Part shown: piece after piece, positions 1 to 64,000 of the stretch
Layout of the letters: each line of letters starts with the position of its first letter
How positions within the stretch are numbered: position 1 is the first letter of the stretch
Sequence record: OZ335961.1
Reading direction: 5' to 3' (one strand)
Length of the DNA: 64,000 nt
Origin: a phage
The notes under the pieces: generated by a model
What the model was told of the DNA's origin: nothing
Seen by the model: the letters and a program-made list of their open reading frames with translations, nothing else
The model's database searches: none
Position numbers and translations under genes: made by a program

Positions 1-323
1 CGATTCAGCAGAGCGTCAATAGAATCACCCAATGCTGTAACAGCTACAAAATTATAATCTTCTTTTAGTTTGTTAATTACGCACAGGGCATCTTTATATG
101 GAGACAAGTAACGAATAAAATCTGATCGATTGTATTTTTCAATTAACTTGACACCAAGTTCTTCATCACAATTAAAGAGTTTACCTGGAGAAATAAATTT
201 CTCATCTTGGATCATTTTTAAAATATGTTCTAACGGAAGATTATATTTCTGAGCAAAATAAGGAAGTCCTGATTGCCAGCTTAAACATACTCCATCAATA
301 TCAGTTAAAATAGTAGGCTTCAT
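1..323 (-). CDS. HAD-superfamily hydrolase-like protein (5' end at ~323, 3' end outside window)
   Basis: Hand-translated from ATG ~321-323: MKPTILTDIDGVCLSW..., with DxDG(V) HAD motif I; not in ORF track because partial. Confidence 0.5.
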   Translation of the reverse strand, partial: MKPTILTDIDGVCLSWQSGLPYFAQKYNLPLEHILKMIQDEKFISPGKLFNCDEELGVKLIEKYNRSDFIRYLSPYKDALCVINKLKEDYNFVAVTALGDSIDALLN

Positions 324-784
324 AGAGAGTCTCTTAATAGGTTTAACACATCAATAAATTCAGCTTCGGTTAGTATTGTATCATCTTTTGTTAGACCACT
401 AGCCATGCTGTGCTTCAAAACTTTTCCTTTCGAGGCTTGTAACGCATCACGAAAGCCCCTATTTTGGAACGCTGCTTCAAAATATGCATTTGTGTATAAT
501 TCTTTCCACGCCGGTGAATATCTTGAAAACGGAACTCCAAGCCAAAAGAGGGTCCCACGGTCCTGAGCTCTAGCACAAGACCTTCCAGCTTGTTGGGCGG
601 CAAGCCCGGATAACCCAAATATACGACGTTGCTGTTCAACATTTTTCACCTTGCATCCTTGGAGGAATCCTTCGAGACCTCCAAATTGAATACCATCCAT
701 AACGAAAGGCCATTGGGCGAAATTACTTAATGCGCATGATGGCCATTTAAAATTGCTTCTTATCTCTAGCTCAGACATTTTCAA
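320..784 (-). CDS. NADAR (YbiA-like) domain protein
   Basis: 154 aa; SNFAQWPF..DG...GLEGFLQGCK resembles the YbiA/NADAR signature SNFaaWP..DG...sEHyFQAqK as recalled. Confidence 0.55.
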   Translation of the reverse strand: MKMSELEIRSNFKWPSCALSNFAQWPFVMDGIQFGGLEGFLQGCKVKNVEQQRRIFGLSGLAAQQAGRSCARAQDRGTLFWLGVPFSRYSPAWKELYTNAYFEAAFQNRGFRDALQASKGKVLKHSMASGLTKDDTILTEAEFIDVLNLLRDSL

Positions 785-977
785 TACTTATAATTTCAAC
801 ATCAGCCCAATGACCATAGCAAGGAAGACGAAATTCAACTGGCCAGTTAGGGTCCTTTTCTAATATAATAGACTCAACTTGTGGTTCTTCATGTTCATCA
901 GTATATGGATTTTTATCTGTTACTTTATATGTGACCTTAATATACTGAATTCCAAAAATCTTATTAATTATATTCAT
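771..977 (-). CDS. hypothetical protein (68 aa)
   Basis: ORF track; co-oriented and tightly packed with neighbours. Confidence 0.4.
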   Translation of the reverse strand: MNIINKIFGIQYIKVTYKVTDKNPYTDEHEEPQVESIILEKDPNWPVEFRLPCYGHWADVEIISIENV

Positions 978-1171
978 ACTAATTCCTTTAATCCGTAAAT
1001 AGGAGATAATTCATCGCCCATACGAAGGTCTTCATTTCCATCTACCCAGGAAACAATATAAGCCTCTTTTATTTGAATACCACTCCATTTAAATGGAGGT
1101 AGAACCTTAGAAATTAATCCAGGTATACCAACTCCCTTTAATTCAACAGTTTGACCTAAAAAGAATTTCAT
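974..1171 (-). CDS. hypothetical protein (65 aa)
   Basis: ORF track; 4-nt overlap with neighbours suggests coupling. Confidence 0.4.
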   Translation of the reverse strand: MKFFLGQTVELKGVGIPGLISKVLPPFKWSGIQIKEAYIVSWVDGNEDLRMGDELSPIYGLKELV

Positions 1172-1458
1172 TAGAACCTCATCTGAAAACCGTGCGATTT
1201 AACATTACCGCCGCCAATATCAGAAATGTTAATTTCACGCGCAATTGAAGGGTCAATGTCAATTTCACGATTGAGTTTAGTGATAGCTAAAGTATCGCGC
1301 CCATTTACAGTACGGAATTCTAAAGGACATACTACATTAACGTAGTTTTTAATCGATTCGCTAGTAGGTTGCAAATGAGCAGGAAGGTCTTTAGGCGCCT
1401 TAGAGAAAACTACTTCGCAGAAGTTTTTACGAGTATCAAAATAAGTAGTCATAAACAT
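1171..1458 (-). CDS. hypothetical protein (~95 aa)
   Basis: ORF track trimmed to internal ATG ~1458 preceded by GAGGAAAA; a UUCG-type hairpin lies just upstream. Confidence 0.5.
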   Translation of the reverse strand: MFMTTYFDTRKNFCEVVFSKAPKDLPAHLQPTSESIKNYVNVVCPLEFRTVNGRDTLAITKLNREIDIDPSIAREINISDIGGGNVKSHGFQMRF

Positions 1459-1498
1459 AGTATTTTCCTCAGTAAGGGGCCGAAGCCCCTTATTTATT

Positions 1499-1864
1499 TT
1501 AAATATCAAATTCGTTAAGAACTACATCAAAGATTGCTTCAAGATGCTCAGGTTTAGCTCTGTTACTCAGAATATGACGAATCCAAGTTTTAACCAGAAG
1601 TTTACGATTAACACCATTCCAGCAAGGATGAGTCCCTAAATCGCGTTGGCGAAAATCATCATCCAGAGCGATTTTAAAAGAAGAACCTTCTTTCGTGATT
1701 GAAACCGTGATGCCATTTTCAAATCGCATATAAACGTAGTTAGGAGTCATATACTGTTCAATTTCGCATACTGATCCATTTTGATGTTTCCAAAGGCAGA
1801 TAGTATCAATAGAACCTGCAATACCGTTAGAAACATATTTACGTTCAAAGTTGATGTAGTTCAT
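1499..1864 (-). CDS. hypothetical protein (121 aa)
   Basis: ORF track; early-promoter-like element upstream at ~1901-1930. Confidence 0.5.
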   Translation of the reverse strand: MNYINFERKYVSNGIAGSIDTICLWKHQNGSVCEIEQYMTPNYVYMRFENGITVSITKEGSSFKIALDDDFRQRDLGTHPCWNGVNRKLLVKTWIRHILSNRAKPEHLEAIFDVVLNEFDI

Positions 1865-1900
1865 TTTTATTCTCCGAGATGTTTAATTGCGGTACAGGTA

Positions 1901-1930
1901 TATAATATCATATCCTGTACCAAAGTAAAC
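1901..1930 (-). promoter_or_regulatory. T4-type early promoter (GTTTAC -35, ~18 bp spacer, TAnnAT -10)
   Basis: gtaaac on the plus strand with a -10-like hexamer 18 nt to its left; precedes ORF 1499..1864. Confidence 0.45.
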
Positions 1931-1932
1931 AA

Positions 1933-2265
1933 TTATTTTACTACTTTCCAATGTTGCATGTCAAGTTTACCAACTTTTTTCATCTTCTCAATTAAGCGTT
2001 CGGCACGTTGGCGAGCTGTAACATAATACCATTCACCTAATTCATTTTGTTCAATTTTTCCAACGATTACTGTATTCAATTCATAAATCCAACCAGTAAA
2101 GAAATTATGAACTTGAATTGTAAAGGTGAAATCTGTTCCCATACCTTCTGTTGTTTCTACTTCAATAACATCACCTTCAACTGCCATTAAAAACCACATA
2201 GTTTCATCATATTTACCATTGAAGCATTTAGTTTTAACTGTAGCGTTCAGATTAATCGTTTTCAT
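1933..2265 (-). CDS. hypothetical protein (110 aa)
   Basis: ORF track; early-promoter-like element upstream at ~2293-2322. Confidence 0.5.
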   Translation of the reverse strand: MKTINLNATVKTKCFNGKYDETMWFLMAVEGDVIEVETTEGMGTDFTFTIQVHNFFTGWIYELNTVIVGKIEQNELGEWYYVTARQRAERLIEKMKKVGKLDMQHWKVVK

Positions 2266-2292
2266 TTTATTCTCCTTTGTTTGTGTAAGATA

Positions 2293-2322
2293 ATACTATC
2301 ACAAAGGAACCATACTGTAAAC
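2293..2322 (-). promoter_or_regulatory. T4-type early promoter
   Basis: Same GTTTAC-N18-hexamer architecture; precedes ORF 1933..2265. Confidence 0.4.
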
Positions 2323-2340
2323 AACTTTGTGCAATCTTTG

Positions 2341-2371
2341 AAAAATAAAAAAGGACTCCCGAAGGAGTCCT
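2341..2371 (-). terminator. rho-independent terminator (UUCG-loop hairpin + U-run)
   Basis: ggactcc-cgaa-ggagtcc perfect 7-bp stem; on the minus strand followed by a U-rich run. Confidence 0.55.
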
Positions 2372-2375
2372 CAAC

Positions 2376-2552
2376 TTATGCTTTCTGCTTACCAAAACGA
2401 GAAGCATCATCTCGAAGAACCGCACGTGCTCGGCGCATGATCTTCTCAACAGTTTGATTGATACGAGAGTTCGACCCACGCTTGTAACCAGCGCGTTTAG
2501 AATCACCAACTTTCTTTTCAACTGCTTTCTTTGCTTTAGCTTGTTTTGCCAT
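2376..2552 (-). CDS. small lysine/arginine-rich basic protein (~58 aa)
   Basis: ORF track trimmed to MAKQAKAKKAVEKK...; followed by a hairpin terminator. Confidence 0.45.
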   Translation of the reverse strand: MAKQAKAKKAVEKKVGDSKRAGYKRGSNSRINQTVEKIMRRARAVLRDDASRFGKQKA

Positions 2553-2949
2553 TATAAATTCTCTTTTAAATGAAAATGCAGGACTTATTGGCATTGCCTG
2601 CGAAAGCCCTCAAGGGGTACTTAGGTTTTGAATATTTACCGACAGGATAACCATAAACCTCGTCAACATACCTTATAGCTCTTATCTGTTGCACACCGTT
2701 AGCTTAAAGGTTCCGGGTTCGATTTCTCGAGGATAAGATATATACTGATGGATATATAGGCCTTGAGGCGTACTCCCGATTGGCCATCACCTCGGGGTAG
2801 CATGCACTTGCCGCTATAAGAATAACATTCAAGAGGTACACCGTAAAACTGCCGGGGTCTTAAAACTATAATGATTCGCAAATCATTAGTCAGACAGTTC
2901 GACGGCTCCTCGATTTTAGCTCACACTAAGGCAGTGAATCTCCAATAAA

Positions 2950-3198
2950 TTACTTCAGTGTTACCACAAAGTGACGAACTGCTTTTCGTGCGGCAGAAGC
3001 CAGAGGCTTAGCATATTTAAGTTCATCTTTTTCCTGAAGCTCAGCAGCTAATGCAGTTTGAGCAGGATTCAGATGTTTGAAATAACGCAGGATTTCAAGA
3101 GCTTCGGCTTCAACATCAATAGATGCGCCATAGTTTTCGTGACCATTATTCCATGCGTTTCGTTGCAGTTCAAGAGCGTGTTGTAATTGTTTAATCAT
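2950..3198 (-). CDS. rIII: probable rIII lysis-inhibition accessory protein
   Basis: 82 aa, immediately downstream of gene 31; matches the size and position of T4 rIII as recalled. Confidence 0.5.
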   Translation of the reverse strand: MIKQLQHALELQRNAWNNGHENYGASIDVEAEALEILRYFKHLNPAQTALAAELQEKDELKYAKPLASAARKAVRHFVVTLK

Positions 3199-3337
3199 TT
3201 AAAAATTCTCGTTAGAGATTAAAACTCGGTAGTCACGTTCTTCTGAATTTCATCTTCTTTCGACAGATCTCTCAGTTGTAGACTACCACATAGAATTGTT
3301 CGGTTAACTTATTATTCCGACACCCAATTCATATTAT

Positions 3338-3345
3338 TATTTATA
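3338..3345 (-). promoter_or_regulatory. possible late promoter TATAAATA upstream of rIII
   Basis: Minus-strand TATAAATA just after the gene 31 stop; long leader to rIII makes the assignment uncertain. Confidence 0.3.
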
Positions 3346-3681
3346 TCACTTATAAAGACACGGAATAGCTTTATAGTGACAGGTAACGAATTTTTGCTTA
3401 ATTTCTTTTGGCTGCTTAAGACCCAGAGCTACAAAAGGATGAGGAACGTTTCGAATTTGACCAACTGGAAGAGAAGTCAAATCACCAACTTCGCAGAAAC
3501 CTTCAGGAACATCAGGACCAACAGAGTGAACTACACACAGTTCAGGAACTTCACCTTGGACGCGTTTACCGATAATAAGTCCTGATTCTGTAACTTCTTC
3601 ATCACCGGCTTGTGCAGGTTCAGAAACTAAAATAACATATTCACCGACAGCACGAATTGGTAGCTGTTGTACTTCAGACAT
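3346..3681 (-). CDS. 31: gp31 co-chaperonin (GroES analogue for capsid folding)
   Basis: 111 aa [22 protein letters not shown]... matches recalled T4 gp31; position between rIII and cd. Confidence 0.85.
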
Positions 3682-3698
3682 CGTTTTTCCTTTTTGTT

Positions 3699-3733
3699 AA
3701 CAGATGAATTAATAATAACAAATAATTCTTAAA
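3699..3733 (-). promoter_or_regulatory. putative MotA-dependent middle promoter for gene 31
   Basis: Minus strand TGCTTTA MotA-box followed ~12 nt later by TATTAT. Confidence 0.35.
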
Positions 3734-3737
3734 GCAT

Positions 3738-4046
3738 TTATTTACCAATAAATTGGAGCAAATGCTCAACTTTCATACCATTAACGGAAATCAATTTATC
3801 AATAGAAAAACCTCGCCATGCACCAAGCTCAACATCAAATACTGGAACCATATCAGTAGATTCTTTCCGAGTAGATTCAGTCAATTTACCGGTTTGCATG
3901 GTTGGCATAAAGTCAGCATCACGAGTACCTTTCATAGTACGAATAGTACCATCAGACTTTTCAAAAACTACGTTTGAAATACCCATGGACAATTTAGTTT
4001 TTAAAATTTCACGAATTGCTACTTTCTGTTCAATTGTCAGTTTCAT
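3738..4046 (-). CDS. hypothetical protein (102 aa)
   Basis: ORF track; between cd and 31. Confidence 0.5.
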   Translation of the reverse strand: MKLTIEQKVAIREILKTKLSMGISNVVFEKSDGTIRTMKGTRDADFMPTMQTGKLTESTRKESTDMVPVFDVELGAWRGFSIDKLISVNGMKVEHLLQFIGK

Positions 4047-4283
4047 TTATTTACCTATTACAGTTTTAATATGAGTTGTTCCACGTTCTTTAAGAGTGGA
4101 AAGCAACTTTTGGCATTTTTCTAAATCAGATTTCCAACTATACGGTCTATCAATACAAACCCATTCTGACTTATAATACTGCTTCCATTTAGAGAAAAAA
4201 TATTTCTTATACTCTACAGCAAATGAAATGTTCTCGTTAGAATAAGAACTAATTGCTGTGAGCTGTACCAAACGAAATTTCAT
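4047..4283 (-). CDS. hypothetical protein (78 aa)
   Basis: ORF track; abuts the cd stop. Confidence 0.45.
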   Translation of the reverse strand: MKFRLVQLTAISSYSNENISFAVEYKKYFFSKWKQYYKSEWVCIDRPYSWKSDLEKCQKLLSTLKERGTTHIKTVIGK

Positions 4284-4864
4284 TATTCACCACAGAATTC
4301 GTTGATATTTTCCCAGTTTAACTTATTTAAGTTTTTCTTAGGAACATTAAACACTTCAATACCTGCATTTCGCAGAATATCATCCCAGCCAGGTTTATTT
4401 TTATCATATGTTTCGCAATAAACCAGCTTTTTAATTCCAGATTGAGCTATCGCTTTTGCACAATCTGGGCAAGGAGAAAGTGTTACATACATAGTAGCAC
4501 CTTCAATTGAAGAACCATTTCGCGCAGCAAACAAAATCGCATTTAGTTCAGCATGAATTTCATTTTTAGACGACCATTCAGAATGAGCGCTACGGTGTTC
4601 TTTCGCCAAGACAAAACGATCAGTTGAACCAAACGATACACATTCAGGCTTATGACCTTGAATGATAGTATGTTTAGGTTTATTCAGTAACCAACCTTGC
4701 TCAGCAGCATAATCACAGCAGTTCACGCCCCCGGCAGGTGAACCATTATATCCGGTAGAAATAATACGTCCATTCTTTTCAATTACTGCTCCTACCTTCC
4801 AGGAGCAACATTTTGATTCTTGTGATACTAAATACGCAATTTGAAGTACTGTACTCGCTTTCAT
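4283..4864 (-). CDS. cd: dCMP deaminase
   Basis: 193 aa; HAELNAI ... PCPDCAK zinc-binding cytidine/dCMP deaminase motifs; size and position as T4 cd. Confidence 0.85.
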   Translation of the reverse strand: MKASTVLQIAYLVSQESKCCSWKVGAVIEKNGRIISTGYNGSPAGGVNCCDYAAEQGWLLNKPKHTIIQGHKPECVSFGSTDRFVLAKEHRSAHSEWSSKNEIHAELNAILFAARNGSSIEGATMYVTLSPCPDCAKAIAQSGIKKLVYCETYDKNKPGWDDILRNAGIEVFNVPKKNLNKLNWENINEFCGE

Positions 4865-5199
4865 TTCATAATCACCAAATAAGCAGATTTAGCAGTTTCA
4901 ACACGATAAATTTCGTGACGAAGTTTAGTTATACTTTTAATAACAGAACTAATTATATTCTGCCCGTCTTTAAAGCGGTTTTTCTTATCAATAAAAATTG
5001 CGCCAACCATCTTTTTGTGAAGCTCAACCGGATACTTCGTCACAATAATAGCATCATACACAGAAGGATGAATACTATTCACTAGAGTGTCATTCATTAA
5101 AGTTATTCTAATGAACTGTGCTGTGTCAGAGTCAAGCGCTCTATGATCGCCAGTATCATTTTCAAGACAAGTATCAATTATATCAGTTAAATTCATCAT
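4861..5199 (-). CDS. hypothetical protein (112 aa)
   Basis: ORF track; cd-pseT interval. Confidence 0.5.
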   Translation of the reverse strand: MMNLTDIIDTCLENDTGDHRALDSDTAQFIRITLMNDTLVNSIHPSVYDAIIVTKYPVELHKKMVGAIFIDKKNRFKDGQNIISSVIKSITKLRHEIYRVETAKSAYLVIMK

Positions 5200-5432
5200 A
5201 GTACGCCATACACCCTTTGTGCTTCAACTAATCCATCAAAATCCAATTTGAGATGTGTTATTTGGTCACCATCACCTGGATTCACAATTACTAATACTGA
5301 ACGAGGAGTTTCGGTAATAACACGAACCGATGTTTCTGGAAATCGTTCAGAAACCTTATTTACCAATTCCTGAGCAAATAGTTTAACTTTTTCTTGGAAT
5401 TCTTTAACAGTAATTGGTTTTTCGCTTAGCAT
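5196..5432 (-). CDS. hypothetical protein (78 aa)
   Basis: ORF track; cd-pseT interval. Confidence 0.45.
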   Translation of the reverse strand: MLSEKPITVKEFQEKVKLFAQELVNKVSERFPETSVRVITETPRSVLVIVNPGDGDQITHLKLDFDGLVEAQRVYGVL

Positions 5433-5953
5433 GTTGATCCCAGCTCCTTACTTTCAACGTTTTTAACTAATTTGACAGAAACTAATTCAGCATCTTGAGT
5501 AATCATTACCGGACCTTCTTCATACTCTTCGAGATACTCTAGAGCTTTCTTTTTAGCTTCTTCCTTCGTATCAGTTTGAGCATAGATATAAAACATACAA
5601 CCAGTAATACCTACTACTTTCCACTTAATTTCTTTATCAGCTTTAATTTCAAATTTACTGACAGAGTCATCTTTTTGAACTTCTTCGAAAAAAGAATATT
5701 CTAACATATAAGCAATTGAAAATAACGGGCTAACTTTATAGGATTCGCCCATTACATCAACAGCTTTATACCAGCAATCATCAATTTCACGTTTAATGCT
5801 AATAACATTTTTCGCAGGATCTATTTTTACTTTAAATGAATTTTCCCCAATAAACTGAGCAATTCGTTTATTAGCCCCACAGGTTTCATTAAAAATATCT
5901 TTATATCCAGCTTTAAAGCGATAAACCTTATCTTCTTCAAACCATTCGCTCAT
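5426..5953 (-). CDS. hypothetical protein (175 aa)
   Basis: ORF track; early promoter-like element upstream at ~5983-6012. Confidence 0.55.
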   Translation of the reverse strand: MSEWFEEDKVYRFKAGYKDIFNETCGANKRIAQFIGENSFKVKIDPAKNVISIKREIDDCWYKAVDVMGESYKVSPLFSIAYMLEYSFFEEVQKDDSVSKFEIKADKEIKWKVVGITGCMFYIYAQTDTKEEAKKKALEYLEEYEEGPVMITQDAELVSVKLVKNVESKELGSTC

Positions 5954-5982
5954 TTCAATTTCCTCATTTGTTTTGGTAGAGC

Positions 5983-6012
5983 TATAATATCACAACTCTA
6001 CCGTAAAGTAAA
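5983..6012 (-). promoter_or_regulatory. T4-type early promoter
   Basis: GTTTAC -35 and TATTAT/TATAAT-like -10; precedes ORF 5426..5953. Confidence 0.45.
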
Positions 6013-6015
6013 CTG

Positions 6016-6291
6016 TTAAATTGCCTTGAATTCTGATGTCTGTGATTCAAAGCGAATATCGCCTGTGATGACTAGCTCAGCGTCAAGACCAAATACGACA
6101 ATGATATGCGCGGAACCTGGATACAGCGTAATGGCAATAGAATCCACCTGGTCTGGAAGCAAAGTGTTCAATACATGAGTCACTTGAGCATGAATTCTAA
6201 GCTCAGCTGCGTTATCAAGCTTTTCAAACATATTATTAGCAATAATTTGACTAAACACTACTTCTACGATTTTAGAATAAGTCGGAAACAT
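6016..6291 (-). CDS. hypothetical protein (91 aa)
   Basis: ORF track. Confidence 0.45.
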   Translation of the reverse strand: MFPTYSKIVEVVFSQIIANNMFEKLDNAAELRIHAQVTHVLNTLLPDQVDSIAITLYPGSAHIIVVFGLDAELVITGDIRFESQTSEFKAI

Positions 6292-6293
6292 AT

Positions 6294-6494
6294 TTACCTC
6301 ACATAATTTTCTTCAAGCCAATCAATAACATCCAACGCATTATCAAAAGTTGAACCATCTACTCTGTCTTCTGTTTCATAATCAAGAACATCTAAGCCTA
6401 CTCTTCCATCAACAATAGGCCATAAACAAAATAGATATTTCTTTTCTTTTTCAATTTTATCACAAAGTTGATAAATCTTTTCTATGTTATTCAT
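6294..6494 (-). CDS. hypothetical protein (66 aa)
   Basis: ORF track. Confidence 0.4.
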   Translation of the reverse strand: MNNIEKIYQLCDKIEKEKKYLFCLWPIVDGRVGLDVLDYETEDRVDGSTFDNALDVIDWLEENYVR

Positions 6495-6683
6495 AAGTTT
6501 TCCATGGTAAAGGCAGTTTAGTTTTCTTTACTGTTAGTTCAACATCAGGATTCTTTTCTCTTAATTTAAGACATTCCTCCCAAGCTCTGATTTCACTAGT
6601 GAATACACAAAATTGCCCATTACTAGTACCAACTAAACCGCTATTTACAATAACAATAGACCAAGTTTCATGATGCCAAGCCA

Positions 6684-6684
<1 letters not shown>
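6487..6684 (-). CDS. hypothetical protein (65 aa)
   Basis: ORF track; abuts the pseT start. Confidence 0.4.
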
Positions 6685-7905
<1,221 letters not shown>

Positions 7906-7909
<4 letters not shown>

Positions 7910-8136
7910 CTATTTTTCTCAACCAATGATTGAATATAATCATGTAGGTCTTTAGATGCTTTACCCCACTTATTTTGGTATTCATTTTTAAGATTAGCAC
8001 GAGATTGAGCTAATAAAACATCATTAGTTGGAGGTAAAGATTCTAACCGCTGAATCTGGCGTCCGTAAATCATTGCAGCCATCTCGGATTCATAAATCAA
8101 TCCTTTGAGATGTTCAAATTGATGCCATGAAATCAT
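7906..8136 (-). CDS. hypothetical protein (76 aa)
   Basis: ORF track; pseT-alc interval. Confidence 0.45.
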
Positions 8137-8432
8137 TTACATTTATCCTCTTTTAGCTCTTGACGATAATAACATATCATAGTTTTCTGATCATGCACAT
8201 ATCGTTTTACATCATTAAGCCAAATACGAAATTCCTGGGAATCTTCAAATGGCATACCGACCCAAGCTTTACCATCGATAACTTTAACTTGCCAAGATAG
8301 TTTAGCTTCATCATATGACTTTATCTGCACAGGCCAATTAGGATGAACTGTTTCTTTCTTTACTTCTAGAGGCTTTGTCGAACAACCAACTAGAAGACCA
8401 ATAGATAATATTACTGCTGATAGTTTAATCAT
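8133..8432 (-). CDS. o-spanin-like outer-membrane lipoprotein (Rz1 equivalent)
   Basis: N-terminal signal peptide with lipobox LLVGC; directly downstream of the i-spanin-like ORF; corresponds to the T4 pseT.2/pseT.3 spanin pair. Confidence 0.5.
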   Translation of the reverse strand: MIKLSAVILSIGLLVGCSTKPLEVKKETVHPNWPVQIKSYDEAKLSWQVKVIDGKAWVGMPFEDSQEFRIWLNDVKRYVHDQKTMICYYRQELKEDKCK

Positions 8433-8782
8433 TTAGAAAGGTCCTGGATGTCTTCTGCGAACTTGTTGAAGGAGTTGTTGATTTGTTTTTCAACCAATCC
8501 TGGCTTATGAGCCACCACATCCGCCTTCTTTGCGTCTTTGCGCAGTTTTTCATTTTCACGCTCAATAGCAGCAATTGCCTCACGATTTTTATTATTCATC
8601 GCATCAATATAATTATACTGAATTCGCAAATTATTTAATGCTAAAGCGTTTTCATTGGCCGTTTTTGTAATTTCAGTAACCGATGTTTCTAATCTTTCTA
8701 CCTTATTTTTTAAAATAATAGATGTTCCGCCAAATGCTATTACAAGTAATAGCAATCCAGCTGTAAAATTACTTACATGCAT
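8429..8782 (-). CDS. i-spanin-like protein (Rz equivalent)
   Basis: N-terminal transmembrane helix followed by long coiled-coil-like charged region; 4-nt overlap with lipoprotein gene. Confidence 0.5.
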   Translation of the reverse strand: MHVSNFTAGLLLLVIAFGGTSIILKNKVERLETSVTEITKTANENALALNNLRIQYNYIDAMNNKNREAIAAIERENEKLRKDAKKADVVAHKPGLVEKQINNSFNKFAEDIQDLSK

Positions 8783-9276
8783 AAAGTTTTAATAACCTCT
8801 ACAATATCGTCTTGAGAAAGACCGTTAATTAAAATATGATGTTCAGCCGGAGATTTAGAAATTTTAAAGCATGCCTCAACATCTTCTGCCATATCCGATG
8901 CGCTACGATTTGGATTACTAATTCCAAGACGATGTTTTCCCGTCAAAGGATTAACGATGATGTAGCATTTACAATTATTGATATGAACATTAGGTTGAGT
9001 CTGATTAATGAACACATCACAATCATATTTCGCAAGCTGATTTTCTAAAAAGACTTTCATCTCCTCAACTGCATCAGGAAGCATATCACGGGCTTGCTCA
9101 AGACGACGATTTCGATATTCTTTAATGGTCGTTTTCCGCTTGACTTGCTTAGCTAAATCTTTCTTAAGATCGGTGATATATCCAACTCGACGATTTCCTT
9201 TAAATACAGAAATCCCATCTGTAGTATCACCGTATGCTTCAACGACCATCTCAGTAGTAATAAGCTGCAAATCCAT
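8773..9276 (-). CDS. alc: Alc (host transcription termination/unfolding protein)
   Basis: ~167 aa in the T4 alc position adjacent to rnlA; early-promoter element upstream at ~9308-9337. Confidence 0.6.
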   Translation of the reverse strand: MDLQLITTEMVVEAYGDTTDGISVFKGNRRVGYITDLKKDLAKQVKRKTTIKEYRNRRLEQARDMLPDAVEEMKVFLENQLAKYDCDVFINQTQPNVHINNCKCYIIVNPLTGKHRLGISNPNRSASDMAEDVEACFKISKSPAEHHILINGLSQDDIVEVIKTLCM

Positions 9277-9307
9277 CATAAAGTCCTCATGTTATGTCAG
9301 TAAGACT

Positions 9308-9337
9308 ACTATAACACAACACGAGGGACTTGTAAAC
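9308..9337 (-). promoter_or_regulatory. T4-type early promoter upstream of alc
   Basis: GTTTAC -35, TATAGT -10, 18 bp spacer. Confidence 0.45.
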
Positions 9338-9340
9338 AGC

Positions 9341-10928
<1,588 letters not shown>

Positions 10929-10955
10929 AATAAAATGGGCCTTGCGGCCCACTCC

Positions 10956-12125
10956 TTAAAAATATTTTTTAAAACTCATCATAACTTTATCATCAACATC
11001 ATTATCAATCTGTGCTACAAGGTAAGATGACAGTTCTACTTCCTGTGGCGCGGATTGAACATTATCAGAATTAAGGTATTCACGAATCCAAGGATACGGA
11101 TGTTTAACCGGAGCATCGGTAATTGGGCATGGAAGACCACACTGTTTCATACGAGATACAGTTAAGTAATCAATAAAGCTCCACATGCTATTTGTATTTA
11201 ATCCAGGAACATCGCCATCTTTAAATAAATGAACTGCCCAGTCTTTTTCTTGACGGTTAACTTCCATGAAAATATCAACTGCTTCTTGTTCACACTCTTG
11301 GGCGATTTTAACCCATTCATCACCATCAGTGCCAAGTTGAAGTTGACGAATAATATATTGGGTGCCTTTAAGGTGAAGCTGCTCATCACGTGCAATGAAC
11401 TTCATAATCTTGGCATTACCTTCCATGATTTCCATGTTCTTATGGAAGTTAAAGGTACATGCGAAAGATACATAAAAACGAATAGCTTCCAGTGCATTGA
11501 TTACATGAAGGCAAAGATAAAGAGATTTCATTAGTGCTTGTTTAGTACATTCAACAACTTTGCCTAACTCTTCTTTGCGAAATCCTTCTGATAAAATTCC
11601 TTCATAATCTTCAACCGCATTCTGATATTCACGAGTCTTAACTAGAACGTCATCATAATAACGACCAATAGATTCAGCACGTTTCATGATAGCTTTATCT
11701 AATACAATCTCATCAAATACCTTTGACGGATCAGTATAAAGATTTCGCATGATATGAGTATATGAACGGCTGTGAATAGTTTCACTAAAAGTCCATGTAG
11801 CAACCCATGTATCAAGACTTGGATCTGAAATTAACGACATAAGTACAGCAGACGGTGCACGACCCTGAATGCTATCTAGAAGTGATTGATACTTCAGGTT
11901 ATTAGTAAAAATATCTTGCTGATATTGAGGAAGCTTGTTAAATTGCGCAGCATCCATCATCAAGTTTACTTCTTCAGGACGCCAGAAAAATGATAATTGC
12001 TTTTCGGTTAAATCTTCAAAAACTTTATGGCGTTGAATATCATAACGCGCAATACCAAGACCTGAACCGAAGAACATAGGTTCTTTTAAAACATCAACTG
12101 GATTTGTATTAAAAACTGTAGACAT
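10956..12125 (-). CDS. nrdB: ribonucleotide reductase small (beta) subunit, uninterrupted
   Basis: ~389 aa from MSTVFNTNPVDV...; diiron-tyrosyl radical R2 family; continuous ORF, no intron. Confidence 0.9.
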   Translation of the reverse strand: MSTVFNTNPVDVLKEPMFFGSGLGIARYDIQRHKVFEDLTEKQLSFFWRPEEVNLMMDAAQFNKLPQYQQDIFTNNLKYQSLLDSIQGRAPSAVLMSLISDPSLDTWVATWTFSETIHSRSYTHIMRNLYTDPSKVFDEIVLDKAIMKRAESIGRYYDDVLVKTREYQNAVEDYEGILSEGFRKEELGKVVECTKQALMKSLYLCLHVINALEAIRFYVSFACTFNFHKNMEIMEGNAKIMKFIARDEQLHLKGTQYIIRQLQLGTDGDEWVKIAQECEQEAVDIFMEVNRQEKDWAVHLFKDGDVPGLNTNSMWSFIDYLTVSRMKQCGLPCPITDAPVKHPYPWIREYLNSDNVQSAPQEVELSSYLVAQIDNDVDDKVMMSFKKYF

Positions 12126-12856
12126 TAATTTTTCCTCTTTAAAATTCTGCCGTGTTTCCAACCTGGCGGTATAATATCATCTTTACCTATAAGCGTGCAT
12201 TCACTTCCATTATTAATCCATTTCTTACCGCGGATTCCTTTATAATCTCTTGGTTTTATTTTGTCAAACTTTGCATCAAGTTGATATGACCATCTAAATC
12301 CATAAGCATATTGAAATTTACCCTCGGCGCAATATTTGATATTTGACCCGTTTCCATTAACTGACCGGGACGCTGCTGCAATAGAGTGAAAAGTTTCTAT
12401 GAAATCCCCATCTAATGAGAATTTATGTATTTCTACAGATGGGCACGCATATCTATTCACGTTAGATACATGTTGTTTAGTTTCGTTTTTATGATGCTTA
12501 CCTAGCATTCCTTTAGGATGAGGATTATTTTTCCAATATTTCTTAAAGAACTCAGAATTAGCTTTAGCAAATAATTTTCTGTGTAAGCTGTACAATCTAT
12601 TATTAATTCTATTGCCAGCTTTATCTGTTGCCATTAGCGTTAATGCAGAGGCAAGTCCAAAATGGCCTTCATTTATCTTACACAGTAATAGATGTGCTAT
12701 AAAATGTTCTCTAGCTGTTAATTCAACTAAATTTTCTTTATCATCAGAACCTCCCATGCATCTAGGGATTATATGATGTGTCTCTTTATATTCTGATAAA
12801 GATTCCCGAGCCTGAGCTCGGGAAATTAGGTCGTTATAGATTTTTTGATAATTCAT
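12125..12856 (-). CDS. mobE: HNH homing endonuclease (Mob-type)
   Basis: 243 aa; HHIIPRCMGGSDDKENLVELTAREHFIAH HNH core; sits between nrdA and nrdB as T4 mobE does. Confidence 0.7.
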   Translation of the reverse strand: MNYQKIYNDLISRAQARESLSEYKETHHIIPRCMGGSDDKENLVELTAREHFIAHLLLCKINEGHFGLASALTLMATDKAGNRINNRLYSLHRKLFAKANSEFFKKYWKNNPHPKGMLGKHHKNETKQHVSNVNRYACPSVEIHKFSLDGDFIETFHSIAAASRSVNGNGSNIKYCAEGKFQYAYGFRWSYQLDAKFDKIKPRDYKGIRGKKWINNGSECTLIGKDDIIPPGWKHGRILKRKN

Positions 12857-15120
12857 TATAATTTACACGCTGCGCAATCATCGGCTTTTGGAGCTTCTAT
12901 TTCATAATCATCAGTACCAGAACCATCGCGAGTATTATGATAATAGAAATTTTTAATGCCATAATACCATCCGTATAGCATGTCATCAATCATTATTGAC
13001 ATTGGAACCTTTCCTTTTGGAAAAATCTGCGGGTCATAATATGTATTCGCTGAAGCTGATTGACATACCCATTTCAGCATAATAGCTACTTGCGTAAGAT
13101 AAGGTTTATTACCTTTCTTAGCTAATTTCCACGTATAATCATATAGGTCTATGTTATGCTCAATATTGGGCACGACTTGATTAAAGGAACCCTCTTTTGA
13201 TTCTTTAACAGAGACTGGTCCACGTGGAGGCTCGATACCGTTTGTACTGTTAGAAACTTGGGAAGATGACTCACATGGCATAAGTGCTGATAATGTGCTA
13301 TTACGGATGCCAAAGAGCTTAAGGTCTTCCCGCAGCGACGACCAGTCACAAACGTATTTTGGAGCTGCGATTTGGTCAATCTTTTTATTGTACCAGTCGA
13401 TAGGTAATTCGCCTCGAGACCAACGAGTGTCTGAATAATATTCGCAAGGTCCTTTTTCTTTGGCGAGTTTAATGGATGCTTTAATGAGTCCATACTGCAA
13501 TCTCTCAAATAGTTCATGTGTTAAATCGTTAGCATCTTCATAAGAAGCAAAATTACTTGCCAGCCAAGCTGCATAGTTAGTAACACCTACGCCAAGGTTT
13601 CGACGCTTTTTAGCTTTTTCTGCTTCAGGAACTGGATATCCTTGGTAATCCAAAAGATTATCAAGAGCACGAACTTGGACTTCTGCCAATTCATTAATTT
13701 TATCTTGGTCTTGCCAATCGAAGTTATCTAACACAAATGCAGATAACGTGCACAATCCAATTTCAGCATCAGGACTATTCACATCATTTGTTGGAATAGC
13801 AATTTCACAGCACAAGTTACTCTGACGAATAGGTGCCTTTTCACGAATAAATGGCGTATAGTTATTCGTATTATCAATGAACTGCACATAAATCCTTGCT
13901 GTTCCTGAGCGTTCAGTCATAAGTAATTCAAACAGTTCACGGGCTTTAATACGCTTTTTACGAATATTAGGGTCTTTTTCTGCGGCTTCGTATAATTCAC
14001 GGAAACGGTCTTGGTCTTTAAAATAAGAATAATAAAGTTCGCCACCCATTTCATGCGGACTAAACAAAGTAATGTAATCGTTCTTTCCGAATCGTTCCAT
14101 CATTAGGTCATTCAGTTGAACGCCATAATCCATATGACGGATACGGTTTTCTTCTACACCTTTGTTGTTTTTCAAAACGAGAAGATTTTCAACTTCCAAA
14201 TGCCAAATAGGATAATAAGCAGTAGCAGCGCCGCCACGAATTCCACCCTGTGAGCATGATTTAACAGCAGTCTGAAAATGTTTCCAAAAAGGAATAACAC
14301 CAGTATGACGTACTTCACCTGTGCCAATCTTAGAACCTTCGGCACGAATCATACCAACGTTAATACCAATTCCAGCACGTTTGGAGATATATTCAACAAT
14401 TGAAGCGGAAGCCTTATTGATAGACTTTAATGAATCACCTGCTTCAATAACAACACATGAACTAAACTGTCGAGTTGGAGTACGACAACCAGCCATAATA
14501 GGAGTTGGCAATGAAATCTGTCGAGTAGATACTGCTTCATAAAAACGAATAACGTGTTTTAGTCTATCAACAGGTTCATCTTGATGCAATGCCATTCCAA
14601 TAGTCATAAATGCAAACTGTGGAGTTTCATAAATTTGACCAGTGGTTTTATCTTTAACTAGATATTTTTCTTTTAATTGCATCGCCCCGGAATAAGTAAA
14701 TTCCATATCCCGCTCGTGCTTAATTTTTGATTCTAAAAATGTAATTTCTTCTGCTGAATATTTTGACAACAGTTCAGGGTCGTATTTACCTTCATTTACA
14801 CAGTAAGAAATATGGTCAATAAATGAACGTGGTTCATATTGTCCATAAACATGCTTACGAAGAGCGAACATTAAACAGCGTGCAGCTACGTATTGATAAT
14901 CAGGCTCTTCAACTGAAATAGAATTCGCAGCAGCCTTAATTACAATGGTTTGAATGTCATCAGTGGTCATTCCATCACGGAGATATGATTTAATATTTTC
15001 ATATAATTCATAAGGATCTACAGATGTTCCTTCAGCTGCCCAAGATAAAACTTTAATAATTTTTTGCGGGTCAAAGCTCTGAGAAACACCACTACTTTTG
15101 ATAACATTAATTAATTGCAT
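12856..15120 (-). CDS. nrdA: ribonucleotide reductase large (alpha) subunit
   Basis: 754 aa; ATP-cone N-terminus and C-terminal Cys-containing tail (DDCAACKL); class Ia R1. Confidence 0.95.
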   Translation of the reverse strand: MQLINVIKSSGVSQSFDPQKIIKVLSWAAEGTSVDPYELYENIKSYLRDGMTTDDIQTIVIKAAANSISVEEPDYQYVAARCLMFALRKHVYGQYEPRSFIDHISYCVNEGKYDPELLSKYSAEEITFLESKIKHERDMEFTYSGAMQLKEKYLVKDKTTGQIYETPQFAFMTIGMALHQDEPVDRLKHVIRFYEAVSTRQISLPTPIMAGCRTPTRQFSSCVVIEAGDSLKSINKASASIVEYISKRAGIGINVGMIRAEGSKIGTGEVRHTGVIPFWKHFQTAVKSCSQGGIRGGAATAYYPIWHLEVENLLVLKNNKGVEENRIRHMDYGVQLNDLMMERFGKNDYITLFSPHEMGGELYYSYFKDQDRFRELYEAAEKDPNIRKKRIKARELFELLMTERSGTARIYVQFIDNTNNYTPFIREKAPIRQSNLCCEIAIPTNDVNSPDAEIGLCTLSAFVLDNFDWQDQDKINELAEVQVRALDNLLDYQGYPVPEAEKAKKRRNLGVGVTNYAAWLASNFASYEDANDLTHELFERLQYGLIKASIKLAKEKGPCEYYSDTRWSRGELPIDWYNKKIDQIAAPKYVCDWSSLREDLKLFGIRNSTLSALMPCESSSQVSNSTNGIEPPRGPVSVKESKEGSFNQVVPNIEHNIDLYDYTWKLAKKGNKPYLTQVAIMLKWVCQSASANTYYDPQIFPKGKVPMSIMIDDMLYGWYYGIKNFYYHNTRDGSGTDDYEIEAPKADDCAACKL

Positions 15121-15437
15121 AAGTCCTCAACTTGAAAATCGTCTTTAAACAATCGGTTAACTATATGAGCTATTATATCACCATGACACGGCTTTGGTTT
15201 ACATGTGCATCCTATCCTCATTCCACGTAAAGGCTCTAAATGTGCTTTAGTTATTTCTCCGGATTTAATTCGACGTATAAAATCTTTTTTGAATAATTCA
15301 ATGGCAGCCTCCCGGCTGCCAGCATCTTTACCGACGTAATTTCCCCAAAATGTACCACGGTGAATATTAACATCAAAGTCGGATTTATATTTATTCACTA
15401 CCTGACATAGACGGCCCGCGCGGTGATAATTCGTCAT
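15111..15437 (-). CDS. hypothetical protein (108 aa)
   Basis: ORF track; nrdA-td interval; contains CTCKPKPCH Cys/His cluster. Confidence 0.45.
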
Positions 15438-15666
15438 ATTGTTTTTCCGTTAAAACAGTAATATCATAATAACAATCAGAAGAAGTTTTAACTGTAGAAA
15501 TTTTATTATCAAAATACTCACGAGTCATTTTATGAGTATAATATTTTTTGCCATAAATGATAATAGGCTGATTTGGTCCTGGAACTTCTAACTCGCTTGG
15601 ATTAGGAAGTGTAAAAAGAACTACACCAGAAGTATCCTTAAATCGTAAAATCATATATCCTCTCAA
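15391..15666 (-). CDS. hypothetical protein (91 aa)
   Basis: ORF track; nrdA-td interval. Confidence 0.4.
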
Positions 15667-15677
15667 TTAAATTAAAA

Positions 15678-16537
15678 TTACACCGCCATCTTTCCTTTAA
15701 TTGGCGGGTGAGATACATAGTTGTTAAGAACAAAATTATGCGGCTTTGCGAATTGACTCAACCAAAATACCTGCGATTCTGTGTCCCATTCATCAAATTC
15801 ATCTGGAAATTTTAATTGTAATTCGCATAAATCCATAGGTTCACGACGCAAAATTTCTTTACATTGTTCTACGTGATTCATATAGATATGAGTATTACCA
15901 CCAGAAAATATCAAATCTCCTGGAATAAGATTACACATCTTAGCTACAATATGAACTAATGCAGCATATGACGCAATATTAAATGGAAGACCGAGGAAAA
16001 CATCTACTGAACGTTGATACCACTGCAAATCCAAATAGCCATTACGCACATTAAATTGATAGAACATATGACAAGGTGGTAATGCCATTTGCTTGAGTTC
16101 AGCTGGATTCCATGCTGAAACAATTTGACGTCTATCATTTGGCAGTTTTTTAATACGATCAATAACTTCTATAATTTGGTCTACACCGCCAAAATCGCGC
16201 CACTGTTTTCCATAAATTGGACCAAGTTCACCGCTATGGTATCCTAAATCTTTTGCTTGGTTTTCGTAATTTTCATCCCAGACCGTTTTGCCTTGAATTA
16301 ATGAATCATGTTGAATTAATCGCAAATCATTGACATTTGTGCTTCCCGATAAAAACCATATTAGTTCAGCAATGCAAGCTTTCCAGGCGAGCTTCTTAGT
16401 CGTTACTGCAGGAAAACCTTTAGTTAAATCCCAGCGTAATTTAGTACCGAACAAAGCAATTGTTCCTGTGCCTGTTCGGTCATCGGTTTCATAGCCATTT
16501 TCCAGGATATCTTTAATTAAAAATTGGTATTGTTTCA

Positions 16538-16538
<1 letters not shown>
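15678..16538 (-). CDS. td: thymidylate synthase, uninterrupted
   Basis: ~286 aa from MKQYQF...; catalytic PPCH motif and C-terminal GKMAV; continuous ORF, no intron. Confidence 0.9.
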
Positions 16539-17570
<1,032 letters not shown>

Positions 17571-17581
17571 ATTATCTCCTA

Positions 17582-17914
17582 TTAAAAAGGATCAGGAACA
17601 TATCCACTAGCTTTAATCATTTTAACTAATGTTACCATTCCTTTGTTAACTGCTTGTGAGATTTCATCAAAAACTTCATCATTAAAAAGTTCTAGCACAC
17701 CCTTCTGAACTTTTAATTTACAGCCAACAATTTCGTCATCGCCTATAGTAAATTCATTACCGCCAATTCCACCGAAAAACTTAATTACGCCAGTTAACTG
17801 TCTTCCACGAGAATATGGGTCGTGTGATAAAGTAATATGAGTCACCCCAGGTACAGTTTTAAATTGACAGCGGATGTTTACTTGAGCAATTCCAGTTACA
17901 TGAATGTCAGACAT
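17582..17914 (-). CDS. hypothetical protein (110 aa)
   Basis: ORF track; frd-32 interval. Confidence 0.45.
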   Translation of the reverse strand: MSDIHVTGIAQVNIRCQFKTVPGVTHITLSHDPYSRGRQLTGVIKFFGGIGGNEFTIGDDEIVGCKLKVQKGVLELFNDEVFDEISQAVNKGMVTLVKMIKASGYVPDPF

Positions 17915-17924
17915 AATATTTTCC

Positions 17925-18167
17925 TCAAACAGACTTTTTCACAATTTTCCAATCAGCTTTAAACTGTTCAACATCAGAATGGTAAATCCAGAATCCTGCG
18001 CTTTCTCCATCCTCATAAAGAGGGCATCCATCGCATTCATCTTCCCATCCCATATCACGCAAAAGATGTTCAGCTTTTTCAACAAGTTCAGAATCTTTAC
18101 CGATGATATTAAAATACCATTTACCTCTAACTTCTGAATCTTTAATGCTCTGACGTTGTAATCTCAT
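17925..18167 (-). CDS. hypothetical protein (80 aa)
   Basis: ORF track; early promoter upstream at ~18194-18222. Confidence 0.45.
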   Translation of the reverse strand: MRLQRQSIKDSEVRGKWYFNIIGKDSELVEKAEHLLRDMGWEDECDGCPLYEDGESAGFWIYHSDVEQFKADWKIVKKSV

Positions 18168-18193
18168 TTTATTCTCCTTAGTTGATAGGGTAA

Positions 18194-18222
18194 TAGTATC
18201 ACACTACTACCCTTCTGTAAAC
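18194..18222 (-). promoter_or_regulatory. T4-type early promoter
   Basis: GTTTAC -35, TACTAT -10; precedes ORF 17925..18167. Confidence 0.45.
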
Positions 18223-18602
18223 TACTTTTTGAAAGTTTTTCGCAAAAGTTCAATGATTTCATCTACATTGTTTTCGTCAACAATGCAATGAATTTTTGTT
18301 ACGCCAGAAACCTTGTCTTTGACTTCATCTTCTTCAGAAGTCGGTTCTTTATACTCACGAAAACAATGAAATTCATCTTCGCAAATTTCTAAAAGTCTAT
18401 CTTTAAGGTAAAAATGCTTTCCATTTGCGCATTCAATGTGTTTTACGGCTTTATATCCATTAGCGACTGAAACTTCTTTAACTTCAAACCATCCGCCATT
18501 ATCTCGAATAGCTTTAACTATTGATGAATTGGAACGTGGGCTATAATTAATAAATGTATCAATAAGTCTTGGAACAAGTTCATACTTTCGACCAGTATAC
18601 AT
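18222..18602 (-). CDS. hypothetical protein (126 aa)
   Basis: ORF track. Confidence 0.5.
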   Translation of the reverse strand: MYTGRKYELVPRLIDTFINYSPRSNSSIVKAIRDNGGWFEVKEVSVANGYKAVKHIECANGKHFYLKDRLLEICEDEFHCFREYKEPTSEEDEVKDKVSGVTKIHCIVDENNVDEIIELLRKTFKK

Positions 18603-18646
18603 TGTGTTTTCCTCATTTTAACGGGGCTGTAATAGCCCCTTGATAA

Positions 18647-18895
18647 TTATTGTTCAATCAATCCCATGTAAAATTCTGTGTCTTCAGAATCCATACCATC
18701 ACAATATTCATTAGCCATAAAGCGGGTGAGGTCTTCAAGAGGACCTTCAATAACGATTTGAATACTCCAAAACTTAGAATCTTGCACGCTTGCGATACTA
18801 AGTTCAGGATAACGATTACGAATAATTTCTTCAATATATTCAAAATCAACGATGTCAATATCAACTTTAGCCATATTATTTTCCTCTTTAATCAT
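18647..18895 (-). CDS. hypothetical acidic protein (82 aa)
   Basis: ORF track; early promoter upstream at ~18918-18947. Confidence 0.45.
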
Positions 18896-18917
18896 CAGCA
18901 GTATTGCCGATAGTTGT

Positions 18918-18947
18918 ATAGTACCACAGTATGCTTTGGTTGTAAAC
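18918..18947 (-). promoter_or_regulatory. T4-type early promoter
   Basis: Near-identical copy of the motA promoter element; precedes ORF 18647..18895. Confidence 0.5.
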
Positions 18948-18949
18948 CG

Positions 18950-19000
18950 TTTTGTGAAAAAAAAAATTTTTGAAATAAAAAGGGGACCTCTAGGGTCCCC
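18950..19000 (-). terminator. rho-independent terminator after gene 32
   Basis: ggggacc-loop-ggtcccc hairpin followed on the minus strand by a 10-nt U-run. Confidence 0.6.
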
Positions 19001-19022
19001 AATTAATTAGTAATATAATCTA

Positions 19023-19931
19023 TTAAAGGTCATTCAAAAGGTCATCCAGGTCTGTGTCATCAGCACTAGATGAACTGCCAGAGCTCGAGCTCATAAAATC
19101 ATCTTCAGTTTTTGTATTGAAGTCATCAACATTAAATGCATCCAAATCATCAGCAACTTTATCAGCTTTCTTAGCGGCAGTCGCTGCGGCACCACCCATA
19201 GCAGCAGTTCCCATAACTTGACTGAACTTAGTGCTCAGTTCTTCAAACGATTTGAATTTATCTTTAGAAGTCATTTCAGAAAGGTCAACCATTTGTTCGA
19301 ACAATTCTTTCTGGAAAGATTCATCATCAATGTTTGGAATCGCAGATTGATTCAGGAATTTAGATTCGTCGTAGTTACTAAAACCAGAAACTTGTTTAAC
19401 TTTCAGTACAAAGTTAGCACCTTCCCACGGACAAGTTACATCAACCGGAGTTTCACCCATTTCAACATCAACTGCAATCATTGCATTGATTTTATCCCAG
19501 ATTTTCTTACCAAAACGGTATTTAAATACTTTACCTTCATTTTCTGGAGCAGCTGGGTCTTTTACTACAAGAATGTTAGCCCAGTAAGAAGTTTTACGTT
19601 TAACAAGACCGTACTCTTTATTGTCAGTGTTGTACAAATCATTTTTACTGATGTACTGACATACTGGACAAGAATCGTAATCACCGTGGGTAGATGAACA
19701 GTTTTCAATATACCATTTACCATTTTTCTTGAAACCGTGATTTACAAGAATTGCGAATGGTGCTTGTTCATCATTTTTAGACGGAAGAAAACGAATTACT
19801 GCTTGACCGTTACCCGCATTATCGAGTTTCAGTTTCCACTCGCCTTTATCTTCAGAAGAAAAACCACCTTTGTTTCCAGCCAGTTTAGCCATTTGTGCAG
19901 CGAGTTCAGCAGTAGATTTACGTTTAAACAT
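19023..19931 (-). CDS. 32: single-stranded DNA-binding protein gp32
   Basis: ~301 aa; Zn-binding Cys/His cluster, acidic Ser/Asp-rich C-terminus; matches recalled T4 gp32. Confidence 0.95.
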
Positions 19932-19999
19932 TTTTATTTCCTTTTTAATTTAATTAACAGTTGGTGCTATGACGATGTATGACCTCATAGCTGGTCAGT

Positions 20000-20032
20000 G
20001 AGATAATTATAATCTATTTATAATAAGCAATT
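20000..20032 (-). promoter_or_regulatory. gene 32 promoter region: MotA-box middle promoter overlapping a late TATAAATA
   Basis: Minus strand reads aaTTGCTTAttaTAAATAgatTATAATtatc; AU-rich leader follows, consistent with the gp32 translational operator. Confidence 0.5.
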
Positions 20033-20684
20033 AATACTTGCAAGATTTCACAGTTTCAATAAAAACACTTTTAGCTTTCTGCGAATCAATATTTAAAATT
20101 TTTCTATAAGCCTTTAACTTTATAGAATAATTATTCCAGACTAAATTATCAGTCTGTTCATCATGTTTATCGATTATATTTAAAAACGAATCAAGCAAGA
20201 TAAACGTCTCAAACGAAATTATATTCGATTGAAGTAGTTTAAAAATATAACTTGATTGAACTTTTGGATTATACTCAAAGATTTCTTTAAAAGCAGAAAC
20301 TTCAACTTTTTTACTAAAATAATAAATGTTGCGAATATCTTCTTCAAACTTAAATTTAATTTGCTTTAAGCGTCCGATATATTCACGATAAAACACAAGT
20401 GCATCAGCGTCAGAGATGTCACCAATCCAAGCATCTTGGTTAGCAACGAGATTGCTTATAAAGATTAAAGCAAGTTCCTTTAATTTATATTTTTCTGATA
20501 ACTTCTGGAAAAAATACTTATCCCTTCGCTTTTGATAAGCGGCATCAGACACCCGCATGCACCAATTATACTTAATTACATCATACTTTCCATTCATATG
20601 TTGTTTTATCATTAAGTATAATTTATAAACTGATTTACCATCAATGTATCTTTCACCACCAGCAGGCATGCGGAGTTTAATCAT
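20031..20684 (-). CDS. 59: gp59 helicase loader
   Basis: 217 aa, same size and position as T4 gp59 between 32 and 33. Confidence 0.8.
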   Translation of the reverse strand: MIKLRMPAGGERYIDGKSVYKLYLMIKQHMNGKYDVIKYNWCMRVSDAAYQKRRDKYFFQKLSEKYKLKELALIFISNLVANQDAWIGDISDADALVFYREYIGRLKQIKFKFEEDIRNIYYFSKKVEVSAFKEIFEYNPKVQSSYIFKLLQSNIISFETFILLDSFLNIIDKHDEQTDNLVWNNYSIKLKAYRKILNIDSQKAKSVFIETVKSCKY

Positions 20685-21019
20685 AGTAGAAAATCTAATG
20701 TATTAGTTTTTTCACAACGAACAACAGAAGGACGTAAAAGATTTTCGTCAATAGCTTCTGACTGAATTTTTTCAATTATACCCGAAGGAATAAATTTAGC
20801 AAATTGAGTTTCAGGAATAGAATTTTCTTCTAAGAATGCTGTTGTAGCTTCAAGATAACTCATTCCAAACTCTTCTACCATTTTTTCAATTATAAATCCA
20901 TTTTCTTGACGGTCAAGAAGCTTTGCAATTTCATCTTTTTCTTTCTTAATTGAAAGTTCTTTTTCTGAAAGACCGGTCTCATCGACCGGACGAATATCAT
21001 TTAGAGAAAACTGTGTCAT
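20681..21019 (-). CDS. 33: gp33 late transcription co-activator
   Basis: ~112 aa from MTQFSLNDIRP...; position between 59 and dsbA. Confidence 0.65.
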   Translation of the reverse strand: MTQFSLNDIRPVDETGLSEKELSIKKEKDEIAKLLDRQENGFIIEKMVEEFGMSYLEATTAFLEENSIPETQFAKFIPSGIIEKIQSEAIDENLLRPSVVRCEKTNTLDFLL

Positions 21020-21266
21020 AAAGTTCAACTACCTCTTCAGTTTCAGCTTCAAACACATCACGGTTATCTTTATGATACAAAGCTAACAGACGATTAAACA
21101 TCTTGCCATCAACACCAAGTTCATCTTTGGCACGAATTCGAATATCTTTAATCAATTCATTATAACCAGAAATTTTCAGTTTATGATCAGATGCTTCTTT
21201 AATAAATTTAGCCAAGTCTTCGCCATGGATAGCTTCATCAAATTCAACCATTTCTTTTTTAGCCAT
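20997..21266 (-). CDS. dsbA: double-stranded DNA-binding protein
   Basis: 89 aa; size and position as T4 DsbA, overlapping the gene 33 start. Confidence 0.65.
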   Translation of the reverse strand: MAKKEMVEFDEAIHGEDLAKFIKEASDHKLKISGYNELIKDIRIRAKDELGVDGKMFNRLLALYHKDNRDVFEAETEEVVELYDTVFSK

Positions 21267-21274
21267 TATTCACC

Positions 21275-22192
21275 TCAAAATTCATTAATGCTATTAGTTA
21301 ATTTAGAAAGACCCGCTTTTACAAAATATGAATAAATTTTGCCACGCGGTGGTAATTTATATGAATTATAGTAATTCACAATGTTTGAAGCAATATTATC
21401 AGGAATATAATCAAAATCAATTAGAACTAAATTTTCTTTATAACGATTATATTCAGATTCTGTGAGAAGCACCTTAGCTTGCTCACGGTCATTAGCAATA
21501 GCTTCAACAATAGAGGTTTTCATTGAAGGAGTTCGTTCACCTTCAACTCTGGTAAACCAAAAGTCAGATCGTACTTTAACTGAAGCAACGTTATCCTTTT
21601 TGTCGCCTTTAAGGATTTTAGTCATACAGTCAATTTCAGCAGAACCGCTTTTAATTTTAACCCATTTCTTGTGCATCGGTGACCATTGCTTAACATTTGG
21701 GTATTTGTGAAGTTGAGTAAAGTCACCATCCGACGAAATGATTAAAATCTTATGTCCTTCTAAAGAGAACTTTTTAACAAGAACAGCGATATGATCATCT
21801 GCTTCATACTTATCAATATCCATAACGATGTATGGCATATAAGCTTTCAATTCATCTATAACTTTATGACTGGATTCAAAATAACCTTCCCAGTCCCAAG
21901 TAGATTCTTCTCGTGCTTTTCCACGGTTTTTCTTATAATAATAAGCGAAATCACGGCGCCAGTATCCAGATTTAGCGTTATCAATACACAGCACAATTTT
22001 AGTGTATCCAAGAGTTTTTGCTTTTTTGACATTAAACTTAATTGAGTTCAATATCAAATGACGAACCATCGATAAATTAATTTTTTCTTTATCTGGGAAG
22101 TTTACCAGAGCAGTTGAAAGTGCAATCTGACTAAAGTCAATTAAGCAAATTCCTTCTTTGTAATCTTCATCCAGCATCATTTCTAAATCCAT
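21275..22192 (-). CDS. rnh: RNase H (5'-3' exonuclease/flap endonuclease)
   Basis: ~305 aa from MDLEMMLDEDYKEGICLIDFSQIA...; FEN-family acidic residues; matches recalled T4 RNase H. Confidence 0.9.
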   Translation of the reverse strand: MDLEMMLDEDYKEGICLIDFSQIALSTALVNFPDKEKINLSMVRHLILNSIKFNVKKAKTLGYTKIVLCIDNAKSGYWRRDFAYYYKKNRGKAREESTWDWEGYFESSHKVIDELKAYMPYIVMDIDKYEADDHIAVLVKKFSLEGHKILIISSDGDFTQLHKYPNVKQWSPMHKKWVKIKSGSAEIDCMTKILKGDKKDNVASVKVRSDFWFTRVEGERTPSMKTSIVEAIANDREQAKVLLTESEYNRYKENLVLIDFDYIPDNIASNIVNYYNSYKLPPRGKIYSYFVKAGLSKLTNSINEF

Positions 22193-22222
22193 ATGAACCC
22201 CGTTCAATTAGTGAGATTTCTA

Positions 22223-22252
22223 TTATATACCATCTAAATCTTAAAGTAAACA
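22223..22252 (-). promoter_or_regulatory. T4-type early promoter upstream of rnh
   Basis: GTTTAC -35, TATATA -10 in the rnh/gene 34 divergent intergenic region. Confidence 0.45.
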
Positions 22253-22254
22253 AG

Positions 22255-22262
22255 TATAAATA
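22255..22262 (+). promoter_or_regulatory. T4 late promoter TATAAATA for gene 34
   Basis: Exact TATAAATA ~35 nt upstream of the gene 34 ATG. Confidence 0.6.
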
Positions 22263-22296
22263 CTTATTATTGAAAACACAATAGGAGCCCGGGAGA

Positions 22297-25200
22297 ATGG
22301 CCGAGATTAAAAGAAAGTTCAGAGCAGAAGATGGTCTGGACGCAGGTGGCGATAAAATAATCAACGTAGCTTTAGCTGATCGTACCGTAGGAACTGACGG
22401 TGTTAACGTTGATTACTTAATTCAAGAAAACACAGTTCAACAATATGATCCAACTCGTGGATATTTAAAAGATTTTGTAATCATTTATAATAATCGTTTT
22501 TGGGCAGCAACGGATAATATTCCAAAACCTGCTGGAAGTTTTAATAGAATTCGTTGGAAAGCATTACGTACTGATGCCGTATATACAACCGTATCATCTG
22601 GACCGTATCAATTAAAATCCGGAGAAGCAATTTCAGTAGATACATCAGTTGGTAATGACATTGAGTTTACTTTACCACCTTCTCCGCTCGATGGAGAAAC
22701 AGTAATAATTCAAGATATCGGTGGAAAACCTGGTATAAATCAGGTTAAAATAAGTTCTTCAAATCAGAGCATTGTTAATTTTAGAGGTGAACAAGTACGT
22801 TCAGTTTTAATGACTCATCCAAAGTCACAGATGATATTCATTTTTAATAATCGTTTGTGGCAAATGTATGTTGCTGATTATAGCAGAGAAGCTGCAATTG
22901 TTACTCCATCGACTGCGTATCAAGCACAATCTAATGATTTTATCGTGCGTAGATTTACTTCCGCAGCGCCGATTAATATTAAACTTCCGAAATTTGCTAA
23001 TCATGGCGATATTATTAATTTCGTTGATTTAGATAAATTAAATCCTCTTTATCATACAATTGTCACGACATATGATGAAACAACTTCAGTACAAGAAGTT
23101 GGAACTCATTCCATTGAAGGCCGTACATCGATTGACGGTTTCTTGATGTTTGATGATAATGAAAAATTATGGAGATTGTTTGACGGGGATAGTAAAGCGC
23201 GTTTACGTATCATAACGACTAATTCAAACATTCGTCCAAATGAAGAAGTTATGGTATTTGGTGCGAATAACGGAACAACCCAAACAATTGAGCTTCAGCT
23301 TCCAACTAATATTTCTGTTGGTGATACTGTTAAAATTTCCATGAATTACATGAGAAAAGGCCAAACAGTTAAAATCAAAGCTGCCGGTGAAGATAAAATT
23401 GCTTCTTCAGTTCAATTGTTGCAATTCCCAAAGCGTTCAGAGTATCCGCCTGAAGCTGAATGGGTGACTGTTCAAGAATTAGTTTTTAATGGTGAAACTA
23501 ATTATGTTCCAGTTTTACAGCTTGCTTATATTGAAGATTCTGACGGAAAATACTGGGTAGTACAACAAAACGTTCCAACAGTTGAAAGAGTTGATTCTTT
23601 AAATAATTCTACTAGAGCAAGATTAGGCGTAATTGCTTTAGCTACACAAGCCCAAGCTAACGTCGATTTAGAAAATTCTCCACAAAAAGAATTAGCAATT
23701 ACTCCAGAAACATTAGCTAACCGTACTGCTACAGAAACTCGTAGAGGTATCGCAAGAATAGCAACTACTGCTCAAGTAAATCAGAACACTACATTCTCTT
23801 TTGCTGATGACCTTATCATCACTCCTAAAAAGCTGAATGAAAGAACTGCTACAGAAACTCGCAGAGGTGTTGCTGAAATTGCTACGCAGCAGGAAACTAA
23901 TACAGGTACTGATGATACTACAATCATCACTCCTAAAAAGCTTCAAGCTCGTCAAGGTTCTGAAACATTATCGGGTATTGTAACTTTTGTATCTACCGCA
24001 GGAGCTACTCCAGCCTCTAGTCGTGAATTAAATGGTACAAATGTTTATAATAAAAATACTAATAATTTAGTTGTTTCGCCTAAAGCTTTGGATCAGTATA
24101 AAGCTACTCCAACACAACAAGGCGCAGTAATTTTAGCAGTTGAAAGTGAAGTAATTGCTGGACAGAGTCAAGAAGGATGGGCAAATGCGGTTGTAACGCC
24201 AGAAACGTTACATAAAAAAACATCAACTGATGGAAGAATTGGTTTAATTGAAATTGCTACGCAAAGCGAAGTTAATACAGGAACTGATTATACTCGCGCA
24301 GTCACTCCTAAAACTTTAAATGACCGTAGAGCAACTGAAAGTTTAAGTGGTATAGCTGAAATTGCTACACAAGTTGAATTCGACGCAGGCGTCGACGATA
24401 CTCGTATCTCTACACCATTAAAAATTAAAACTAGATTTGATAGTACTGATCGTACTTCTGTTGTTGCTCTGTCTGGATTAGTTGAATCAGGAACTCTCTG
24501 GGACCATTATACCCTTAATATTCTTGAAGCAAATGAGACACAACGTGGTACACTTCGTGTGGCTACACAAGTTGAAGCTGCTGCAGGAACATTAGATAAT
24601 GTTTTGATAACTCCTAAAAAGCTTTTAGGTACTAAATCTACTGAAGCGCAAGAAGGCGTTATTAAAGTTGCAACTCAAGTTGAAACTGTTACTGGAACGT
24701 CAGCAAATACTGCTGTATCTCCAAAAAATTTAAAATGGATTGTGCAAAGTGAACCTACTTGGGCAGCAACTACTTTGGTAAGAGGTTTTGTTAAAACTTC
24801 ATCTGGTTCAATTACATTCGTTGGTAATGATACAGTTGGTTCAACACAGTCATTAGACTTGTACGAGAAAAATAGCTATGCAGTATCGCCATATGAATTA
24901 AACCGTGTATTAGCAAATTATTTGCCGTTAAAAGCAAAAGCTGTAGATAGTAATTTATTGGATGGTCTAGATTCATCTCAGTTCATTCGTAGGGATATTG
25001 CGCAGACGGTTAATGGTTCACTAACCTTAACACAACAAACGAATCTGAGTGCCCCTCTTGTATCGTCTAGTACTGCTACGTTTGGTGGATCAGTTTCGGC
25101 AAATAGTACATTAACTATTTCTAATACTGGAACGGCAACTCGTCTGATTTTTGAGAAAGGACCTCAAACTGGGACGAACCCAGCTCAAACGATGACAGTC

Positions 25201-26166
25201 AGAGTGTGGGGAAATCAATTCAGCGGTGAATCGGACACAACACGTTCTACCGTATTTGAAGTTAGTGATGAAACGTCTAGTCATTTTTATTCTCAGCGTA
25301 ATAAAGCTGGTAATATAACATTTAATATCAATGGTACAGTAACGCCGATAAATGTTAATGCTTCAGGAACATTGAATGCGAATGGCGTAGCAACATTCGG
25401 CAGTTCGGTTACTGCTAATGGCGAATTTATCAGTAAATCATCGAATGCTTTTAGAGCAATAAACGGTGATTATGGATTCTTTATTCGTAATGATGGTGCT
25501 AACACCTATTTTATGCTTACTGCATCTGGTGATCAGACCGGTGGATTTAATGGATTACGTCCTTTAACTATTAATAATGCATCTGGTCAAGTAACGATTG
25601 GTGAAAGTTTAATCATTGCCAAAGGTGCTACTATAAGTTCAGGCGGTTTAACTGTTAACTCGAGAATTCGTTCTCAGGGTACTAAAACCTCTGATTTATA
25701 TACCCGTGCGCCAACATCTGATACTGTAGGATTCTGGTCAATCGATATTAATGATTCAGCCACTTATAACCAGTTCCCGGGTTATTTTAAGATGGTTGAA
25801 AAAACTAATGAAGTGACTGGGCTTCCATACTTAGAACGTGGTGAAGAAGTTAAATCTCCTGGTACATTGACCCAGTTTGGTAACACACTTGATTCGCTTT
25901 ACCAAGATTGGATTACTTATCCAACGACTCCAGAAGCACGTACCACTCGCTGGACACGTACATGGCAGAAAACCAAAAACTCTTGGTCAAGTTTTGTTCA
26001 GGTATTTGACGGAGGTAACCCTCCTCAACCTTCAGATATAGGAGCGATCCCATCTGATAACGGAATAATAGGTAATCTTACTATTCGCGATTTCTTACGA
26101 ATTGGTAATGTTCGCATTATTCCTGACCCAGTGAATAAAACTGTTAAATTTGAGTGGATTGAATAA
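22297..26166 (+). CDS. 34: long tail fibre proximal subunit gp34
   Basis: 1289 aa, same length as T4 gp34; internal repeated modules; late promoter TATAAATA upstream. Confidence 0.95.
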   Translation: MAEIKRKFRAEDGLDAGGDKIINVALADRTVGTDGVNVDYLIQENTVQQYDPTRGYLKDFVIIYNNRFWAATDNIPKPAGSFNRIRWKALRTDAVYTTVSSGPYQLKSGEAISVDTSVGNDIEFTLPPSPLDGETVIIQDIGGKPGINQVKISSSNQSIVNFRGEQVRSVLMTHPKSQMIFIFNNRLWQMYVADYSREAAIVTPSTAYQAQSNDFIVRRFTSAAPINIKLPKFANHGDIINFVDLDKLNPLYHTIVTTYDETTSVQEVGTHSIEGRTSIDGFLMFDDNEKLWRLFDGDSKARLRIITTNSNIRPNEEVMVFGANNGTTQTIELQLPTNISVGDTVKISMNYMRKGQTVKIKAAGEDKIASSVQLLQFPKRSEYPPEAEWVTVQELVFNGETNYVPVLQLAYIEDSDGKYWVVQQNVPTVERVDSLNNSTRARLGVIALATQAQANVDLENSPQKELAITPETLANRTATETRRGIARIATTAQVNQNTTFSFADDLIITPKKLNERTATETRRGVAEIATQQETNTGTDDTTIITPKKLQARQGSETLSGIVTFVSTAGATPASSRELNGTNVYNKNTNNLVVSPKALDQYKATPTQQGAVILAVESEVIAGQSQEGWANAVVTPETLHKKTSTDGRIGLIEIATQSEVNTGTDYTRAVTPKTLNDRRATESLSGIAEIATQVEFDAGVDDTRISTPLKIKTRFDSTDRTSVVALSGLVESGTLWDHYTLNILEANETQRGTLRVATQVEAAAGTLDNVLITPKKLLGTKSTEAQEGVIKVATQVETVTGTSANTAVSPKNLKWIVQSEPTWAATTLVRGFVKTSSGSITFVGNDTVGSTQSLDLYEKNSYAVSPYELNRVLANYLPLKAKAVDSNLLDGLDSSQFIRRDIAQTVNGSLTLTQQTNLSAPLVSSSTATFGGSVSANSTLTISNTGTATRLIFEKGPQTGTNPAQTMTVRVWGNQFSGESDTTRSTVFEVSDETSSHFYSQRNKAGNITFNINGTVTPINVNASGTLNANGVATFGSSVTANGEFISKSSNAFRAINGDYGFFIRNDGANTYFMLTASGDQTGGFNGLRPLTINNASGQVTIGESLIIAKGATISSGGLTVNSRIRSQGTKTSDLYTRAPTSDTVGFWSIDINDSATYNQFPGYFKMVEKTNEVTGLPYLERGEEVKSPGTLTQFGNTLDSLYQDWITYPTTPEARTTRWTRTWQKTKNSWSSFVQVFDGGNPPQPSDIGAIPSDNGIIGNLTIRDFLRIGNVRIIPDPVNKTVKFEWIE

Positions 26167-26174
26167 GAGGTATT

Positions 26175-27290
26175 ATGGAAAAATTTATGGCAGAGTTTGG
26201 ACAAGGATATGTCCAAACGCCATTTTTATCGGAAAGTAATTCAGTAAGATACAAAATAAGTATAGCGGGTTCTTGCCCGCTTTCCACAGCAGGACCGTAT
26301 GTTAAATTTCAAGATAACCCAGTTGGAAATCAAACATTTAGTGCAGGTCTTCATTTAAGAGTTTTTGATCCTTCTACGGGAGCATTAGTTGATAGTAAGT
26401 CATATGCTTTTTCTACTTCAAATAATACTACATCAGCTGCTTTTGTTAGTTTCATGAATTCTTTGTCAAACAATAGACTTGCTGCTATATTGACTAGCGG
26501 AAAGGTTAATTTTCCTCCTGAAGTGGTATCTTGGCTAAGGAAAGCAGGAACTTCAGTTTTTCCATCAGATTCAGTATTGTCAAGATTTGACGTATCATAT
26601 GCTGCTTTTTACACTTCTTCTAAAAGAGCTATTGCATTAGAACATGTTAAACTAAGTAATAGAAAAAGCACAGATGATTATCAAACTATTTTAGATGTTG
26701 TATTTGACAGCTTAGAAGATGTTGGGGCGACAGGATTTCCTAAAAGAACATATGAAAGTGTCGAGCAATTTATGTCAGCGGTTGGTGGAACTAATAACGA
26801 AATTGCGCGATTGCCAACTTCAGCTGCTATAAGTAAACTTTCTGACTATAATTTAATTCCTGGTGATGTTCTTTATCTTAAAGCACAGTTATATGCTGAT
26901 GCTGATTTACTTGATCTTGGAACTACAAATATATCCATTCGTTTTTATGATGCATCAAATGGATATATTTCTTCGACACAGGCTGAGTTTACTGGACAAG
27001 CTGGATCTTGGGAATTAAAGGAAGATTATGTAGTTGTTCCTGAAAATGCAGTCGGATTTACGATATATGCACAGAGAACTGCTCAAGCTGGTCAAGGCGG
27101 CATGAGGAATTTAAGTTTTTCTGAAGTGTCAAGAAATGGCGGCATTTCAAAACCTGCCGAATTTGGCGTCAATGGTATTCGCGTTAATTATGTCTGTGAA
27201 TCGGCTTCACCTCCAGATATAATGGTACTTCCTACACAAGCATCGTCTAAAACTGGCAAAGTATTTGGGCAAGAATTTAGAGAAGTTTAA
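26175..27290 (+). CDS. 35: long tail fibre hinge protein gp35
   Basis: 371 aa; MEKFMAE... as recalled for T4 gp35; SD-ATG immediately after gene 34. Confidence 0.85.
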   Translation: MEKFMAEFGQGYVQTPFLSESNSVRYKISIAGSCPLSTAGPYVKFQDNPVGNQTFSAGLHLRVFDPSTGALVDSKSYAFSTSNNTTSAAFVSFMNSLSNNRLAAILTSGKVNFPPEVVSWLRKAGTSVFPSDSVLSRFDVSYAAFYTSSKRAIALEHVKLSNRKSTDDYQTILDVVFDSLEDVGATGFPKRTYESVEQFMSAVGGTNNEIARLPTSAAISKLSDYNLIPGDVLYLKAQLYADADLLDLGTTNISIRFYDASNGYISSTQAEFTGQAGSWELKEDYVVVPENAVGFTIYAQRTAQAGQGGMRNLSFSEVSRNGGISKPAEFGVNGIRVNYVCESASPPDIMVLPTQASSKTGKVFGQEFREV

Positions 27291-27293
27291 ACT

Positions 27294-27321
27294 GAGGGAG
27301 CCTTCGGGTTCCCTTTTTCTT
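27294..27321 (+). terminator. rho-independent terminator after gene 35
   Basis: gggagcc-ttcg-ggttccc hairpin followed by tttttcttt. Confidence 0.55.
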
Positions 27322-27329
27322 TATAAATA
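27322..27329 (+). promoter_or_regulatory. T4 late promoter TATAAATA for gene 36
   Basis: Exact TATAAATA ~25 nt upstream of the gene 36 ATG, just after the gene 35 terminator. Confidence 0.6.
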
Positions 27330-27352
27330 ATATTAAAATAAAGGGGCATATA

Positions 27353-28003
27353 ATGGCTGATTTAAAAGTAGGTTCAACTGTGGGTGGATCTGTCATTTGG
27401 CATCAAGGAAATTTTCCATTGAATTCAGCCGGTGACGATGTACTCTACAAATCATTTAAAATATATTCAGAATATAATAAACCGCAGGCAGCTGATAACG
27501 ATTTCGTTTCTAAAGCTAATGGTGGTACTTACACCGGTCCAGTTACTATTAATTATGGTGTAAATAGTTATCTTCAATTAAGTAATAATGAAACCCCCAT
27601 TCGAATTCGTTCTGGTGGCGGTACCGGTAATACTCTTGTAGTTGGCGGCTCTTCTGGCGGTATTAGTTTTAGACCTGCAGGTAGTGAAATCACAACTGGA
27701 CAAATTACTATTACGCCAGAAGGTTTGACAACATTTACTAGGGCTGTAACGGCTCCATCTGTAACTGTTACATCTACTCCTTCCGCAGCATCTGATGTTA
27801 CTCGTAAAGATTATGTTGATGGAGCAATAAATACTGTTACAGCAAATGCAAACTCTAGAGTGTTACGATCTGGTGACACCATGACAGGTAATTTAACAGC
27901 GCCAAACTTTTTCTCGCAGAATCCTGCATCTCAACCTTCACACGTTCCACGATTTGATCAAATTGTTATTAAAGATTCTGTTCAAGATTTCGGCTATTAT
28001 TAA
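27353..28003 (+). CDS. 36: long tail fibre distal connector gp36
   Basis: 216 aa; own late promoter TATAAATA at ~27322; precedes gene 37. Confidence 0.85.
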
Positions 28004-28011
28004 GAGGACTT

Positions 28012-30978
28012 ATGGCTACTTTAAAACAAATACAATTTAAAAGAAGCAAAACTGCAGGTCAACTTCCTGCTGCTTCAGTATTAGCCGAAGGTGAATTGGC
28101 TATTAATTTAAAAGATAAAACAATTTTCACAAAAGATGACTCAGGCAATGTTATAGAATTAGGTTTAAAATATGGAGGAACAATTGATGGTTCTTTAACT
28201 GTTAATGGAAATATAATTGGAAATTTAACAGGTAACGCTGCAACTGCAACGAAATTAAAAACAGCACGAAAAATTAATGGTATATCCTTTGATGGGTCAA
28301 AAGATATCACGCTAACTCCATCTGACATAAATGTCAATAGCACAACGTTTATAAAAAATAACGGCGAATTACCGGTTGATGCTAATTTAGATACGTATGG
28401 GCCTGTTGAAGAATATCTTGGAGTTTGGTCGAAAGCAACTTCAACCAACGCTCAACCAGCAAATAAATTTCCAGAAGAAAATGCTGTAGGTGTGCTAGAA
28501 GTATTTGTGGCCGGTCAATTTGCTGGTACTCAGCGTTATACAACTAGATACGGAAATGTTTATATTCGTTCCTTGACTGCTACATGGAACGGAGTAAACG
28601 GTCCGTGGAGTGTGTGGCGAAATATTCAATCCGGTACTCGTCCACTGTCAACAACAATTGATCTTAATGATTTAGGAGGAGCTGAACACCTTGGTTTGTG
28701 GCGAAATAGTTCAAATTCCATTGCTACATTTGACAGAAATTTCCCAGAAGAGGGGTCGTCAGCTCAAGGTCTTTTGGAAGTATATGAAGGTGGAAACTAT
28801 TCTCGTACACAAAGATATACAACCAGATTTGGTGTTGTTTATACTCGTTGTCTTGCTGCCGCGTGGGATTCTACTGCGCCTAAATGGGGACCGTGGCAAC
28901 AAGTCGGTAATGTCACACCAGCGACTTTTTATGATGGAGATCTGAATGATTTTAAAACTCCTGGGTTATATAATATTTTAGGCACTGATGCCGTTATTAA
29001 TTGTCCTACAGGCGAAGGTTTACCAGCCGTTATTGTTGGTTTGCTGGAAGTTAAACAGCGTGCTTCTGGTGGTGCTATTTTCCAAAAATTTACTACTGCC
29101 GGAACAGGTGCAACTACCCGCGATCGTATTTTTGAGCGCGCATATACCGGCGGTGTGTGGGGTGAATGGAACGAAGTATACACATCTTATTCTCTACCAA
29201 TTACTTTGGGTATGGGCGGTATTAAATCTAACTTAGCAGAGTTAGACTGGCAAGCATTTGATTTTGTTCCTGGTAGTATGTTTAGCGTTCCTTTGAACAA
29301 AATAAAGAACATGCCAGCTAATATGGATTGGGGTACGATTAACGGAAACTTAATTATGTTTTCTGTTGGTCCTAGCGAGCACACCAGCACAGGACGTACT
29401 GTTCAAGTTTGGCGTGGAACTGTATCCCAGACAAACTATCGTTATTTTGTCGTTCGTGTATTCGGTAATCCAGGGAGTAGAACATGTACAGTTCGACGCG
29501 TTGTTCTTGAAGACGGATCACATACTTGGACTGCTAAACAAGATTTTAATGGCGCAGTTAACTTTAACTCTACTGTTAACCTTAATAACACTACCACATT
29601 TAAAACAGAAGTTAAATTCCGCTCGTTGAATGCATTCCGTATGTATGGCGGAAAATTTGGTACATTTTTACGTAATGATGGAGAGAGTCTTTATATTCTT
29701 TCCACCGACGAAGATGATCAAGATGGAAACTTTAATACAAATAGACCTTTCCGTTATGAATTAAGAACTGGTGATGTTACTTTAGGTGGTACTAGTGGTG
29801 CTAACGTTTTAAAATTAAAACGTGATTCTCTCACCGCATTTTTTGGTGGTGATATTAACATGAAAGGCTTGCTGACTTTTGACGCCGGACGTTTAGGATC
29901 ACGAGATTATTTTAAATTTAACCATTGGGGTGATAGTAATAATGCGCGTGATAACATTATTCAGTTAGAAGACAGCAAAGGCGCTCATTTTTCCACTGAA
30001 CGTACTTTAGCGACTGGTGCAATTAAGACTAAATTTTTTGGTGAAATTGAATCCGATGGTAAATTGGTTATTAAACGTCCGGGTGATTCTATTGTATTAT
30101 CAACAACTGCTAGTAATTCTTTGCATATTCGTGGTGACATAGACGGGACTGGTAACTGGTATATTGGTAAGGGTGGTGCTGATAATGGATTAGCGTTATA
30201 TAGTTATGCTACTAATGCTGGTGTATACATTACAAACGCAGGAGATATCACGCTAAGTCCAAAAGGCGTCGAAATGGCCCATGTCAATAACGTTCGATTA
30301 TATGTTCACGGTGAACGTTGGACTGCTAGTCAACCAGGTGATTGGGGTAGTCAGTGGCAAGTGGAAGCGCCAATATTCGTCGATCATGGTTATGTTTCAC
30401 AGGATTGTTATTATCCAATTATTAAAGGAAGAAGTGTAATCACCAATCAAGGGTTTGTAACTGCCGTCGATCTTGGTATTCGTCGTGTCAATAACAATTG
30501 GGGACAAGCAATTATTCGTGTTGGATCTGCGGAGGCATCGCCAGCGGCTGGACACCCTAACGCGGTATTTGAATTTCATTACGACGGTACTTTCTATTCT
30601 CCTGGTAATGGTAACTTTAACGATGTGTATATTCGTTCCGATGGTCGTCTTAAGATTAATAAAAAAGAGCTAGAAAACGGAGCACTTGAAAAAGTATGCC
30701 GACTGAAAGTTTATACATACGATAAGGTTAAGTCTATTAAAGATCGTAGTGTTATTAAACGTGAAGTTGGTATTATTGCTCAGGATCTTGAAAAAGAATT
30801 ACCAGAAGCTGTGTCTAAAGTTGAAGTTGATGGATCTGATGTTCTGACAATTTCTAACTCCGCTGTGAATGCTCTTTTAATTAAGGCTATCCAAGAAATG
30901 AGCGAAGAAATTAAAGAATTAAAAACGCCTTTCTTCACTAAAATTGCTCGCAAAATTAGTAATTATTTTAAATTCTAA
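28012..30978 (+). CDS. 37: long tail fibre distal subunit gp37 with C-terminal intramolecular chaperone-like domain
   Basis: 988 aa; N-terminus similar to gp36/gp34 junction motifs; C-terminal ~113 aa starts at an SDGRLK-type motif. Confidence 0.9.
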
Positions 30979-31010
30979 CAACAAGGGGCTTTGCCCCTTT
31001 GGAGAAAATT

Positions 31011-31811
31011 ATGGCAGTAGTTGGTGTTCCCGGTTGGATTGGAAGTTCATCTGTAAATGAAACAGGACAACGATGGATGAGTCAAGCGGCTGGTCAATTA
31101 AGATTGGGTGTTCCTTGCTGGATGAGCCAATTCGCCGGACGCTCAAGAGAGATTATTCATACCGTAACAGCAAACCATAACTTTAATGGTCAATGGTTCC
31201 GCGACCGTTGCTTTGAAGCTGGCGGTGCACCCATTGTATTCAATATTGTTGGTGATATCGTTTCTTATTCTAAAGATGTGCCACTTTTCTTTATGTATGG
31301 GGATACGCCTAATGAATATGTTGTTCTTAATATTCATGGTGGTGTTCATATGTGGGGTCGTGGTGGTAATGGTGGATACACTCACTCAGGAGGCGACGGT
31401 AACGGTACACAAGGCGGTCATGTTATTCAAAATGATATCGGTGGACGGCTTCGTATTTGGAACTACGGTGTTATAGCTGCTGGGGGTGGCGGCGGTGGTG
31501 GTATTGCATATCGTCCACACTCAGGGGCAAACTGGCAAGATATCGGCGGTGGTGGTGGTCGACCTTTCGGTGGCGCTGGCGGCGGCGGTTATTCCGGTGG
31601 TGCTGCTTCGTATGAAGGTCCGGGTGGTGGTTATGACTATGGTAACGCACACTCCGGCGCAGGCGGTAATGCTGGTGCTGCTGGTCAGAATGCATGGTAT
31701 GACGGCGGTAAAGTTCTTAAAGTTGGTGTTGGTGGTGCGTCTGGTCATGCAGTGTTTGGGTCTTCTCCAACTTGGGGTGCTGTTGGAACAATTTACGGAC
31801 CAAGAGTATAA
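31011..31811 (+). CDS. 38: gp38 tail-fibre adhesin (T2-type, glycine-rich motifs)
   Basis: ~266 aa from ATG with GGAG SD; multiple poly-Gly tracts (GGGGGGG, GGGGG) separating short variable segments. Confidence 0.8.
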
Positions 31812-31841
31812 TTTGAATAAATATCTTTAAAAGGAGGGTCT

Positions 31842-32498
31842 ATGGCAGCACCTAGAATATCATTTTCGCCCTCTGGTATTCTGTTTGGTGTTCTGGATCG
31901 CTTGTTCAAAGATAACGCTACCGGGAAGGTTCTTGCTTCCCGAGTAGCTGTCGTAATTCTTTTATTTATGATGGCGATTGTTTGGTATAGGGGAGATAGT
32001 TTCTTTGAGTACTATAAGCAATCAAAGTATGAAACATACAGTGAAATTATTGAAAAGGAAAGAAACGCACGCTTTGAATCTGTCGCCCTGGAACAACTCC
32101 AGATAGTTCATATATCATCTGAGGCAGACTTTAGTGTGGTGTATTCTTTCCGCCCTAAAAACTTAAACTATTTTGTTGATATTATAGCATACGAAGGAAA
32201 ACTACCTTCAACAATAAGTGAAAAATCACTTGGAGGATATCCTGTTGATAAAACTATGGATGAATATGCAGTTCATTTAAATGGACGTCATTATTATTCC
32301 AACTCAAAATTTGCTTTTTTACCAACCAAAAAGCCTACTCCCGAAATAAATTACATGTACAGTTGTCCATATTTTAATTTGGATAACATCTATGCTGGAA
32401 CAATAACCATGTACTGGTATAGAAATGATCATATAAGTAATGACCGCCTTGAATCAATATGTGCTCAGGCGGCCAGAATATTAGGAAGGGCTAAATAA
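31842..32498 (+). CDS. t: holin t
   Basis: 218 aa, same length as T4 holin T; single N-proximal TM segment with large C-terminal domain; follows gene 38. Confidence 0.8.
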   Translation: MAAPRISFSPSGILFGVLDRLFKDNATGKVLASRVAVVILLFMMAIVWYRGDSFFEYYKQSKYETYSEIIEKERNARFESVALEQLQIVHISSEADFSVVYSFRPKNLNYFVDIIAYEGKLPSTISEKSLGGYPVDKTMDEYAVHLNGRHYYSNSKFAFLPTKKPTPEINYMYSCPYFNLDNIYAGTITMYWYRNDHISNDRLESICAQAARILGRAK

Positions 32499-32771
32499 TT
32501 ATTTGTTCGTATACATCTCTAGATATCGATATACACCCTCAAAACCCTCGTTGAATTCGTCGATGAGGGTTTTCTTATCTTCTTGAGTTAATTCAGAAAC
32601 AATTTTACGGAATGAATTCTGATTCAACTTTCTACCTTCATGCGTTACTCCAATCTCATTCAGAAATGCAATAAAATTAGCGCGATTCTCAACAATATCT
32701 TCTCTGGAAAATTTAATCAAAATAGACGCAACAGTAATAATTTCACGAACTGTATCAATATTTTTATTCAT
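32499..32771 (-). CDS. asiA: anti-sigma-70 factor AsiA
   Basis: 90 aa MNKNIDTVREIITVASILIKF... matches recalled AsiA; convergent with t. Confidence 0.85.
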   Translation of the reverse strand: MNKNIDTVREIITVASILIKFSREDIVENRANFIAFLNEIGVTHEGRKLNQNSFRKIVSELTQEDKKTLIDEFNEGFEGVYRYLEMYTNK

Positions 32772-32801
32772 TAACTATACCACTCAATTAGTTGACTTTA
32801 C

Positions 32802-32832
32802 TATAATATCATCAGACGCTTGATTTGTAAAC
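32802..32832 (-). promoter_or_regulatory. T4-type early promoter upstream of asiA
   Basis: GTTTAC -35, TATTAT -10, ~25 nt before the asiA ATG. Confidence 0.5.
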
Positions 32833-32932
32833 TGGTCTGTGTTATTTTCTTCAAAAATTTTTTCTACGAATTCCTTGAACGACTCACGTTCCTGAGCTAC
32901 ATTATGCTCGATTACCTTTTCAAGATTATGAC

Positions 32933-33211
32933 TCATTCAAAATAATCTTCAATTTCATAATCATGGACATAAACCATTATAGTTTTTAATACATCATCAA
33001 TACTTTTTCCTGGAGCTGGAATTACGTAAAAATATCCTGCTTTTGAGAGGTCTTTATAAGTTCCAACTAAGAAATCATTATTCTCAAGATGTAGTTCTTC
33101 AACTAATTCATTAACAATTGAGTGGTATAAATTTGGTAGAAACTTATATAGCTTTTCTAGAATATCAATTTTGATTGTGTATTGAACCACAGACTGAGAA
33201 TCAATAATCAT
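32933..33211 (-). CDS. arn: probable Arn (anti-restriction, McrBC inhibitor)
   Basis: 92 aa acidic protein in the asiA-motA interval; size and position as T4 Arn. Confidence 0.5.
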   Translation of the reverse strand: MIIDSQSVVQYTIKIDILEKLYKFLPNLYHSIVNELVEELHLENNDFLVGTYKDLSKAGYFYVIPAPGKSIDDVLKTIMVYVHDYEIEDYFE

Positions 33212-33294
33212 AGACCTTCCCCTTATGTTTCTGTTTGCGATTAGATTCTTTAAACGCTTTCTTCTTATCCTTATGGACAGAAGCTTTATTAAAA

Positions 33295-33513
33295 TTATGT
33301 TTTGCGACTAAATTGTTCATAGTGCTGAATTACCTCTCTCAAACATTTGCATGTGAATGAAAACTTTTTAGCTACACCACATTCAAATATATGTTCTCTT
33401 AAATCACGTGTATCAGTATATCCCATCTCAACGATAAAATGTCTTATTAAATTTTTATCTTTATCATTAAGAGAATTAAAATAATCGGATTTTGAATTAA
33501 TTTCCCTGGCCAA
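33295..33513 (-). CDS. hypothetical protein (72 aa)
   Basis: ORF track; arn-motA interval. Confidence 0.45.
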   Translation of the reverse strand: MAREINSKSDYFNSLNDKDKNLIRHFIVEMGYTDTRDLREHIFECGVAKKFSFTCKCLREVIQHYEQFSRKT

Positions 33514-33793
33514 ATTGAATCACCTTCAGTTGACGTTTTAGTTCTTTTATCATTTCTTCGTTCATCGCAATATAAAGATCACGTAAAGCTGGTTTTAGCA
33601 TTCCATTTATTGGAGAACTAAATGGACATACATAATCTTTTCCTACAAGCTTTTTAGTGAATTCCATATCGCAGAACTTAAATCCTGGTTCATTGGCATA
33701 AATTCCCCAATTAGTTGACATCATTTTATTGGCATATTCCAATGCCTGGATTTGATTCATAATTCCATCAATTTGAAACTTTTTAATATTCAT
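33497..33793 (-). CDS. hypothetical protein (98 aa)
   Basis: ORF track. Confidence 0.45.
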   Translation of the reverse strand: MNIKKFQIDGIMNQIQALEYANKMMSTNWGIYANEPGFKFCDMEFTKKLVGKDYVCPFSSPINGMLKPALRDLYIAMNEEMIKELKRQLKVIQFGQGN

Positions 33794-34254
33794 TAGTAAA
33801 GGTCCTCAGAGTAAAGTTCTTTTTCACTACCACCGCGTTCAATACGTACTTGTCCAGCATAAGTTGCAATAATCATTGCTTCTTCACGTGTCCAATAATT
33901 ACTATACTGATCAATAAACCCTTGGTCATCATCACAAACTTGCTGAGTAACTAATTGAGGTTTAACTACATCTAAAACTTCTGCCATATCTTTAGAATAA
34001 TGACGAGCACCTGGAATAACAAGAGTTCGTCCATCTTTTAATTTAAAACGGTTGGCTGCGCAAACAATTCGTCGTTGATACTTTTGGTTTTTATCCCAGT
34101 ATGCGGTCTGCCAACAGATTTCAGGAACTTCATCTAAAACATTTTGTTCTGTGTATTCACCACTGTAAGAAGCTAATTTAGCAGCCAAACTTTCTGGGGT
34201 CTCACGTGACAAAGCTTTATCTAACAGAGCTAAACGTTCTTTAAAAGTTTTCAT
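33793..34254 (-). CDS. hypothetical protein (153 aa)
   Basis: ORF track. Confidence 0.5.
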
Positions 34255-34580
34255 TTAAACCATCCTTTAATACGCTGCCACAAAGTTTTCTGTTGAGCTT
34301 TGTTAACACCAATTGATCGAATAACTGGTTGAGATTCCTGGAATTCTTTATAATCAGCAAGGTAAATTTCGTAAGCTGCATCCGTAAATGAACTTATCGC
34401 CGCCATAAAATTATTGCGAATACCTACTGGAGCATCTTTACTTTCACGAATAATCATGTATTTACCAGTCTTAATCTTTACAATACTTCCAAGATAAGCT
34501 CCATGGTACCAGATGTCCCACCCCTCTTGAGTGGGTTCTGCACAACGACGAAGTTCATTAACAATTTCTAACTTGTTCAT
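34251..34580 (-). CDS. hypothetical protein (109 aa)
   Basis: ORF track. Confidence 0.45.
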
Positions 34581-34590
34581 TATTTATTCC

Positions 34591-35226
34591 TCACAGTTCA
34601 GATGCTACGGTGATTACTGCTTCAATGTTTTCTGCCGAGCGTTTAATGTCAAGATACACATTACCGTTTTTAGCGATTTTACATGACATTCCAATATCAG
34701 TAAATTTCTGAATATGATGTTCCATCATTTTGTATCCAAAAATTCGCATATTTCCGTTGTTGTTAATTTCAAAATTGCGAATTCCGTGAGTGCGTTTTTC
34801 TAAAATAGCAAGATAGTTACTACGGTAAGTTTCAACTTTTTTAAGAACAAATCCATTTTCATCTAAAAGTTTTAACATGAGGTCTTTATCTTCTTCCATA
34901 TCGGAAGTAATCTCACGAGCTTTACGAGTTGCTCGTTTTTTCAGTAGTTCAGGAGCATTTTCCTGCGCGTATAAAGTTGCTGCATTTGAAATAATATCCT
35001 GAGCTTCACCTGTAATGATTAATCCATCACCAGATTTCTCCACCAGGCCTTTTTTAATCAATACCCCAATATTACTATTAACTACTGCGTTACCTAAATC
35101 TGGATGCACCTCACGAACTTCTGCAGCTGTAATGAAATCTTTCTTAGCAATGGTAATTAAAATCGCAGCAGTTTTTTCATTCAGAACATCGTTAGAAGCT
35201 TTGATGATGTAAGTTACTTTAGACAT
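34591..35226 (-). CDS. motA: middle-transcription activator MotA
   Basis: 211 aa as T4 MotA; consensus early promoter upstream at ~35268-35297. Confidence 0.8.
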   Translation of the reverse strand: MSKVTYIIKASNDVLNEKTAAILITIAKKDFITAAEVREVHPDLGNAVVNSNIGVLIKKGLVEKSGDGLIITGEAQDIISNAATLYAQENAPELLKKRATRKAREITSDMEEDKDLMLKLLDENGFVLKKVETYRSNYLAILEKRTHGIRNFEINNNGNMRIFGYKMMEHHIQKFTDIGMSCKIAKNGNVYLDIKRSAENIEAVITVASEL

Positions 35227-35267
35227 TTTCTAATCTCCGTAATTCTGTATCAGTAGTTGATAGTTGT

Positions 35268-35297
35268 ATAGTACCACAGTATGCTTTGGTTGTAAAC
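35268..35297 (-). promoter_or_regulatory. T4-type early promoter upstream of motA
   Basis: GTTTAC -35, TGG-TACTAT extended -10; conserved downstream CTATCAACTAC box. Confidence 0.55.
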
Positions 35298-35309
35298 CGT
35301 TTTGTGAAA

Positions 35310-35349
35310 AAATTTTTGAAATAAAAAAAGGGAGAGCCGAGGCTCTCCC
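35310..35349 (-). terminator. rho-independent terminator downstream of gene 52 and the coupled small ORF
   Basis: gggagagcc-ga-ggctctccc 9-bp stem followed on the minus strand by a U-run. Confidence 0.55.
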
Positions 35350-35357
35350 TAAAATTA

Positions 35358-35504
35358 CTGCATGACTGTGATAACTGTCATGATAACACGTTGAATTCCG
35401 AACGCAAGAAGACCTCCTGCTACGGCAGGAACAACACCTAAACCCGCCAGTAAAATGCTACCAGATACTAATGCAGCGCTTGTAATACCAATGAATGGAC
35501 TCAT
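35358..35504 (-). CDS. small hydrophobic protein (~48 aa)
   Basis: Hand-translated MSPFIGITSAALVSGSILLAGLGVVPAVAGGLLAFGIQRVIMTVITVMQ; start overlaps gene 52 stop (ATGA); hairpin terminator downstream. Confidence 0.4.
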
Positions 35505-36829
35505 TTGATTTCCTCTAAATCTTTAGTGTATTCTGTAACTACATCAGTAGTTTTCCAATATTCGTTTTCTTCTTTTTTGGCTTTAGCTTCTTCAGCAAGT
35601 TTTTTTGCTTCGTCAGAAGTCATATGAAAAATATTCATTCCAACTAGTTTATCAACATAAGAAGAATACATATCAATTTTAGAAAGTTCTTCTGTCAGTT
35701 CTTTGCGAGTTTTACCTTGTACAACAATTTCACCTGAAATTACTTTCTTAATGAAATGCGCCTTGGCAAAGGCTAAACGAAATGCTGATTCAGTTTCTTT
35801 TATTTTGTTATCAATTCGTTTTTGGACATAAGTTTTACGAACTTCAACGAAGTCTTTGATTAAATCAACTACGTTATCGTAAACTTGTAGCTTTCCTTTC
35901 TCATTAATAACGGTGATATTCTGGGAACGACGCTCAATCAACCCGAAGTCTTTCATAATTTTCGCGTGCCGTTCTTCTTCGTTATCACTCAAAGAGTATT
36001 CTTTACGGAATTTAACTTTGAATCCAAAACCATGCTCACCACAAGCATCATCCCACGTAATGAAGCCTTTATCTTCAAGCGGGTCTAAAATTTTGCTCAC
36101 GTAAGTTTCACGATCATACTTATATGGAATCTCAGTGATATTCATTTGAGTTCGTGAAGTAAACTTGTACGTTCCACGAATTTCATATTGACCATCAATT
36201 TCAACGACTTCACCACGAAATTCTGGGAATTCTACCTTCGGTTTAGTTACTTTCTTTCCTTGAAGAGCTTGCAATACAGCTTTCTTGACAGAAGAAACAC
36301 TATGAGGAAGAATGTAAGTTGCATAACCAGTTGCAATACCGGAAACACCATTAAGAAGAACAGTAGGAATAATAGGCAAATAGAAAGCAGGCGGAATGTG
36401 TTCTTTATCTTGATGTACCGGAGCATATTCAGTATCTTTATATACGTTATAGAAATTTTTACTTACACGAGCAAAAATATAACGACTTGCCGCTGCTTTT
36501 TGAACGGTACGAGAACCAAAGTTTCCTTGACCATCTAACAAAGGAAAGTTATTATTCCAAGTGTTAGCCATCAAAGCGCCCGCGTCTTGTGCAGAGTTTT
36601 CACCATGATGATATCCAAGGTCCGCTACACCACCTGCAATAGAAGCGAGTTTGTGAAACTTATCTTTATTTCCTCGTGCCAAATCAAGAGCTCGAGCAAT
36701 AACAAATCGTTGAACTGGCTTAAATCCATCAATCATATTTGGGATAGCACGATTTTCAACCGTGTACATAGCATAAGCCAATGCTTCATTATCAATGATA
36801 CTTTTTAAATCGCGATTATTCAGTTGCAT
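35501..36829 (-). CDS. 52: DNA topoisomerase II medium subunit gp52
   Basis: 442 aa as T4 gp52; GyrA-like N-terminal domain with active-site Tyr region. Confidence 0.9.
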   Translation of the reverse strand: MQLNNRDLKSIIDNEALAYAMYTVENRAIPNMIDGFKPVQRFVIARALDLARGNKDKFHKLASIAGGVADLGYHHGENSAQDAGALMANTWNNNFPLLDGQGNFGSRTVQKAAASRYIFARVSKNFYNVYKDTEYAPVHQDKEHIPPAFYLPIIPTVLLNGVSGIATGYATYILPHSVSSVKKAVLQALQGKKVTKPKVEFPEFRGEVVEIDGQYEIRGTYKFTSRTQMNITEIPYKYDRETYVSKILDPLEDKGFITWDDACGEHGFGFKVKFRKEYSLSDNEEERHAKIMKDFGLIERRSQNITVINEKGKLQVYDNVVDLIKDFVEVRKTYVQKRIDNKIKETESAFRLAFAKAHFIKKVISGEIVVQGKTRKELTEELSKIDMYSSYVDKLVGMNIFHMTSDEAKKLAEEAKAKKEENEYWKTTDVVTEYTKDLEEIK

Positions 36830-36833
36830 AAAT

Positions 36834-36974
36834 TTACCATACTAGTGAATGTAGTGCCATAATAACATCAGAAATGAAAAGCACGACTTGAATTAATCCG
36901 AACATTACTCCATAATATAGTGCTACCAATAAAGTAGCAAGGGCTAATGAATAGCCCAAGATTTTCTTAATCAT
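36834..36974 (-). CDS. small hydrophobic peptide (~46 aa)
   Basis: Hand-translated MIKKILGYSLALATLLVALYYGVMFGLIQVVLFISDVIMALHSLVW; below ORF-track size cutoff. Confidence 0.3.
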   Translation of the reverse strand: MIKKILGYSLALATLLVALYYGVMFGLIQVVLFISDVIMALHSLVW

Positions 36975-37125
36975 TAGTAGATAACAACACAAATGTTAAA
37001 TATGCACACATACCCTGGGCTAAAGCTTGTGAAAACACACTGCTAGCATCGATACAGATAGTTAAAACACATGCTACTATCCAACAAATAAATGAAATAA
37101 CTCCTAATAATTTTGCAATATTCAT
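36967..37125 (-). CDS. small hydrophobic peptide (~52 aa)
   Basis: Hand-translated MNIAKLLGVISFICWIVACVLTICIDASSVFSQALAQGMCAYLTFVLLSTND; SD GAGGAAAA before ATG. Confidence 0.3.
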   Translation of the reverse strand: MNIAKLLGVISFICWIVACVLTICIDASSVFSQALAQGMCAYLTFVLLSTND

Positions 37126-37212
37126 ATTTTCCTCACTGGCGTCCGAAGACGCCTTTGGTTTTAAGATTGTTACGATAGAACTGCATCACATGTTCGTTAT
37201 GGAAATTACTCA

Positions 37213-37668
37213 TTAATATGCCTGCAAAACAAATTTAAAGTTATCAGCCAACATACGGTTCATTTCTTCAAGCGTTTGATACTCAGAATGATGATTACGA
37301 GTAAACGCCAAAGCTAACTGACCTTTTCCAAATCCCGTCGTCAGAGGTTTCATCTTAGAAGCAGGCAAATAAAATACTGTGTATGGAACATTGTTATTTG
37401 CAATAGTACGCGCAAGCTGAGACCGACGTTGACGAATATGACTTAGAACTGCACTGAACCCTTGCTTAGAACGCTGATTACCTACATAAAATCGCGCAGA
37501 TACACATGGACTATCAAATGGACCACCAAATTTGCTCACTAAAAAGTAAAATCCAGGTTTAGACAAAATGTCTTTATGCGGAGTTCCAAAAACCCATTCA
37601 CCGCCCTTGATTGTACCAATAACGGTTGCGCCTGCATTATTCAGATCAGTAACAGTCATGTATTTCAT
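37213..37668 (-). CDS. ndd: nucleoid disruption protein Ndd
   Basis: ~151 aa from [18 protein letters not shown]...; matches recalled T4 Ndd; ORF track over-extends the N-terminus. Confidence 0.7.
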
Positions 37669-37728
37669 ATTAATTTCCTCTAAATTATTTTCTACTCCAA
37701 GGCCGCATGAATACACACGGCCAATAAA

Positions 37729-37944
37729 TTAATCGTCACAGTCGACGCTCAATTCCCAGAACTCTTCTACGGTATAAGTTTCAGTATCATTTTCAATACA
37801 GAAACGCTCATTACTGTTGTTTTCTAAAGTAGCGTTAACTGTCATTTTCTCGCTAGTGCTCTTAAGAGGTGAAATACGAATTAACTGATCACCATTATCT
37901 AAACAAAAAATTTCACCAACTTTTACATCTTTAAAAATTTTCAT
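37729..37944 (-). CDS. hypothetical protein (71 aa)
   Basis: ORF track. Confidence 0.45.
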   Translation of the reverse strand: MKIFKDVKVGEIFCLDNGDQLIRISPLKSTSEKMTVNATLENNSNERFCIENDTETYTVEEFWELSVDCDD

Positions 37945-38059
37945 AATTCACCTCAAGGAGTATAAAATCCGAATGCAGTTGTTGACCATCCCATCCAATA
38001 CGGAAAATTTGCACCAATGTAAAACATGAGAATATAAAACCAACCGCTCAGCAAATTCA

Positions 38060-38278
38060 TCATTTTACACCATTCCAAATTGTTTCAACTACAGATTTTA
38101 AGCCATTTTGGTGAATATCCATTCCGACAACTGCCATCAAATAAATTCCAACTACAACTGAACCTAAGGCGAAAATCAGCATGAAAATGAATAAAGCCGG
38201 AAAAATATTATCGAAAAACCATTCAACAAATGTAAAAGCACTGCGTTTACGCTTCATATTTTCCTCACATAAATCCAA
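38060..38278 (-). CDS. small membrane protein (72 aa)
   Basis: ORF track; central hydrophobic stretch FPALFIFMLIFALGSVVVGIYLMAVV. Confidence 0.45.
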   Translation of the reverse strand: MDLCEENMKRKRSAFTFVEWFFDNIFPALFIFMLIFALGSVVVGIYLMAVVGMDIHQNGLKSVVETIWNGVK

Positions 38279-38378
38279 AGTAAGCGTTTAATACATCAAT
38301 CATTAAAACGATTGGGAATATACTCAAAACTACTAGTATTATAACTACATTCCATATAGCTTTAACAATCTTTTTCAT
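38265..38378 (-). CDS. small membrane peptide (~37 aa)
   Basis: ORF track trimmed to MKKIVKAIWNVVIILVVLSIF... with GGAGG SD; an early promoter element lies inside the longer track ORF. Confidence 0.4.
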   Translation of the reverse strand: MKKIVKAIWNVVIILVVLSIFPIVLMIDVLNAYFGFM

Positions 38379-38406
38379 TTTCTGTTCCTCCGTAGTTGAT
38401 AGGGTA

Positions 38407-38436
38407 ATAATACCACAGAGGAACAGTCTTGTAAAC
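38407..38436 (-). promoter_or_regulatory. T4-type early promoter
   Basis: GTTTAC -35, TATTAT -10; precedes small membrane ORF 38265..38378. Confidence 0.45.
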
Positions 38437-38621
38437 AACTTTTTTAAAAATATTCGTAATAAATGTGAATACCAACTACTACCGCTGAAACTTGCGCAAC
38501 CCACCACGCACAAGCAATAAGCACAGAATTCAAAATTTTCATAATAACCTCATCACAAAAGTAAATACTAAACAAATCAATGGAATACTAATTAACCAAA
38601 CAAAACACCACCATAATGAAC

Positions 38622-38894
38622 TCATAGTTCAATCTCAGCGATTTTCATTTCATTACTATTAATAGCCGCTTTAAGACTATCTGAAAGAATTACATCCCAG
38701 TGGTCATTCATATGACCATTAACTAAGCGTGTAATTTCTTCGGGAGTTGAAAAATAAGGCGTATCAGACTCCCAGTGTGATAATCCCAAACGAGTATAAA
38801 TCATGCCTTCATCATCGCTAGAATATTCAACTGACACAAACTCATCAGTTATTTTATGTTTAGCGTAATAAAATTTAAATTTCATTTTACTCAA
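38622..38894 (-). CDS. hypothetical protein (90 aa)
   Basis: ORF track. Confidence 0.45.
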   Translation of the reverse strand: MSKMKFKFYYAKHKITDEFVSVEYSSDDEGMIYTRLGLSHWESDTPYFSTPEEITRLVNGHMNDHWDVILSDSLKAAINSNEMKIAEIEL

Positions 38895-39097
38895 TAATCC
38901 GCTAAAAGATCGACGATTGTATCACGAAGACATTTATTCGCAATACGTTTAAGAGCAATTTCAGTTTCTGGAGCATTTTGAATAATCATCGAATTCAATT
39001 CAGCCTCAGCAAACTGAAGTTCTTTAACTAATTCAGCTTTATATTTTCCTTGCCCTTTCTTAGCTTTTGCTCGTTTTAATTCAGCCGTAGTAAACAT
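38891..39097 (-). CDS. hypothetical protein (~68 aa)
   Basis: ORF track trimmed to internal ATG with GGAGAA SD; early promoter at ~39132-39161 lies inside the longer track ORF. Confidence 0.45.
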   Translation of the reverse strand: MFTTAELKRAKAKKGQGKYKAELVKELQFAEAELNSMIIQNAPETEIALKRIANKCLRDTIVDLLADY

Positions 39098-39131
39098 TTT
39101 ATTCTCCAAATCCGTATCAGTTGATAGTTGT

Positions 39132-39161
39132 ATAGTACCACAGTCCTTGTGGTATGTAAAC
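39132..39161 (-). promoter_or_regulatory. T4-type early promoter
   Basis: Near-identical copy of the motA promoter element; precedes ORF 38891..39097. Confidence 0.5.
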
Positions 39162-39177
39162 CGTTTTGTGAAAATTT

Positions 39178-39735
39178 TTAAATGGAAAGATACCATCCGT
39201 TGTAGTTGCTTTTTCTTACAACCTTACGAAGGTCTTCTCTATCACCGATGAACTTCGGAGTGTACTGGATGACACCTGGATGAATTTCTTTAGTGTTGAA
39301 TATAATTATACAGTCAGCGACCTGATGATTCAGAATGGGCCCTAGATTTATTCCAGAACCATATGGATACTCTCCGCTGCATCCTGTTGTTACAGAAATC
39401 CAACGTGAGTCAGTTTGATGTGTCTTAACTTCTACACGAATCCCGCAGTATCTTGGATGCGCCAATACATCCCATGCGTATGTATACGGGTCATTAACAT
39501 CCTCTTGGCCTTTGTTAACATACCCGCTTAGCCAATCTGCTACAAAAAACTCTGCGTACACCGCGATACGACATCTTTCGATAACTTCTGCTTTATCCTG
39601 GTTCGGGTTTTGTTTTAAAGAGTATCTTGTTGTATCAGCAATTTTGACCTTCATTTCACTAGTCAAGTCACTGTTCGATAGGGTAAATGTCGGAATCTGA
39701 AATAGTCTCTGTAAACCCGGATTCGTTTTCTGCAT
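39178..39735 (-). CDS. denB: probable endonuclease IV
   Basis: 185 aa, size and position of T4 DenB between ndd and rIIB. Confidence 0.6.
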   Translation of the reverse strand: MQKTNPGLQRLFQIPTFTLSNSDLTSEMKVKIADTTRYSLKQNPNQDKAEVIERCRIAVYAEFFVADWLSGYVNKGQEDVNDPYTYAWDVLAHPRYCGIRVEVKTHQTDSRWISVTTGCSGEYPYGSGINLGPILNHQVADCIIIFNTKEIHPGVIQYTPKFIGDREDLRKVVRKSNYNGWYLSI

Positions 39736-39997
39736 TTAGACTTTCCTTTTTACCGCTGAGATAAGCGTTATATACTTTAAGAGTGCCGTAATAAATTCGG
39801 TCATTTTCATCTAAAGACTCACGGTCAAGTTCATCGAGTTCCTTTTTATCCATGACTATAATATCATTGCAGTAAAGAAACCCAAGTTTTTCGTGACCAA
39901 ACTCAAATTTATTGCAGTACACAATATTAGCGTGATGATTTCCGTGCAGTTTAATCTCTTTTATGTCGGAATCACCGATATTCATACAATAAATCAT
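39668..39997 (-). CDS. hypothetical protein (109 aa)
   Basis: ORF track; overlaps the denB 5' end, so boundaries are uncertain. Confidence 0.35.
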   Translation of the reverse strand: MIYCMNIGDSDIKEIKLHGNHHANIVYCNKFEFGHEKLGFLYCNDIIVMDKKELDELDRESLDENDRIYYGTLKVYNAYLSGKKESLNAENESGFTETISDSDIYPIEQ

Positions 39998-40035
39998 AAT
40001 TTTTCCTTAAAACAAAAGGGCCGAAGCCCCTTATT

Positions 40036-40230
40036 TTATTTGAATTGTGCAATTCTTTTTTCTAAACAATCTGCGTAAGATTTCATTGAGATGAACTGTG
40101 AAAGCAGTAATTCTTGCTCAACTTCATTAATCGTTAGAAACTTTGTGCTTTCTAAAAATTTGCTCAGTGCATTAATTTTGAGCATTAATTGATCGTATTC
40201 TTCTTTTACTCGTGCTTGATAACCTAACAT
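40036..40230 (-). CDS. hypothetical protein (64 aa)
   Basis: ORF track; AAGGAAA SD; flanked by hairpins. Confidence 0.45.
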   Translation of the reverse strand: MLGYQARVKEEYDQLMLKINALSKFLESTKFLTINEVEQELLLSQFISMKSYADCLEKRIAQFK

Positions 40231-40258
40231 AATTTTCCTTAGTTAAGGGCCGAAGCCC

Positions 40259-41197
40259 TTATTTAAATTGTTCAGTAACGTCTTCAACTACTTCGTATTG
40301 GCAAGTACGCATTTTAGCATCGTTGTAATCAATCGGAATTGATACTACATCACGCGGATGCACTTTAACTTTTACAACTCGGCTGGTTGAACTGCCAAAG
40401 TGACGAATATAAGATTTAGAACATACATGCAGACCGCGAGAACAAGTTTGTGTATCATCGTCATTCACACGAGTACGTGGCATTTTAACTACTTTACCAG
40501 GACTGTTATCAAAAGTATTTGAATGGCAGTCAAAGTAATTACTGCGAACTACTTTCCAAGCATAGAAGTAGCCGTCTTCCGTAATTTCAATATCGTTTGC
40601 TACCAAGAAATCAAAGAGTCGAGATACCGCCTTTTGGCTCGGGTTTTCTAACAGATTTTCCAAGAACGGAAAATAAAATTCAAAGTTTTCGCCTTTTTCC
40701 ATCGAATCGAGAATACGATCAACTAAACCAGACCGCAATTCAATATTTTGATAGAACAAGCTTCCACCTTCAATTCGAACATCACCAGAAATATATTTTT
40801 CAACAGCGCGACGAACGTTAATTTTTTGCGCTGCTTCTTCCAATTTATCTGCAACAAGCAGATTAAGAATTTCCTGGAAGTTTGAATGAGTATTAGGAGT
40901 TGCGTTATAAGTTACACCGTCAACAGTAATTGAAATGAATTTTTTAGATGCATTCCAAATAATGTCAGATTTAGCAACTGGAGCAATAGCTGTATCGCTA
41001 TTAACTTTAACAGTAATGTCACCGCTAATAGTAACTTTGGAACGCTCAGCTTCTTCAGCATTTTTCAAAACACGACGGATTGTGTCAACCGATACACCTT
41101 GCCAATCAGCCAATTCCTGTTGGGTGTAATTACCACTTAAATACAGTTTAACAATTTCAGCTTGTTCGTTTTTGGTCAGGCATTTAATATTGTACAT
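40259..41197 (-). CDS. rIIB: rIIB (rapid-lysis/membrane integrity protein)
   Basis: 312 aa, same length as T4 rIIB; directly downstream of rIIA. Confidence 0.8.
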   Translation of the reverse strand: MYNIKCLTKNEQAEIVKLYLSGNYTQQELADWQGVSVDTIRRVLKNAEEAERSKVTISGDITVKVNSDTAIAPVAKSDIIWNASKKFISITVDGVTYNATPNTHSNFQEILNLLVADKLEEAAQKINVRRAVEKYISGDVRIEGGSLFYQNIELRSGLVDRILDSMEKGENFEFYFPFLENLLENPSQKAVSRLFDFLVANDIEITEDGYFYAWKVVRSNYFDCHSNTFDNSPGKVVKMPRTRVNDDDTQTCSRGLHVCSKSYIRHFGSSTSRVVKVKVHPRDVVSIPIDYNDAKMRTCQYEVVEDVTEQFK

Positions 41198-41208
41198 AAT
41201 TTTCCTTA

Positions 41209-43386
41209 TTAGGCCGCAAGGGCCTTCATAGTTTTAGCGATTTGGGAAACTTCATCATCACTTAAAGAGTTGCGATAACCGATGAAGTCGGAAACAATAC
41301 GGAATTTCTTGGTAAACTCAGCAACCATTTTATCACTGTTTTTTGAAGCATTATTTGATAATACATCAAAAAGATTAGTTACTGTCCAGATGTCATGACC
41401 GATGGTATCTTTTCCACCATTGAAATATACACCCTGTAATGAACTAACCATATTAGCGAGTCGTGTATATTCTTCAGAAACTTCATCTACACTGAAGTAC
41501 TTCATCATAAAATCTAGTTCAGGATACTTGATAATTTTATCAATATATCGTTTAGCTGAACTTGAATAACCTACATACTTATCATAATCTACATCATCAA
41601 AAGCATCTACATATAAATCACGCAAAGTTTCAAAAATACATTGGCACTGACCAAGTTCTTTTACCTTTTTCTGCAAAAGCGGACGAATAACATAAAATTC
41701 ATTAATGCCAATAAGATTAGCCATACGAATCAAAATATTCGTAGATGGATGACAAAGCGATGTAGTACCATCCATAGAGAAAATATCAGAACGATGCATG
41801 TATGCTACATAACCAGTAATTTCATCTGCTTCTGACGTAAGTGTAAACAATTCCTCTTTTTCCCAGCGCCCGTCTTTAATTTCAAACTTAAATGCAGTGG
41901 CAGCTTTAGGACGAGGAGCTGTACTTTTTACTGCCTTTGGAATATAACTTTTAACTAAAGCTTCAATTTCTGACAAATAATGAATGTTAACTTCATCACT
42001 TTCAAACATTGCCATAATATCAGGGAGTAAATCAATCTGCGATTCTACTTCCGGATTAATAAACAGAAGACGCTCATTGTGATGAATATTCAAAGTGTTA
42101 TTAAATTCGCTATCATCTAATGCACGTGCTAATCCACGGACAATATTAACACGATTTTTAATATTATCAATAACAATATTAATTTTTGTCGTATTAATAC
42201 CAAACAGACGATAACTTGATGCAACGGCTGAAGTTTCATGGCTTTGCTTAATGCGTTTCAGTCGAGGGTCAAGATTTACTTCATACACAACTCCTGCATT
42301 GCATAACTTACTGTCAGGTTCAAACATGCTCTGCATCTTCTTATATGACAGATTTTTAGTCGTAAATTTGACTGAATTACTAATCATATAATCTCGAGCA
42401 GAATATCCCATCTTCATCAATTCACGGTATGTATGACGAGGAGACGTAGATTCTTTAAATCGTTTTACATCTTCATTGAATGCCTTCTCACTAAGCTCTT
42501 TAACACGCTCAATAATATTTTTACGAGTACGATCATCTAGTGAAAGAGCTTCGCGTGATGGAGCAATATCCAGTGAACCCATTGGAAACTTAATGTAATT
42601 CACTTCATTGCGGATGCTTAACCAGTTACGGTCTCTAATAACACCATCGATAGGATAAACAATACCACCATAGATAGCATACAATCCACCACGATCTGGC
42701 CAGTATCTTTCTGGATTTACGCCGTAATAGTCATCAAAATCCGGAAAATAATCAATTTCGCGGTCAAGACCATTAATGATAGCCAAATCTTTGAATGGTC
42801 GCATGATATAAGAAACTTCATAAGCAAAGTTTCTAAAGTCTTTTTCTTCAACTGGAACTACGATTTCAATACCAGTTTTATCATCTGGACCCATTTCTTT
42901 TACAAACGTAGGTTTAATCTGCGGACCGTCACCATCCATGTAAGCTACATAACCACGAATTTCACCTTTATGATATGAAGTAATACTAAACGTATCAGTA
43001 TAACTAAACGGAGATTTAGAACCTAAACCAAATCCACCAATGAAATCGTTAGATTCAGCCTTAGATGAACTGAAGTATGAATTATACAACCCAGGAGAAT
43101 TATCATCACCCTGAATATCAAAATCGCTCATACCTGGACCAAAATCTCGACAAACAAATCGCGGATCTAATCGTCCTGGAACTTGAATGATAAATTTTTC
43201 AGGATTTCCATTGAGAGCATGGGCATCAATCATGTTGGTAATTAATTCACGAACTACTGCGCGAATCTTGTTTGTATACAAATCAGATGACAGAATTTTG
43301 AATACTTTAGGAGATGCTGTGATGCTAAATGCTTTTGATTTAGAACCATTACCAAGAATTGTTTCTTTTTCAGTGGTGATAATCAT
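41209..43386 (-). CDS. rIIA: rIIA
   Basis: 725 aa, same length as T4 rIIA; GHKL/HATPase-like N-terminus. Confidence 0.85.
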
Positions 43387-43396
43387 AATTTCCTCA

Positions 43397-43600
43397 TTAA
43401 TTCATATTGCGTTTAATAACTTCAGCAACTTCTAGTAGTTCATCTTTAGTTGCAGTGTCGGATTGAATTTTATCTCTAATATCCTTAAAGCGGTTTTTAA
43501 ACTCTTCGGCTTCTCCCATATCGAAAAAGCGTTGAATGATTCTATATTCTCGATGAACTGCTTTATCAAAAAGTTCTAAATTTACTCTATATGATTTCAT
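43397..43600 (-). CDS. hypothetical protein (67 aa), rIIA.1 position
   Basis: ORF track; consensus early promoter directly upstream. Confidence 0.5.
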
Positions 43601-43625
43601 TTCAATATCCTCATTTGCCCAATTA

Positions 43626-43655
43626 ATTATACCACATCCTTGTGGTAAAGTAAAC
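43626..43655 (-). promoter_or_regulatory. T4-type early promoter (consensus)
   Basis: Minus strand reads GTTTAC-tttaccacaaggatgTGG-TATAAT; precedes the rIIA.1-position ORF. Confidence 0.6.
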
Positions 43656-45472
43656 TACTGGCTCATCCATTCTTTACGAAGGTCAGCATTATCCCCCATG
43701 AGCATTTCAAAAAGCTCTTTCCAGTTCTCAGGAAGTTTAACAACATCATATACCGGATTTTGAATCATCTCACGATATTCAGATTTTTCCAAAGAGCCAA
43801 GTCCCTTAATATAACGGATGCTATGTTTAGGTAGAGCATCTTTGGCACTCTCATATTCAGCGACTGTATAAAACCATTCTTGTTTTTTACCGACCTGAGC
43901 GATGATTACAGGAGTTTTGACGAAGCGAATTCTTCCTTGTTCAAACAGTTCTGGCCAATTACTAAAAAATCCGAGCAGAGAAGGATAAATGCTTCCTAGA
44001 CCATCATGGTCAGCATCAGTCATAATAGCAATATTATGATAATTCAAGTTTTCAGCCTTTTCACCAAGAACTAATCCAGTGATTGCGCAAATATCAAACA
44101 GTTCTTTGTTTTTAAGCATATCAGCATATGACATACCCCAACTGTTGAGAACTTTACCACGTAATGGATAACCACCATGAAGTTCTTTATCACGAACATC
44201 AATAAGATATCCGATAGCAGAATCACCCTCAGTCAAGAAAAGAGTAGTGTCAGCGTCTTTACCACAAAGATTCGCTTTAATATGTTTATGAACTTTAGCT
44301 TTAGAAGCCTTTTTAGCTGCTTTAGTTTCTGCTGCTTTTTCTGCTGCCAATTTACGAGCCAAGGCAGCTTCAATAATTGGCATTAAAATTGCTTCATTAT
44401 TTAAAATAGCGCGTGAAATCTTTTTAGCATCAAGCTGAATATGACTACGAATTTCACCAAATGGAGAAGTCAAACGCTCTTTAGTCTGAGAATCAAATCG
44501 CATGTTTTTCATATCACGAACAAACATAACGATAGTCAAACATTCTTTAACACGTGCTTTAGTTACATCAATTTTGAATTTACGTTTGATTTGTGGAATA
44601 AGGTCTTCACAAATATCATCCATAACACAATCAATGTGATGGCCACCATTCTTAGTATGAATGTTATTGACGTATGTTAATTGACGAAAACCATCCGGTG
44701 AACGACCAACCGCAATAGAACAATTTTCTTGTTCTTGAACAATAGCATGCTCATCATATTGGCGTGCATATTTCTTAAAATTACCCTGAACCTTTTTACC
44801 ATTAAAGGTAAATTGAATATCAGGATAAACTACTGCAAGTGTCTGGAGACGATCCAGTGTAATGTCAAGATAAACTTGAGATAGCTCATTAGTTTCAAAT
44901 GACATAAAATCAGGAATGAAAGTAACGCGAGTTCCTTTCCATTTTCCAGGAATATCTTCCCATGATTTATTTTCCATGCCATTTGAACAACGAACTACAA
45001 TATTATTTTGACCGTCGCCAGTTTCACCGACAAACATCACAGAAAAAATGTTAGTTAAACTAGAACCAACACCGTTCATACCGCCAGTGACACGTTCTTT
45101 ATCATCACCGAAATTACCACCTGCTTTTGGAATAGTCCAGGCAGCAACAGGACCAGGAATTTCTTCACCAGTAGGTGTTTTAACCATCGCTTGTGGAATA
45201 CCACGACCGTTATCTTCAACTGTTACTTGATTGTTTTTAATAGTAACATTAATTTTATTTGCGAATTTAAACTTAGTACGAATACCTTCATCTACCGAGT
45301 TATCGATAATTTCATCAATAAGCTTAACAAGACCAGGTACATACTGAACACTTTCCCATTTACCAAACAGAAAGCGCTCATGCATTTCATTAGCGGAAGA
45401 GCCAATGTACATGCCGCTACGCTTTTTGATATGTTCAATATCGCTCAGAATTTTAATTTCATTCTTAATCAT
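43655..45472 (-). CDS. 39: DNA topoisomerase II large (ATPase) subunit, unsplit gp39
   Basis: ~605 aa from MIKNEIKILSDIEHIKKRSGMYIGS...; GyrB-like ATPase and TOPRIM domains in one ORF. Confidence 0.9.
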   Translation of the reverse strand: MIKNEIKILSDIEHIKKRSGMYIGSSANEMHERFLFGKWESVQYVPGLVKLIDEIIDNSVDEGIRTKFKFANKINVTIKNNQVTVEDNGRGIPQAMVKTPTGEEIPGPVAAWTIPKAGGNFGDDKERVTGGMNGVGSSLTNIFSVMFVGETGDGQNNIVVRCSNGMENKSWEDIPGKWKGTRVTFIPDFMSFETNELSQVYLDITLDRLQTLAVVYPDIQFTFNGKKVQGNFKKYARQYDEHAIVQEQENCSIAVGRSPDGFRQLTYVNNIHTKNGGHHIDCVMDDICEDLIPQIKRKFKIDVTKARVKECLTIVMFVRDMKNMRFDSQTKERLTSPFGEIRSHIQLDAKKISRAILNNEAILMPIIEAALARKLAAEKAAETKAAKKASKAKVHKHIKANLCGKDADTTLFLTEGDSAIGYLIDVRDKELHGGYPLRGKVLNSWGMSYADMLKNKELFDICAITGLVLGEKAENLNYHNIAIMTDADHDGLGSIYPSLLGFFSNWPELFEQGRIRFVKTPVIIAQVGKKQEWFYTVAEYESAKDALPKHSIRYIKGLGSLEKSEYREMIQNPVYDVVKLPENWKELFEMLMGDNADLRKEWMSQ

Positions 45473-45541
45473 CACTTATCCTCGTTTGGTTTCGGGAATA
45501 TTATACTCCAATAATCATAAAGCTAAAGGCCCGAAGGCCTT

Positions 45542-45802
45542 TTATTTAAAACGGATAGTTGAATCCTTGAAGAATAGACCAGAACATACGGTTCCTTCTA
45601 CTTTCTGCCCGGTAGGTCCAATAGCGCGAAATCCAGTATGTTGGAAATCATTTTCAGAGCAACCGAACCAGTTATATCCAGTGATTTCAATATTAGTAAA
45701 ACCGCTTGAAGACAAAACTTTGGTTGCATTATCAGCATCAGTGCATCCTGCTAAAGACACTGCTAATACTAATGCCGCGATAGAACGATTAACATATTTC
45801 AT
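45542..45802 (-). CDS. putative lipoprotein (~86 aa)
   Basis: Signal peptide with lipobox SLAGC; hairpin downstream. Confidence 0.45.
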   Translation of the reverse strand: MKYVNRSIAALVLAVSLAGCTDADNATKVLSSSGFTNIEITGYNWFGCSENDFQHTGFRAIGPTGQKVEGTVCSGLFFKDSTIRFK

Positions 45803-45806
45803 AATT

Positions 45807-46178
45807 TCACTCAAATTTAATGGCTTGAAGGAGACTAATAATTCTCAAGCGACTTCTTTCATCTTTAACTGTAAAAGAAAGAGGGTCACCAGATTTCATA
45901 GTGATAGTACATTCAAAATCAAAATCTTCAGGAACTTCTTCGAAGAAGTCAAATTCTTCATCATAAATTAGAACATTACTCTGAAAACTGTGAAGAATTT
46001 TTCCATCATTTCCAGATGCTGTACTAATCATTGTAACATTATGGCCTTTCATATCTTCAACGATAAATTCACTTGTAGATATTACGACATTAATAGAACC
46101 ATTCCTATAAATAGAAGAAAGTAGATATTTCTTTTCTTCACCTTCGCGAACACGATATTTCTTACCGATTTTAAACAT
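45807..46178 (-). CDS. hypothetical protein (~123 aa)
   Basis: ORF track; track start appears to be GTG, trimmed to ATG. Confidence 0.45.
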   Translation of the reverse strand: MFKIGKKYRVREGEEKKYLLSSIYRNGSINVVISTSEFIVEDMKGHNVTMISTASGNDGKILHSFQSNVLIYDEEFDFFEEVPEDFDFECTITMKSGDPLSFTVKDERSRLRIISLLQAIKFE

Positions 46179-46180
46179 AA

Positions 46181-46357
46181 TCACCCTTTAAGTAAGTCGT
46201 AAAAACCACCATTCACATGCTTAGGAGCAGAAGGCCGACGAGTAGACAAACGATGACATTTAGGGCAAACATCATTTTCTCGTTCAGAAATCTTTTTAAT
46301 TTTTTCATATTTATGGCCGCAATCTTCGGATTGGCATTTATAATCATACATTGGCAT
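46181..46357 (-). CDS. FmdB-like zinc-ribbon small protein (~57 aa)
   Basis: Hand-translated MPMYDYKCQSEDCGHKYEK...CPKCH; two CxxC pairs; below ORF-track cutoff. Confidence 0.4.
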   Translation of the reverse strand: MPMYDYKCQSEDCGHKYEKIKKISERENDVCPKCHRLSTRRPSAPKHVNGGFYDLLKG

Positions 46358-46359
46358 AA

Positions 46360-46779
46360 TTATTCCTTAAAGTGAGCTTTCAACATCTGGTACAAGGACC
46401 ATGCCTGTTCATTATTTTCAATAGTAACTTTCATGACAGGAAATGCTGTGAAATCTTCTATTTGTTCTTGCTCTTCCTGCTCTTGCTCTTCAGCTGCCTG
46501 ATATGGATTTTCAACTTCATTAAAGAATTCAGCTTCATTCGATGAAAGCCAAATAAAATCTTCATCCAAAATATCTTTACCAGAAGATAGTACTAAATTT
46601 CCAGCAAATGACATAATTTTAATAGGACGCCCAAGAGCATCCACATCTAAAATTTTAAAAGGATGCATACCTAAACGGCGTGCATAGATTCCGTTATCAG
46701 TATGGTCTTTAATAAAATTTTCTTGAGCTTGTTTATTTTTAAATTGATACCATTTATTAACTTCAAATTTAATAGCCAT
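46360..46779 (-). CDS. hypothetical acidic protein (139 aa)
   Basis: ORF track; poly-acidic [10 protein letters not shown] tract. Confidence 0.5.
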
Positions 46780-46994
46780 TAATAAATTTCCTTCCAGTAA
46801 GTTGTACCGTCTTCAGTGATTTCACGGAATACACCGTAAATTGGTTGTTTATCACCAACCTTTTCATACACATAAACCGAAGTCAAGTGAGTAAACTTAA
46901 CGGTATGTTCCTTTTGAACTACTACCAAATCTGGATCGAATAACACATCTTCAAATTCGTCATTAGTGCAGTTCTGAACAATTTTACGTTTCAT
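46779..46994 (-). CDS. hypothetical protein (71 aa)
   Basis: ORF track. Confidence 0.45.
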
Positions 46995-47166
46995 TACAAT
47001 TTCCTCATTAATTGAACATTGGAGCGATGCGTTTCAGAAGAGTGGCAGCACCTTTGGCAAATTTTCCATTTTATTCTCCAAGTTATTTTCTGTATCAGTA
47101 GTTGATATTGATATAGTACCATAATCAACTACTGATGTATATAGTTTTATGAAAAAATTTTAAACT

Positions 47167-47655
47167 TTATGCATAGAGAGCTTTGCTGTAATGTTTAATC
47201 CAGCTTTCAGGAATGACTTTGTATGTTCCTAAAAATACCACATTATACAGCTTAACACCGTCTTCTACCCACTGATCGGTAATGTATGCGCACATAGCAC
47301 GAGTATAAACAGCCACACCATCATCTTTGATAAATTTAAATTCACAGGGAGCAATGAACTTAATAGCCTGACCGAGTTTCCACTTAAAGTCTACACCTAC
47401 ATGTGACGTATCAATCGTTTCAATTCCTTTAGCAGGAACAGCTTTCAAAAACGCAGACTCAAGAAATTTCGCACGAACATAGCCAAACTGAGGTTTAGAC
47501 TTTCCATCTTTAGGAATGATACGCACTTTTACTTCAGAATCTTCATCTTTAACACCATGTTTAAGCTGAATGCTTACAATTTCAACCAATTTTCCTGCTG
47601 CTTTAGAACGGGATTTATCAGATACACGAGCAATTTCACCAATATTAATAATCAT
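47167..47655 (-). CDS. hypothetical protein (162 aa), possibly MotB-like
   Basis: 162 aa as T4 MotB; C-terminal motif shared with the next ORF. Confidence 0.45.
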   Translation of the reverse strand: MIINIGEIARVSDKSRSKAAGKLVEIVSIQLKHGVKDEDSEVKVRIIPKDGKSKPQFGYVRAKFLESAFLKAVPAKGIETIDTSHVGVDFKWKLGQAIKFIAPCEFKFIKDDGVAVYTRAMCAYITDQWVEDGVKLYNVVFLGTYKVIPESWIKHYSKALYA

Positions 47656-47699
47656 AGTTATCTCTCACTTGTTAAAAAGATTTTATACTCCACGGGACC

Positions 47700-47729
47700 A
47701 TTATACTCTGGTCCCAAGAGTTTGTAAAC
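47700..47729 (-). promoter_or_regulatory. T4-type early promoter
   Basis: GTTTAC -35, TATAAT -10; precedes ORF 47167..47655. Confidence 0.45.
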
Positions 47730-47731
47730 TA

Positions 47732-48274
47732 TTAATTCAAAATAGCTACCACTGCACTACGAGGTACTACGCTAAAATCACCTGCATGAACAACGTTCAG
47801 AAGTTCAACGCCATCTTCAATCCACTGGTCTGTTACCCAACCGCAGACCGAAATAAATGGGGTCTTAATAGCTACAGCACGAGTTAGAAGGTCAGTAGGA
47901 TCGCATTCTTGGAAGAGGATAAGCTCTGCTTCAAAGACTATAGTTTTAATTACTTCATCATTATCTAAGCGTTGTGCTCGAATCACGTAAGCTTTATTCT
48001 TATCATGCCAATTACTTTTTGAAAAACTTTTAACCACAAACTCACCTTCACCAAAAACACTAGTCAATGCTTTATAACCCAAACTTAATTCAGTAGTTTT
48101 AATTTCAGTTTCAACCAGTTTGTAGGTTTTGCCAATTTCGATGGTCCGAGCAGTCATAAAGGTTTCCTTAATTTCTAATGGTTTAACAAGAGTGCCGTAC
48201 ATGCTTGCTATATCCATATCAAATATTTTATCTATAGGATTTGGGGTGTATTCAGGATTATAATTAAATTTCAT
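47732..48274 (-). CDS. hypothetical protein (180 aa), paralogue of 47167..47655
   Basis: Shares C-terminal ITDQW(V/I)EDGV(K/E)L(Y/L)NVV motif with the adjacent ORF. Confidence 0.5.
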   Translation of the reverse strand: MKFNYNPEYTPNPIDKIFDMDIASMYGTLVKPLEIKETFMTARTIEIGKTYKLVETEIKTTELSLGYKALTSVFGEGEFVVKSFSKSNWHDKNKAYVIRAQRLDNDEVIKTIVFEAELILFQECDPTDLLTRAVAIKTPFISVCGWVTDQWIEDGVELLNVVHAGDFSVVPRSAVVAILN

Positions 48275-48276
48275 AA

Positions 48277-48777
48277 TTATCTCATTTCAATAAAATCTAT
48301 AAGTTCAGCATGGGATTTACGGAACATTACTTGATGCCCGCCAATGATAACTTGGTCATCTGGCACTTCGTATACAGCAAGATAAAATCCTTTAGAAGAT
48401 AATTCTTCACGCTCTTCTCGTGTGAACCATCTCATCATATCATATTCGCTAGCGAAAGCAAAATGATAAAGAGCTATAAACCATCCTGGAATATGATATT
48501 CTACTCCAACATAATCTTTCTTGAACTTAGTATTAATTACTATATTAGCGTTTTTAACTAATAGTTTATCTTCATGTGGTACAGGAATTCTTTTATTATC
48601 ATCGCTATGATGCATAAAATTAGGTCTACTATAACCTACACGTAATAGCCACTCTTCGCTCCATGAATCTATTATACTCCTGTACGGCGTTATTTGAACA
48701 CAAAGATTTCGACGTATTGTTATAGCATCTTCATAATCAAGAATACTAAACGATGATTCAACACGATAAATTTTCAT
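48277..48777 (-). CDS. hypothetical protein (~166 aa)
   Basis: ORF track trimmed to MKIYRV... with GAGGA SD; promoter element at ~48805-48834. Confidence 0.5.
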   Translation of the reverse strand: MKIYRVESSFSILDYEDAITIRRNLCVQITPYRSIIDSWSEEWLLRVGYSRPNFMHHSDDNKRIPVPHEDKLLVKNANIVINTKFKKDYVGVEYHIPGWFIALYHFAFASEYDMMRWFTREEREELSSKGFYLAVYEVPDDQVIIGGHQVMFRKSHAELIDFIEMR

Positions 48778-48804
48778 TTTATTATCCTCAGTAGCTATGG
48801 TGTT

Positions 48805-48834
48805 ATAATACCACAACTAACCGAGGAAGTAAAC
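48805..48834 (-). promoter_or_regulatory. T4-type early promoter
   Basis: GTTTAC -35, TATTAT -10; precedes trimmed ORF 48277..48777. Confidence 0.45.
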
Positions 48835-48840
48835 AACTTT

Positions 48841-49524
48841 TTATCGTTTTGTTTGAAGAGACAGAGGATCGCACTCTTCCTCTGACGGAGCATCTTCAAG
48901 ACCCATAGCATATCGCAAAGCATACTTCATCATCAGGATGTCTTTTGCACAGTCATGAATAGAATCATGTGCAACGAATCCATCTAAAGTTCCCTTTGGA
49001 AGAGGACACGTGGTCATATCACGAACAAGCAGAAGTGCTTCAATTCTGGTACGAATATCACGCTGATTCCAGAATTTACATGGTTCTAACTTAAATGTGT
49101 CAAGTTCATTCTCGGAAACGCCGTTAAGACGTTGAATATCGCGAATGAGATCGACTAAAATTGGAAAATCAAACGACATTCCACGGCACCAGCCTTGAGA
49201 TTTCCAAGGATCGATATTATGCGCATTGATGTAATCATTAAATTTTGCAATACCATCGATAGTGCTTACATCTTCATCTGATGGCGCAATATTTTTTCGA
49301 GCTTCAGGAGATTGATTTTTCCACCATTCGATAGTGCTTTTAGTAAAAAGACGTTGTCCTTTTTGGCTTTTTAAATCAAATTTGATTTTAATGCCACGCG
49401 AAACTAATTCATCAAATGTTTCAACTACTTCTGGATTAGGGTCAAAGGCAATAACAGCCAAATCAATAACAGCTGCCTTTTCACCGCTTCCCATTGTTTC
49501 AAAATCTATAATAAAATCAAACAT
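48841..49524 (-). CDS. dexA: exonuclease A (DEDD 3'-5' exonuclease)
   Basis: 227 aa as T4 DexA; N-terminal DFET Exo I motif. Confidence 0.8.
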   Translation of the reverse strand: MFDFIIDFETMGSGEKAAVIDLAVIAFDPNPEVVETFDELVSRGIKIKFDLKSQKGQRLFTKSTIEWWKNQSPEARKNIAPSDEDVSTIDGIAKFNDYINAHNIDPWKSQGWCRGMSFDFPILVDLIRDIQRLNGVSENELDTFKLEPCKFWNQRDIRTRIEALLLVRDMTTCPLPKGTLDGFVAHDSIHDCAKDILMMKYALRYAMGLEDAPSEEECDPLSLQTKR

Positions 49525-49799
49525 TAAATTTTCCTCGCTAAATCGCGAATTTGACCTACAGTATAATCTTGGATATAAACTTTATTAATGGGCTCATCAA
49601 TAAATTTTGCCATAGATTCAATATCTTTTTGTATCTCTTCAAGACTGTATACTATCTTTAAAGCTTTTTCGCGAATAGTAACATTATCAGGTCCTGAATT
49701 TTCTTGAATGACAGCTTTAACGTTTGTCATAAGAGATTTAAACTGATGCAAACTTAATTCAATCATTAATAACCGCCTTATAAAGATGGCTAATTTCAC
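49524..49799 (-). CDS. hypothetical protein (91 aa)
   Basis: ORF track. Confidence 0.4.
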   Translation of the reverse strand: MKLAIFIRRLLMIELSLHQFKSLMTNVKAVIQENSGPDNVTIREKALKIVYSLEEIQKDIESMAKFIDEPINKVYIQDYTVGQIRDLARKI

Positions 49800-50004
49800 C
49801 TAAAACATAATCACTGATTGTAACAGTTTTCACTTCACCGCAAAAGAATTCTAATGCAATCAAATCTCGTTCAATTTCTTCCAATTGAAGCATTAACTTG
49901 CCTGATTCAATTTTCACATTTTTGCGATTTTTACTATAAGCTATTTCATAAATTTCGCTCACTTTATCTTGAAGCAGATAAAACTGGTCTTTAGTTATTT
50001 CCAC
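49759..50004 (-). CDS. hypothetical protein (81 aa)
   Basis: ORF track; overlaps previous ORF. Confidence 0.4.
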   Translation of the reverse strand: MEITKDQFYLLQDKVSEIYEIAYSKNRKNVKIESGKLMLQLEEIERDLIALEFFCGEVKTVTISDYVLGEISHLYKAVIND

Positions 50005-50025
50005 GAATAGCTTCCTCGAATTTAA

Positions 50026-51345
50026 TCATACGTAAAACACATCATAACGACCACGAGTGACACCAACATAAAGAAGCTGCTGAGCTAGTTCAGCGTCTGC
50101 GTAATGAATACAAGGTGTATAGATGAAAGCACGGTCTACAGACATACCCTGAGCTTTATGGAATGTTGATGCAGGAAGTGCTTTCACTTTACTAAACTGT
50201 GATTTAGCATCCCAAAAATCACTCCACGGAGCTTTTCCACCTTTATTCCAATTTTTATAAGTTTCTGCCGTTTTACCTAAAAATAGGTTAAATTTATACA
50301 GCTCTTCATCAGATGAAATTATTTTAATCTTTTCACGATAATATTCATCATCGCCGTAAGTTTCTACTGTTAAATCCCAATGACGAATTAGATATTCTCC
50401 AGAAACACCACGAGCTTTAACAAATGTTGATGTATACTCTGCTTCTATAATACGAACTAATTGCCCGTTATTAAAAATAATTTCTGACACAGGCTTTCCA
50501 TCAATTTTATATGTTTTAATTAATGGTTCCTGCATTACAATAATTTCACCAACGATAAAATCTTTATCAGTTTCAAAAATCTTTTTGCGAATAATGCTAT
50601 TTAACTTGTCGACAGATTTATTCGTAAATGCCATTACGCGATTTTCAAACAAATCATCTAGTGATTTTACGATTGAAAAATAATTTACCATAAAATCGCG
50701 TAAAGCGGTATCACCAGTAAATCCACGTACTCCATGCCCGTCAACAACTTTATCATAAATCCACTTACCATTACGAACATCAGTAGCTACATCAATAATA
50801 GGAGCATTACTGCGTTTAACTTCAGTGAGTTCACACTGATAAAAATCTTTGTGCGTAAAGAATGGACTGATATAAGCAGTGTTTTCTCCTGGGTCAACGG
50901 GTCTAATTTGCTTATTATCGCCTATTCCAATTATAGTACACCATGGCGGGATAGTTGAAAGCAGAATTTTAAATAGCTTTCTATCATACATTGACACTTC
51001 GTCGCAGATTAATACTCTACATTTAGCTAAATCCGGCACTTCTTTTTGTTCAAAAAGAACGTTTTCTTCATATGTTACTGGGTTAATTTTGAGAATACTG
51101 TGAATAGTACTCGCTTCTTTCCCTGACAGTTTTGAAAGAATCTTTTTAGCTGCATGAGTAGGAGCTGCTAAAATAATGCCAGTTTCGCCCGTAGATATTA
51201 AGGCTTCAATGATGAACTTAGTAAGAGTAGTCTTACCAGTACCAGCAGGTCCATTAATAGTTACATGATGTTTCTTTTCTTTAATAGCCCTCATAACGAT
51301 GTTAAAGGCATTTTTCTGACCTTCGGTCAAATCATCAAATGTCAT
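50026..51345 (-). CDS. dda: Dda DNA helicase (SF1B)
   Basis: 439 aa; Walker A GPAGTGKT, Walker B CDEVSM; matches recalled T4 Dda. Confidence 0.9.
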   Translation of the reverse strand: MTFDDLTEGQKNAFNIVMRAIKEKKHHVTINGPAGTGKTTLTKFIIEALISTGETGIILAAPTHAAKKILSKLSGKEASTIHSILKINPVTYEENVLFEQKEVPDLAKCRVLICDEVSMYDRKLFKILLSTIPPWCTIIGIGDNKQIRPVDPGENTAYISPFFTHKDFYQCELTEVKRSNAPIIDVATDVRNGKWIYDKVVDGHGVRGFTGDTALRDFMVNYFSIVKSLDDLFENRVMAFTNKSVDKLNSIIRKKIFETDKDFIVGEIIVMQEPLIKTYKIDGKPVSEIIFNNGQLVRIIEAEYTSTFVKARGVSGEYLIRHWDLTVETYGDDEYYREKIKIISSDEELYKFNLFLGKTAETYKNWNKGGKAPWSDFWDAKSQFSKVKALPASTFHKAQGMSVDRAFIYTPCIHYADAELAQQLLYVGVTRGRYDVFYV

Positions 51346-51653
51346 CGTAAATTCCCTGCAATTGGTATACTAACAATACGCCCAGTATCTAAAATTCGCC
51401 GATATAATCTTTGTGTGTCTACATCAGGCTTAACATGTTTAACTTCTATTTTATTAAACCAAAACTTACGTGGAGTCTCGACTAATCTCGGAATTCCCAT
51501 ACCTAAAGCTAGTCGATACTGATCTTTAAGAGTTGTAAATACTTTATCAGCAATCTCCCTTTCAAAAAATACAGCAGGACGATGTTCATCAAGCGGAACA
51601 GGCACTGCAAATCCATCTTTATCTCTATACACTATCGCATATACATAAAACAT
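51342..51653 (-). CDS. hypothetical protein (103 aa)
   Basis: ORF track. Confidence 0.45.
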   Translation of the reverse strand: MFYVYAIVYRDKDGFAVPVPLDEHRPAVFFEREIADKVFTTLKDQYRLALGMGIPRLVETPRKFWFNKIEVKHVKPDVDTQRLYRRILDTGRIVSIPIAGNLR

Positions 51654-51654
51654 A

Positions 51655-52401
51655 TTATCCTCGGATAAGTTTAAAAATTGAACAATTTAGCGGGTATCCT
51701 CTTTTCAGTTTAAGTTTATCAATAAAAGACAAGTTTTGATACCGCTCTACACCTTGAATAATTTTATCACACATATCATATTGCATTTCTGCTTCTGACA
51801 ACTTTTTCACAGTTTTCCAATCCGAGCCTTTAAGAAGAACGTTCAATTTAACAACTTCAGCGCCTTCTGCTATACGAGAACCATCAATACGAGCTTTGAG
51901 TGCTATAATCGTTAGCTTAACGTCAGAGGTTTGTTTTGATTTAGAAAGCTGAGAAATGTGTTCAATTCGGTTTTCACGTTTTTTCTGTATAGCTTTAATT
52001 TGATTATAAGTCTTTTTGATTTTAGCCCATTTCTTTTCATCTAAATTTAGTTTATGAACTTTTTTCGCAGATGAACGACCAATTCGCAAAGCAAATAAAT
52101 CACGCTTTTCAATCAACTCTTCTAAAGTATAATCAGAACGAAATGTATTATACTTTTTCTTTACTGCAATAACATTCCCTTTAATGTATCCAACGTTATT
52201 ATCAAAACGTTCTAATGATAATTTCTCTCCTTCAATACGATTATCAAAAGGTTCTCCCGAGTAAGCGCAAACTTTCTGATCTAAAATGTTCTTAATATAA
52301 TTGAAGTCTAAGTTAAAATCTTTAGAACGTCTTTTAGCAGATGCCTGAGTGTGCTCTAGACGACGTGTAATTTTACGAATTTGATTTTTAGACAGTTTCA
52401 T
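51655..52401 (-). CDS. hypothetical protein (248 aa), srd position
   Basis: ORF track; early promoter upstream at ~52432-52461. Confidence 0.5.
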   Translation of the reverse strand: MKLSKNQIRKITRRLEHTQASAKRRSKDFNLDFNYIKNILDQKVCAYSGEPFDNRIEGEKLSLERFDNNVGYIKGNVIAVKKKYNTFRSDYTLEELIEKRDLFALRIGRSSAKKVHKLNLDEKKWAKIKKTYNQIKAIQKKRENRIEHISQLSKSKQTSDVKLTIIALKARIDGSRIAEGAEVVKLNVLLKGSDWKTVKKLSEAEMQYDMCDKIIQGVERYQNLSFIDKLKLKRGYPLNCSIFKLIRG

Positions 52402-52431
52402 ATTTTTCTCACGGACGGGTTAACTACTTAT

Positions 52432-52461
52432 ACTATAACATTTTTACTTCAGCTTGTAAAC
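52432..52461 (-). promoter_or_regulatory. T4-type early promoter
   Basis: GTTTAC -35, TATAGT -10; precedes ORF 51655..52401. Confidence 0.45.
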
Positions 52462-52517
52462 AACTTTATGAAAAATGCTTTAAAACTTTCATGGTATAAT
52501 GAATCTAAGTCCTTCCA

Positions 52518-53120
52518 TTATAGATTAAATCCTTCAAAATCAAGAGTATAGATAGTGTATGTTGAATACTTTTTATACTCGTATCTATCCGCAATTCTAA
52601 ATACACTTCCAGCTGGTATCATTACTTCTTGTTCATCTGAAACTAATTCCATATTACGATAGCGATGGCTATCTGGAAACTTAAAACTTGGACTATATTC
52701 TTTACAACGTAAAGCTTTTATAGCATACTCCTGAAAATTAAACACCATAGGAGCTTTGAATTCAAAAATAACTTGTGTGTTGTATTCTAATCCAGAAGCA
52801 AAATGTAGAGCTATATTTTTATCATATGAAGCTGATACTACTTTATCAAATGTAATAATATCAATTCCTTGATTTAACACCTGCTTAGTCTCAACTGGAA
52901 CACCTCTCCAAAGAGGTTTATCGTTTGGAACCAAACGAGATTTGATTATTTCATTTAACCAAGAATGATCGTCTGGCTTATTAGTAATACAATGAATTAA
53001 AAGTTCAATTTCGGATAAATTAAATCCTTCGGAAAGTAATTCTTCACGAATAGAAGCACGCACCGATGCATCCATTGATTTGATTTTAAAATCTTTTAAT
53101 TGCATTGCTGAATATTTCAT
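52518..53120 (-). CDS. modA: ADP-ribosyltransferase
   Basis: 200 aa; ART R-S-E signature (LWRGV, SAS, EQEVMIP); size as T4 ModA. Confidence 0.65.
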   Translation of the reverse strand: MKYSAMQLKDFKIKSMDASVRASIREELLSEGFNLSEIELLIHCITNKPDDHSWLNEIIKSRLVPNDKPLWRGVPVETKQVLNQGIDIITFDKVVSASYDKNIALHFASGLEYNTQVIFEFKAPMVFNFQEYAIKALRCKEYSPSFKFPDSHRYRNMELVSDEQEVMIPAGSVFRIADRYEYKKYSTYTIYTLDFEGFNL

Positions 53121-53752
53121 TCAACTACCTCAATATCATACACTTTAAATGTTCCAAATGAATCGTGTAATTTTTCTTTTGAAATAGAAGTTATTTTATA
53201 CTTTCCAATTGGAATCATCCATTCTTGTTCACGTACAATCATCATTAAGTTATCAGTACGTTCTGAATCTAATCCATCAGTATCTTCATATGTATACTTA
53301 AACTCAGTATTAGGAGAAGAAAGTATAATATCGCTGATATGGTCAGAATAATTAAAAGCTTTATCAGTTTTTAAGCGAAATATTATTTCAGTGGAATATT
53401 CAACATAAGAAAAACCGCATGCTGTGTGCAAACTAGTAGTAAATGAATCTACTCTATTCGTTGAAAACACTTCTCCAACTTGTAAATCTTTAATGAGTTC
53501 TTTTGTCGATTTTGATATACCACGATATAGCTGATAAGGCGATTTAGTTAAATGCTTTTTAACGATTTTATTCAACTGCCGATGAAGGGCTTCATTCTTT
53601 TTGGCTTCCATACATTGCCAAAGAACTGACTGTTCGAAGTCAGTAAATTTTTCACAGACCTTTTTATACATATCATATTGAAAATCGACACTTTCAGCTT
53701 TTATAGATAACTGTTCAACATCTGCGAGATTAATAATCATGATAGCCTCCAT
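53117..53752 (-). CDS. modB: ADP-ribosyltransferase paralogue
   Basis: 211 aa; LYRGIS, STN, REQEWMIP motifs; adjacent paralogue of the previous gene. Confidence 0.6.
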   Translation of the reverse strand: MEAIMIINLADVEQLSIKAESVDFQYDMYKKVCEKFTDFEQSVLWQCMEAKKNEALHRQLNKIVKKHLTKSPYQLYRGISKSTKELIKDLQVGEVFSTNRVDSFTTSLHTACGFSYVEYSTEIIFRLKTDKAFNYSDHISDIILSSPNTEFKYTYEDTDGLDSERTDNLMMIVREQEWMIPIGKYKITSISKEKLHDSFGTFKVYDIEVVE

Positions 53753-53766
53753 ATACTTCAGAAGCT

Positions 53767-53796
53767 ATCATATCATTGTTAGGAAGGAAAGTAAAC
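53767..53796 (-). promoter_or_regulatory. T4-type early promoter upstream of modB
   Basis: GTTTAC -35 with weaker TATGAT -10. Confidence 0.4.
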
Positions 53797-53807
53797 AACT
53801 TTTTGAA

Positions 53808-53990
53808 TTATTTTGCCCAGGGAGCCCAGGGCGGAGGGTCAAGATGGTATGAAGCTAGTTCTTCTAGAAGAGCATCTGGGGCTTCAATTCCATAATTCTG
53901 TAATACTATACGGTACTCTTTCTTATAATCACTAGAATCATTCTGGATATTCGTAGAATGATTATCTTCTAACATCTCAAATAAATCCAT
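53808..53990 (-). CDS. hypothetical protein (60 aa)
   Basis: ORF track. Confidence 0.4.
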   Translation of the reverse strand: MDLFEMLEDNHSTNIQNDSSDYKKEYRIVLQNYGIEAPDALLEELASYHLDPPPWAPWAK

Positions 53991-53998
53991 ATTAATTC

Positions 53999-54481
53999 CT
54001 AGCGATAAAAACCAAAATAACGATTAGCTTCAATAATCTTTCTTTCTTCTTCAGACATTCTCCAGCGTAGTCCAACATCAAAATGAGCCCAGACCATCTT
54101 AACAAATGCATTTATATCTTTAATATCTTCAATAATGAATGATTTACTTTTAGAAGGTTGACCTGCTAAATTAAGTGCTAATTTAACTTTATCGTCTTCA
54201 AACAGGTCAAAAAGACCATATTCATGGGCTCTTTTATAGCCTTTAATAGTTAAAGCTTCAGAAGAAGAAAAAGGTGAATCAGTATTCTGCAAAATATCTT
54301 CAGTATGCTTTATAATTAGAATAACATTTTCTGGATATTTTCTTTCTTTTATATCTTTAATTAAAAAATCCGGATTTTCTGCTAAAGGAATAATTAATGA
54401 GCACTTTTTATCAAGTGTATTTACCGATTTACCTTCTTTAGACATAAATTCTATTGAATAATGTTTTGCTACTTCAATCAT
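53999..54481 (-). CDS. hypothetical protein (160 aa)
   Basis: ORF track; size close to T4 Mrh, not verified. Confidence 0.45.
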
Positions 54482-54634
54482 GTGATTTCCTCTTGCCTAC
54501 TAATGGGCCGTCAGGAATTTTGTTTTCCTGGATATATTTCTCATTTTCTTCCATCATTTTACTGCCAATTTTAAGAAGCAAATCCAGTGCTTCATTTGCT
54601 TTAGCCTTGGCCTCTTCTAATGTCATATCTCTGT

Positions 54635-54838
54635 TCATGATTTATCCCCATAGATATCTCTCATCAATTTAAGCGCTGAGCGTTCTAATTTCTTTTCTTT
54701 CTCAGCACTAATCATTGATTTCATCCATTCTTCTGATTCGTTCTGCATTTCTTTATTTGCTTGTTCAACCCAACCATCGTCAATGTACATTGAGTTTGGT
54801 CTATTAAACCATTCAAGCATTTTCTTCAGAACTTTCAT
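54635..54838 (-). CDS. hypothetical protein (67 aa)
   Basis: ORF track. Confidence 0.4.
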
Positions 54839-55310
54839 TTGTTTTACCTAAAACAACAGTAGGAGCATCATCAAATTCATGAATTTTTAGCAAATTTGGA
54901 TGTAAAATATTCCACACAGAAGAAATAAAGTATGATAAAGCATCTTCACTTGCAATTATAAATTTATTTCCTTTATCTATTTTCCAACTATATACTGAAT
55001 CATACGAATAAAAAGATAAAGGTTTATCATTATATTGTTCTGCGCTAACATTAATGTATTCTGATTTAGTAAATGCTTCAATTGCTCTAAACGGAATATT
55101 TGGTACAGTTTCAATAATACCAATCTTTTTAAGTTTTATTTCAGCATCTTCTGGAACTGGCATTGAAACGAAATTTTCTACGAGATACATTGGGTCACAA
55201 TAACCCTTATCAATCATTACTGCTACGGTAATTGGAACGTCTTTAGCAAACGACAAACTATTACTGCTAATATACATTTCAAACAAAATCGCTTCCATAA
55301 TTTTCCTCAA
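54813..55310 (-). CDS. hypothetical protein (165 aa)
   Basis: ORF track. Confidence 0.45.
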
Positions 55311-55645
55311 TCACAAGATGTAGATGAACAACTAGAATCACAAGAACTTCCACACGAATCGCCTGCCCATACATGAACAGGAACATTAGTGTCATATGAA
55401 TCAGAATTAGACTGTGTATTCTGCGCATTAGATGATGCAGGTGTTGACCAGCGCCAAGGATTTTTATAATATTCTTGGGCTTCTTCATAAGTCATAGTAA
55501 CTGCTTCTACTGTTCCATCTCCCATATAAACATATTCAACTACAGTTAAAGGAAGGTAGTCATTTGAAATAGGAACTACACCTTCTCCGGGAGTTGTAGA
55601 GAAAAAATCCGTAAAGAAACTTTTAAACCAATTAAAGATAAACAT
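55307..55645 (-). CDS. hypothetical protein with Cys/Ser-rich C-terminus (112 aa)
   Basis: ORF track; C-terminal [18 protein letters not shown]. Confidence 0.45.
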
Positions 55646-55857
55646 TACAAAAAGCCTCTTTGAAATTCGACTCTTTGAAATCCACCCCAGTCAGTGTATC
55701 GCATTTCAGCATTGAACTCGACTGAACCATCTGTATGCATCATGAATGAATGCGTGACGATATCACAATCCCAGCTTTTCATACCCCATTTATCAGAGAT
55801 AGCTTTATCAAGAACCTTCTGGAGGTCTTCATTTGGTTTAATCCAACGATTTAACAT
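55645..55857 (-). CDS. hypothetical protein (70 aa)
   Basis: ORF track; consensus early promoter upstream at ~55884-55913. Confidence 0.4.
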   Translation of the reverse strand: MLNRWIKPNEDLQKVLDKAISDKWGMKSWDCDIVTHSFMMHTDGSVEFNAEMRYTDWGGFQRVEFQRGFL

Positions 55858-55883
55858 AGTGCTCTCCTCTATAAGATAATTCT

Positions 55884-55913
55884 ATTATACCATACTCATT
55901 GTGGAAAGTAAAC
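55884..55913 (-). promoter_or_regulatory. T4-type early promoter (consensus)
   Basis: GTTTAC -35, TATAAT -10; immediately downstream of the soc terminator. Confidence 0.5.
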
Positions 55914-55921
55914 CGGTAAAA

Positions 55922-55947
55922 TGAAAAAAGGACTCCCGAAGGAGTCC
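55922..55947 (-). terminator. rho-independent terminator after soc
   Basis: ggactcc-cgaa-ggagtcc hairpin identical to the one at 2354-2371, followed by a U-run. Confidence 0.6.
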
Positions 55948-55953
55948 CTGAAT

Positions 55954-56199
55954 TTATTCACCAGTTACTTTCCACAAATCTTCGTTTGCAGCAATCCACG
56001 CAGCACGTTGATTTTCTTCATATACAGTAGTATATGCTGCTTTTTCTGAAGGGAATATCTGATAATGAGCGCCAGAAATTTTGTGAACGTCAGAATAAAG
56101 AGGGAAAGCTACAGAAATTTCTTTTCCTTCAATTTTCTTATTTCCATCTAATTTCTGCTCAAATGTTTTAATATTAACATAACCGCGAGTACTAGCCAT
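55954..56199 (-). CDS. soc: small outer capsid protein Soc
   Basis: ~80 aa MASTRGYVNIKTFEQKLDGNKK... matches recalled Soc; late promoter upstream and strong terminator downstream. Confidence 0.8.
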   Translation of the reverse strand: MASTRGYVNIKTFEQKLDGNKKIEGKEISVAFPLYSDVHKISGAHYQIFPSEKAAYTTVYEENQRAAWIAANEDLWKVTGE

Positions 56200-56219
56200 G
56201 TAATTCTCCTTTTATTTAA

Positions 56220-56227
56220 ATTACATG
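56220..56227 (-). promoter_or_regulatory. T4 late promoter TATAAATA for soc
   Basis: Minus-strand TATAAATA ~20 nt upstream of the soc ATG. Confidence 0.55.
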
Positions 56228-56271
56228 ACTATTTATAATAAATTCTCACAGCTTTTAAGCTGTCGTTTATA

Positions 56272-56790
56272 TTAATAGCCTCGGTCTTGACGAGCGAAGT
56301 TTTCGGCATTTTTTAGATAATAAAGTTTAAAGATTTCTTCAGCCGTAAGACCGAGACCTTGGAACATGTTCAGAACAAAATGAAGAATATCAATCATTTC
56401 GAATTTAATTTCCAACTGATCTTGTGGAGATAAGTCAGTAATCAGAGTTTCACGGCGTTCACCATGTTGAGATTTCCACGGCTTCCATACAGCAGATGCA
56501 TCTTTTTCGCCATTGCTCATACCACCAAGAGAAGTCAGAAGTTCGCGGAATTCATCATCAATATAATCTTTTTGATTACGCAGCCAATCAACAACTTCAC
56601 CTGCAGTAGCCAAATCATCAGGATGACGGTTATATTCAGGTTTATCTTTAGCTAAACGAACCTGCAGAGATTTCTGCATATCAAGCATAACTTGCAGCGG
56701 GTCTTTTTCATCACCGAGAATATCCCAGTATTCATTTTGAGCTTTATCAGCGCCTTCAATCAGTTGACTACATTCGTTGAAATGTGGCAT
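56272..56790 (-). CDS. 56: dCTP pyrophosphatase gp56 (MazG-like)
   Basis: 172 aa; size and position as T4 gp56. Confidence 0.8.
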   Translation of the reverse strand: MPHFNECSQLIEGADKAQNEYWDILGDEKDPLQVMLDMQKSLQVRLAKDKPEYNRHPDDLATAGEVVDWLRNQKDYIDDEFRELLTSLGGMSNGEKDASAVWKPWKSQHGERRETLITDLSPQDQLEIKFEMIDILHFVLNMFQGLGLTAEEIFKLYYLKNAENFARQDRGY

Positions 56791-56791
56791 G

Positions 56792-57442
56792 TTATTTTTC
56801 CTTTCTTATGAAGTTTTCTATCATATGTCTATAGCAGATATTAGGATAACCTGCCTTGACAGCTATTTTATTAAATTTTGTGCGCTTAGGTCTATTATTA
56901 TAAACCCATAATTCATAAAGCGCATCATAACTATTCCATATTTCTCCTCGCCTAGGATTTGGTAAACCATATCGAGGCGAATTTTTACCGCTAAATCTTC
57001 CTTTTCGGGCTTTACTCATATTAGTCTTGGCTTCATCGGATATAATTTTACCTTTATGAGCTAGACGCATTTTGGCTTTAGTTTCTTCTGGAGTCTTTTT
57101 GCCTTTAATCCATGACGGCTTACCATATCTAGGATTATTTTCACCCGAGAAAAGAACAGAGTTTTGGATTTTAAGGGTTTCTATTAATCTACTTGTTAAT
57201 TTAACACCTTTATTATATCGCATTAAATTTACAGCATAATGCAATCCTCTCACATCTGGATATATTTTAGTTAATAATCTATGAGCTATAAAATGCTCAC
57301 GCGCAGTTAACTCAACAAGATTGTTTTTGCCATCTGCTCCTCCCATACATCTAGGAATTATATGATGGCGTTCTTTATATCCGCCAAGATGCCGGCATTT
57401 AGCTTTTGTAATTAAAGCCGAGTAAATTTTTTGGTAATTCAC
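56792..57442 (-). CDS. HNH homing endonuclease (Mob-type), paralogue of 12125..12856
   Basis: 216 aa; N-terminus nearly identical to the nrdA/nrdB endonuclease (MNYQKIY..HHIIPRCMGG..NLVELTAREHFIAH); C-terminal NUMOD-like repeats (NPRYGKP, NSPRYGLP). Confidence 0.75.
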   Translation of the reverse strand: MNYQKIYSALITKAKCRHLGGYKERHHIIPRCMGGADGKNNLVELTAREHFIAHRLLTKIYPDVRGLHYAVNLMRYNKGVKLTSRLIETLKIQNSVLFSGENNPRYGKPSWIKGKKTPEETKAKMRLAHKGKIISDEAKTNMSKARKGRFSGKNSPRYGLPNPRRGEIWNSYDALYELWVYNNRPKRTKFNKIAVKAGYPNICYRHMIENFIRKEK

Positions 57443-57512
57443 ATATATCCTTTCAATTCATGGATTAGTAGATTAATTATACAATAAATATATAAAGCAA
57501 TAAGGAGGATAT

Positions 57513-57713
57513 ATGGTACAAAAATTAATGGCACTTGTAGATGCCATAAAAGGTAATAAAAGACGTATAGCTTTTACTATTTCTGCTATGATAGGAATTT
57601 TACTTTGGAATTTTGTTTTATCGCCAGTTGCTATTGCTCATGGTGTTAGTATTCCAGTAATTACTCTCGATACATTCGTAGATTTAGCATTTGCTTTAGT
57701 TGGGTTAATTTAA
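57513..57713 (+). CDS. small hydrophobic protein (66 aa), opposite strand to neighbours
   Basis: ORF track; canonical SD AAGGAGG 7 nt before ATG; two predicted hydrophobic segments; 3' end converges on the primase stop. Confidence 0.45.
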   Translation: MVQKLMALVDAIKGNKRRIAFTISAMIGILLWNFVLSPVAIAHGVSIPVITLDTFVDLAFALVGLI

Positions 57714-58738
57714 ATCTTAGCATATTTAGATAGCCGCATTTTGGCCATCAACCCTTGGGCAATATTATTTTTCATATATTCCATAATTTGTTCAGGGGTT
57801 GCACCTTCCTTTCTAATCATATCATTAACATCTTTTGATTTCCAGGGAGATTTGTCCCAAAACATAACCCTTTCTCCTGCATCAACCAATTTAGTCATTC
57901 GTTTAATAGTATCAGGGTGACGAGGTTCATTATCTAAAACCCATACACGTCTATCTTTAAATGGAACAATTTCTAGGTCTAATTGACCACCCGTAATAGC
58001 TATACCATTTTCAATAAAAAGTGAATCTATAGGTCCTTCTAGAACATATACATCACCATCTTTGACTCGTTCAACTCCATAGATTTTTGTTGCCTCAGGA
58101 TAAGCTTTGATGGTGATATATTTTTGAGGAGCATCTTTCTTTAATGCACGTCCTTGAAAAGACTCAGCTTTTCCGTTAGCATTATAAATTGGAATAACAA
58201 GACGAGGCTCAGATATTTCCTTTTTATATGTTCCTGGCGCTATACTATTAACTAATTTAGGCCATTCGGTTGTAAACCAAAGATATTTCCATTTATCCTT
58301 TGGAATACAACGAGCTTTTACATATTTTATAATTGGATGGTCTTCCGCCAGTTTATCTAATCTAATGCATGACGGAAGAGATTTAATTATTTTCTTCTCA
58401 GGCTGCTTAGGAAGTTCTTTAGGTTTTTCTACTGGACGACTTTTACCTTTTTCTTTTCTTATTTCAAAGATATACTCACGATATAAATCAGGTTCAAACT
58501 CCTTTAAATATATTCCGATTGGTGCATGATAGTTACAGTTATAACAATGAATATTTCCTTCATTATTATCACCATAATACCATCCACGGGCTTTATTTTG
58601 GTCGGTTTTTGAATCTCCACAAACAGGGCATCTAAACCGTAATTTAAAAGTTGAACTATTATTTACTTGTGCGAATTTAGGTAAATGAGCCAATGCACGG
58701 TATGCAAACTCATTATCAATCCAAGGTATTGATGACAT
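57710..58738 (-). CDS. 61: DNA primase gp61
   Basis: 342 aa as T4 gp61; N-terminal CPVCGD...CYNCNYH zinc ribbon; TOPRIM core. Confidence 0.9.
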   Translation of the reverse strand: MSSIPWIDNEFAYRALAHLPKFAQVNNSSTFKLRFRCPVCGDSKTDQNKARGWYYGDNNEGNIHCYNCNYHAPIGIYLKEFEPDLYREYIFEIRKEKGKSRPVEKPKELPKQPEKKIIKSLPSCIRLDKLAEDHPIIKYVKARCIPKDKWKYLWFTTEWPKLVNSIAPGTYKKEISEPRLVIPIYNANGKAESFQGRALKKDAPQKYITIKAYPEATKIYGVERVKDGDVYVLEGPIDSLFIENGIAITGGQLDLEIVPFKDRRVWVLDNEPRHPDTIKRMTKLVDAGERVMFWDKSPWKSKDVNDMIRKEGATPEQIMEYMKNNIAQGLMAKMRLSKYAKI

Positions 58739-58743
58739 TTTTA

Positions 58744-58905
58744 CTCTTCTTTTTCTTTAGATTCCTCTTTTTTCTTTTTAGGAATCTGTTCAGGACCTTT
58801 ATTTACTACAGCGCCTGACGTTGTTCCAGTGGAGATATTTTCAGGATTACCACCTGAGTCTCCAGCTACCATATCTTCTTTAATAAATTCTTTATATGTT
58901 TTCAT
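58744..58905 (-). CDS. small low-complexity protein (~54 aa)
   Basis: Hand-translated MKTYKEFIKEDMVAGDSGGNPENISTGT...KKKKEESKEKEE; start abuts upstream stop; below track cutoff. Confidence 0.3.
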
Positions 58906-58906
58906 A

Positions 58907-59533
58907 TTAACCTCTATTCATAAAAGCATTAAAAATTTGGTCATCAATAGAAACATTTACTTTAGACTGTTTTTCTGATGGTAATTCATATCCACATATT
59001 ACAATTTTGTGATCAATATCAAAATACACAGAAGCAATATGATTAATGATGTTTTCAGTAAAGTCTAAATCAACATCAATATCTTTTTGACCACAGCCCA
59101 AAGGATAAATAATGCGAGTAATTCGATTATCTTTAACAAAGATTCCACCGACATACTCTGTTCTGCGTTTAAAATCTACACGCCGACGAAATGAAAAATA
59201 TTCAGGCTCTTTATGAGCTCTGCTCATAGGACACAACGAGTAACTAGAATAAGAGATGTCAAATCCTACGCCTTCAATATGAGCCAAAGTATCATGATTA
59301 AACCAATTATAATCGTACGCCAAATCCATTAGATTATAATATGTAAAAGGCACTGGATTAACATCATTAGTCACAAGCACGTAATTAGCAATTGCTATAA
59401 TTTCATTGTTTTTAACGAATACAAACCGTGATTGATGGGAATGACCTGGACCCGCGTTTTCACGATTAATGATATAACACTGGGCACCTTTATATTTGTA
59501 TGTATCTTTGCACTTGTGCATTTGATAGAGCAT
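58907..59533 (-). CDS. hypothetical protein (208 aa)
   Basis: ORF track; 61.x position. Confidence 0.5.
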   Translation of the reverse strand: MLYQMHKCKDTYKYKGAQCYIINRENAGPGHSHQSRFVFVKNNEIIAIANYVLVTNDVNPVPFTYYNLMDLAYDYNWFNHDTLAHIEGVGFDISYSSYSLCPMSRAHKEPEYFSFRRRVDFKRRTEYVGGIFVKDNRITRIIYPLGCGQKDIDVDLDFTENIINHIASVYFDIDHKIVICGYELPSEKQSKVNVSIDDQIFNAFMNRG

Positions 59534-59826
59534 TATTCACCTACCACTTCAGCGATGATATTTTTATTATTAAAGTTTTTATCACAATACAGAACATAAT
59601 TATACTGCATTACACCACCAGATTTAAGCTGTTTTTGCACTTCAGCTTTCATTTCAGGACGATCACGCTCAACGATATTCATAATATCCGCTTCAATTTG
59701 AATTTCAACTTCAGTCTGATCTGCAGTCATAGACCATTCGCACAAATCTTTGTCATAACCCGCCATAGCAGGCTGAGCAGCGCAAGAAGATAAAGCAAAA
59801 ATTGCAGCAAAGATAAATTTTTTCAT
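59533..59826 (-). CDS. sp: spackle periplasmic protein (superinfection exclusion / lysozyme inhibitor)
   Basis: 97 aa with N-terminal signal peptide MKKFIFAAIFALSSCAAQPAMA; size and position as T4 Sp. Confidence 0.7.
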   Translation of the reverse strand: MKKFIFAAIFALSSCAAQPAMAGYDKDLCEWSMTADQTEVEIQIEADIMNIVERDRPEMKAEVQKQLKSGGVMQYNYVLYCDKNFNNKNIIAEVVGE

Positions 59827-59854
59827 GATAATCTCCTCAGTAGTTTATGTTTAT

Positions 59855-59884
59855 ATAGTATCTCAATTTCCAACAAAAGTAAAC
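59855..59884 (-). promoter_or_regulatory. T4-type early promoter upstream of sp
   Basis: GTTTAC -35, TACTAT -10. Confidence 0.5.
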
Positions 59885-60138
59885 TATTTTATTTCCTCAA
59901 GTTCGTTAATCAATAAAAGTTCTCTGACGCTAAAAACAAAGAAAAATGTGTTCCCATCAACCAGAGCATGACCGCTAATAGAACACCCTCTGCGGAATTT
60001 AGAAACTTCACAATCTAGAACTGTAAAGGGTTTTAATCCTATGACTTTAGCTATGCGTCTATTCAGTTCACAACCACTTGCGAATTTTTCCAAATCTTCT
60101 TCTGATTTAAACTGATATTCTCTATTAACTAGCATCAT
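59884..60138 (-). CDS. hypothetical protein (84 aa)
   Basis: ORF track; early promoter upstream at ~60170-60199. Confidence 0.45.
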   Translation of the reverse strand: MMLVNREYQFKSEEDLEKFASGCELNRRIAKVIGLKPFTVLDCEVSKFRRGCSISGHALVDGNTFFFVFSVRELLLINELEEIK

Positions 60139-60169
60139 TTTCTTTTCTCCGCGATTAGCTGATAGAATT

Positions 60170-60199
60170 ACTATAACACAACTCTATCAGCTTGTAAAC
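60170..60199 (-). promoter_or_regulatory. T4-type early promoter
   Basis: GTTTAC -35, TATAGT -10; precedes ORF 59884..60138. Confidence 0.45.
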
Positions 60200-60201
60200 T
60201 A

Positions 60202-60486
60202 CTATTTTACTAGCATCAATAACTGTTTCTCTAACTTAATAATTTTACGAAAGTATCTTTTGCATTGACGAATCTGCCGCTTCGTAGGGCGCACAGCAAA
60301 CTTAATAAATTCCACTCGACCAAATGGAGGACTTTCTTCTGCTGGAATATCTAACACCAATTCCCACGTATCTGCAACAAGTGCTTTGAATTGAGTATTT
60401 TTCCTGACATTATACGGAGTAGGTTTAAATAAAACAATATGCATATTACCCTCGGCAATCCACTTCACATACTTTCTTGTCATCAA
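60202..60486 (-). CDS. hypothetical basic protein (94 aa)
   Basis: ORF track; Lys/Arg-rich C-terminal half. Confidence 0.45.
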   Translation of the reverse strand: MMTRKYVKWIAEGNMHIVLFKPTPYNVRKNTQFKALVADTWELVLDIPAEESPPFGRVEFIKFAVRPTKRQIRQCKRYFRKIIKLEKQLLMLVK

Positions 60487-60628
60487 TGAAAGCTTTAACT
60501 AATGCTTTATTAACTTCAGCATATTGAGTAGTAGCCCATTGAACGTCATCTTTCATCATTGTGATTTCTTTAGTAAACATGCTTTCATTCTTAAACCACC
60601 CCATAAAAACTACCTTTACCAATTCCAT
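60446..60628 (-). CDS. dmd: Dmd (inhibitor of RnlA/LsoA toxin RNases)
   Basis: 60 aa MELVKVVFMGWFKNESMF...; size and position immediately upstream of gene 41 as T4 dmd. Confidence 0.7.
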   Translation of the reverse strand: MELVKVVFMGWFKNESMFTKEITMMKDDVQWATTQYAEVNKALVKAFIDDKKVCEVDCRG

Positions 60629-60657
60629 AACAATCTCCTCATTTAACCAACAAGACT

Positions 60658-60687
60658 ACTATACCATAGTCTTGTCGGCTTGTAAAC
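60658..60687 (-). promoter_or_regulatory. T4-type early promoter upstream of dmd
   Basis: GTTTAC -35, TATAGT -10; overlaps the gene 41 stop region. Confidence 0.45.
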
Positions 60688-62114
60688 TAAAATTTTAATT
60701 CATTTGCCAAAGCATCTAACTGAGCTCGAGCGGATTCGTTTCTTTGATAGCGGTTCTGTTCAGCCTGAATCTGCTGTGAACCTGCTACTTCGTTCACTTC
60801 GGTTGGAGTAGAATCTTGCTCAATTTCTACCCATTTTTGATTTCCTTTTTGAACACCCATCAAAAACTTATTCCATTTATTCTTATCACCATATCGTGAT
60901 TTGATTTGCTTAATGAGTTGTTGTTCAGCGGCTGCTAACTCCTCGGTTTCAATGACCGCAAGCATAAAATCGGCTGTTGCTGGAAGACCGGCAGATTCTG
61001 CAATATCGCTCATGTTAACATCAGAAGAATCCCAAGCTTGCTTACCAACCTGTGCTGCAGTCCAAAGAACAGTTTCGGTTTCAACAGCCAGAGCACGCAA
61101 TTCTTCTGCGATGGCTTTAACAGTTGTGTAACTATTTTCTGAATAAACTCTGATGCGACAAGATTTACAAATACCCAGATAGTCAACAATAATGATTGTT
61201 GGAACAAAATTCTTCTTGAGCTTTAATTCGTTTAAAAGCGATCGAAATGTATTAGCGTCTGCTCCACCAGTAGGATATTGCTTAACGATTAAACGACCGA
61301 GAGTAGATTTCTCACGCCATTTTTCCATTTTTCCTTTATACTCAGCGTAAGAAATATGCCCATCATCAATGTCATCAAGAGAAACATCAAGCATGTTAGC
61401 GTCAATACGCTTAGCACAAACTTCTTCTGCCATTTCCATGGAAATGTAAAGAACATTATGTCCGAGCTGCAAATAATCTGCTGCCAATGAACACAGACCT
61501 AATGACTTACCGACGTTAACACCAGCCATTAAAACGTTCAGTGTTCCAGTTTCAGCTCCACCTTTAGTAATTTTATTTAGAATTTTGAGTCTAAATGGAA
61601 CCTTACGAGCTTTATTCATATAAGATAGCCAACGTGCTTCGTAGTCATCCATCCAATCATGACCAACGTAACTATCAAATGAAATTGATAATGCTTGGCG
61701 CATGATGTCAGGAATAGCACCTACATCTGGCATTTTCTTATTTCGTTTTTCCGGAGGAAGCTCAGCATTAGTTTGAATTTCAATTATTTTAGACGTAGCA
61801 TTAAACATCGCCCTTTGCTGAACATATTTTTCTGTTTCTTTTACTAACCAGCTATGGTCTTCTGGAGAATCGGCTAGTTTCGAAATAAGTGTTTTTACAC
61901 CAGAATATTCTGTTTCAGTAAATGAACTATTTTCTAATGCAACATTTAACGCATTAATAGATGGAACGCTATGGTATTCATTAACATGAGATTTAATTAA
62001 TTTGAATGTATTTTTAGCTGGACCACTTTCAAAATATTCTGAATCCATATATGGCCAAACTTTTGAAAAATAAGCTTGATCAAATATGAGATGAGAAAGA
62101 ATAATTTCTACCAC
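60687..62114 (-). CDS. 41: replicative DNA helicase gp41 (DnaB family)
   Basis: 475 aa as T4 gp41; Walker A GVNVGKS. Confidence 0.9.
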   Translation of the reverse strand: MVEIILSHLIFDQAYFSKVWPYMDSEYFESGPAKNTFKLIKSHVNEYHSVPSINALNVALENSSFTETEYSGVKTLISKLADSPEDHSWLVKETEKYVQQRAMFNATSKIIEIQTNAELPPEKRNKKMPDVGAIPDIMRQALSISFDSYVGHDWMDDYEARWLSYMNKARKVPFRLKILNKITKGGAETGTLNVLMAGVNVGKSLGLCSLAADYLQLGHNVLYISMEMAEEVCAKRIDANMLDVSLDDIDDGHISYAEYKGKMEKWREKSTLGRLIVKQYPTGGADANTFRSLLNELKLKKNFVPTIIIVDYLGICKSCRIRVYSENSYTTVKAIAEELRALAVETETVLWTAAQVGKQAWDSSDVNMSDIAESAGLPATADFMLAVIETEELAAAEQQLIKQIKSRYGDKNKWNKFLMGVQKGNQKWVEIEQDSTPTEVNEVAGSQQIQAEQNRYQRNESARAQLDALANELKF

Positions 62115-62123
62115 ACTTACTCC

Positions 62124-62486
62124 TTAAAAGAATTTAAATTTTTTCTTTGACCTTTTATTAAATGCATCTTGTAGTTGCATTGTAATACATTTTTCTACAT
62201 GAGGAGCTAACTCAGCTTTTCTTTCTTGGTCAAGAACAGCAAAGTCCATTACGACTTTTCCATCAACCCAATCTAATTTTGTCACATACACAATGTGTGT
62301 AGAACCATCTTCTAGTTTAATGACAATCTCCTGGATAACATTTTCCATGGCAGATTTAATTATCTTAAGAGATTCACTAAAAAGACGTTCTTTTCTTTCT
62401 TCTTCCCCCTCCGAAGAGGGGGATTCATCGATAATTTCTAGATCTAAATCTAAATCATCTTTATTCATTAAATTCTTCCATATCAC
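62124..62486 (-). CDS. 40: hypothetical protein (120 aa), gene 40 position
   Basis: ORF track; located between 41 and uvsX as T4 gene 40. Confidence 0.5.
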   Translation of the reverse strand: MIWKNLMNKDDLDLDLEIIDESPSSEGEEERKERLFSESLKIIKSAMENVIQEIVIKLEDGSTHIVYVTKLDWVDGKVVMDFAVLDQERKAELAPHVEKCITMQLQDAFNKRSKKKFKFF

Positions 62487-63642
62487 TTAACTGATCTAGG
62501 TCAGTTTCTAAATCAGCTGCTGATTTACTTTTACTTTCTGGAGATTTAAATTTTTCAACCTTTGAGTTAATCAATTCATCAACTTCAGCTTCAACAATTT
62601 CATTACTATCAATAGCACCTAACTGATAAGCACGTTTAATAGCATCTCGGAATGGTTGATGCTTAAATAAAGGACCCCAGAATGTAGTGCAATTGGTATC
62701 TTTTGCACGCCAAGATTTTTCTTCGCGAATCATCTCGCCAGTTTCTTCGTCAAGAAATTCACGAGCATACCAGCCATTTTTAGGTTTTACCACAAATCCT
62801 AATTCAAGAGCCATATCTAACAATCCAGAATAAGGATCGATGCCACCGTCAAATTTAACATCAATAAAGAATTTACTTTTTTCTTTAACTGTACGAGATT
62901 TTTCTACATTTAAAACAAATTGATACCCCTGAAGATCGGAACCATCTTTAATCTGGCGCTTACCGATAATGAATACAGTATCAGCCGAATACATTACGCC
63001 TGTACCACCTGTCATCACGGTTTTACTAAACATTTCAATTGTTTCAATTGTATGGTTAACCGCAACACATGGAATGTTTTTAATACTAAAATAAGGAGTA
63101 ACAATACGGAATAATGACTTCAGTGATTTAGCACGAGTCATATCTGCCACAGATTTTTCATTCAAGGCATCTTCCGTTTCTTTCTTAGAAGCCATATTAC
63201 CGATTGAGTCGATGAATACAATAACTTTTTCACCACGCTCAATAGCTTCAAGCTGATTCACCATATCAATTTTCAGCTGTTCAACTGACTGGATTGGTGT
63301 ATGAATTACTCGTTCCGGGTCAACTCCCATGGATCGCAAATAAGCTGGAGTAATACCAAATTCGCTATCATAGAATAGACATACCGCGTCAGGATATTTG
63401 TTCAAATACGCCGCAACCATAGTCAAAGACATATTTGATTTAAAGTGTTTAGAAGGACCTGCAAAAATGGTTAAACCAGACTGCATACCACCATCAATCG
63501 CACCAGAAATAGCGATATTAAGCATTGGGATTTTTGTACGAATTACATCCTTTTCATTAAAGAATTTAGATGTAGTCAGTTCAGCAGTCATTTTAGAAGT
63601 GGAAGCTTTAATCAAACGGGATTTTAAATCTGCAATAGACAT
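62461..63642 (-). CDS. uvsX: UvsX recombinase (RecA family)
   Basis: ~391 aa; Walker A GPSKHFKS; acidic C-terminus DLETDLDQLSDMEEFNE; matches recalled T4 UvsX. Confidence 0.9.
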   Translation of the reverse strand: MSIADLKSRLIKASTSKMTAELTTSKFFNEKDVIRTKIPMLNIAISGAIDGGMQSGLTIFAGPSKHFKSNMSLTMVAAYLNKYPDAVCLFYDSEFGITPAYLRSMGVDPERVIHTPIQSVEQLKIDMVNQLEAIERGEKVIVFIDSIGNMASKKETEDALNEKSVADMTRAKSLKSLFRIVTPYFSIKNIPCVAVNHTIETIEMFSKTVMTGGTGVMYSADTVFIIGKRQIKDGSDLQGYQFVLNVEKSRTVKEKSKFFIDVKFDGGIDPYSGLLDMALELGFVVKPKNGWYAREFLDEETGEMIREEKSWRAKDTNCTTFWGPLFKHQPFRDAIKRAYQLGAIDSNEIVEAEVDELINSKVEKFKSPESKSKSAADLETDLDQLSDMEEFNE

Positions 63643-63719
63643 TCATTTTTTCCATAGGCATCATTATATTTTCCTCACTGGTTAAAGATAGAGTAATTAT
63701 AACACAATAAATTTAGGCA

Positions 63720-64000
63720 TTAATCAACTGCTATTGGATGAATAGCATTAAACTTATGAAATGCTTCTGATTTTTCTTTGCGCGAAACACACATACGAAG
63801 AACTTTTAATGGCTCGTCTTCTTCACCCAACGATTTTCTCTTTTCAATATTCGATGTTTTCCAACGAGCTTGCTCTGGAAACTCTCTATTGATTTGCTCA
63901 AGAGCTCTATTATGTTTTGAATTACTACGAATTGAACTACATCCGCCAGGAGCTTGCGCTTTTCCGGATACAACCAGATATTTGAACAAGGCCAAATGTG
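63720..64000 (-). CDS. C-terminal part of an upstream gene (5' end likely outside window)
   Basis: Open reading frame runs to the window edge; internal ATG at 63995 may not be the true start. Confidence 0.35.
   Translation of the reverse strand, partial: HLALFKYLVVSGKAQAPGGCSSIRSNSKHNRALEQINREFPEQARWKTSNIEKRKSLGEEDEPLKVLRMCVSRKEKSEAFHKFNAIHPIAVD

What the first reader, a model, noticed from the sequence alone, without database searches (positions are those of the whole stretch)
1..784. NADAR (YbiA-like) domain protein next to a HAD-family hydrolase
The 154-aa ORF carries the SNFaxWP..DG...FQ.xK signature of NADAR/YbiA proteins. NADAR enzymes have been reported to hydrolyse ADP-ribose from guanine bases, i.e. 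to reverse DarT-type DNA ADP-ribosylation, so a phage copy is a plausible counter-defence or nucleotide-repair function. The upstream partial ORF has a DIDGV HAD motif.
Basis: partly seen in the sequence, partly recalled or inferred. Interest (0 to 1): 0.55.

Follow-up and report, generated by a model that had tools for sequence, protein, structure and literature searches.

The report
T4 AdfN anti-DarT NADAR gene

Summary
The window is a Tequatrovirus (T4-like) genome segment. The flagged ORF lies on the minus strand at 320-778 (152 aa from the ATG; 154 aa from an upstream TTG). It is 97% identical (147/152) to T4 gp30.3. That protein was renamed AdfN and shown in 2024-2025 to be a NADAR-fold DNA ADP-ribosylglycohydrolase that neutralises DarTG1.

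Evidence obtained here:
- Pfam PF08010 Phage_30_3 matches at E=1.5e-68.
- 26 of 62 family relatives also hit Pfam NADAR.
- Catalytic E36, K43 and the phage-clade H123 are invariant, and the C-terminal helix that RB69 lacks is intact.

The neighbouring partial ORF (1-323, minus strand) is the first 107 aa of gp30.2. It lies downstream of adfN, not upstream, and it is a genuine HAD-fold, nucleotidase-like protein. Published T4 transposon data show 30.2 is dispensable for DarTG1 resistance, so the adjacency is synteny rather than a two-enzyme module.

One unexplained lead remains. Gene 30.4, whose stop overlaps the adfN start, is the only other significant DarTG1 hit in that screen.

Verdict: correct reading, already known, low novelty.

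The parts
320..778 (-). adfN (gene 30.3) coding sequence, 152 aa plus the TGA stop at 320-322. It encodes a NADAR-fold DNA ADP-ribosylglycohydrolase.
779..784 (-). Two extra codons (TTG AAA) that give the mechanical 154-aa ORF. Probably not translated as part of AdfN.
   Evidence: the ORF listing start at 784. The T4 annotation and the published residue numbering use the ATG.
719..727 (-). Codons for S18-N19-F20, the invariant SNF motif of NADAR proteins.
   Evidence: Invariant in 62 homologues. Aligned to the SNF of YbiA.
650..673 (-). Codons for E36 (671-673) to K43 (650-652), i.e. the E-G-F-L-Q-G-C-K catalytic helix.
   Evidence: E36, Q40 and K43 are invariant. E36A and K43A impair T4 AdfN (PMC11825919). 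Codons read directly.
410..412 (-). Codon for H123, the histidine that replaces the Glu/Asp of other NADAR clades in the last strand.
   Evidence: Invariant. Described as the phage-clade hallmark in PMC11125620 and PMC11825919.
323..367 (-). Codons for residues 138-152, the C-terminal helix that is lost in the DarTG1-sensitive RB69 allele. It is intact here.
   Evidence: Helix H138-151 in the model. The RB69 frame shift is visible. Truncation reduces activity.
1..323 (-). 5' part of gene 30.2 (residues 1-107 of 278), cut by the window edge. HAD-superfamily, nucleotidase-like phosphatase. Its ATG overlaps the adfN stop (ATGA).
288..302 (-). HAD motif I, D8-I-D-G-V12, in gp30.2. Motif II T96 is at 36-38. 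Motifs III and IV lie beyond the window edge.
   Evidence: Codons read. Invariant columns.
771..977 (-). Gene 30.4 (68 aa, no known family). Its stop overlaps the adfN start by 8 nt, and adfN has no clear Shine-Dalgarno sequence, so the two are probably translationally coupled.
   Evidence: ORF. No Pfam hit. The same 8-nt overlap occurs in T4, RB69 and VR26. It is the second significant DarTG1 hit in the T4 Tn-seq.
415..642 (-). 30.3' ORF (75 aa), in another frame inside adfN and annotated in T4. Doubtful as a gene.
   Evidence: ORF. T4 annotation. Open in T4 and VR26 but interrupted by a stop in RB69.

Best explanation
Window 320-778 (minus strand) is the adfN gene (T4 gene 30.3) of a Tequatrovirus.

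Proposed mechanism:
- When the phage infects a cell carrying the DarTG1 toxin-antitoxin defence, the DarT1 toxin ADP-ribosylates guanines in phage DNA and blocks replication.
- AdfN is a small stand-alone NADAR-fold enzyme related to the DarG1 antitoxin. It hydrolyses the guanine-ADP-ribose bond, releasing ADP-ribose and restoring the base, so replication proceeds.
- Catalysis uses the conserved Glu36/Lys43 helix and a clade-specific His123.
- It does not act on thymidine-linked ADP-ribose (DarT2).

Gene context: adfN sits in a tightly packed early-gene run, 30.6 > 30.5 > 30.4 > adfN > 30.2 > 30.1 > ligase. It is probably translated by coupling to 30.4. The downstream gene 30.2 encodes a HAD-fold, deoxyribonucleotidase-like phosphatase of unknown substrate that is not needed for this counter-defence.

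Shown here: identity with T4 AdfN, the fold, the residues, the intact reading frame and the gene context. Taken from the literature on the T4 orthologue: the enzymatic activity and the DarTG1 phenotype. Inferred: that this allele behaves the same, and the translational coupling.
For: - Genome identity: 97% nucleotide identity to T4-like phages over 3 kb, with T4 gene order.
- Protein identity: 147/152 residues identical to T4 gp30.3, with no gaps.
- Family: PF08010 E=1.5e-68. 26 of 62 relatives also match PF08719 NADAR, best E=1.5e-07. The family profile hits YbiA 2b3w at E=0.0017 across the SNF...E..Q..K motif.
- Residues: S18, N19, F20, E36, Q40, K43 and H123 are invariant in 62 homologues down to 35% identity.
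- The reading frame is intact where RB69 is frameshifted.
- Literature on the T4 orthologue. Deleting T4 adfN sensitises T4 to DarTG1. E36A and K43A impair rescue. The purified protein removes ADP-ribose from DarT1-modified DNA. There is no effect on DarTG2 (PMC11825919). A T4 phage NADAR is active in vitro on guanosine-ADPr but not thymidine-ADPr (PMC11125620). In T4 Tn-seq, insertions in 30.3 fall from 261.0 to 0.7 reads per site under DarTG1 (log2FC -7.25, adjusted p 0), while 30.2 is unchanged (log2FC -0.12).
Against: - Nothing here measures activity of this particular allele. It differs from T4 at five positions (K11R, C68Y, F104I, R107K, M125I), and position 125 is next to H123. However, Met at 125 is the family consensus.
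- The sequence alone does not reach Pfam's NADAR model, NCBIfam or any PDB sequence.
- T4 AdfN works fully only during T-even infection and does not rescue uninfected cells from DarT1, so the mechanism is incomplete.
- The in vitro construct in PMC11125620 is listed as 'residues 1-208', which does not match a 152-aa gp30.3.
Confidence: 0.9

Rival explanations
1. AdfN and the adjacent HAD phosphatase gp30.2 form a two-enzyme module. The NADAR would release ADP-ribose or a damaged nucleotide, and the HAD enzyme would process the product. gp30.2 might then be the unknown T-even factor that AdfN needs.
For: - The two genes overlap as ATGA.
- They are adjacent in T4, ACG-C40, VR26, RB69 and Acinetobacter phage 133, and near each other in Aeromonas AsFcp_4.
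- Their counts and host distributions in the phage collection are almost the same: 1511 versus 1440 records.
- In Vibrio phage VH7D, a gp30.3 homologue in a different genomic context is followed by a different HAD nucleotidase, Pfam NT5C E=3e-12.
- A weak T5-dNMPase-like ORF lies about 1.1 kb upstream of the gp30.3 homologue in a metagenomic contig.
Against: - In T4 Tn-seq under DarTG1, 71 TA sites in 30.2 show log2FC -0.12, p=0.61, so gp30.2 is dispensable for the counter-defence.
- No gp30.2 homologue lies within 5-6 kb of gp30.3-family genes in Rhizobium RL2RES, Ralstonia RSP15, Brevundimonas Marchewka, Salmonella STML-198 or three metagenomic phage lineages.
- NADAR hydrolysis leaves an intact base, so there is no phosphate to remove.
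Confidence: 0.04
2. The protein is a housekeeping YbiA-type N-glycosidase acting on riboflavin-pathway intermediates or other small molecules, not on DNA.
Against: The clade has His where YbiA-type enzymes have Glu. The published phylogeny places it next to the DarG1-type NADARs. The T4 orthologue acts on ADP-ribosylated DNA and has a DarTG1-specific phenotype.
Confidence: 0.02
3. DarTG1 is only one target. The enzyme is a general eraser of guanine-linked (or other nucleic-acid) ADP-ribose placed by several toxins, or it interferes with other ADP-ribose-dependent defences. This is an added role rather than an exclusive alternative.
For: A glycohydrolase acts on the adduct whichever transferase made it, as argued in PMC11825919. 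The same discussion cites another phage NADAR acting against Retron-Eco1 (reference 37). The family is spread over many phage families and hosts.
Against: No direct evidence was found. T4 AdfN does not affect DarTG2. Nothing in the window bears on it.
Confidence: 0.2
4. This allele is inactive, like the RB69 allele.
For: Truncated or fragmented copies are common among database relatives, with clusters of 126, 109 and 89 aa. RB69 carries a frameshift.
Against: The ORF is full length at 152 aa. All invariant residues and the C-terminal helix are present.
Confidence: 0.03

Closest known systems
T4 AdfN (gp30.3), anti-DarT factor NADAR (Johannesman et al., Nat Commun 2025, PMC11825919)
   Same: Orthologue. 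147/152 residues are identical and the length is the same. It sits in the same position between 30.4 and 30.2, with the same overlaps, and has the same E36, K43, H123 and C-terminal helix.
   Different: Five conservative substitutions (K11R, C68Y, F104I, R107K, M125I). This allele has not been tested.
DarG1-type NADAR antitoxins of DarT1-NADAR operons (G. lovleyi 8BAT; E. coli C7)
   Different: - AdfN has no partner toxin gene.
- It lacks the N-terminal extension.
- It has His in place of Asp in the last strand.
- T4 AdfN cannot replace DarG1 in uninfected cells.
E. coli YbiA (2B3W) and the Pfam NADAR family PF08719
   Different: About 21% identity. YbiA has Glu rather than His at the third catalytic position and a housekeeping role in riboflavin metabolism. 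This sequence does not reach PF08719 on its own.
AdfN-Bas32 and AdfN-Bas60 (NADARs of T5-like and Vequintavirinae phages)
   Same: Phage-encoded stand-alone NADARs that counter DarTG1.
   Different: They belong to different NADAR clades and were acquired independently. They work in uninfected cells and in any phage background, whereas T4-type AdfN does not.
5'(3')-deoxyribonucleotidase-like HAD phosphatases (3BWV, NT5C/6G2N); T4 Pnkp phosphatase domain. These are the comparison for gp30.2.
   Different: No Pfam or NCBIfam HAD model is reached. gp30.2 has an extra, poorly conserved and apparently disordered C-terminal tail of about 80 residues. Its substrate is unknown.

Membership tests
NADAR superfamily | YbiA/NADAR fold (helical core flanked by two small sheets) | tested here: met
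NADAR superfamily | Conserved SNF motif and catalytic Glu and Lys on the E-x-x-x-Q-x-x-K helix | tested here: met
   S18, N19, F20, E36, Q40 and K43 are invariant in 62 homologues. They align to the YbiA motif.
NADAR superfamily | Charged or polar catalytic residue in the last strand (Glu in YbiA type, Asp in BC4488/DarG1 type, His in phage type) | tested here: met
   H123 is invariant and sits just after strand 120-122 of the model. The clade rule comes from PMC11125620.
NADAR superfamily | Match to the Pfam NADAR model PF08719 | tested here: inconclusive
   No hit at E<=1 for this sequence, but 26 of its 62 relatives hit, best E=1.5e-07. Pfam models the phage clade separately as PF08010. This is a property of the database rather than of the protein family.
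NADAR superfamily | Hydrolysis of guanine-linked ADP-ribose on DNA | not testable with these tools
   Reported for the 97%-identical T4 protein.
T4-type AdfN / Pfam Phage_30_3 (PF08010) | Match to PF08010 above the curated cut-off | tested here: met
   229.4 bits against a cut-off of 36, E=1.5e-68, covering the whole model.
T4-type AdfN / Pfam Phage_30_3 (PF08010) | Orthology with T4 gene 30.3: sequence identity and position between 30.4 and 30.2 | tested here: met
   97% identity. Collinear with T4 over window 1-2669. Same neighbours.
T4-type AdfN / Pfam Phage_30_3 (PF08010) | Full-length allele with the C-terminal helix (absent in the DarTG1-sensitive RB69) | tested here: met
   152 aa with helix 138-151. 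The RB69 frameshift is seen and is absent here.
T4-type AdfN / Pfam Phage_30_3 (PF08010) | Confers resistance to DarTG1 during infection | not testable with these tools
   Shown for T4 by deletion and complementation and by Tn-seq.
HAD superfamily (for gp30.2) | Motif I DxDx[TV] and motif II Thr/Ser | tested here: met
   D8-I-D10-G-V at window 288-302 and T96 at 36-38. D8 and D10 are invariant and T96 is at least 90% conserved.
HAD superfamily (for gp30.2) | Motif III Lys and motif IV acidic pair | tested here: met
   K132, D150 and D151 are invariant in 50 homologues. These residues lie outside the window and were judged on the T4 orthologue, whose first 107 aa are identical to the window's.
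HAD superfamily (for gp30.2) | Rossmannoid HAD fold with cap | tested here: met
HAD superfamily (for gp30.2) | Match to a curated HAD sequence model | tested here: not met
   No Pfam or NCBIfam hit for the fragment or for full-length T4 and ACG-C40 gp30.2. The profile against PDB gives only E=0.13, to a deoxyribonucleotidase. gp30.2 is therefore filed as HAD-fold by structure and motifs, not as a member of any named HAD subfamily.

The most novel reading that the evidence does not exclude
The small protein gp30.4 (window 771-977, minus strand, 68 aa, no known family) may be the 'as-yet unknown T-even factor' that T4-type AdfN needs for full activity, rather than a bystander.

Points in favour:
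- In the published T4 transposon screen, 30.4 is the only gene besides adfN that is significantly depleted under DarTG1 (log2FC -1.79, adjusted p 0.014; 2 significant genes genome-wide). The preprint's main text does not mention it.
- Its stop overlaps the adfN start in T4, RB69, VR26 and this phage.
- Its homologues are confined to the T-even phages of enterobacteria, mainly Escherichia and Shigella. That group includes RB69, the background where ectopic AdfN-T4 was reported to work fully.

The simpler reading is a polar or translational-coupling effect of insertions in 30.4 on adfN expression.
Probability: 0.12. Interest if true: 0.55.

Novelty: already known. Interest (0 to 1): 0.2.

Why it matters
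As a finding it mainly validates the scan.

For this phage, the result predicts resistance to guanine-specific DarTG1 systems. Together with the adfA (61.2) homologue also present in the window, it suggests a layered anti-DarT repertoire.

Two questions near this locus remain open:
- What makes T4-type AdfN dependent on T-even infection?
- What is the substrate of the conserved HAD-fold gp30.2?

The overlooked secondary Tn-seq hit in 30.4 gives a cheap, testable lead on the first question.

Tried and rejected
- Direct sequence searches with the single protein found no NADAR. Pfam NADAR gave nothing at E<=1, NCBIfam gave no hit, and PDB sequences gave only a chance HIV integrase match at E=0.54. 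PHROGs gave only an unnamed family. Family-level and structural evidence was needed.
- gp30.2 as AdfN's partner was rejected. The T4 Tn-seq shows no depletion, and the gene is absent next to gp30.3 homologues outside Straboviridae.
- A conserved gp30.4-like ORF upstream of distant gp30.3-family genes was sought and not found by all-against-all BLASTP of 22 neighbouring ORFs. This gives no comparative support for a gp30.4 partnership, though gp30.4 is T-even-restricted.
- The promoter and terminator scan of 1-3400 found promoter-like sites at chance level (13 against 10.6 expected) and no terminator between 30.4, adfN and 30.2.
- The Rfam scan of the whole window found nothing.
- 30.3' as a real overlapping gene: the frame is broken in RB69 and diverges much faster than the adfN frame in VR26, so it is treated as doubtful.

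Full report
**What is in the sequence.** The first 3 kb of the window are 97% identical at the nucleotide level to many T4-like coliphages; 965 records match, mostly Escherichia and Shigella Tequatrovirus. The window is collinear with T4 from gene 30.2 onwards.

The flagged ORF lies on the minus strand. The mechanical ORF runs 320..784 (154 aa, TTG start). T4 annotates the ATG two codons downstream (window 778-776), giving 152 aa. The published residue numbers fit that start.

The upstream gene 30.4 (771..977, minus strand) ends 8 nt inside adfN. The downstream gene starts with the ATG at 323-321, which overlaps the adfN TGA as ATGA. No convincing Shine-Dalgarno sequence precedes the adfN ATG (AAGTATTGAAA-ATG, read). 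No terminator-like site separates the three genes. They therefore look like one tightly coupled translation unit; this is an inference.

**Identity of the ORF.** The protein matches Pfam PF08010 'Bacteriophage protein GP30.3' end to end (E=1.5e-68). It is 147/152 identical to T4 gp30.3 without gaps.

On its own it does not reach Pfam NADAR, NCBIfam or any PDB sequence. The link to NADAR appears one level up:
- Of 62 full-length relatives (35-86% identity), 26 also hit PF08719 NADAR, best E=1.5e-07.
- A profile of the 62 hits E. coli YbiA (2b3w) at E=0.0017, aligning LSNFA..F..DG....mEGFLQslK to FSNFAAWPIKVDG...SEHYFQAQK.
- An AlphaFold2 model built on that alignment is confident (pLDDT 94, pTM 0.89).

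Residues S18, N19, F20, E36, G37, F38, Q40, K43 and H123 are invariant across the 62 sequences.

**What is already known.** The literature search shows this gene has been characterised.
- Cihlova et al. (Toxins 2024, PMC11125620) list gp30.3 proteins as the phage NADAR clade. The clade is distinguished by a histidine where YbiA-type enzymes have Glu and DarT-associated NADARs have Asp. They report that a T4 phage NADAR removes ADP-ribose from guanosine but not from thymidine in vitro, and that it does not protect cells from DarT1.
- Johannesman et al. (Nat Commun 2025, PMC11825919) mapped DarTG1 resistance of T2 and T4 to the 3' part of gene 30.3 and renamed it adfN. RB69 is sensitive because a one-base insertion truncates the protein by 15 residues. 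Ectopic AdfN-T4 rescues RB69, while E36A, K43A and the truncation impair rescue. The purified protein removes ADP-ribose from DarT1-modified DNA, and DarTG2 is unaffected.
- A T4 transposon screen (bioRxiv 10.1101/2025.11.20.689424) found insertions in 30.3 lost under DarTG1. In its Data S6 table the mean count per site falls from 261.0 to 0.7 (log2FC -7.25, adjusted p 0).

The window's allele keeps E36, K43, H123 and the whole C-terminal helix (residues 138-151 in the model). The frame that is broken in RB69 is intact here. Its five differences from T4 are conservative, and Met125 next to H123 is the family consensus. I therefore take it to be a functional AdfN, with confidence 0.9.

**The neighbouring 'HAD' ORF.** Window 1-323 (minus strand) encodes the first 107 residues of gp30.2, 100% identical to T4. 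It is downstream of adfN, not upstream.

No Pfam or NCBIfam model matches it, even at full length. Even so, an alignment of 50 homologues has invariant D8, D10, K132, D150 and D151 and a nearly invariant T96. These are HAD motifs I-IV.

**Is the NADAR-HAD adjacency meaningful?**

For a link:
- The ATGA overlap.
- Adjacency or near-adjacency in every Tevenvirinae-type genome examined (T4, ACG-C40, VR26, RB69, Acinetobacter 133, Aeromonas AsFcp_4).
- Near-identical record counts and host distributions (1511 versus 1440).
- In Vibrio phage VH7D, a gp30.3 homologue in a quite different neighbourhood (between gp55 and gp47) is followed by a different HAD nucleotidase (Pfam NT5C, E=3e-12).

Against a link:
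- gp30.3-family genes in Rhizobium RL2RES, Ralstonia RSP15, Brevundimonas Marchewka, Salmonella STML-198 and several metagenomic phages have no gp30.2 homologue within 5-6 kb.
- Most tellingly, T4 insertions at 71 sites in 30.2 are not depleted under DarTG1 (log2FC -0.12, p=0.61).

I conclude that the pairing is conserved synteny in an early-gene block near DNA ligase, not a functional module for this defence.

**An unexplained lead.** Both experimental papers note that T4-type AdfN does not work in uninfected cells. The LeRoux group (Johannesman et al.) adds that it works only weakly in non-T-even infections, and proposes an unknown T-even factor.

In the Tn-seq table for DarTG1, exactly two genes are significant genome-wide. 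One is 30.3. The other is 30.4 (21 sites, 375.9 to 108.0, log2FC -1.79, adjusted p 0.0141). The main text never mentions 30.4.

gp30.4 has no family assignment. Its homologues occur in 720 phage records, almost all Escherichia, Shigella, Yersinia and Salmonella T-even phages, including the RB69 group. I found no related ORF upstream of distant gp30.3-family genes.

The parsimonious explanation is polarity. Insertions in 30.4 would abolish the terminating ribosomes on which the SD-less adfN start probably depends, giving partial loss of AdfN. A real accessory role for gp30.4 is not excluded. I give it about 12%.

**Verdict.** The feature is an orthologue of an experimentally characterised gene, so the novelty class is 'already known' and the interest is low (0.2).

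Noticed in passing
window 58910-59533 (minus strand): Homologue of T4 gp61.2 (AdfA), the other published anti-DarT factor: 95.7% identical over all 208 residues. The same window therefore carries two anti-DarT genes. The T4 modA/modB ADP-ribosyltransferase region also maps into a collinear block of the window (T4 7673-15610 corresponds to window 48289-56237).
   Followed up: partly
window 771-977 (minus strand): Gene 30.4 is the only gene other than adfN that is significantly depleted in the published T4 Tn-seq under DarTG1 (log2FC -1.79, adjusted p 0.014). The preprint's main text does not mention it. This is either a polar effect or a real cofactor.
   Followed up: partly
window 415-642 (minus strand): The ORF that T4 annotates as 30.3' (75 aa, another frame inside adfN) is open here, in T4 and in VR26. 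It carries an internal stop in RB69 and diverges fast, so it is probably not a conserved gene.
   Followed up: partly
window ~11458-11461 and ~15989-15990: Relative to T4, the nrdB intron (with I-TevIII, about 600 bp) and the td intron (with I-TevI, about 1017 bp) are absent. Consistent with this, Rfam finds no RNA family anywhere in the 64 kb.
   Followed up: partly
window 19994-20030 and 12127-12686: The T4 homing-endonuclease gene segG is absent. The nrdB.1/mobE segment of T4 is replaced by about 560 bp of unrelated sequence.
   Followed up: no
window 43655-45475 (minus strand): T4 has gene 39, mobA, 60.1 and gene 60 with its 50-nt translational bypass. Here about 1.1 kb of T4 sequence is replaced by 64 bp, and a single 606-aa ORF spans the region. 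The topoisomerase large subunit therefore appears unsplit and without the bypass element.
   Followed up: partly
window 2670-2824, 5432-5950, 7590-7902, 16540-16740, 17346-17857, 38655-39094: Short insertions relative to T4. Two carry clear extra ORFs: 5426..5953 (175 aa, between cd.2 and cd.3) and 7589..7909 (106 aa, between pseT and pseT.1). Their functions were not examined.
   Followed up: no
window 28167-31816: The distal part of tail-fibre gene 37 and gene 38 have no BLASTN match to T4, whereas the flanks are 90-96% identical. This suggests a different receptor-binding tip.
   Followed up: no
L006 6007-6958 (Vibrio phage VH7D): A gp30.3-family NADAR gene sits between the gp55 and gp47 regions, not near ligase. 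It is immediately followed, with overlap, by an NT5C-family HAD 5'(3')-deoxyribonucleotidase. This is a second, different HAD nucleotidase next to a phage NADAR.
   Followed up: partly
window 1471-1494: A perfect GC-rich hairpin (AAGGGGCCGAAGCCCCTT) lies between genes 30.7 and 30.6. The scan scores it as terminator-like only on the plus strand, which is opposite to the genes.
   Followed up: no
PMC11125620, Methods 4.2: The 'E. coli T4 phage NADAR (gp30.3)' construct is listed as residues 1-208. T4 gp30.3 is 152 aa, and 208 aa is the length of gp61.2 (AdfA). This is possibly a typo or a different phage protein.
   Followed up: no

Follow-up and report, generated by a model that had tools for sequence, protein, structure and literature searches.

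In this study, we analysed the interval between the genes rIII and 30.9 in a 64,000-nucleotide stretch of phage DNA (sequence record OZ335961.1), which is referred to here as the window. The genes of this region lie on the minus strand in the order 31, rIII, 30.9, 30.8 and 30.7, which is the order found in phage T4, and the 951 bases around the interval are 99.2% identical to the corresponding sequence of Escherichia phage vB_EcoM_ACG-C40 and match more than 900 T4-like phage records. A preliminary description of this DNA had pointed to a non-coding island of about 400 bp at this place. Our analysis confirms this: positions 2553-2949 are exactly the interval from the rIII stop codon to the 30.9 start codon, the interval contains no conserved ORF, and its scarcity of ORFs is not a matter of chance. 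Within the island, just three ORFs reach 30 aa or more, with lengths of 42, 45 and 60 aa, and all are on the minus strand. The 60-aa ORF has no match in Pfam or PHROG, and when homologues of the central 158 nt were compared (33 distinct sequences), every reading frame was interrupted in some of them. With neither a Pfam or PHROG match nor a frame that is conserved across the homologues, a protein-coding gene or pseudogene was rejected. A PADLOC analysis of the island ORF and its neighbours and a PDB sequence search with gp30.9 returned nothing informative. The gaps adjoining the island measure 110 and 147 bp. Among the other stretches of 250 bp or longer in which no ORF of 70 aa or more was called, those checked hold tightly packed ORFs of 65-68 aa or, in the case of 37945-38621, several ORFs of 35-90 aa with TTG starts. 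In the checked part of the window, the island is the single clear gene-free interval. The features of the region are collected in Table 1.

Table 1. Genes, sequence motifs and RNA modules in and around the rIII/30.9 interval of OZ335961.1 (positions in the window)
Feature	Position	Strand	Remarks
Gene 31	3346-3681	minus	
TATAAATA box	3338-3345	minus	exact T4 late-promoter consensus, between gp31 stop and rIII start
rIII	2950-3198	minus	directly upstream of the island; module B on its 3' side, co-directional
GGAG motifs	2937-2945 and 2904-2912	minus	flank module A, just 3' of the rIII stop codon
Module A	2921-2937	minus	small hairpin UCACU-GCCUU-AGUGUGA; read directly from alignments
Module A2	2868-2889	minus	AU-rich hairpin AAUGAUU-UGCG-AAUCAUU; only in this phage type and T4
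Module B	2672-2820	minus	149 nt including the 8-bp closing stem P1
P1	2813-2820	minus	pairs with 2672-2679
J1/2	2801-2812	minus	GGCAAGUGCAUG; its GGC pairs with GCC at 2759-2761
P2 arm	2768-2801	minus	
J2/3	2759-2767	minus	CUCAAGGCC
P3	2738-2758	minus	
P4	2731-2738	minus	pairs with 2680-2686
P5	2719-2730	minus	GAAA hairpin
P6 and loop	2693-2718	minus	
J6/4	2687-2692	minus	GCAACA
Module C1	2624-2664	minus	H-type pseudoknot; stem 1 GAC(G)AGG/CCUGUC; loop GGUU pairs with AACC of A-rich tail
Module C2	2606-2620	minus	hairpin GUACCCC-UUGA-GGGC; sole match in the window
Module C3	2578-2601	minus	hairpin GCAGG...CCUGC
Shine-Dalgarno region and ATG of 30.9	2550-2566	minus	
30.9	2376-2552	minus	T4 30.9 homologue, 59 codons, basic
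First intrinsic terminator downstream of the island	2351-2372	minus	after 30.9

By aligning the rIII/30.9 gap of eight Tevenvirinae and then of about 25 more loci, we derived a map of the modules in the island. In the RNA sense (2949 to 2553, minus strand) their order in OZ335961.1 is A, A2, B, C1, C2, C3 and the 30.9 RBS. Among phage genera the modules are present, absent or permuted, the order being C1, A, B, C2 in JD18 and B, A, C2 in JC221, where they occur at another locus. The length of the gap across Tevenvirinae is 163 (AV117), 194, 204, 244 (T4), 305, 317, 352 or 397 bp (OZ335961.1).

The centre of the island is occupied by module B, a new RNA family that is strongly constrained and folds autonomously. 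Our model of it started from an RNAalifold prediction on 17 diverse copies, in which 22 of the 41 predicted pairs show compensatory changes, and was then refined by hand to give P1, the P2 arm, P3 and a P4 that encloses P5 and P6. With the corresponding covariance model (R1), a single copy is found in the window, at 2667-2824, with a score of 184.7 bits (E 7e-46). We propose that P1 leads into a fully paired four-way junction made up of P1, a GGC:GCC helix that continues into P2, P3 and P4. Directly behind P1 lies an invariant GGC that is able to pair with an equally invariant GCC right before P3, with one metagenomic copy showing a C to U change that gives U·G, and with this helix in place no unpaired nucleotide is left among P1, the P2 arm, P3 and P4, which would make the junction a perfect one. 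An internal loop in the P2 arm, AAGNGCAU opposite CUNNNG, is purine-rich and nearly invariant. The P4 arm ends in a three-way junction of P4, P5 and P6, with the invariant strands ACCYGGAMCC, GCUAACRGUGU and GCAAC, within which GAMCC...GCUAA (the P6 loop) and GCAAC (J6/4) are single-stranded. What varies in module B are the sequences of the helices, the tip of P2 and the loops of P3 and P5, the last of these being GAAA, GUAA or GGAA in most copies. About 45 invariant nucleotides are unpaired or adjacent to a junction. Covarying helices together with invariant loops and junctions are what one would expect to see in an RNA with a specific tertiary core.

The substitutions seen among homologues demonstrate the fold of module B. 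In a MAFFT alignment of 17 sequences, which is independent of any fit to the model, 96.4% of the cells are paired, a count that is inflated by relatedness because the family has little depth (identity exceeds 90% for most copies, and perhaps four lineages account for the divergent ones), and 23 of the 39 pairs show changes on both sides, against 4-8 such pairs in slid controls and 0 of 500 shuffles that match the observed value. An alignment of 33 distinct sequences, which leans towards the model because it was fitted to it, likewise has 96.4% of its cells paired, with the same inflation, and both-side changes in 25 of 44 pairs; here the slid controls give 4-7 pairs, and again none of 500 shuffles matches the observed value. 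Helices also differ in their sequences: P4 is UCUUAUC/GAUAAGA in OZ335961.1 and UUCGUG/CACGAA in the IMG/VR contig L066, and P1 is CUUAUAGC/GCUAUAAG in the former and AAUUGUAG/CUACGAUU in the latter. P6 is supported because a change from ACCCGG to ACCUGG is matched by one from AACGG to AACAG in two Slopekvirus-type lineages. The single-sequence centroid fold of the OZ335961.1 copy agrees with the model, the GGC:GCC helix included. Among the loop nucleotides, N19:N66 in the P2 internal loop is U:A in 27 sequences and G·U in five, with one exception, and besides this pair the sole hint of loop pairing is a C·A to U·G change at 99:160. The same alignment also establishes the strand. Over the 43 model pairs in 33 sequences, G·U occurs in 42 cells and A·C in none. 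Since the 42 G·U cells would be mismatches on the opposite strand, and in view also of the GAAA, GUAA or GGAA loops of most P5 hairpins, module B is an RNA in the sense of the flanking genes.

Module B is also conserved to a much higher degree than its surroundings. Its core of 134 nt is 95.5% identical between OZ335961.1 and JD18 (Jiaodavirus), 95.5% identical in Moon (Moonvirus) and 92.5% identical in EnA02 (Karamvirus), whereas the nucleotide identities of OZ335961.1 to the same three phages are 68-70% for gene 31, 71-76% for rIII, 68-80% for 30.9 and 58-60% for 30.8. Such identity in the core would call either for purifying selection on almost every base or for recent transfer. Recent horizontal transfer instead of purifying selection could partly account for the identity across genera; the compensatory pattern of the substitutions argues for a contribution of selection at the least. 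Among the options that the preliminary description had offered for the island, that of a structured RNA is strongly supported by covariation, by G·U pairs specific to one strand and by a degree of conservation that far exceeds that of the adjoining genes. Its suggestion of a regulatory region is plausible for the 3' third of the island only, where the candidate elements are a pseudoknot, hairpins and the 30.9 RBS.

Module B is present in 407 GenBank phage records. All of these are T4-like phages (family Straboviridae), and nearly all have enterobacterial hosts recorded: Klebsiella in 161 cases, Escherichia in 130, Shigella and Enterobacter in 27 each, Yersinia in 18 and, further, Salmonella, Citrobacter, Serratia, Raoultella, Erwinia and others. 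In these records the module is almost always unannotated or covered by a 'hypothetical protein' CDS. The flanking island is found in about 1,000 records. There were no matches to module B among 5,426 complete E. coli genomes, and in 185,579 genomes of bacteria and archaea the full motif was matched twice by chance, both matches failing the covariance model. In metagenomes the full motif gave 14 contigs, and those of substantial length are T4-like in size. Scans of IMG/VR with half-motif patterns gave matches that are mostly due to chance, and locus sets seeded on UvsY and rIII contained no further variants of module B.

Module B is missing in T4, SA20RB, STML-198 and AV117, and all four phages have kept C1-C3. 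The breakpoints lie at the outer edge of the closing stem P1. In OZ335961.1 the sequence CTCTTGAATGT is followed by TATT, the module from P1 to P1, and then GTATGTTGACG, with the repeats GAATGT and GTATGT at the two ends; in T4, CTCTTGAATGT is joined directly to GAATGATGACG (GAATGT/GAATGA), and in SA20RB the junction reads CTCTTGA-ATGT-TGACG with a single ATGT. To judge from these junctions, T4 resembles an empty site, while the state in SA20RB resembles a deletion between ATGT repeats. Gain and loss are both conceivable, and an old element with repeated loss is favoured because module B occupies the same site in many genera. A second locus for the module was found in Klebsiella phage K41P2 (Slopekvirus), in Yersinia phage JC221 and in two IMG/VR contigs, where the copies score 119-123 bits. 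There it lies right after the small genes that follow uvsY, in a gap convergent with uvsW, and downstream of it there is only conserved non-coding sequence, which has a C2-type hairpin at its start and is followed by a bidirectional terminator. RB43- and RB16-like phages have no module B at the uvsY/uvsW site. Module B is therefore independent of any single neighbour gene, and what speaks most against a role as a simple leader or riboswitch is that it keeps its sequence and fold without a downstream 30.9.

Promoter and terminator predictions suggest when module B is made. Exact TATAAATA boxes occur only six times in the window, one of them between the gp31 stop and the rIII start (Table 1), and in SA20RB a late promoter of the TATAAATA type is annotated upstream of gene 31. 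On the minus strand, transcription would meet its first predicted terminator at 2372-2351, after 30.9. With this box upstream and no terminator in between, late rIII transcripts should include the island. The copies at the uvsY locus have a CATAAATA or GTAAATA box that ends 1-4 nt before P1, the CATAAATA boxes being one base off the late-promoter consensus. On the basis of these boxes, module B should be made late in infection in both loci.

Module B does not belong to a known RNA family, as scans with Rfam and intron models were negative. None of the 4227 covariance models of Rfam 15 matches the window at the gathering threshold; at E<=10, positions 2200-3400 give matches only to the 30.9 terminator and to other sequence outside the island, module B alone gives none, ribozyme models included, and the K41P2 copy with its flank gives just noise at E>0.4. 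A weak match to Atu_C8 at 2337-2420 on the minus strand (29.7 bits against a gathering threshold of 50, E 0.0013) reflects the generic terminator hairpin after 30.9 and not a homologue. The search for group I and group II introns on the island, which had been suggested as a check at the outset, likewise came back negative, with no Intron_gpI or group II match at E<=10; such introns are marked by a catalytic core (P3-P9 with the P7 G-site, or domains V/VI) and interrupt genes, and the element lies between genes and not inside one. ARAGORN found no tRNA or tmRNA in the window. A string resembling a tRNA T-arm (ccgggttcgat, GGTTCGAT-like, on the plus strand) is the antisense of the covarying P5 and P6 stems, and the junction strands and arm lengths of module B do not fit a tRNA-like cloverleaf. 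Two further resemblances, a string similar to h27 of 16S rRNA (GGGAGUACG..CAAGG) and one similar to the hairpin ribozyme, are not conserved in the divergent copies. Antitermination of the Put type was rejected since read-through at the uvsY locus would run antisense into uvsW. A search of the literature, including with sequence strings of module B, found no description of it, the comparison covering work other than the bulk catalogue of viral structured RNAs (PMC10690425).

Short conserved modules of a different kind, the promoter-early stem-loops (PeSLs), have been described in T4-type genomes (Arbiol et al. 2010, PMC2839356; Comeau et al. 2014, PMC4122927). They consist of a terminator-like stem-loop and a sigma-70-type early promoter and occur in many copies per genome; in PST/T4 the early promoter is TTTACW-N17-TAYWAT (PMC4122927). 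Like module B, they are non-coding, are located at indel breakpoints and appear shuffled among phages. However, module B is a multi-junction RNA of 135-150 nt, is present as a single copy in the window and contains no promoter-like match, and hence it is not a PeSL cassette. In having an intricate conserved fold and acting as an RNA rather than as a gene-specific leader, it would resemble the phage and prophage RNAs ROOL, GOLLD and phi29 pRNA. It has no similarity to any of these in sequence or by covariance model and is much smaller than ROOL and GOLLD, and unlike phi29 pRNA it does not lie beside packaging genes, nor was a conserved complementarity between loops of separate molecules found.

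Taken as a whole, our best explanation, to which we assign a probability of roughly 60%, is that module B is an autonomous RNA that binds a partner or is otherwise biochemically active, that it is made late and that it has a docked core. According to this model, the island would be transcribed together with its flanking genes from the minus strand as a string of independently folding RNA modules. Within module B, the two conserved loop regions on neighbouring arms, whose invariant nucleotides cannot covary, would dock into one compact core. The core may then act as an RNA itself, through binding of a conserved protein or a small ligand or through catalysis, independently of the gene that follows it. 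Module B would be carried mainly by late transcripts, which in OZ335961.1 would run from the TATAAATA box through rIII into the module and in Slopekvirus-type phages from the CATAAATA box directly into it. A bolder proposal, which we put forward only tentatively, is that module B represents a new class of catalytic or partner-binding RNA that functions late in T-even-type infection and escaped notice because the reference phage T4 lost it. Examples would be a self-cleaving ribozyme, or an RNA decoy or sensor for a conserved enterobacterial host factor or defence system.

Narrowing this down to catalysis gives a reading that we consider unlikely, though it survives better than the remaining alternatives: module B would belong to a new class of catalytic RNA, self-cleaving or other, which processes the polycistronic transcript by separating rIII from 30.9 or trims the 5' or 3' end of a late non-coding transcript. 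With its compact multi-junction fold, in which some 45 nucleotides outside the helices or next to junctions are invariant, it shows a level of constraint typical of ribozymes and riboswitches, and in its intergenic position, the lack of a fixed neighbour gene and its patchy distribution it resembles many phage-borne small ribozymes. In the natural hairpin ribozyme, two arms of a four-way junction carry conserved loops. Module B is like it in shape only, having a four-way junction, conserved internal loops on two neighbouring arms that could dock and a compact size, both RNAs being of about 100-150 nt. The hairpin ribozyme is found in circular satellite RNA, whereas module B belongs to a dsDNA phage; it has in addition a three-way junction (P4/P5/P6), and its loops (AAGNGCAU/CUNNNG and GAMCC...GCUAA/GCAAC) are unrelated to the consensus of loop A (AGAA opposite the N*GUC cleavage site) and loop B. 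The hairpin ribozyme itself was rejected on the basis of these loops and the lack of a covariance-model match. Against catalysis in general speak the failure of every Rfam ribozyme model to match even at E<=10 and the fact that no candidate cleavage site can be named from the sequence.

It is rather improbable that module B is a cis-regulatory leader, that is, a riboswitch or protein-binding operator which would control translation of 30.9 or read-through into it. Small, very basic proteins often autoregulate through structured leaders, as is the case for ribosomal-protein leaders. gp30.9 is a protein of this type, module B is located 5' of 30.9 on the same strand in all Tevenvirinae examined, it lies upstream of 30.9 in most phages, where it might act in cis, and the neighbouring C1 pseudoknot is conserved together with 30.9, T4 included. 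However, module B is optional in phages that keep 30.9 and C1-C3, as the four phages without it illustrate, and a distance of 100 nt or more, occupied by independent hairpins, separates it from the RBS. The distance from module B to the RBS and the modules found there, as well as their order, vary among genera. Neither a terminator nor a helix that would sequester the RBS overlaps P1, and in Slopekvirus-type phages there is no downstream gene at all; a generic riboswitch was rejected on these same grounds.

We think it quite improbable that module B serves as a passive barrier in RNA stability or processing whose compact fold would shield the upstream message, be it that of rIII or of uvsY, against RNase E or 3' exonucleases in the manner of REP-type or intercistronic stabilisers. 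Its location 3' of rIII at one locus and at the 3' end of the uvsY unit at the other, and the further stable hairpins (C2 and A) that always accompany it, would be consistent with this idea, but a barrier needs stable helices only, and in module B it is the junction and loop bases that are most conserved while the helices covary freely. An identity of 92-96% across genera is far more constraint than such a role requires. Finally, the idea that the island is non-functional, either as a decayed gene or mobile element (a homing-endonuclease remnant had been among the initial suggestions) or as a DNA signal such as an origin, a recombination site or a packaging site, would fit the presence/absence polymorphism with its short breakpoint repeats and the short hypothetical ORFs annotated here in some GenBank records, but it is made extremely improbable by the absence of protein similarity, by stops in every frame across the homologues, by compensatory substitutions at the RNA level that together with the excess of G·U over A·C cells reveal selection on one transcribed strand, and by a conservation that exceeds that of the essential gp31 gene.

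That an element of this kind seems to have gone unnoticed in the T4-like phages, which are among the most closely studied viruses, is probably because T4 is without it. Module B is more conserved than a nearby essential co-chaperonin gene, and its multi-junction, invariant-loop architecture is one that is usual for ribozymes and riboswitches. If it proves to be catalytic or to bind a host or defence factor, it would constitute a new class of functional RNA for phage biology, and many of its 407 carriers are phages of Klebsiella, Escherichia and Enterobacter such as have been put forward for therapeutic use. Close relatives differ by the exact presence or absence of module B and two loci carry it, and this natural polymorphism makes the question directly testable. 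Even with a modest role, module B merits an Rfam family, which would correct spurious 'hypothetical protein' annotations in many records.

Covariation is also seen in modules C1 and A, which flank module B. Module C1 is found in T4 as well (locus L001, about 1570-1620, minus strand). Its stem 2 is GGUU/AACC in OZ335961.1 and T4, GUGAG/CUCAC in Moon and EnA02, GUAGU/ACUAC in two further loci (L014 and L025) and UGGUU/AACCA in JD18, and its stem 1 covaries from A:U to U:A and from A:U to G:C, a pattern that was read by hand from alignments with offset MAFFT columns. We found no description of C1 in the literature and no Rfam match. Module C2, a GC hairpin of the general form GUACCC-loop-GGGGC, comes about 5-110 nt after module B wherever the latter occurs, and phages without module B retain it; it is not an intrinsic terminator because no U-tract comes after it. 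At the position of C3, other genera have a longer GGGAGC...GCUCCC hairpin, and STML-198 has CUGG/CCAG. Together with C2, C3 and the RBS, the C1 pseudoknot is a natural candidate for a translational operator of gp30.9. As an H-type pseudoknot with a loop and an A-rich 3' tail upstream of a gene for a small basic protein, it resembles the S15, S4 and L20 operators and preQ1-I; it differs from them in having no match to any of their Rfam models.

On the other side of module B, the middle pair of the module A hairpin covaries, being CAC/GUG in OZ335961.1 and CGC/GCG or UGC/GCA elsewhere. The place of module A relative to module B differs among phages: it is 5' in OZ335961.1 and 3' in JC221, and in JD18 module A stands between C1 and module B. 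A weak sigma-70-like match at 2893-2865 overlaps A2, and it is a consensus match only, of which 3 were found in comparison with 2.6 expected. GGAG, the motif that flanks module A, is the target sequence of the endoribonuclease RegB. The RIII protein has been reported to inhibit the S1-dependent activation of RegB (PMC9409239), and the GGAG motifs next to rIII may be either a coincidence or a feedback link with RIII and RegB.

Some additional observations were made in the course of this work. In the uvsY/uvsW gap of K41P2 (L104, 1555-1760, plus strand) and JC221 (L008, about 640-980, minus strand), a further 250-350 nt of conserved non-coding sequence lie 3' of module B. A hairpin in this gap, GCCAG-AAUAGUACCUCA-CUGGC, covaries with GUCAG...CUGAC in JC221, and a 39-aa ORF that is annotated in the JC221 gap is not conserved. 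In several records (e.g. MT630408, ON720975 and OR352947) 30.9 is labelled as a '1,4-alpha-glucan branching enzyme, GH-13-type', which is implausible for a basic protein of 59 aa. Elsewhere in the window, positions 36830-37212 form a stretch of 383 bp with just two overlapping 52-aa ORFs, which may be a second non-coding island.

Follow-up and report, generated by a model that had tools for sequence, protein, structure and literature searches.

A probable RB3-type mobE gene between nrdA and nrdB in a T4-like phage with uninterrupted td and nrdB

What kind of gene lies between nrdA and nrdB in this T4-like (Tequatrovirus) stretch of DNA, whether the group I introns of td and nrdB accompany it, and where its product might cut are the questions raised by the locus described here. 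The stretch that was analysed, referred to below as the window, is 64 kb long; many Tequatrovirus genomes match it at 95-96% identity over 25 kb, and it is identical to none in the collection. The original prediction placed an HNH homing endonuclease between nrdA and nrdB, read td and nrdB as continuous genes, and held that the introns with I-TevI and I-TevIII were absent, leaving a locus with a free-standing endonuclease and no intron-borne ones.

The nrdA-nrdB junction and the intronless td and nrdB genes

All genes of the region are on the minus strand. From higher to lower coordinates they are frd (16741-17325), a 68-aa ORF (16538-16744), td (15678-16538; a single uninterrupted 286-aa ORF, Pfam Thymidylat_synt E 2.1e-94), nrdA.2 (15391-15666), nrdA.1 (15111-15437), nrdA (12856-15120; 754 aa, uninterrupted, Pfam Ribonuc_red_lgC E 2.6e-137), the gene in question (12125-12856; an ATG start and 243 codons plus stop), nrdB (10956-12125; 389 aa, uninterrupted, Pfam Ribonuc_red_sm E 2.5e-37) and denA (10518-10952). 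The 243-aa ORF is free-standing, in that it abuts the nrdA stop and the nrdB start, the two junctions reading GTAAATTATAATGAATTAT and AAAGAGGAAAAATTAATGTCT, and matches no group I intron model. Its ATG (12856-12854) has one base in common with the nrdA stop TAA (12858-12856), forming a TAATG overlap at 12854-12858 that extends to TAATGA at 12858-12853, the mobE-type arrangement of T4. Its own stop TAA (12127-12125) has one base in common with the nrdB ATG (12125-12123), and this second TAATG follows a GAGG ribosome-binding site that lies 8 nt upstream of the nrdB ATG, within the 3' end of the endonuclease ORF (12123-12139, reading AAAGAGGAAAAATTAATG). The endonuclease start had been said to overlap the 5' end of nrdB; on the minus strand, where 12125 is the last base of the endonuclease stop, this is true of coordinate 12125 only, and in terms of the gene it is the stop codon that overlaps the nrdB ATG and the start that overlaps the nrdA stop.

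Alignment of td and nrdB to the T4 exon junctions showed both genes to be contiguous and collinear with the exons. The td gene aligned to T4 as nucleotides 1-549 and 550-861, with 1017 nt of T4 insert between them (by subtraction); the T4 insertion point corresponds to 15990|15989, across which the window is continuous (...TTTTCCTCGGT|CTTCCATTTAAT...). The I-TevI-type homing site in td is largely conserved and the CAACG cleavage motif is kept. On both sides of the intron, nrdB is collinear with the exons of T4, in which the intron measures 598 nt, and of RB10, in which it measures about 1.1 kb; the insertion point of T4 and RB3 corresponds to 11459|11458, and here too the window is continuous (...TCTTTCGCAT|GTACCTTTAAC...). 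A search for group I intron cores with Rfam at the gathering score gave no match anywhere in the 64-kb window, and at permissive E-values, from 10400 to 17400, it gave three unrelated chance-level matches and no group I intron. The window likewise yielded no tblastn match to I-TevI or to full-length I-TevIII. The absence of both the td and the nrdB intron is confirmed: neither intron sequence nor split exons, which were looked for, were found in either gene, both of which run uninterrupted across the exact T4 insertion points. The prediction of a locus with a free-standing endonuclease and without I-TevI or I-TevIII is supported.

This intronless state of td and nrdB is common among relatives. 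The td gene was contiguous over at least 80% of the query in 436 of 651 matching records; where td is interrupted, the break falls precisely at nt 549. Among the 55 top-ranked DNA matches holding the same endonuclease allele, nrdB was uninterrupted in 43; in the other 12 (the RB3 group, pSe_SNUABM_01, G2540-3 and vb_GEC_SH_GT) the alignment ends at query position 1074. Since crosses of T4 with T2 were reported to yield progeny that are mobE-plus and I-TevIII-minus (PMC2790892), the occurrence of mobE without the nrdB intron is expected and unsurprising.

Identity and anatomy of the endonuclease gene

The ORF at 12125-12856 is very probably the RB3-type allele of mobE, a selfish, free-standing member of the Mob family of HNH homing endonuclease genes whose insertion point in this Tequatrovirus is precisely the nrdA-nrdB junction. 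Its product matched PHROG 655 ('homing endonuclease') at E 8.5e-58, is homologous along its whole length to MobE of RB3 and RB10, and is 96.7% identical to the product, likewise of 243 aa, of the RB10 gene annotated 'mobE: putative homing endonuclease'. The DNA is ~94% identical to mobE of RB3 (AY262130.2, KM606994) and relatives. In the DNA search the same gene, at the same site, was found labelled mobE in RB3, RB5, RB6, RB7, RB9 and RB10 (AY262130.2, KM606994-KM606999, NC_025419), and MobE in the partial RB3 record AY262130.2; in RB10 its one-base overlaps with nrdA and nrdB are identical to those of the window. Unlike the window, the RB3 group has the nrdB intron (with full-length I-TevIII shown in RB10), and RB10 also has the td intron with I-TevI. 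A tblastn search found proteins at least 95% identical to it in about 55 Tequatrovirus records. A 61% identical homologue occupies the nrdA/nrdB site of a Salmonella Gelderlandvirus, and phages of Yersinia, Citrobacter and Vibrio, as well as metagenomes, have full-length homologues at 48-78% identity. With a 243-aa ORF that matches PHROG 655 and contains a NUMOD1 module, the placing of an HNH homing endonuclease between nrdA and nrdB was borne out.

Because the RB3-group records carry the mobE label and RB3 is listed among the mobE-containing phages (PMC2790892), the gene is a named and already described one, known for about twenty years, and the finding is correct but ordinary. That it already bears the name mobE in RB3 and relatives was a point missing from the original prediction. 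Beyond annotation the result has little weight: the proper annotation is mobE (RB3 type), in a phage to be entered as one without the td and nrdB introns. The first survey or description of mobE in RB3, and of Hef, is reportedly that of Sandegren et al. in 2005, on SegH and Hef. A literature search, in which the 2005 survey of RB3 mobE was not covered, found no experiment on the RB3-type allele.

A different origin was also considered, in which the ORF is an I-TevIII-related intron endonuclease that escaped from the nrdB intron and now lies outside it. Both are HNH enzymes associated with nrdB, and one tblastn match, at 39.8% identity, falls under a feature of phage G8 annotated 'group I intron endonuclease'. 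Against full-length RB10 I-TevIII, however, the protein showed 32% identity over a 56-residue HNH region (E 0.005) and nothing further; RB10 has both genes side by side, and there is no intron RNA core around the ORF. Such an escape is highly improbable and, with the similarity limited to 56 residues, was rejected.

In the mobE product of the window, the HNH motif (H27 H28 ... N42 ... H51 ... H55) is held within codons 1-55 (12692-12856), a 5' module shared with other alleles, and H27, H28, N42, H51 and H55 are invariant across 37 homologues. In Pfam the HNH score was 20.3 bits, slightly short of the cut-off of 21.4 (T4 MobE: 21.5). Pfam also recognized a NUMOD1 helix-turn-helix DNA-binding module at residues 147-177 (12326-12418), with 25.9 bits on the whole ORF (cut-off 22.8) and 27.2 bits on a C-terminal fragment. 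An AlphaFold model built on 37 homologues is confident, with a mean pLDDT of 90.1 and a pTM of 0.53, the latter in line with what loosely connected domains would give. In the model, residues 25-61 form two strands and a helix, the HNH unit, followed by a long helix (89-110), a further helix (124-137), the strand-strand-helix-helix arrangement of NUMOD1 (143-177, pLDDT about 96), and a small beta unit at the C-terminal end. The best structural match to the model was I-HmuI of Bacillus phage SPO1 (PDB 1u3e), a nicking HNH endonuclease; sequence searching of the PDB gave marginal HNH-motif matches only, at E 0.2-0.7.

An internal intrinsic terminator hairpin, the counterpart of the one mapped in T4 mobE, lies about 27-30 nt inside the coding region (12795-12824). 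It has a 9-bp stem, TTCCCGAGC/GCTCGGGAA, with the loop TCAG, and is followed by TCTTTATC; a terminator scan matched at 12824-12803, the RNA fold has -17.9 kcal/mol (z -3.67), and stem and loop are identical in the window, T4, slur02, RB10 and IME537. [quoted passage not shown] By analogy, mobE of the window would lack its own promoter and be transcribed from promoters upstream of nrdA, the conserved hairpin 30 nt into the gene would dampen the transcript level, and ribosomes ending on the nrdA stop would re-initiate at the overlapping TAATG; nrdB would be translated from the GAGG inside the endonuclease 3' end, at the second TAATG overlap. A middle promoter for nrdB was reported in T4, within or after the 3' part of the endonuclease gene. 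In the window, a simple pattern for MotA-type middle promoters (TGCTTNA-N11-13-TANNNT, at most one mismatch) gave no match in 12100-12900, and sigma-70-like promoter matches were not in excess (23, with 19.5 expected from shuffles).

Occupancy of the site and its three alleles

Evenly spaced genomes having both flanks (n=43) were used to evaluate how often the site is occupied. It was empty in 35, with a spacer of 52-54 nt, and held the RB3-type gene in three, the T4-type in three and the slur02-type in two; the junction spans 852-854 nt when empty, and 1438, 1495-1497 or 1531-1533 nt with the three alleles.

T4 MobE (141 aa; Wilson and Edgell 2009, PMC2790892) resembles the protein of the window in its insertion site, its TAATGA, its HNH residues 1-55 and its hairpin. 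The first 56 residues are identical at 55 positions, after which similarity collapses; overall identity, in a gapped alignment of 110 residues past which nothing aligns, is 64%, and homology over the whole protein was not found. At the DNA level, identity to T4 is 96.6% over 614 nt, from the 3' part of nrdA to 12687 (endonuclease nt 170), beyond which no similarity is detectable until the nrdB start. An alignment of DNA from five phages placed the break directly after the His55 codon, so that the shared piece holds the whole HNH motif and the hairpin. The part after residue 55 is unrelated to both the T4 and the slur02 alleles and constitutes a member-specific C-terminal DNA-binding part. Where T4 has a short, unrelated MobE tail and a separate ORF, nrdB.1, with NUMOD3, the window has one 243-aa protein with NUMOD1. 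The slur02-type endonuclease (213 aa, two NUMOD3 modules and a Cys/His motif) occupies the same site and shares the first ~60 residues, but has a different C-terminal DNA-binding part. T4 mobE and nrdB.1 were also considered as a split copy of the 243-aa gene; this was rejected, as NrdB.1 has no similarity to the 243-aa protein and matches the C-terminus of the slur02-type allele instead. This homing endonuclease locus offers a clean natural example of a shared catalytic cassette with swapped DNA-binding tails.

The extent of the sequence that travels with the gene was evaluated by comparing eight carriers of the allele (the window, RB10, IME537, ESH35, Ptacy1496, Sf23, G28 and Aplg8) with six empty-site genomes (T2, ZJUN4, B1.1, Ac3, e11/2 and AR1). 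At only six positions, nrdA -27, -24, -17, -14, -12 and -1, did the two groups have no base in common, and NrdA ends in ...DCAACKL with the stop TAA in carriers versus ...DCSSCKL with TGA in empty-site genomes. On the nrdB side only codon 2 (TCT versus AGC) tracks the gene, in seven of the eight carriers, and nothing does so from nt 7 to 450. All six nrdA states are also present in T4, and four of them in slur02. From the carrier-linked states and their sharing with T4 and slur02, the moving unit appears to extend from about nrdA -27 to nrdB +6, in a sample that is small and made up of related genomes; on the nrdA side it would take in the last 27 nt of that gene (12856-12883), identified by the genome comparison. 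Pattern scans of IMG/VR for the nrdA end against the endonuclease gave three and one concordant contigs and zero and zero discordant ones, which are too few to carry weight.

These observations bear on whether the gene still moves. The nrdB ribosome-binding site lies inside the ORF, both junctions have a one-base overlap, and for T4 it was argued that mobE is protected from deletion by selection on the regulatory elements it contains (PMC2790892). The gene might then be a domesticated or decaying remnant, no longer mobile and kept only because nrdB translation and the nrdA/nrdB stoichiometry depend on the terminator, the ribosome-binding site and the two TAATG overlaps. However, dN/dS was 0.04-0.10, and 0.05 for the part after codon 55, values that indicate purifying selection on the protein along its whole length, something for which a mere spacer would have no use. 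In addition, the catalytic residues are preserved, and presence or absence among near-identical genomes is the pattern of an active mobile gene. A remnant is an improbable reading of the locus.

Predicted action and target site

Most likely, the RB3-type MobE of the window is a free-standing homing endonuclease that nicks or cuts DNA and whose gene invades unoccupied nrdA/nrdB junctions when phages co-infect a cell. The N-terminal HNH cassette would nick or cut DNA, while the C-terminal modules (the long helix, NUMOD1 and the small beta domain) would bring the enzyme to a specific site close to the unoccupied nrdA/nrdB junction of a gene-free relative infecting the same cell; recombinational repair off the donor genome would then transfer the gene and, with it, the final ~27 nt of nrdA. 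For T4 MobE, HNH-dependent nicking and homing into T2 were demonstrated, with nicking of T2 nrdB at nt 122-126, a stretch in which T4's own nrdB has diverged; site-specific nicking and super-Mendelian inheritance were shown for T4 MobE only (PMC2790892).

The T4 MobE nick site corresponds to window 12004-12000. In the window, nrdB nt 114-131 reads GATTTAACCGAAAAGCAA, which is one base from T2 and eight from T4, and the carriers RB10, Sf23, G28 and ESH35 are likewise T2-type in this interval, with 0-1 changes. The allele could in principle be functionally equivalent to T4 MobE and share its target, in which case it would nick nrdB on the non-coding strand, at codon 42 (nt 122-126), in genomes that lack the gene. 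The locus, the first 55 residues and the regulatory hairpin are all shared with T4 mobE, and RB3 was grouped with the mobE-containing phages in the nick-site logo (PMC2790892). Yet residues 56-243, in which specificity is expected to lie, are unrelated to T4 MobE or T4 NrdB.1, the window and the four other carriers named above have the allele together with the T2-type, susceptible sequence, and at no position in nrdB 1-450 are all carriers distinguished from all non-carriers. Equivalence to T4 MobE is unlikely. With an unrelated DNA-binding part and a T2-like sequence at its own nick site, the RB3-type enzyme probably recognizes a site other than that of T4 MobE, or else does not spare its own genome.

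A more specific proposal, put forward tentatively, is that the T4, slur02 and RB3 alleles represent one catalytic cassette (codons 1-55, including the terminator, preceded by the final 17-27 nt of nrdA) that was recombined with three DNA-binding tails. The RB3-type tail might then direct cutting elsewhere than at the T4 MobE site, and a candidate target is the nrdA 3' end (coding CSSC) together with the 52-nt spacer of empty genomes, as these are the only places of consistent difference between carriers and non-carriers, apart from nrdB codon 2 in seven of eight carriers. In that case, one insertion site would be contested by alleles that differ in target. The T4 MobE cleavage site is in any case not simply transferable to the commoner RB3-type allele, a caution that bears on the use of these enzymes and on the modelling of marker exclusion between T-even phages.

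Other endonucleases associated with these genes differ from the RB3-type mobE in class or in position. Hef of phage U5, also free-standing, was reported to take the place of mobE and to cleave nrdB; unlike the HNH enzyme of the window, it was described as a unique, non-HNH class of endonuclease (PMC2988022). The mobE of Aeromonas phage Aeh1 is of the Mob type with an HNH motif and likewise accompanies the genes for aerobic ribonucleotide reductase (PMC2988022), but it lies inside nrdA and splits it, whereas nrdA of the window is intact.

Related endonucleases and split nrd genes

The first 127 residues of the RB3-type endonuclease lying between nrdA and nrdB are 50% identical to a second Mob-type HNH endonuclease in the window, a 216-aa ORF with NUMOD3 motifs on the minus strand (56792-57442), which is flanked by gene 61, encoding the primase (57710-58738), and gene 56, encoding the dCTPase (56272-56790). 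The nearest copy of the nrdA/nrdB endonuclease itself is found in phage IME537 (NC_054921), where, within 7957-11125, nrdA is annotated as two ORFs with another homing endonuclease gene (8936-9646) between them; this arrangement recalls Aeromonas phage Aeh1, in which nrdA is likewise split. In the Gelderlandvirus Salmonella phage UTK0003 (2501-5497), the nrdA/nrdB junction is likewise occupied by a homologue, with 61% identity, and a further endonuclease gene interrupts nrdB.

Comparison of the slur02-type endonuclease (213 aa; slur02 1903-2544) with T4 (NC_000866) revealed that the 3' end of its gene is almost the same in DNA sequence as T4 nrdB.1, an 83-aa ORF annotated as hypothetical (5717-5968); only a few positions differ across the final ~260 aligned nt. 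T4 nrdB.1 also contains a NUMOD3 motif (25.1 bits) and a Cys/His motif. Together, the near-identity and the two motifs make T4 mobE (141 aa) and nrdB.1 look like a mosaic or split form of a longer endonuclease gene, with the DNA-binding tail placed in a separate ORF.

Divergence of nrdB and td near the T4 intron insertion points

In NrdB, residues ~166-210, encoded at about 11495-11630 on the minus strand and shortly upstream of the intron insertion point, form a hypervariable stretch that is distinct in sequence and length in each of the window, T2 and T4, whereas the protein differs very little elsewhere. Megablast alignments of the window with the RB3 group end at 11627. In td, the similarity to T4 shifts exactly at the intron insertion point, such that the 3' part downstream of it (15678-15989, minus strand) has 78% identity to T4, with gaps, as compared to 93.6% for the upstream part.

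The frd/td junction

Between frd and td lies a 68-aa ORF of PHROG 9550, a family of unknown function (16538-16744, minus strand), which overlaps each of its neighbors by a few bases. In T4, by contrast, frd and td overlap directly with no gene between them, and T2 has a different ORF, of 115 aa, in this position. As judged by these comparisons, the frd/td junction is a further variable site, since T4 lacks a gene there and that of T2 is different.

Follow-up and report, generated by a model that had tools for sequence, protein, structure and literature searches.

The distal subunit of the long tail fibre, gp37, is a trimer. The founding members of the Peptidase_S74 family are the chaperones of the K1F endosialidase (PDB code 3GW6), of T5 pb1 (4UW8) and of the GA-1 neck appendage (3GUD). 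All three domains lie C-terminally on trimeric fibres or spikes and are released once folding is complete. In T5 pb1 the chain is cut between Thr1263 and Ser1264; Lys1269 activates this serine, the S1264A substitution abolishes processing, and an arginine from the neighbouring chain senses correct folding of the trimer (PMC4690869). C-terminal chaperones that are removed by autoproteolysis are listed for the fibres of S16 and T5 and for the spikes of K1F and phi29 (PMC7289586). The gp37 proteins of T2 and T6 are reported to undergo proteolytic cleavage at the C-terminus (PMC3157838, citing Drexler, Riede and Henning 1986). For S16, the last 113 residues of gp37 are described as an intramolecular chaperone; once the trimer has formed, its autocleavage is said to uncover the surface on which the adhesin gp38 docks (PMC7917993, citing Dunne et al. 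2018), and in the S16 structure three conserved gp38 tryptophans are described as fitting into pockets in the gp37 trimer's base (PMC6851490). The same 2021 report on Yersinia phages (PMC7917993) aligns the S16 site, DLNVS^SDRRIKK (the caret marks the cut), with DVYIR^SDGRLKI of phages fPS-2/65/90 and predicts an Arg/Ser cut in the latter; it describes the sequences that precede the chaperone in fPS-type and S16 gp37 as very different except in the five positions that lead up to the cut. The feature that we describe below is thus already known from S16, T2/T6 and the fPS phages, the last of which share its exact junction.

The window analysed here is a stretch of 64,000 nucleotides of phage DNA (record OZ335961.1), the first 20 kb of which are approximately 95 to 97% identical to several Tequatrovirus genomes. 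An open reading frame (ORF) of 988 codons on the plus strand (28012 to 30978) encodes a precursor of 108.3 kDa. It is preceded by a gp34-sized ORF of 1289 residues (22297 to 26166), a gp35-sized ORF of 371 residues (26175 to 27290) and, directly before it, an ORF of 216 residues (27353 to 28003) that matches the Pfam family Phage_T4_gp36. Downstream, also on the plus strand, lies a glycine-rich ORF (31011 to 31811; 266 residues from the ATG at 31011, or 270 from position 30999) that matches Pfam GP38 (PF05268, E = 3e-66) and Gp38_N (PF21721, E = 1e-19), and the 218-residue ORF that follows takes the position held by holin t in T2 and T6. Because the 988-residue ORF lies between the gp36 and gp38 matches and follows ORFs of gp34 and gp35 size, we identify it as gp37, which makes the locus a T-even gp34-35-36-37-38-t block. 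The ORF list and Pfam agree with this assignment, and a Gp34_trimer match covers residues 519 to 581 of the protein. Over the gp37-gp38 stretch the DNA is 97.5% identical to phages vB_EcoM_Nami and EcNP1, where the corresponding genes are annotated as Tequatrovirus long-tail-fibre distal subunits; this is the best value among the matches listed, none of which is identical over the full length.

The extreme C-terminus of gp37, its last 113 of 988 residues, was found to be an S74 domain. Reading from the letters without database searches, the sequence-only reading had proposed that about 113 C-terminal residues form a chaperone-type domain opening with S-D-G-R-L-K at position 30637, and both the coordinates and the motif proved exact. 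Codon tcc at 30637 to 30639 encodes Ser876, which is predicted to act as the nucleophile and to begin the released fragment, and the codons that follow (gat ggt cgt ctt aag) complete S-D-G-R-L-K as residues 876 to 881. From Ser876 to Phe988 (30973 to 30975) there are exactly 113 residues, followed by the stop codon at 30976 to 30978. The whole domain, which is predicted to be released, therefore occupies 30637 to 30975 on the plus strand and has a mass of 12.8 kDa and a pI of 9.1. When this piece was compared with Pfam-A, it matched PF13884 (Peptidase_S74, "chaperone of endosialidase") with an E value of 3.3e-13 and a score of 50.1 bits, 28 bits above the curated gathering cut-off of 22 bits. 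Residues 1 to 59 of the piece align with positions 1 to 57 of the 58-position profile, and profile position 1 falls on Ser876; the profile search that the earlier reading had suggested as a check thus places the start of the family at the very serine that it had proposed. The matched core (residues 876 to 934; 30637 to 30813, plus strand) consists of a loop and then a mixed alpha/beta unit. Together with the profile and fold matches to solved structures given below, these results make it virtually certain that residues 876 to 988 of gp37 are an S74-type intramolecular chaperone domain.

The residues around the start of this domain correspond to the catalytic junction of its relatives. Lys881 (codon aag, 30652 to 30654, plus strand) lies five residues past Ser876 and is the predicted general base; this S-x4-K spacing is that of Ser1264 and Lys1269 in T5. 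Ser876 aligns with the serine of SDRRIK in S16, SDERLK in 8JOV, SDERHK in GA-1 and SDIRLK in T2, and both the serine and the lysine are kept in S16, 8JOV, GA-1, T2 and T6, as well as in all junction-spanning homologues from the database. The motif D-V-Y-I-R (residues 871 to 875; 30622 to 30636, plus strand) is predicted to be the strand with which mature gp37 ends, so that Arg875 would lie directly N-terminal to the cut. It too is kept in the junction-spanning homologues, with the exception of one that starts at a methionine in place of Arg875, and the junction as a whole is letter for letter DVYIR^SDGRLKI of phages fPS-2/65/90. Neither the sequence nor the monomer model picked out, upstream of the cut, residues of the kind that act as folding sensors in T5 and K1F (an Arg and an Asp, the Arg from the neighbouring chain), because the tip that precedes the domain is unrelated in sequence to those of T5 and K1F. 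Arg875 and Asp871 are close to the predicted cut and cannot be equated with Arg1250 and Asp1239 of T5. Homology to these systems is what places a cleavage, and its exact scissile bond, in this phage, and on that footing gp37 very probably cleaves itself at or beside Arg875/Ser876.

Solved structures and database relatives were then compared with the region by sequence. A phmmer search of all PDB chains with the last 192 residues recovered the distal fibre subunit of S16 (6F45_A, E = 2e-5) in an alignment that spans the junction; the 6F45_A segment aligned with the gp37 junction reads CRDLNVSSDRRIKKDIKAFEN. As a single sequence, gp37 reached only S16 and 8JOV in the PDB. A word-indexed protein search with residues 861 to 988 returned 21 mostly partial proteins, all of them close Enterobacteria-type relatives, and the family profile that we used was made from a 16-sequence alignment, a depth too shallow for statements about conservation across the family. 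Against the PDB, this profile matched S16 gp37 (6F45, E = 9e-11), the putative tail fibre 8JOV (E = 4e-5; SDERLK), the intramolecular chaperone autoprocessing (ICA) domain of MyRF (7DC3, E = 2e-4) and the GA-1 neck-appendage chaperone (3GUD, E = 0.2), the last of which is not significant alone and comes from a chain that starts with SDERHK. The chaperones of K1F and T5 were found by fold search only, and weakly. For a wider survey of homologues we used tblastn against phage records, which found relatives of the 113 residues in 1349 records. Nearly all of them form the C-terminal part of a tail-fibre gene product, and they occur in enterobacterial T-even phages, in T5-like and other phages, and as far afield as the PblB proteins of Streptococcus.

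To describe the fold, residues 861 to 988 were modelled with AlphaFold2 as a monomer from the same 16-sequence alignment, the trimer lying outside the model (mean pLDDT, 79.9; pTM, 0.62). The model contains helices at residues 891 to 897 and 923 to 929 and strands at 900 to 906 and 914 to 921, all in blocks with pLDDT values of about 90, and further strands at 934 to 939 and 942 to 947. The last two strands form a beta-hairpin (934 to 947) that is followed by a long C-terminal helix (949 to 985), and these two elements together occupy 30811 to 30966 on the plus strand. The helix aligns with the C-terminal helices of S16 gp37 and MyRF ICA and, by analogy with the T5 and K1F structures, would be the trimeric coiled-coil stalk of the chaperone (PMC4690869). 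Residues 1 to 10 of the model, just upstream of the cut, have pLDDT values below 50, as expected for part of an intertwined trimer that was modelled as a monomer, and the block around the cut site averages 59. When the model was compared with the PDB using Foldseek, ranks 1 to 11 were all occupied by structures of intramolecular chaperones (7DC3, 3GUD, 3GW6 and 4UW8), and from rank 12 downward the matches were noise, with E values near or above 1. MyRF ICA is the one strong match by structure (7DC3; E = 1e-5, probability 1.00, TM score 0.68); the phage chaperones 3GUD (E = 0.025), 3GW6 (E = 0.08 to 0.45) and 4UW8 (E = 0.26) are weak when taken singly.

Comparison with individual systems showed that the closest are T6 and the T6-like Tequatroviruses. 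When the C-terminal 192 residues are compared, the gp37 of T6 (AP018814) shares 87% identity, with no difference in the final 72. T6 and the T6-like phages RB14, Sf21, ZCEC14 and fPS-2/65/90 carry the same protein, with a DVYIR/SD.RLKINK junction and a 113-residue tail; what differences there are within the domain amount to a few substitutions among its first 40 residues. Over the 113 residues, identity reaches 100% with ZCEC14 and 93.8% with RB14. The gp37 of T2 (AP018813), which is also followed by a gp38 adhesin, is much longer (1341 residues), shares 45% identity and has the junction VYIR/SDIRLK. Its own S74 match covers residues 1243 to 1300 (E = 3e-15), and since the domain starts at residue 1243 of 1341, a homologous cut would remove 99 residues, compared with 113 here. 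Judged from its sequence, the fibre tip in the window is of the T6 type and not strictly of the T2 type. The sequence-only reading had appealed to the processing of gp37 in T2-type phages, with removal of some 120 residues; a C-terminal cleavage is indeed reported for T2 and for T6 (PMC3157838).

Among the more distant systems, the gp37 of S16, represented by the 6F45 construct, carries a 113-residue chaperone described as autocleaved that opens with S-D-R-R-I-K, and a monomeric gp38 is described as docking on the tip that is thereby exposed; the two proteins align clearly but have diverged considerably, and a Ser precedes the cut of S16 where gp37 here has an Arg. K1F, T5 and GA-1 share with gp37 the Pfam family, a related predicted fold, and the Ser/+5 Lys pair. 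Their upstream domains, however, are unrelated to gp37 here and they have no separate adhesin that docks after cleavage, and the K1F and T5 domains are larger (approximately 130 to 150 residues), with long beta-hairpin tentacles. MyRF ICA, the best structural match, is a homologous domain that trimerises and cleaves itself, but it belongs to a eukaryotic (animal) transcription factor that is released from a membrane and has no tail-fibre role.

The adjoining adhesin fits the same pattern. Its first 118 or so residues, which include the attachment domain, are almost identical to those of T6 gp38, whereas the glycine-rich region diverges, so that the two adhesins have the same attachment domain and different receptor-specificity segments. 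Three tryptophans (Trp9, Trp22 and Trp37) are present in this part of the protein. By analogy with S16, we predict that gp38 docks on the gp37 tip once the cut has exposed it.

Three other explanations of these observations were weighed, and all are unlikely because the catalytic pair is intact, homologues cleave themselves in E. coli, and evidence from sequence agrees with that from the fold. The resemblance to S74 could be a product of chance or composition in a helix-rich C-terminus, for which nothing speaks beyond the usual warning that tails resembling coiled coils draw spurious matches. The PF13884 match, however, covers the non-helical core (876 to 934) at a score far above the cut-off; the Foldseek and PDB profile matches point to the same structures, albeit both starting from one 16-sequence alignment; and the homologues in the 1349 phage records sit nearly always where a fibre chaperone would. 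On the Pfam score, the Foldseek result and the PDB profile matches, we reject chance resemblance, which we consider next to inconceivable. A genuine S74-like domain might instead have lost its protease activity and be kept on the mature fibre as a trimerisation or tip domain. Cleavage in this phage is indeed deduced from relatives, and the upstream folding-sensor residues were not located, but Ser876 and Lys881 are intact and conserved, the gp37 proteins of T2 and T6 are reported to be cleaved (PMC3157838), and the neighbouring gp38, with its T6-identical attachment domain, would need a free gp37 tip by the account given for S16 (PMC6851490). An inactive domain is therefore very improbable.

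It is also conceivable that the domain is a folding aid only and that a separate protease of the host or the phage cuts off the C-terminal piece. The paper that cites the 1986 work on T2 is compatible with this, in that the passage concerned speaks of proteolytic cleavage and names no protease (PMC3157838). Against it, the T5 pb1 homologue cleaves itself when expressed alone in E. coli and ceases to do so when the serine is changed to alanine (PMC4690869), S16 gp37 is described as autocleaved (PMC7917993), and the Ser/Lys pair that such self-cleavage uses is present in gp37 here. Cutting by another protease, although the least improbable of the three, is still a long shot. The reading that we prefer, in which an S74 chaperone cleaves itself from gp37, the fragment is released and gp38 docks, has as a whole a probability of roughly 0.9.

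In this preferred reading, it is after the model of the homologues that we take the domain to act as a chaperone and to cleave itself, place the exact cut, and let docking follow cleavage. Three nascent gp37 chains would join through the alpha/beta core and long C-terminal helix of the domain, and their association would nucleate folding of the trimeric beta-helical tip from its C-terminal end. Once the tip had folded correctly, Ser876, activated by Lys881, would attack the Arg875-Ser876 bond in each chain, and a basic fragment of 12.8 kDa would leave each of them. Mature gp37 would then consist of residues 1 to 875 (95.5 kDa) and end in ...NDVYIR. The exposed tip of the trimer would serve as the docking surface for gp38's N-terminal attachment domain, with its three helices and three tryptophans, and the single docked adhesin would carry the receptor specificity of the fibre.

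The value of these results lies in annotation and in the design and engineering of constructs, and they are unsurprising; because earlier descriptions of S16, T2/T6 and the fPS phages cover the domain, its cut site and its role, they advance no open question. For annotation, mature gp37 should be taken as residues 1 to 875. Constructs intended to yield functional tips or gp37-gp38 complexes must retain the 113-residue tail during expression, and in host-range swaps the gp37 tip, the chaperone domain and the attachment domain of gp38 should be treated as one co-adapted unit.

Some smaller observations concern the fragment and its gene. In the T6 subtype, the fragment ends in a distinctive C-terminal tail, where the other aligned subtypes have a longer ending of coiled-coil type; this tail is identical in T6. 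The conservation of this tail is the sole hint that the released fragment might have a second job, such as loading of gp38 or association with the membrane, and we think this most improbable. When compared with shuffled sequence, a small GC hairpin between gp37 and gp38 did not stand out (z = -0.83); it does not match any terminator pattern either, and we dropped it as a candidate terminator or regulatory element. Within gp37, a whole-protein self-BLAST returned no internal repeats; such repeats are visible when the protein is compared segment by segment.

The window gp38, the adhesin encoded downstream of gp37, is nearly identical to T6 gp38 in its attachment domain, but it diverges markedly from that protein across its receptor-specificity part (residues ~119 to 266; 31365 to 31811), where insertions and deletions are found and the loop sequences between the glycine-rich motifs are changed. 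These sequence differences suggest that the receptor specificity of this phage probably differs from that of T6.

ORF calling places the start of gp38 at TTG 30999, yielding a protein that begins MEKIMAVV. However, we found that the Pfam Gp38_N match begins only at residue five of this form, that T2 gp38 starts at the Met equivalent to ATG 31011, and that a GGAG (31001 to 31004) lies 6 nt 5' of this ATG. Collectively, these features argue that ATG 31011 is probably the true start (the region in question being 30999 to 31013), which would yield a protein of 266 amino acids. In the T6 record (AP018814), gp38 is annotated in the longer form. A spacer of 32 nt separates the stop codon of gp37 from the start codon of gp38 and contains a short GC hairpin (AAGGGGC-TTT-GCCCCTT; 30984 to 31000), which adjoins the gp38 ribosome-binding site. 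This hairpin folds no more favorably than shuffled controls do (z = -0.83), and it is not followed by a T run of the kind seen at terminators. A sigma-70-like match (TTGGAA-18 nt-TATAAT, 10 of 12 positions; 31783 to 31812) lies just upstream of a 218-amino-acid ORF at 31842. This match is no evidence of a promoter, because it is the single such site seen between 30400 and 32000, which is below the 3.6 expected from shuffles.

The gp37 fiber subunit contains an internal tandem duplication (28408 to 28905; residues ~133 to 298) in which residues ~133 to 205 and ~224 to 298 are 42% identical (pairwise E value of 5e-20). A third, much weaker copy (residues ~305 to 395), recognized by eye, has the same W..W motif at its end. 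A Pfam search returned no family matching the repeat segments, which are probably knob-like domains repeated along the fiber shaft. In T2 gp37 (AP018813; L001, the T2 record, 5028 to 9053), the Peptidase_S74 chaperone domain starts at residue 1243 of 1341. By homology, the self-cleaved T2 fragment would thus be 99 residues long, which is shorter than the ~120 residues that the sequence-only reading had given for T2 processing. The gp37-gp38 stretch of Pseudomonas phage PsgM02F (OR584013.1) is 95.6% identical to the enterobacterial T-even locus of the window. The host label of this record is Pseudomonas coronafaciens pv. garcae, which is odd for a Tequatrovirus-type fiber.

Follow-up and report, generated by a model that had tools for sequence, protein, structure and literature searches.

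A T2-class gp38 adhesin gene of mosaic T6/Ox2 ancestry in a Tequatrovirus genome

[quoted passage not shown] We place the probability of this reading, including the mode of action proposed below, at about 93%. The gene is an ordinary full member of a well-described family and in that sense already known. Judged from its sequence, its subtype is a combination of an N-terminal half resembling T6 and a specificity domain resembling Ox2. Coordinates of the features are collected in Table 1.

The reading frame of gene 38 is intact, running from the ATG at 31011 to the TAA at 31809–31811 over 266 codons. A TTG at 30999 was rejected as an alternative start: it is an option of the mechanical list of open reading frames, and the annotated homologues, all 266 aa long, use the ATG. 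Glycine accounts for 69 of the 266 residues (26%), its share being 12% in residues 1–115 versus 36% in residues 116–266, and the longest runs lie at residues 158–164 (7), 179–183 (5) and 190–193 (4). GGT supplies 44 of the 69 Gly codons.

Table 1. Features of the gene 38 region, in window coordinates
Feature	Position	Strand	Basis or remark
T4-type late promoter consensus TATAAATA, 5′ of gene 36	27322–27329	+	exact match; position
Gene 36, small distal tail-fibre subunit, 216 aa	27353–28003	+	Pfam Phage_T4_gp36; synteny with annotated relatives
Gene 37, large distal tail-fibre subunit, 988 aa, T2-type	28012–30978	+	Gp34_trimer, Peptidase_S74
Stretch following Ox2: g37 3′ part	30279–30861		99 consecutive informative sites
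Predicted self-cleaved gp37 C-terminal piece, residues 876–988, 113 aa	30637–30975	+	VYIRS/DGRLK; start of S74 match
Stretch following T6: g37 end, spacer, g38 codons 1–96	30963–31298		42 informative sites
Intergenic hairpin AAGGGGC-TTT-GCCCCTT, g37–g38 spacer (~32–33 nt)	30983–30999	+	sequence
GGAG ribosome-binding site, gene 38	31001–31004	+	read from sequence; 6 nt 5′ of ATG
Gene 38, receptor-recognising tail-fibre tip adhesin, 266 aa + stop	31011–31811	+	families, solved homologues, fold
N-terminal attachment domain, codons 1–46	31011–31148	+	Gp38_N, residues 1–42; W9, W22, W37
Beta-helix domain, first part, codons 47–114	31149–31352	+	model strands with pLDDT >90; 9v85/6f45 matches
Crossover interval, T6-like 5′ / Ox2-like 3′	31299–31372	+	conserved block ending in first Gly motif WGRGGNG
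Specificity domain, codons 115–250	31353–31760	+	entropy, invariant Gly columns, S16/PP01 alignment, non-alpha/non-beta model
Stretch following Ox2: g38 codons 121–263	31373–31799		about 190 informative sites
Antisense ORF, 74 aa, composition artefact	31471–31695	-	23% His, 19% Arg; no PHROG match
Seven-codon GGN run, residues 158–164	31482–31502	+	synonymous-change hotspot; 8 haplotypes in 12 sequences
Antisense ORF, 75 aa, composition artefact	31521–31748	-	28% Thr; no PHROG match
Codon 230 (Tyr), last hypervariable segment	31698–31700	+	polymorphic Y/S/H in near-identical relatives
Conserved C-terminal strands closing the beta-helix, codons 251–266	31761–31808	+	conservation, model
Gene t, holin, directly 3′ of gene 38	31842–32498	+	Phage_holin_T, 7.4e-116
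Conserved Gly motif, residues 115–121			entropy 0.42 bit
Hypervariable segment, residues 122–134			entropy 1.69 bit
Conserved Gly motif, residues 158–164			entropy 0.30 bit
Hypervariable segment, residues 165–178			entropy 2.49 bit
Conserved Gly motif, residues 179–187			entropy 0.12 bit
Hypervariable segment, residues 188–199			entropy 1.54 bit
Hypervariable segment, residues 208–216			entropy 2.06 bit
Conserved Gly motif, residues 217–225			entropy 1.01 bit
Hypervariable segment, residues 226–240			entropy 2.15 bit
Conserved Gly motif, residues 241–250			entropy 0.82 bit

The assignment to the T2 class is carried by family profiles matched over their full length and above curated cut-offs. 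Pfam GP38 (PF05268) aligns residues 47–266 with the complete profile (1–218 of 218; 223.7 bits against a cut-off of 25, 3.2e-66), Gp38_N (PF21721) takes residues 1–42 (70.2 bits, cut-off 25, 1.4e-19), and phrog_2056, labelled 'tail fiber protein; host specificity', spans the entire protein (residues 1–266 on profile positions 1–267 of 267, 9e-108); NCBIfam holds no model for either the adhesin-type or the T4-type gp38. Moreover, gene 38 directly follows a gene 37 that encodes a Peptidase_S74 domain with the conserved VYIRS/DGRLK motif.

The name gp38 is shared with a T4 protein (NP_049864) whose gene occupies the same place between g37 and t, and a loose 'assembly catalyst' label adheres to homologues in some database records, both of which would suit a T4-type chaperone that assists gp37 folding and is absent from the virion. 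The T4 protein, however, is unrelated in sequence: BLASTP of the window's gp38 against it detects no similarity (E=9.3), it has 183 aa as against 266 here, and its PHROG, phrog_105 ('tail fiber assembly'), does not match the window's gp38, the two PHROGs being separate and without cross-hits. Nor is the T4 protein a virion component, and T4 gp37 lacks the self-cleaving chaperone domain that the window's gp37 carries. The chaperone identity is thereby refuted at the sequence level, and we consider it extremely improbable. Equally improbable is a real overlapping gene among the alternative-frame ORFs within gene 38, which comprise the two antisense ORFs of Table 1, rich in His/Arg and in Thr, and a Val/Leu-rich one at 31486–31830. 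These ORFs do extend over 74–114 codons, and relatives also have long antisense stretches without stops in gene 38, but the longest of those stretches shift in frame and length among divergent relatives, the Gly-rich sense frame contains few triplets whose reverse complements are stop codons, and the composition of the ORFs is that expected from GGT/GGC repeats read in other frames. The two antisense ORFs match no phage protein family in PHROG, nor do any of the alternative-frame ORFs, and those rich in His and Thr are composition artefacts, since GGT repeats read on the opposite strand yield ACC (Thr) and CAC (His) codons.

Returning to the T2-class adhesin, an AlphaFold2 model built on 55 homologues reached a mean pLDDT of 85.6 and a pTM of 0.76, only the first 17 residues scoring below 50; the Gly-rich region is modelled confidently, without helix and with almost no strand assigned. 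Foldseek against the PDB returned the receptor-binding domain of PP01 gp38 (9v85; PMC12892980), with E 3e-25, TM 0.86 on the target and 58% identity for chain C and with E 8e-24 for chain A, as well as the gp38 of S16 (6f45_D; E 2.4e-20, TM 0.73–0.78, 42% identity), and besides these three chains nothing better than E=2.5. The same two proteins are found by sequence (3.9e-61 for PP01 9v85 and 3.2e-43 for S16 6f45_D). In S16, a single copy of gp38 caps the gp37 trimer, docked via three conserved Trp residues, and its hypervariable loops stick out from a polyglycine-II sandwich that the Gly motifs build in three layers (PMC6851490). The window's gp38 has the three-part fold of attachment domain, beta-helix and polyglycine-II sandwich with loops in common with both structures (Foldseek probability 1.00), the beta-helix and the sandwich being predicted from the model; S16 and PP01 gp38, however, bind OmpC, and their hypervariable loops are unlike those of the window's gp38 in sequence and length.

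The three Trp residues of the attachment domain all align with those of S16 and are well conserved among 119 homologues (113 of 119 each for W9 and W22, 102 of 119 for W37). In the alignment of these homologues, from which column entropies were computed per segment, conserved Gly motifs alternate with hypervariable segments (0.12–1.01 versus 1.54–2.49 bit), which is the T2-class arrangement in which five glycine-rich motifs are interspersed with four hypervariable segments (Trojet 2011, PMC3157838). By alignment, PP01 receptor loops A to E are the approximate counterparts of the variable segments. The sequence-only reading had proposed a T2-type adhesin of about 266 aa, rather than the ~183-aa chaperone, with several poly-glycine tracts in GGT-rich DNA that separate short variable segments and generate spurious His- and Thr-rich ORFs, and the codon counts, profiles, fold and entropies bear this description out. 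The alignment to gp38 adhesins that it had suggested as a check places the protein in the Ox2/T6/T2/PP01/S16 family, and best homology to the T4 chaperone, the outcome it had named as speaking against itself, did not occur. Its label 'T2-type' is right for the class but not for the subtype, T2's own gp38 being just 36–63% identical per domain.

The partner of gp38 fits the same class. Residues 876–934 of gp37 carry the Pfam domain Peptidase_S74 ('chaperone of endosialidase'), which T4 gp37 does not have, and there is similarity to the gp37 chain of S16 (6f45) over residues 869–973 (E=1.7e-4). The VYIRS/DGRLK motif lies at residues 872–881 and is conserved in the gp37 of Ox2, T6, T2 and PP01; by analogy with these relatives, cleavage at Ser876 would release the C-terminal 113 residues, which agrees with the proteolytic processing of T2 gp37 cited in PMC3157838 (Drexler 1986). 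Because gp37 has its own C-terminal chaperone domain, unlike T4 gp37, the whole locus, beyond gene 38, belongs to the T2 class. Along the body of g37, identity to vB_VIPECOOM01 is 72–94% between 28200 and 29600, with no alignment in the 29600–30000 bins, and identity to EcNP1 between 28200 and 30000 is mostly 96–100%, with 90% at 29400–29599. Since gp38 is essentially identical in these two phages while the g37 shaft differs, shaft and tip have separate histories.

The closest relative by gp38 is Escherichia phage vB_VIPECOOM01 (OQ721909, WFG77870.1), whose protein is 100% identical (266 of 266 aa) and whose locus order is the same, although its g37 shaft is of different ancestry; in all, 11 phage records carry a gp38 at least 99% identical. 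Near-identical genes also occur in Yersinia phage PYps5T, isolated on Yersinia pseudotuberculosis (96.6% nt), and in Pseudomonas phage PsgM02F (OR584013), recorded on Pseudomonas coronafaciens (93.3% nt; 97% aa), a host label that seems doubtful for an OmpA-type coliphage adhesin. Among characterised phages, Ox2 (X05675) is nearest, with 256 of 266 residues identical (96%) and a gp37 C-terminal part that is 98–100% nt-identical to the window. The differences in gp38 (window first) are V52L, T53G, N55D, G72S, V80T, I83L, N174K, G193R, Y230S and A257V.

Identities in the Gly-rich half were taken from MAFFT alignments, as tblastn with low-complexity masking breaks off at about residue 150. Over residues 116–250, the specificity domain shares 98% identity with its counterpart in Ox2, the classic OmpA-dependent phage (PMC6499177, PMC12032242), and 82–86% with those of FL08, AV119 and KIT03, FL08 and AV119, which depend on OmpA experimentally, lying at 82–83%. 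The values fall to 48% for M1 (OmpA), 45% for T6 (Tsx), 44% for PP01 (OmpC), 43% for FL18 (OmpA, narrow-host-range type 2) and 42% for T2 (FadL/OmpF). The FL08/AV119 contact residues R165 and H167–A170 are kept as R168 and H170–A173, whereas V166 and D217 are not, being replaced by Pro169 and Asn220. The receptor is therefore probably E. coli OmpA, on the strength of the 98% identity to Ox2, and a receptor different from that of T6 is expected, given that its specificity domain is just 45% identical.

A literature search on phages with an identical gp38 found no receptor determination, and an adhesin that uses a receptor other than OmpA, or OmpA plus another (an outer-membrane protein, LPS or Yersinia surface proteins), deserves consideration. 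N174, G193 and Y230, at which Ox2 has K, R and S, align with PP01 receptor loops B, C and E and so sit in predicted receptor loops, and a few substitutions in the hypervariable segments can alter specificity (Trojet 2011, PMC3157838); for Ox2 gp38 itself, single substitutions that change or extend receptor use are cited in PMC12892980 and PMC12032242 (Drexler 1989, 1991). According to Trojet 2011 (PMC3157838), Ox2 also requires more than one receptor for full infectivity. Residue 230 is the sole specificity-domain position at which the window and most of its nearest relatives differ, in a domain that is otherwise almost fixed: the window has Tyr, as do VIPECOOM01 and PYps5T, the latter being the Yersinia isolate; Ser is found in Ox2, EcNP1, ESh29, MLP2, G29, ZCEC14, DalCa, ph0021 and one IMG/VR contig, and His in another IMG/VR contig. 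Against these points stand the near-identity of the specificity domain to that of Ox2, the mostly E. coli hosts recorded for phages with an identical or near-identical gp38, and the tolerance of PP01 to most substitutions at its own loop-E Tyr. We therefore regard a different or additional receptor as unlikely, albeit less so than the alternatives to the adhesin identity itself, and retain OmpA as the probable one.

The mosaic ancestry of gene 38 emerges from the sites that differ between T6 (AF052605) and Ox2, scored by which of the two the window follows. The 3′ part of g37 follows Ox2, the adjoining stretch into g38 codon 96 follows T6, with a small mixed patch at about 31170–31208, and every informative run from codon 121 onwards follows Ox2 again, in line with the Ox2-type subtype of the specificity domain. 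The first 355 nt of g38 are 96.6% identical to T6 versus 88.2% to Ox2; at the protein level, residues 1–115 are 99–100% identical to the Tsx-specific gp38 of T6. The crossover interval within g38 fits the model of recombination between conserved motifs that is cited by Trojet 2011 (PMC3157838) from Tetart 1998. The upstream interval, 30862–30962, falls within conserved sequence at the g37 3′ end, outside any Gly tract. Cassette exchange is also seen elsewhere, in PM105, whose flanks are 96–99% identical and whose g38 3′ half is 70–74% identical, and in VIPECOOM01, which combines an identical gp38 with a divergent g37 shaft.

The Gly codons themselves are unusually variable. Three poly-Gly codon runs of at least four Gly (31482–31502, 31545–31559 and 31578–31589; 16 codons) were compared with the other four-fold degenerate sites. 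Relative to VIPECOOM01 g38 (98.6% nt identity), all 11 nucleotide differences are synonymous third positions of Gly codons, and 8 of the 11 fall within the 16 Gly-run codons (hypergeometric p=2.4e-7). Codons 121–266 contain 20 variable four-fold sites among 11 Ox2-type sequences, and 11 of these sites lie in Gly-run codons (p=3.5e-6); with 12 sequences, the corresponding count is 13 of 35 (p=5.9e-5). The sample is small (11–12 sequences; an IMG/VR scan gave 10 loci, 2 of them close), and the counts are of variable sites, not of independent events. The excess of synonymous polymorphism is about 6-fold among near-identical relatives, the changes being among GGT, GGC and GGG. While the seven-codon run shows 8 haplotypes, every other 21-nt window shows 1–4, and PYps5T has one extra Gly codon in this run. 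Because third positions only are affected, the changes reflect genuine polymorphism that selection has filtered, and not noise from sequencing.

Candidate mechanisms for this hotspot are slippage, short-patch conversion and relaxed constraint. That the GGN runs are real mutational or short-patch recombination hotspots, and that Tyr230 may modulate host range among phages of the OmpA-binding subtype, is a tentative proposal, to which we give somewhat less than even odds. The view of the sequence-only reading that the GGT repeats are recombination-prone thus holds in part: the first Gly motif marks the end of the crossover interval within g38, and the runs show synonymous hotspots and one codon indel, but the upstream crossover at the g37 3′ end involves no Gly tract.

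The surroundings of gene 38 are those of a T4-like genome, the nearest record over 24 kb being Escherichia phage EcNP1 (97.0% identity). The local order is g35 (26175–27290), g36, g37, g38 and the holin gene t, followed by asiA on the opposite strand. In gp35, residues 58–125 give a marginal match to Pfam ILEI, interleukin-like EMT inducer (29.6 bits, cut-off 27), possibly reflecting a shared small beta-rich domain. Against ph0021, PM105 and VIPECOOM01, which are otherwise 94–98% identical to the window, identity dips to only 78–88% at 25400–25600 (gene 34) and 34000–34600, marking small mosaic patches. The TATAAATA match 5′ of gene 36 is the likely promoter of a g36–g37–g38 late transcript, an assignment made from its position and from knowledge of T4 late promoters, as such matches are no more numerous in the window than expected by chance. 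A second exact copy lies at 22255–22262 on the + strand, 5′ of gene 34, whose start in a relative is equivalent to about 22297, and there is none 5′ of gene 38 or t. A sigma-70 promoter scan gave fewer matches than shuffled sequences, as expected for late genes, and no Rfam family or tRNA was detected anywhere in the window. The stem of the g37–g38 hairpin is kept in Ox2 and ph0021, where the loop differs (AAC); its stability does not differ significantly from that of shuffled sequence (z=-1.1), and a terminator scan did not call it.

Together with what has been established for characterised relatives, these observations suggest how the adhesin may work. Gp38 would be made late in infection alongside gp36 and gp37, and folding of the gp37 trimer would be assisted by the chaperone domain at its own C-terminus, which would then be released by self-cleavage at Ser876. 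One gp38 would use its three-helix domain at the N-terminus, with W9, W22 and W37, to dock on the exposed tip of gp37, a single-copy tip location and a receptor-binding role that we infer from the structural and functional work on S16 and PP01. The Gly-rich motifs would pack as a rigid polyglycine-II sandwich, and the protruding hypervariable loops would bind an outer-membrane protein at its extracellular loops; the most likely receptor is E. coli OmpA, given the Ox2-like specificity domain.

The gp38 described here adds nothing new as a protein, its product being identical to a deposited one of the oldest-studied subtype, and both the mosaic and the hotspot in Gly codons illustrate published ideas rather than new biology. 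The value of the case is modest and lies in a clean example of a T6/Ox2 mosaic and in codon hypervariability of Gly tracts among natural isolates. If the tentative view of the GGN runs is true, such hotspots would let co-infecting close relatives reshuffle or resize single receptor loops. In most T-even phages gp38 is the main host-range determinant, and its subtype predicts the receptor, here probably OmpA; such predictions aid the choice and engineering of phages for therapy or detection.
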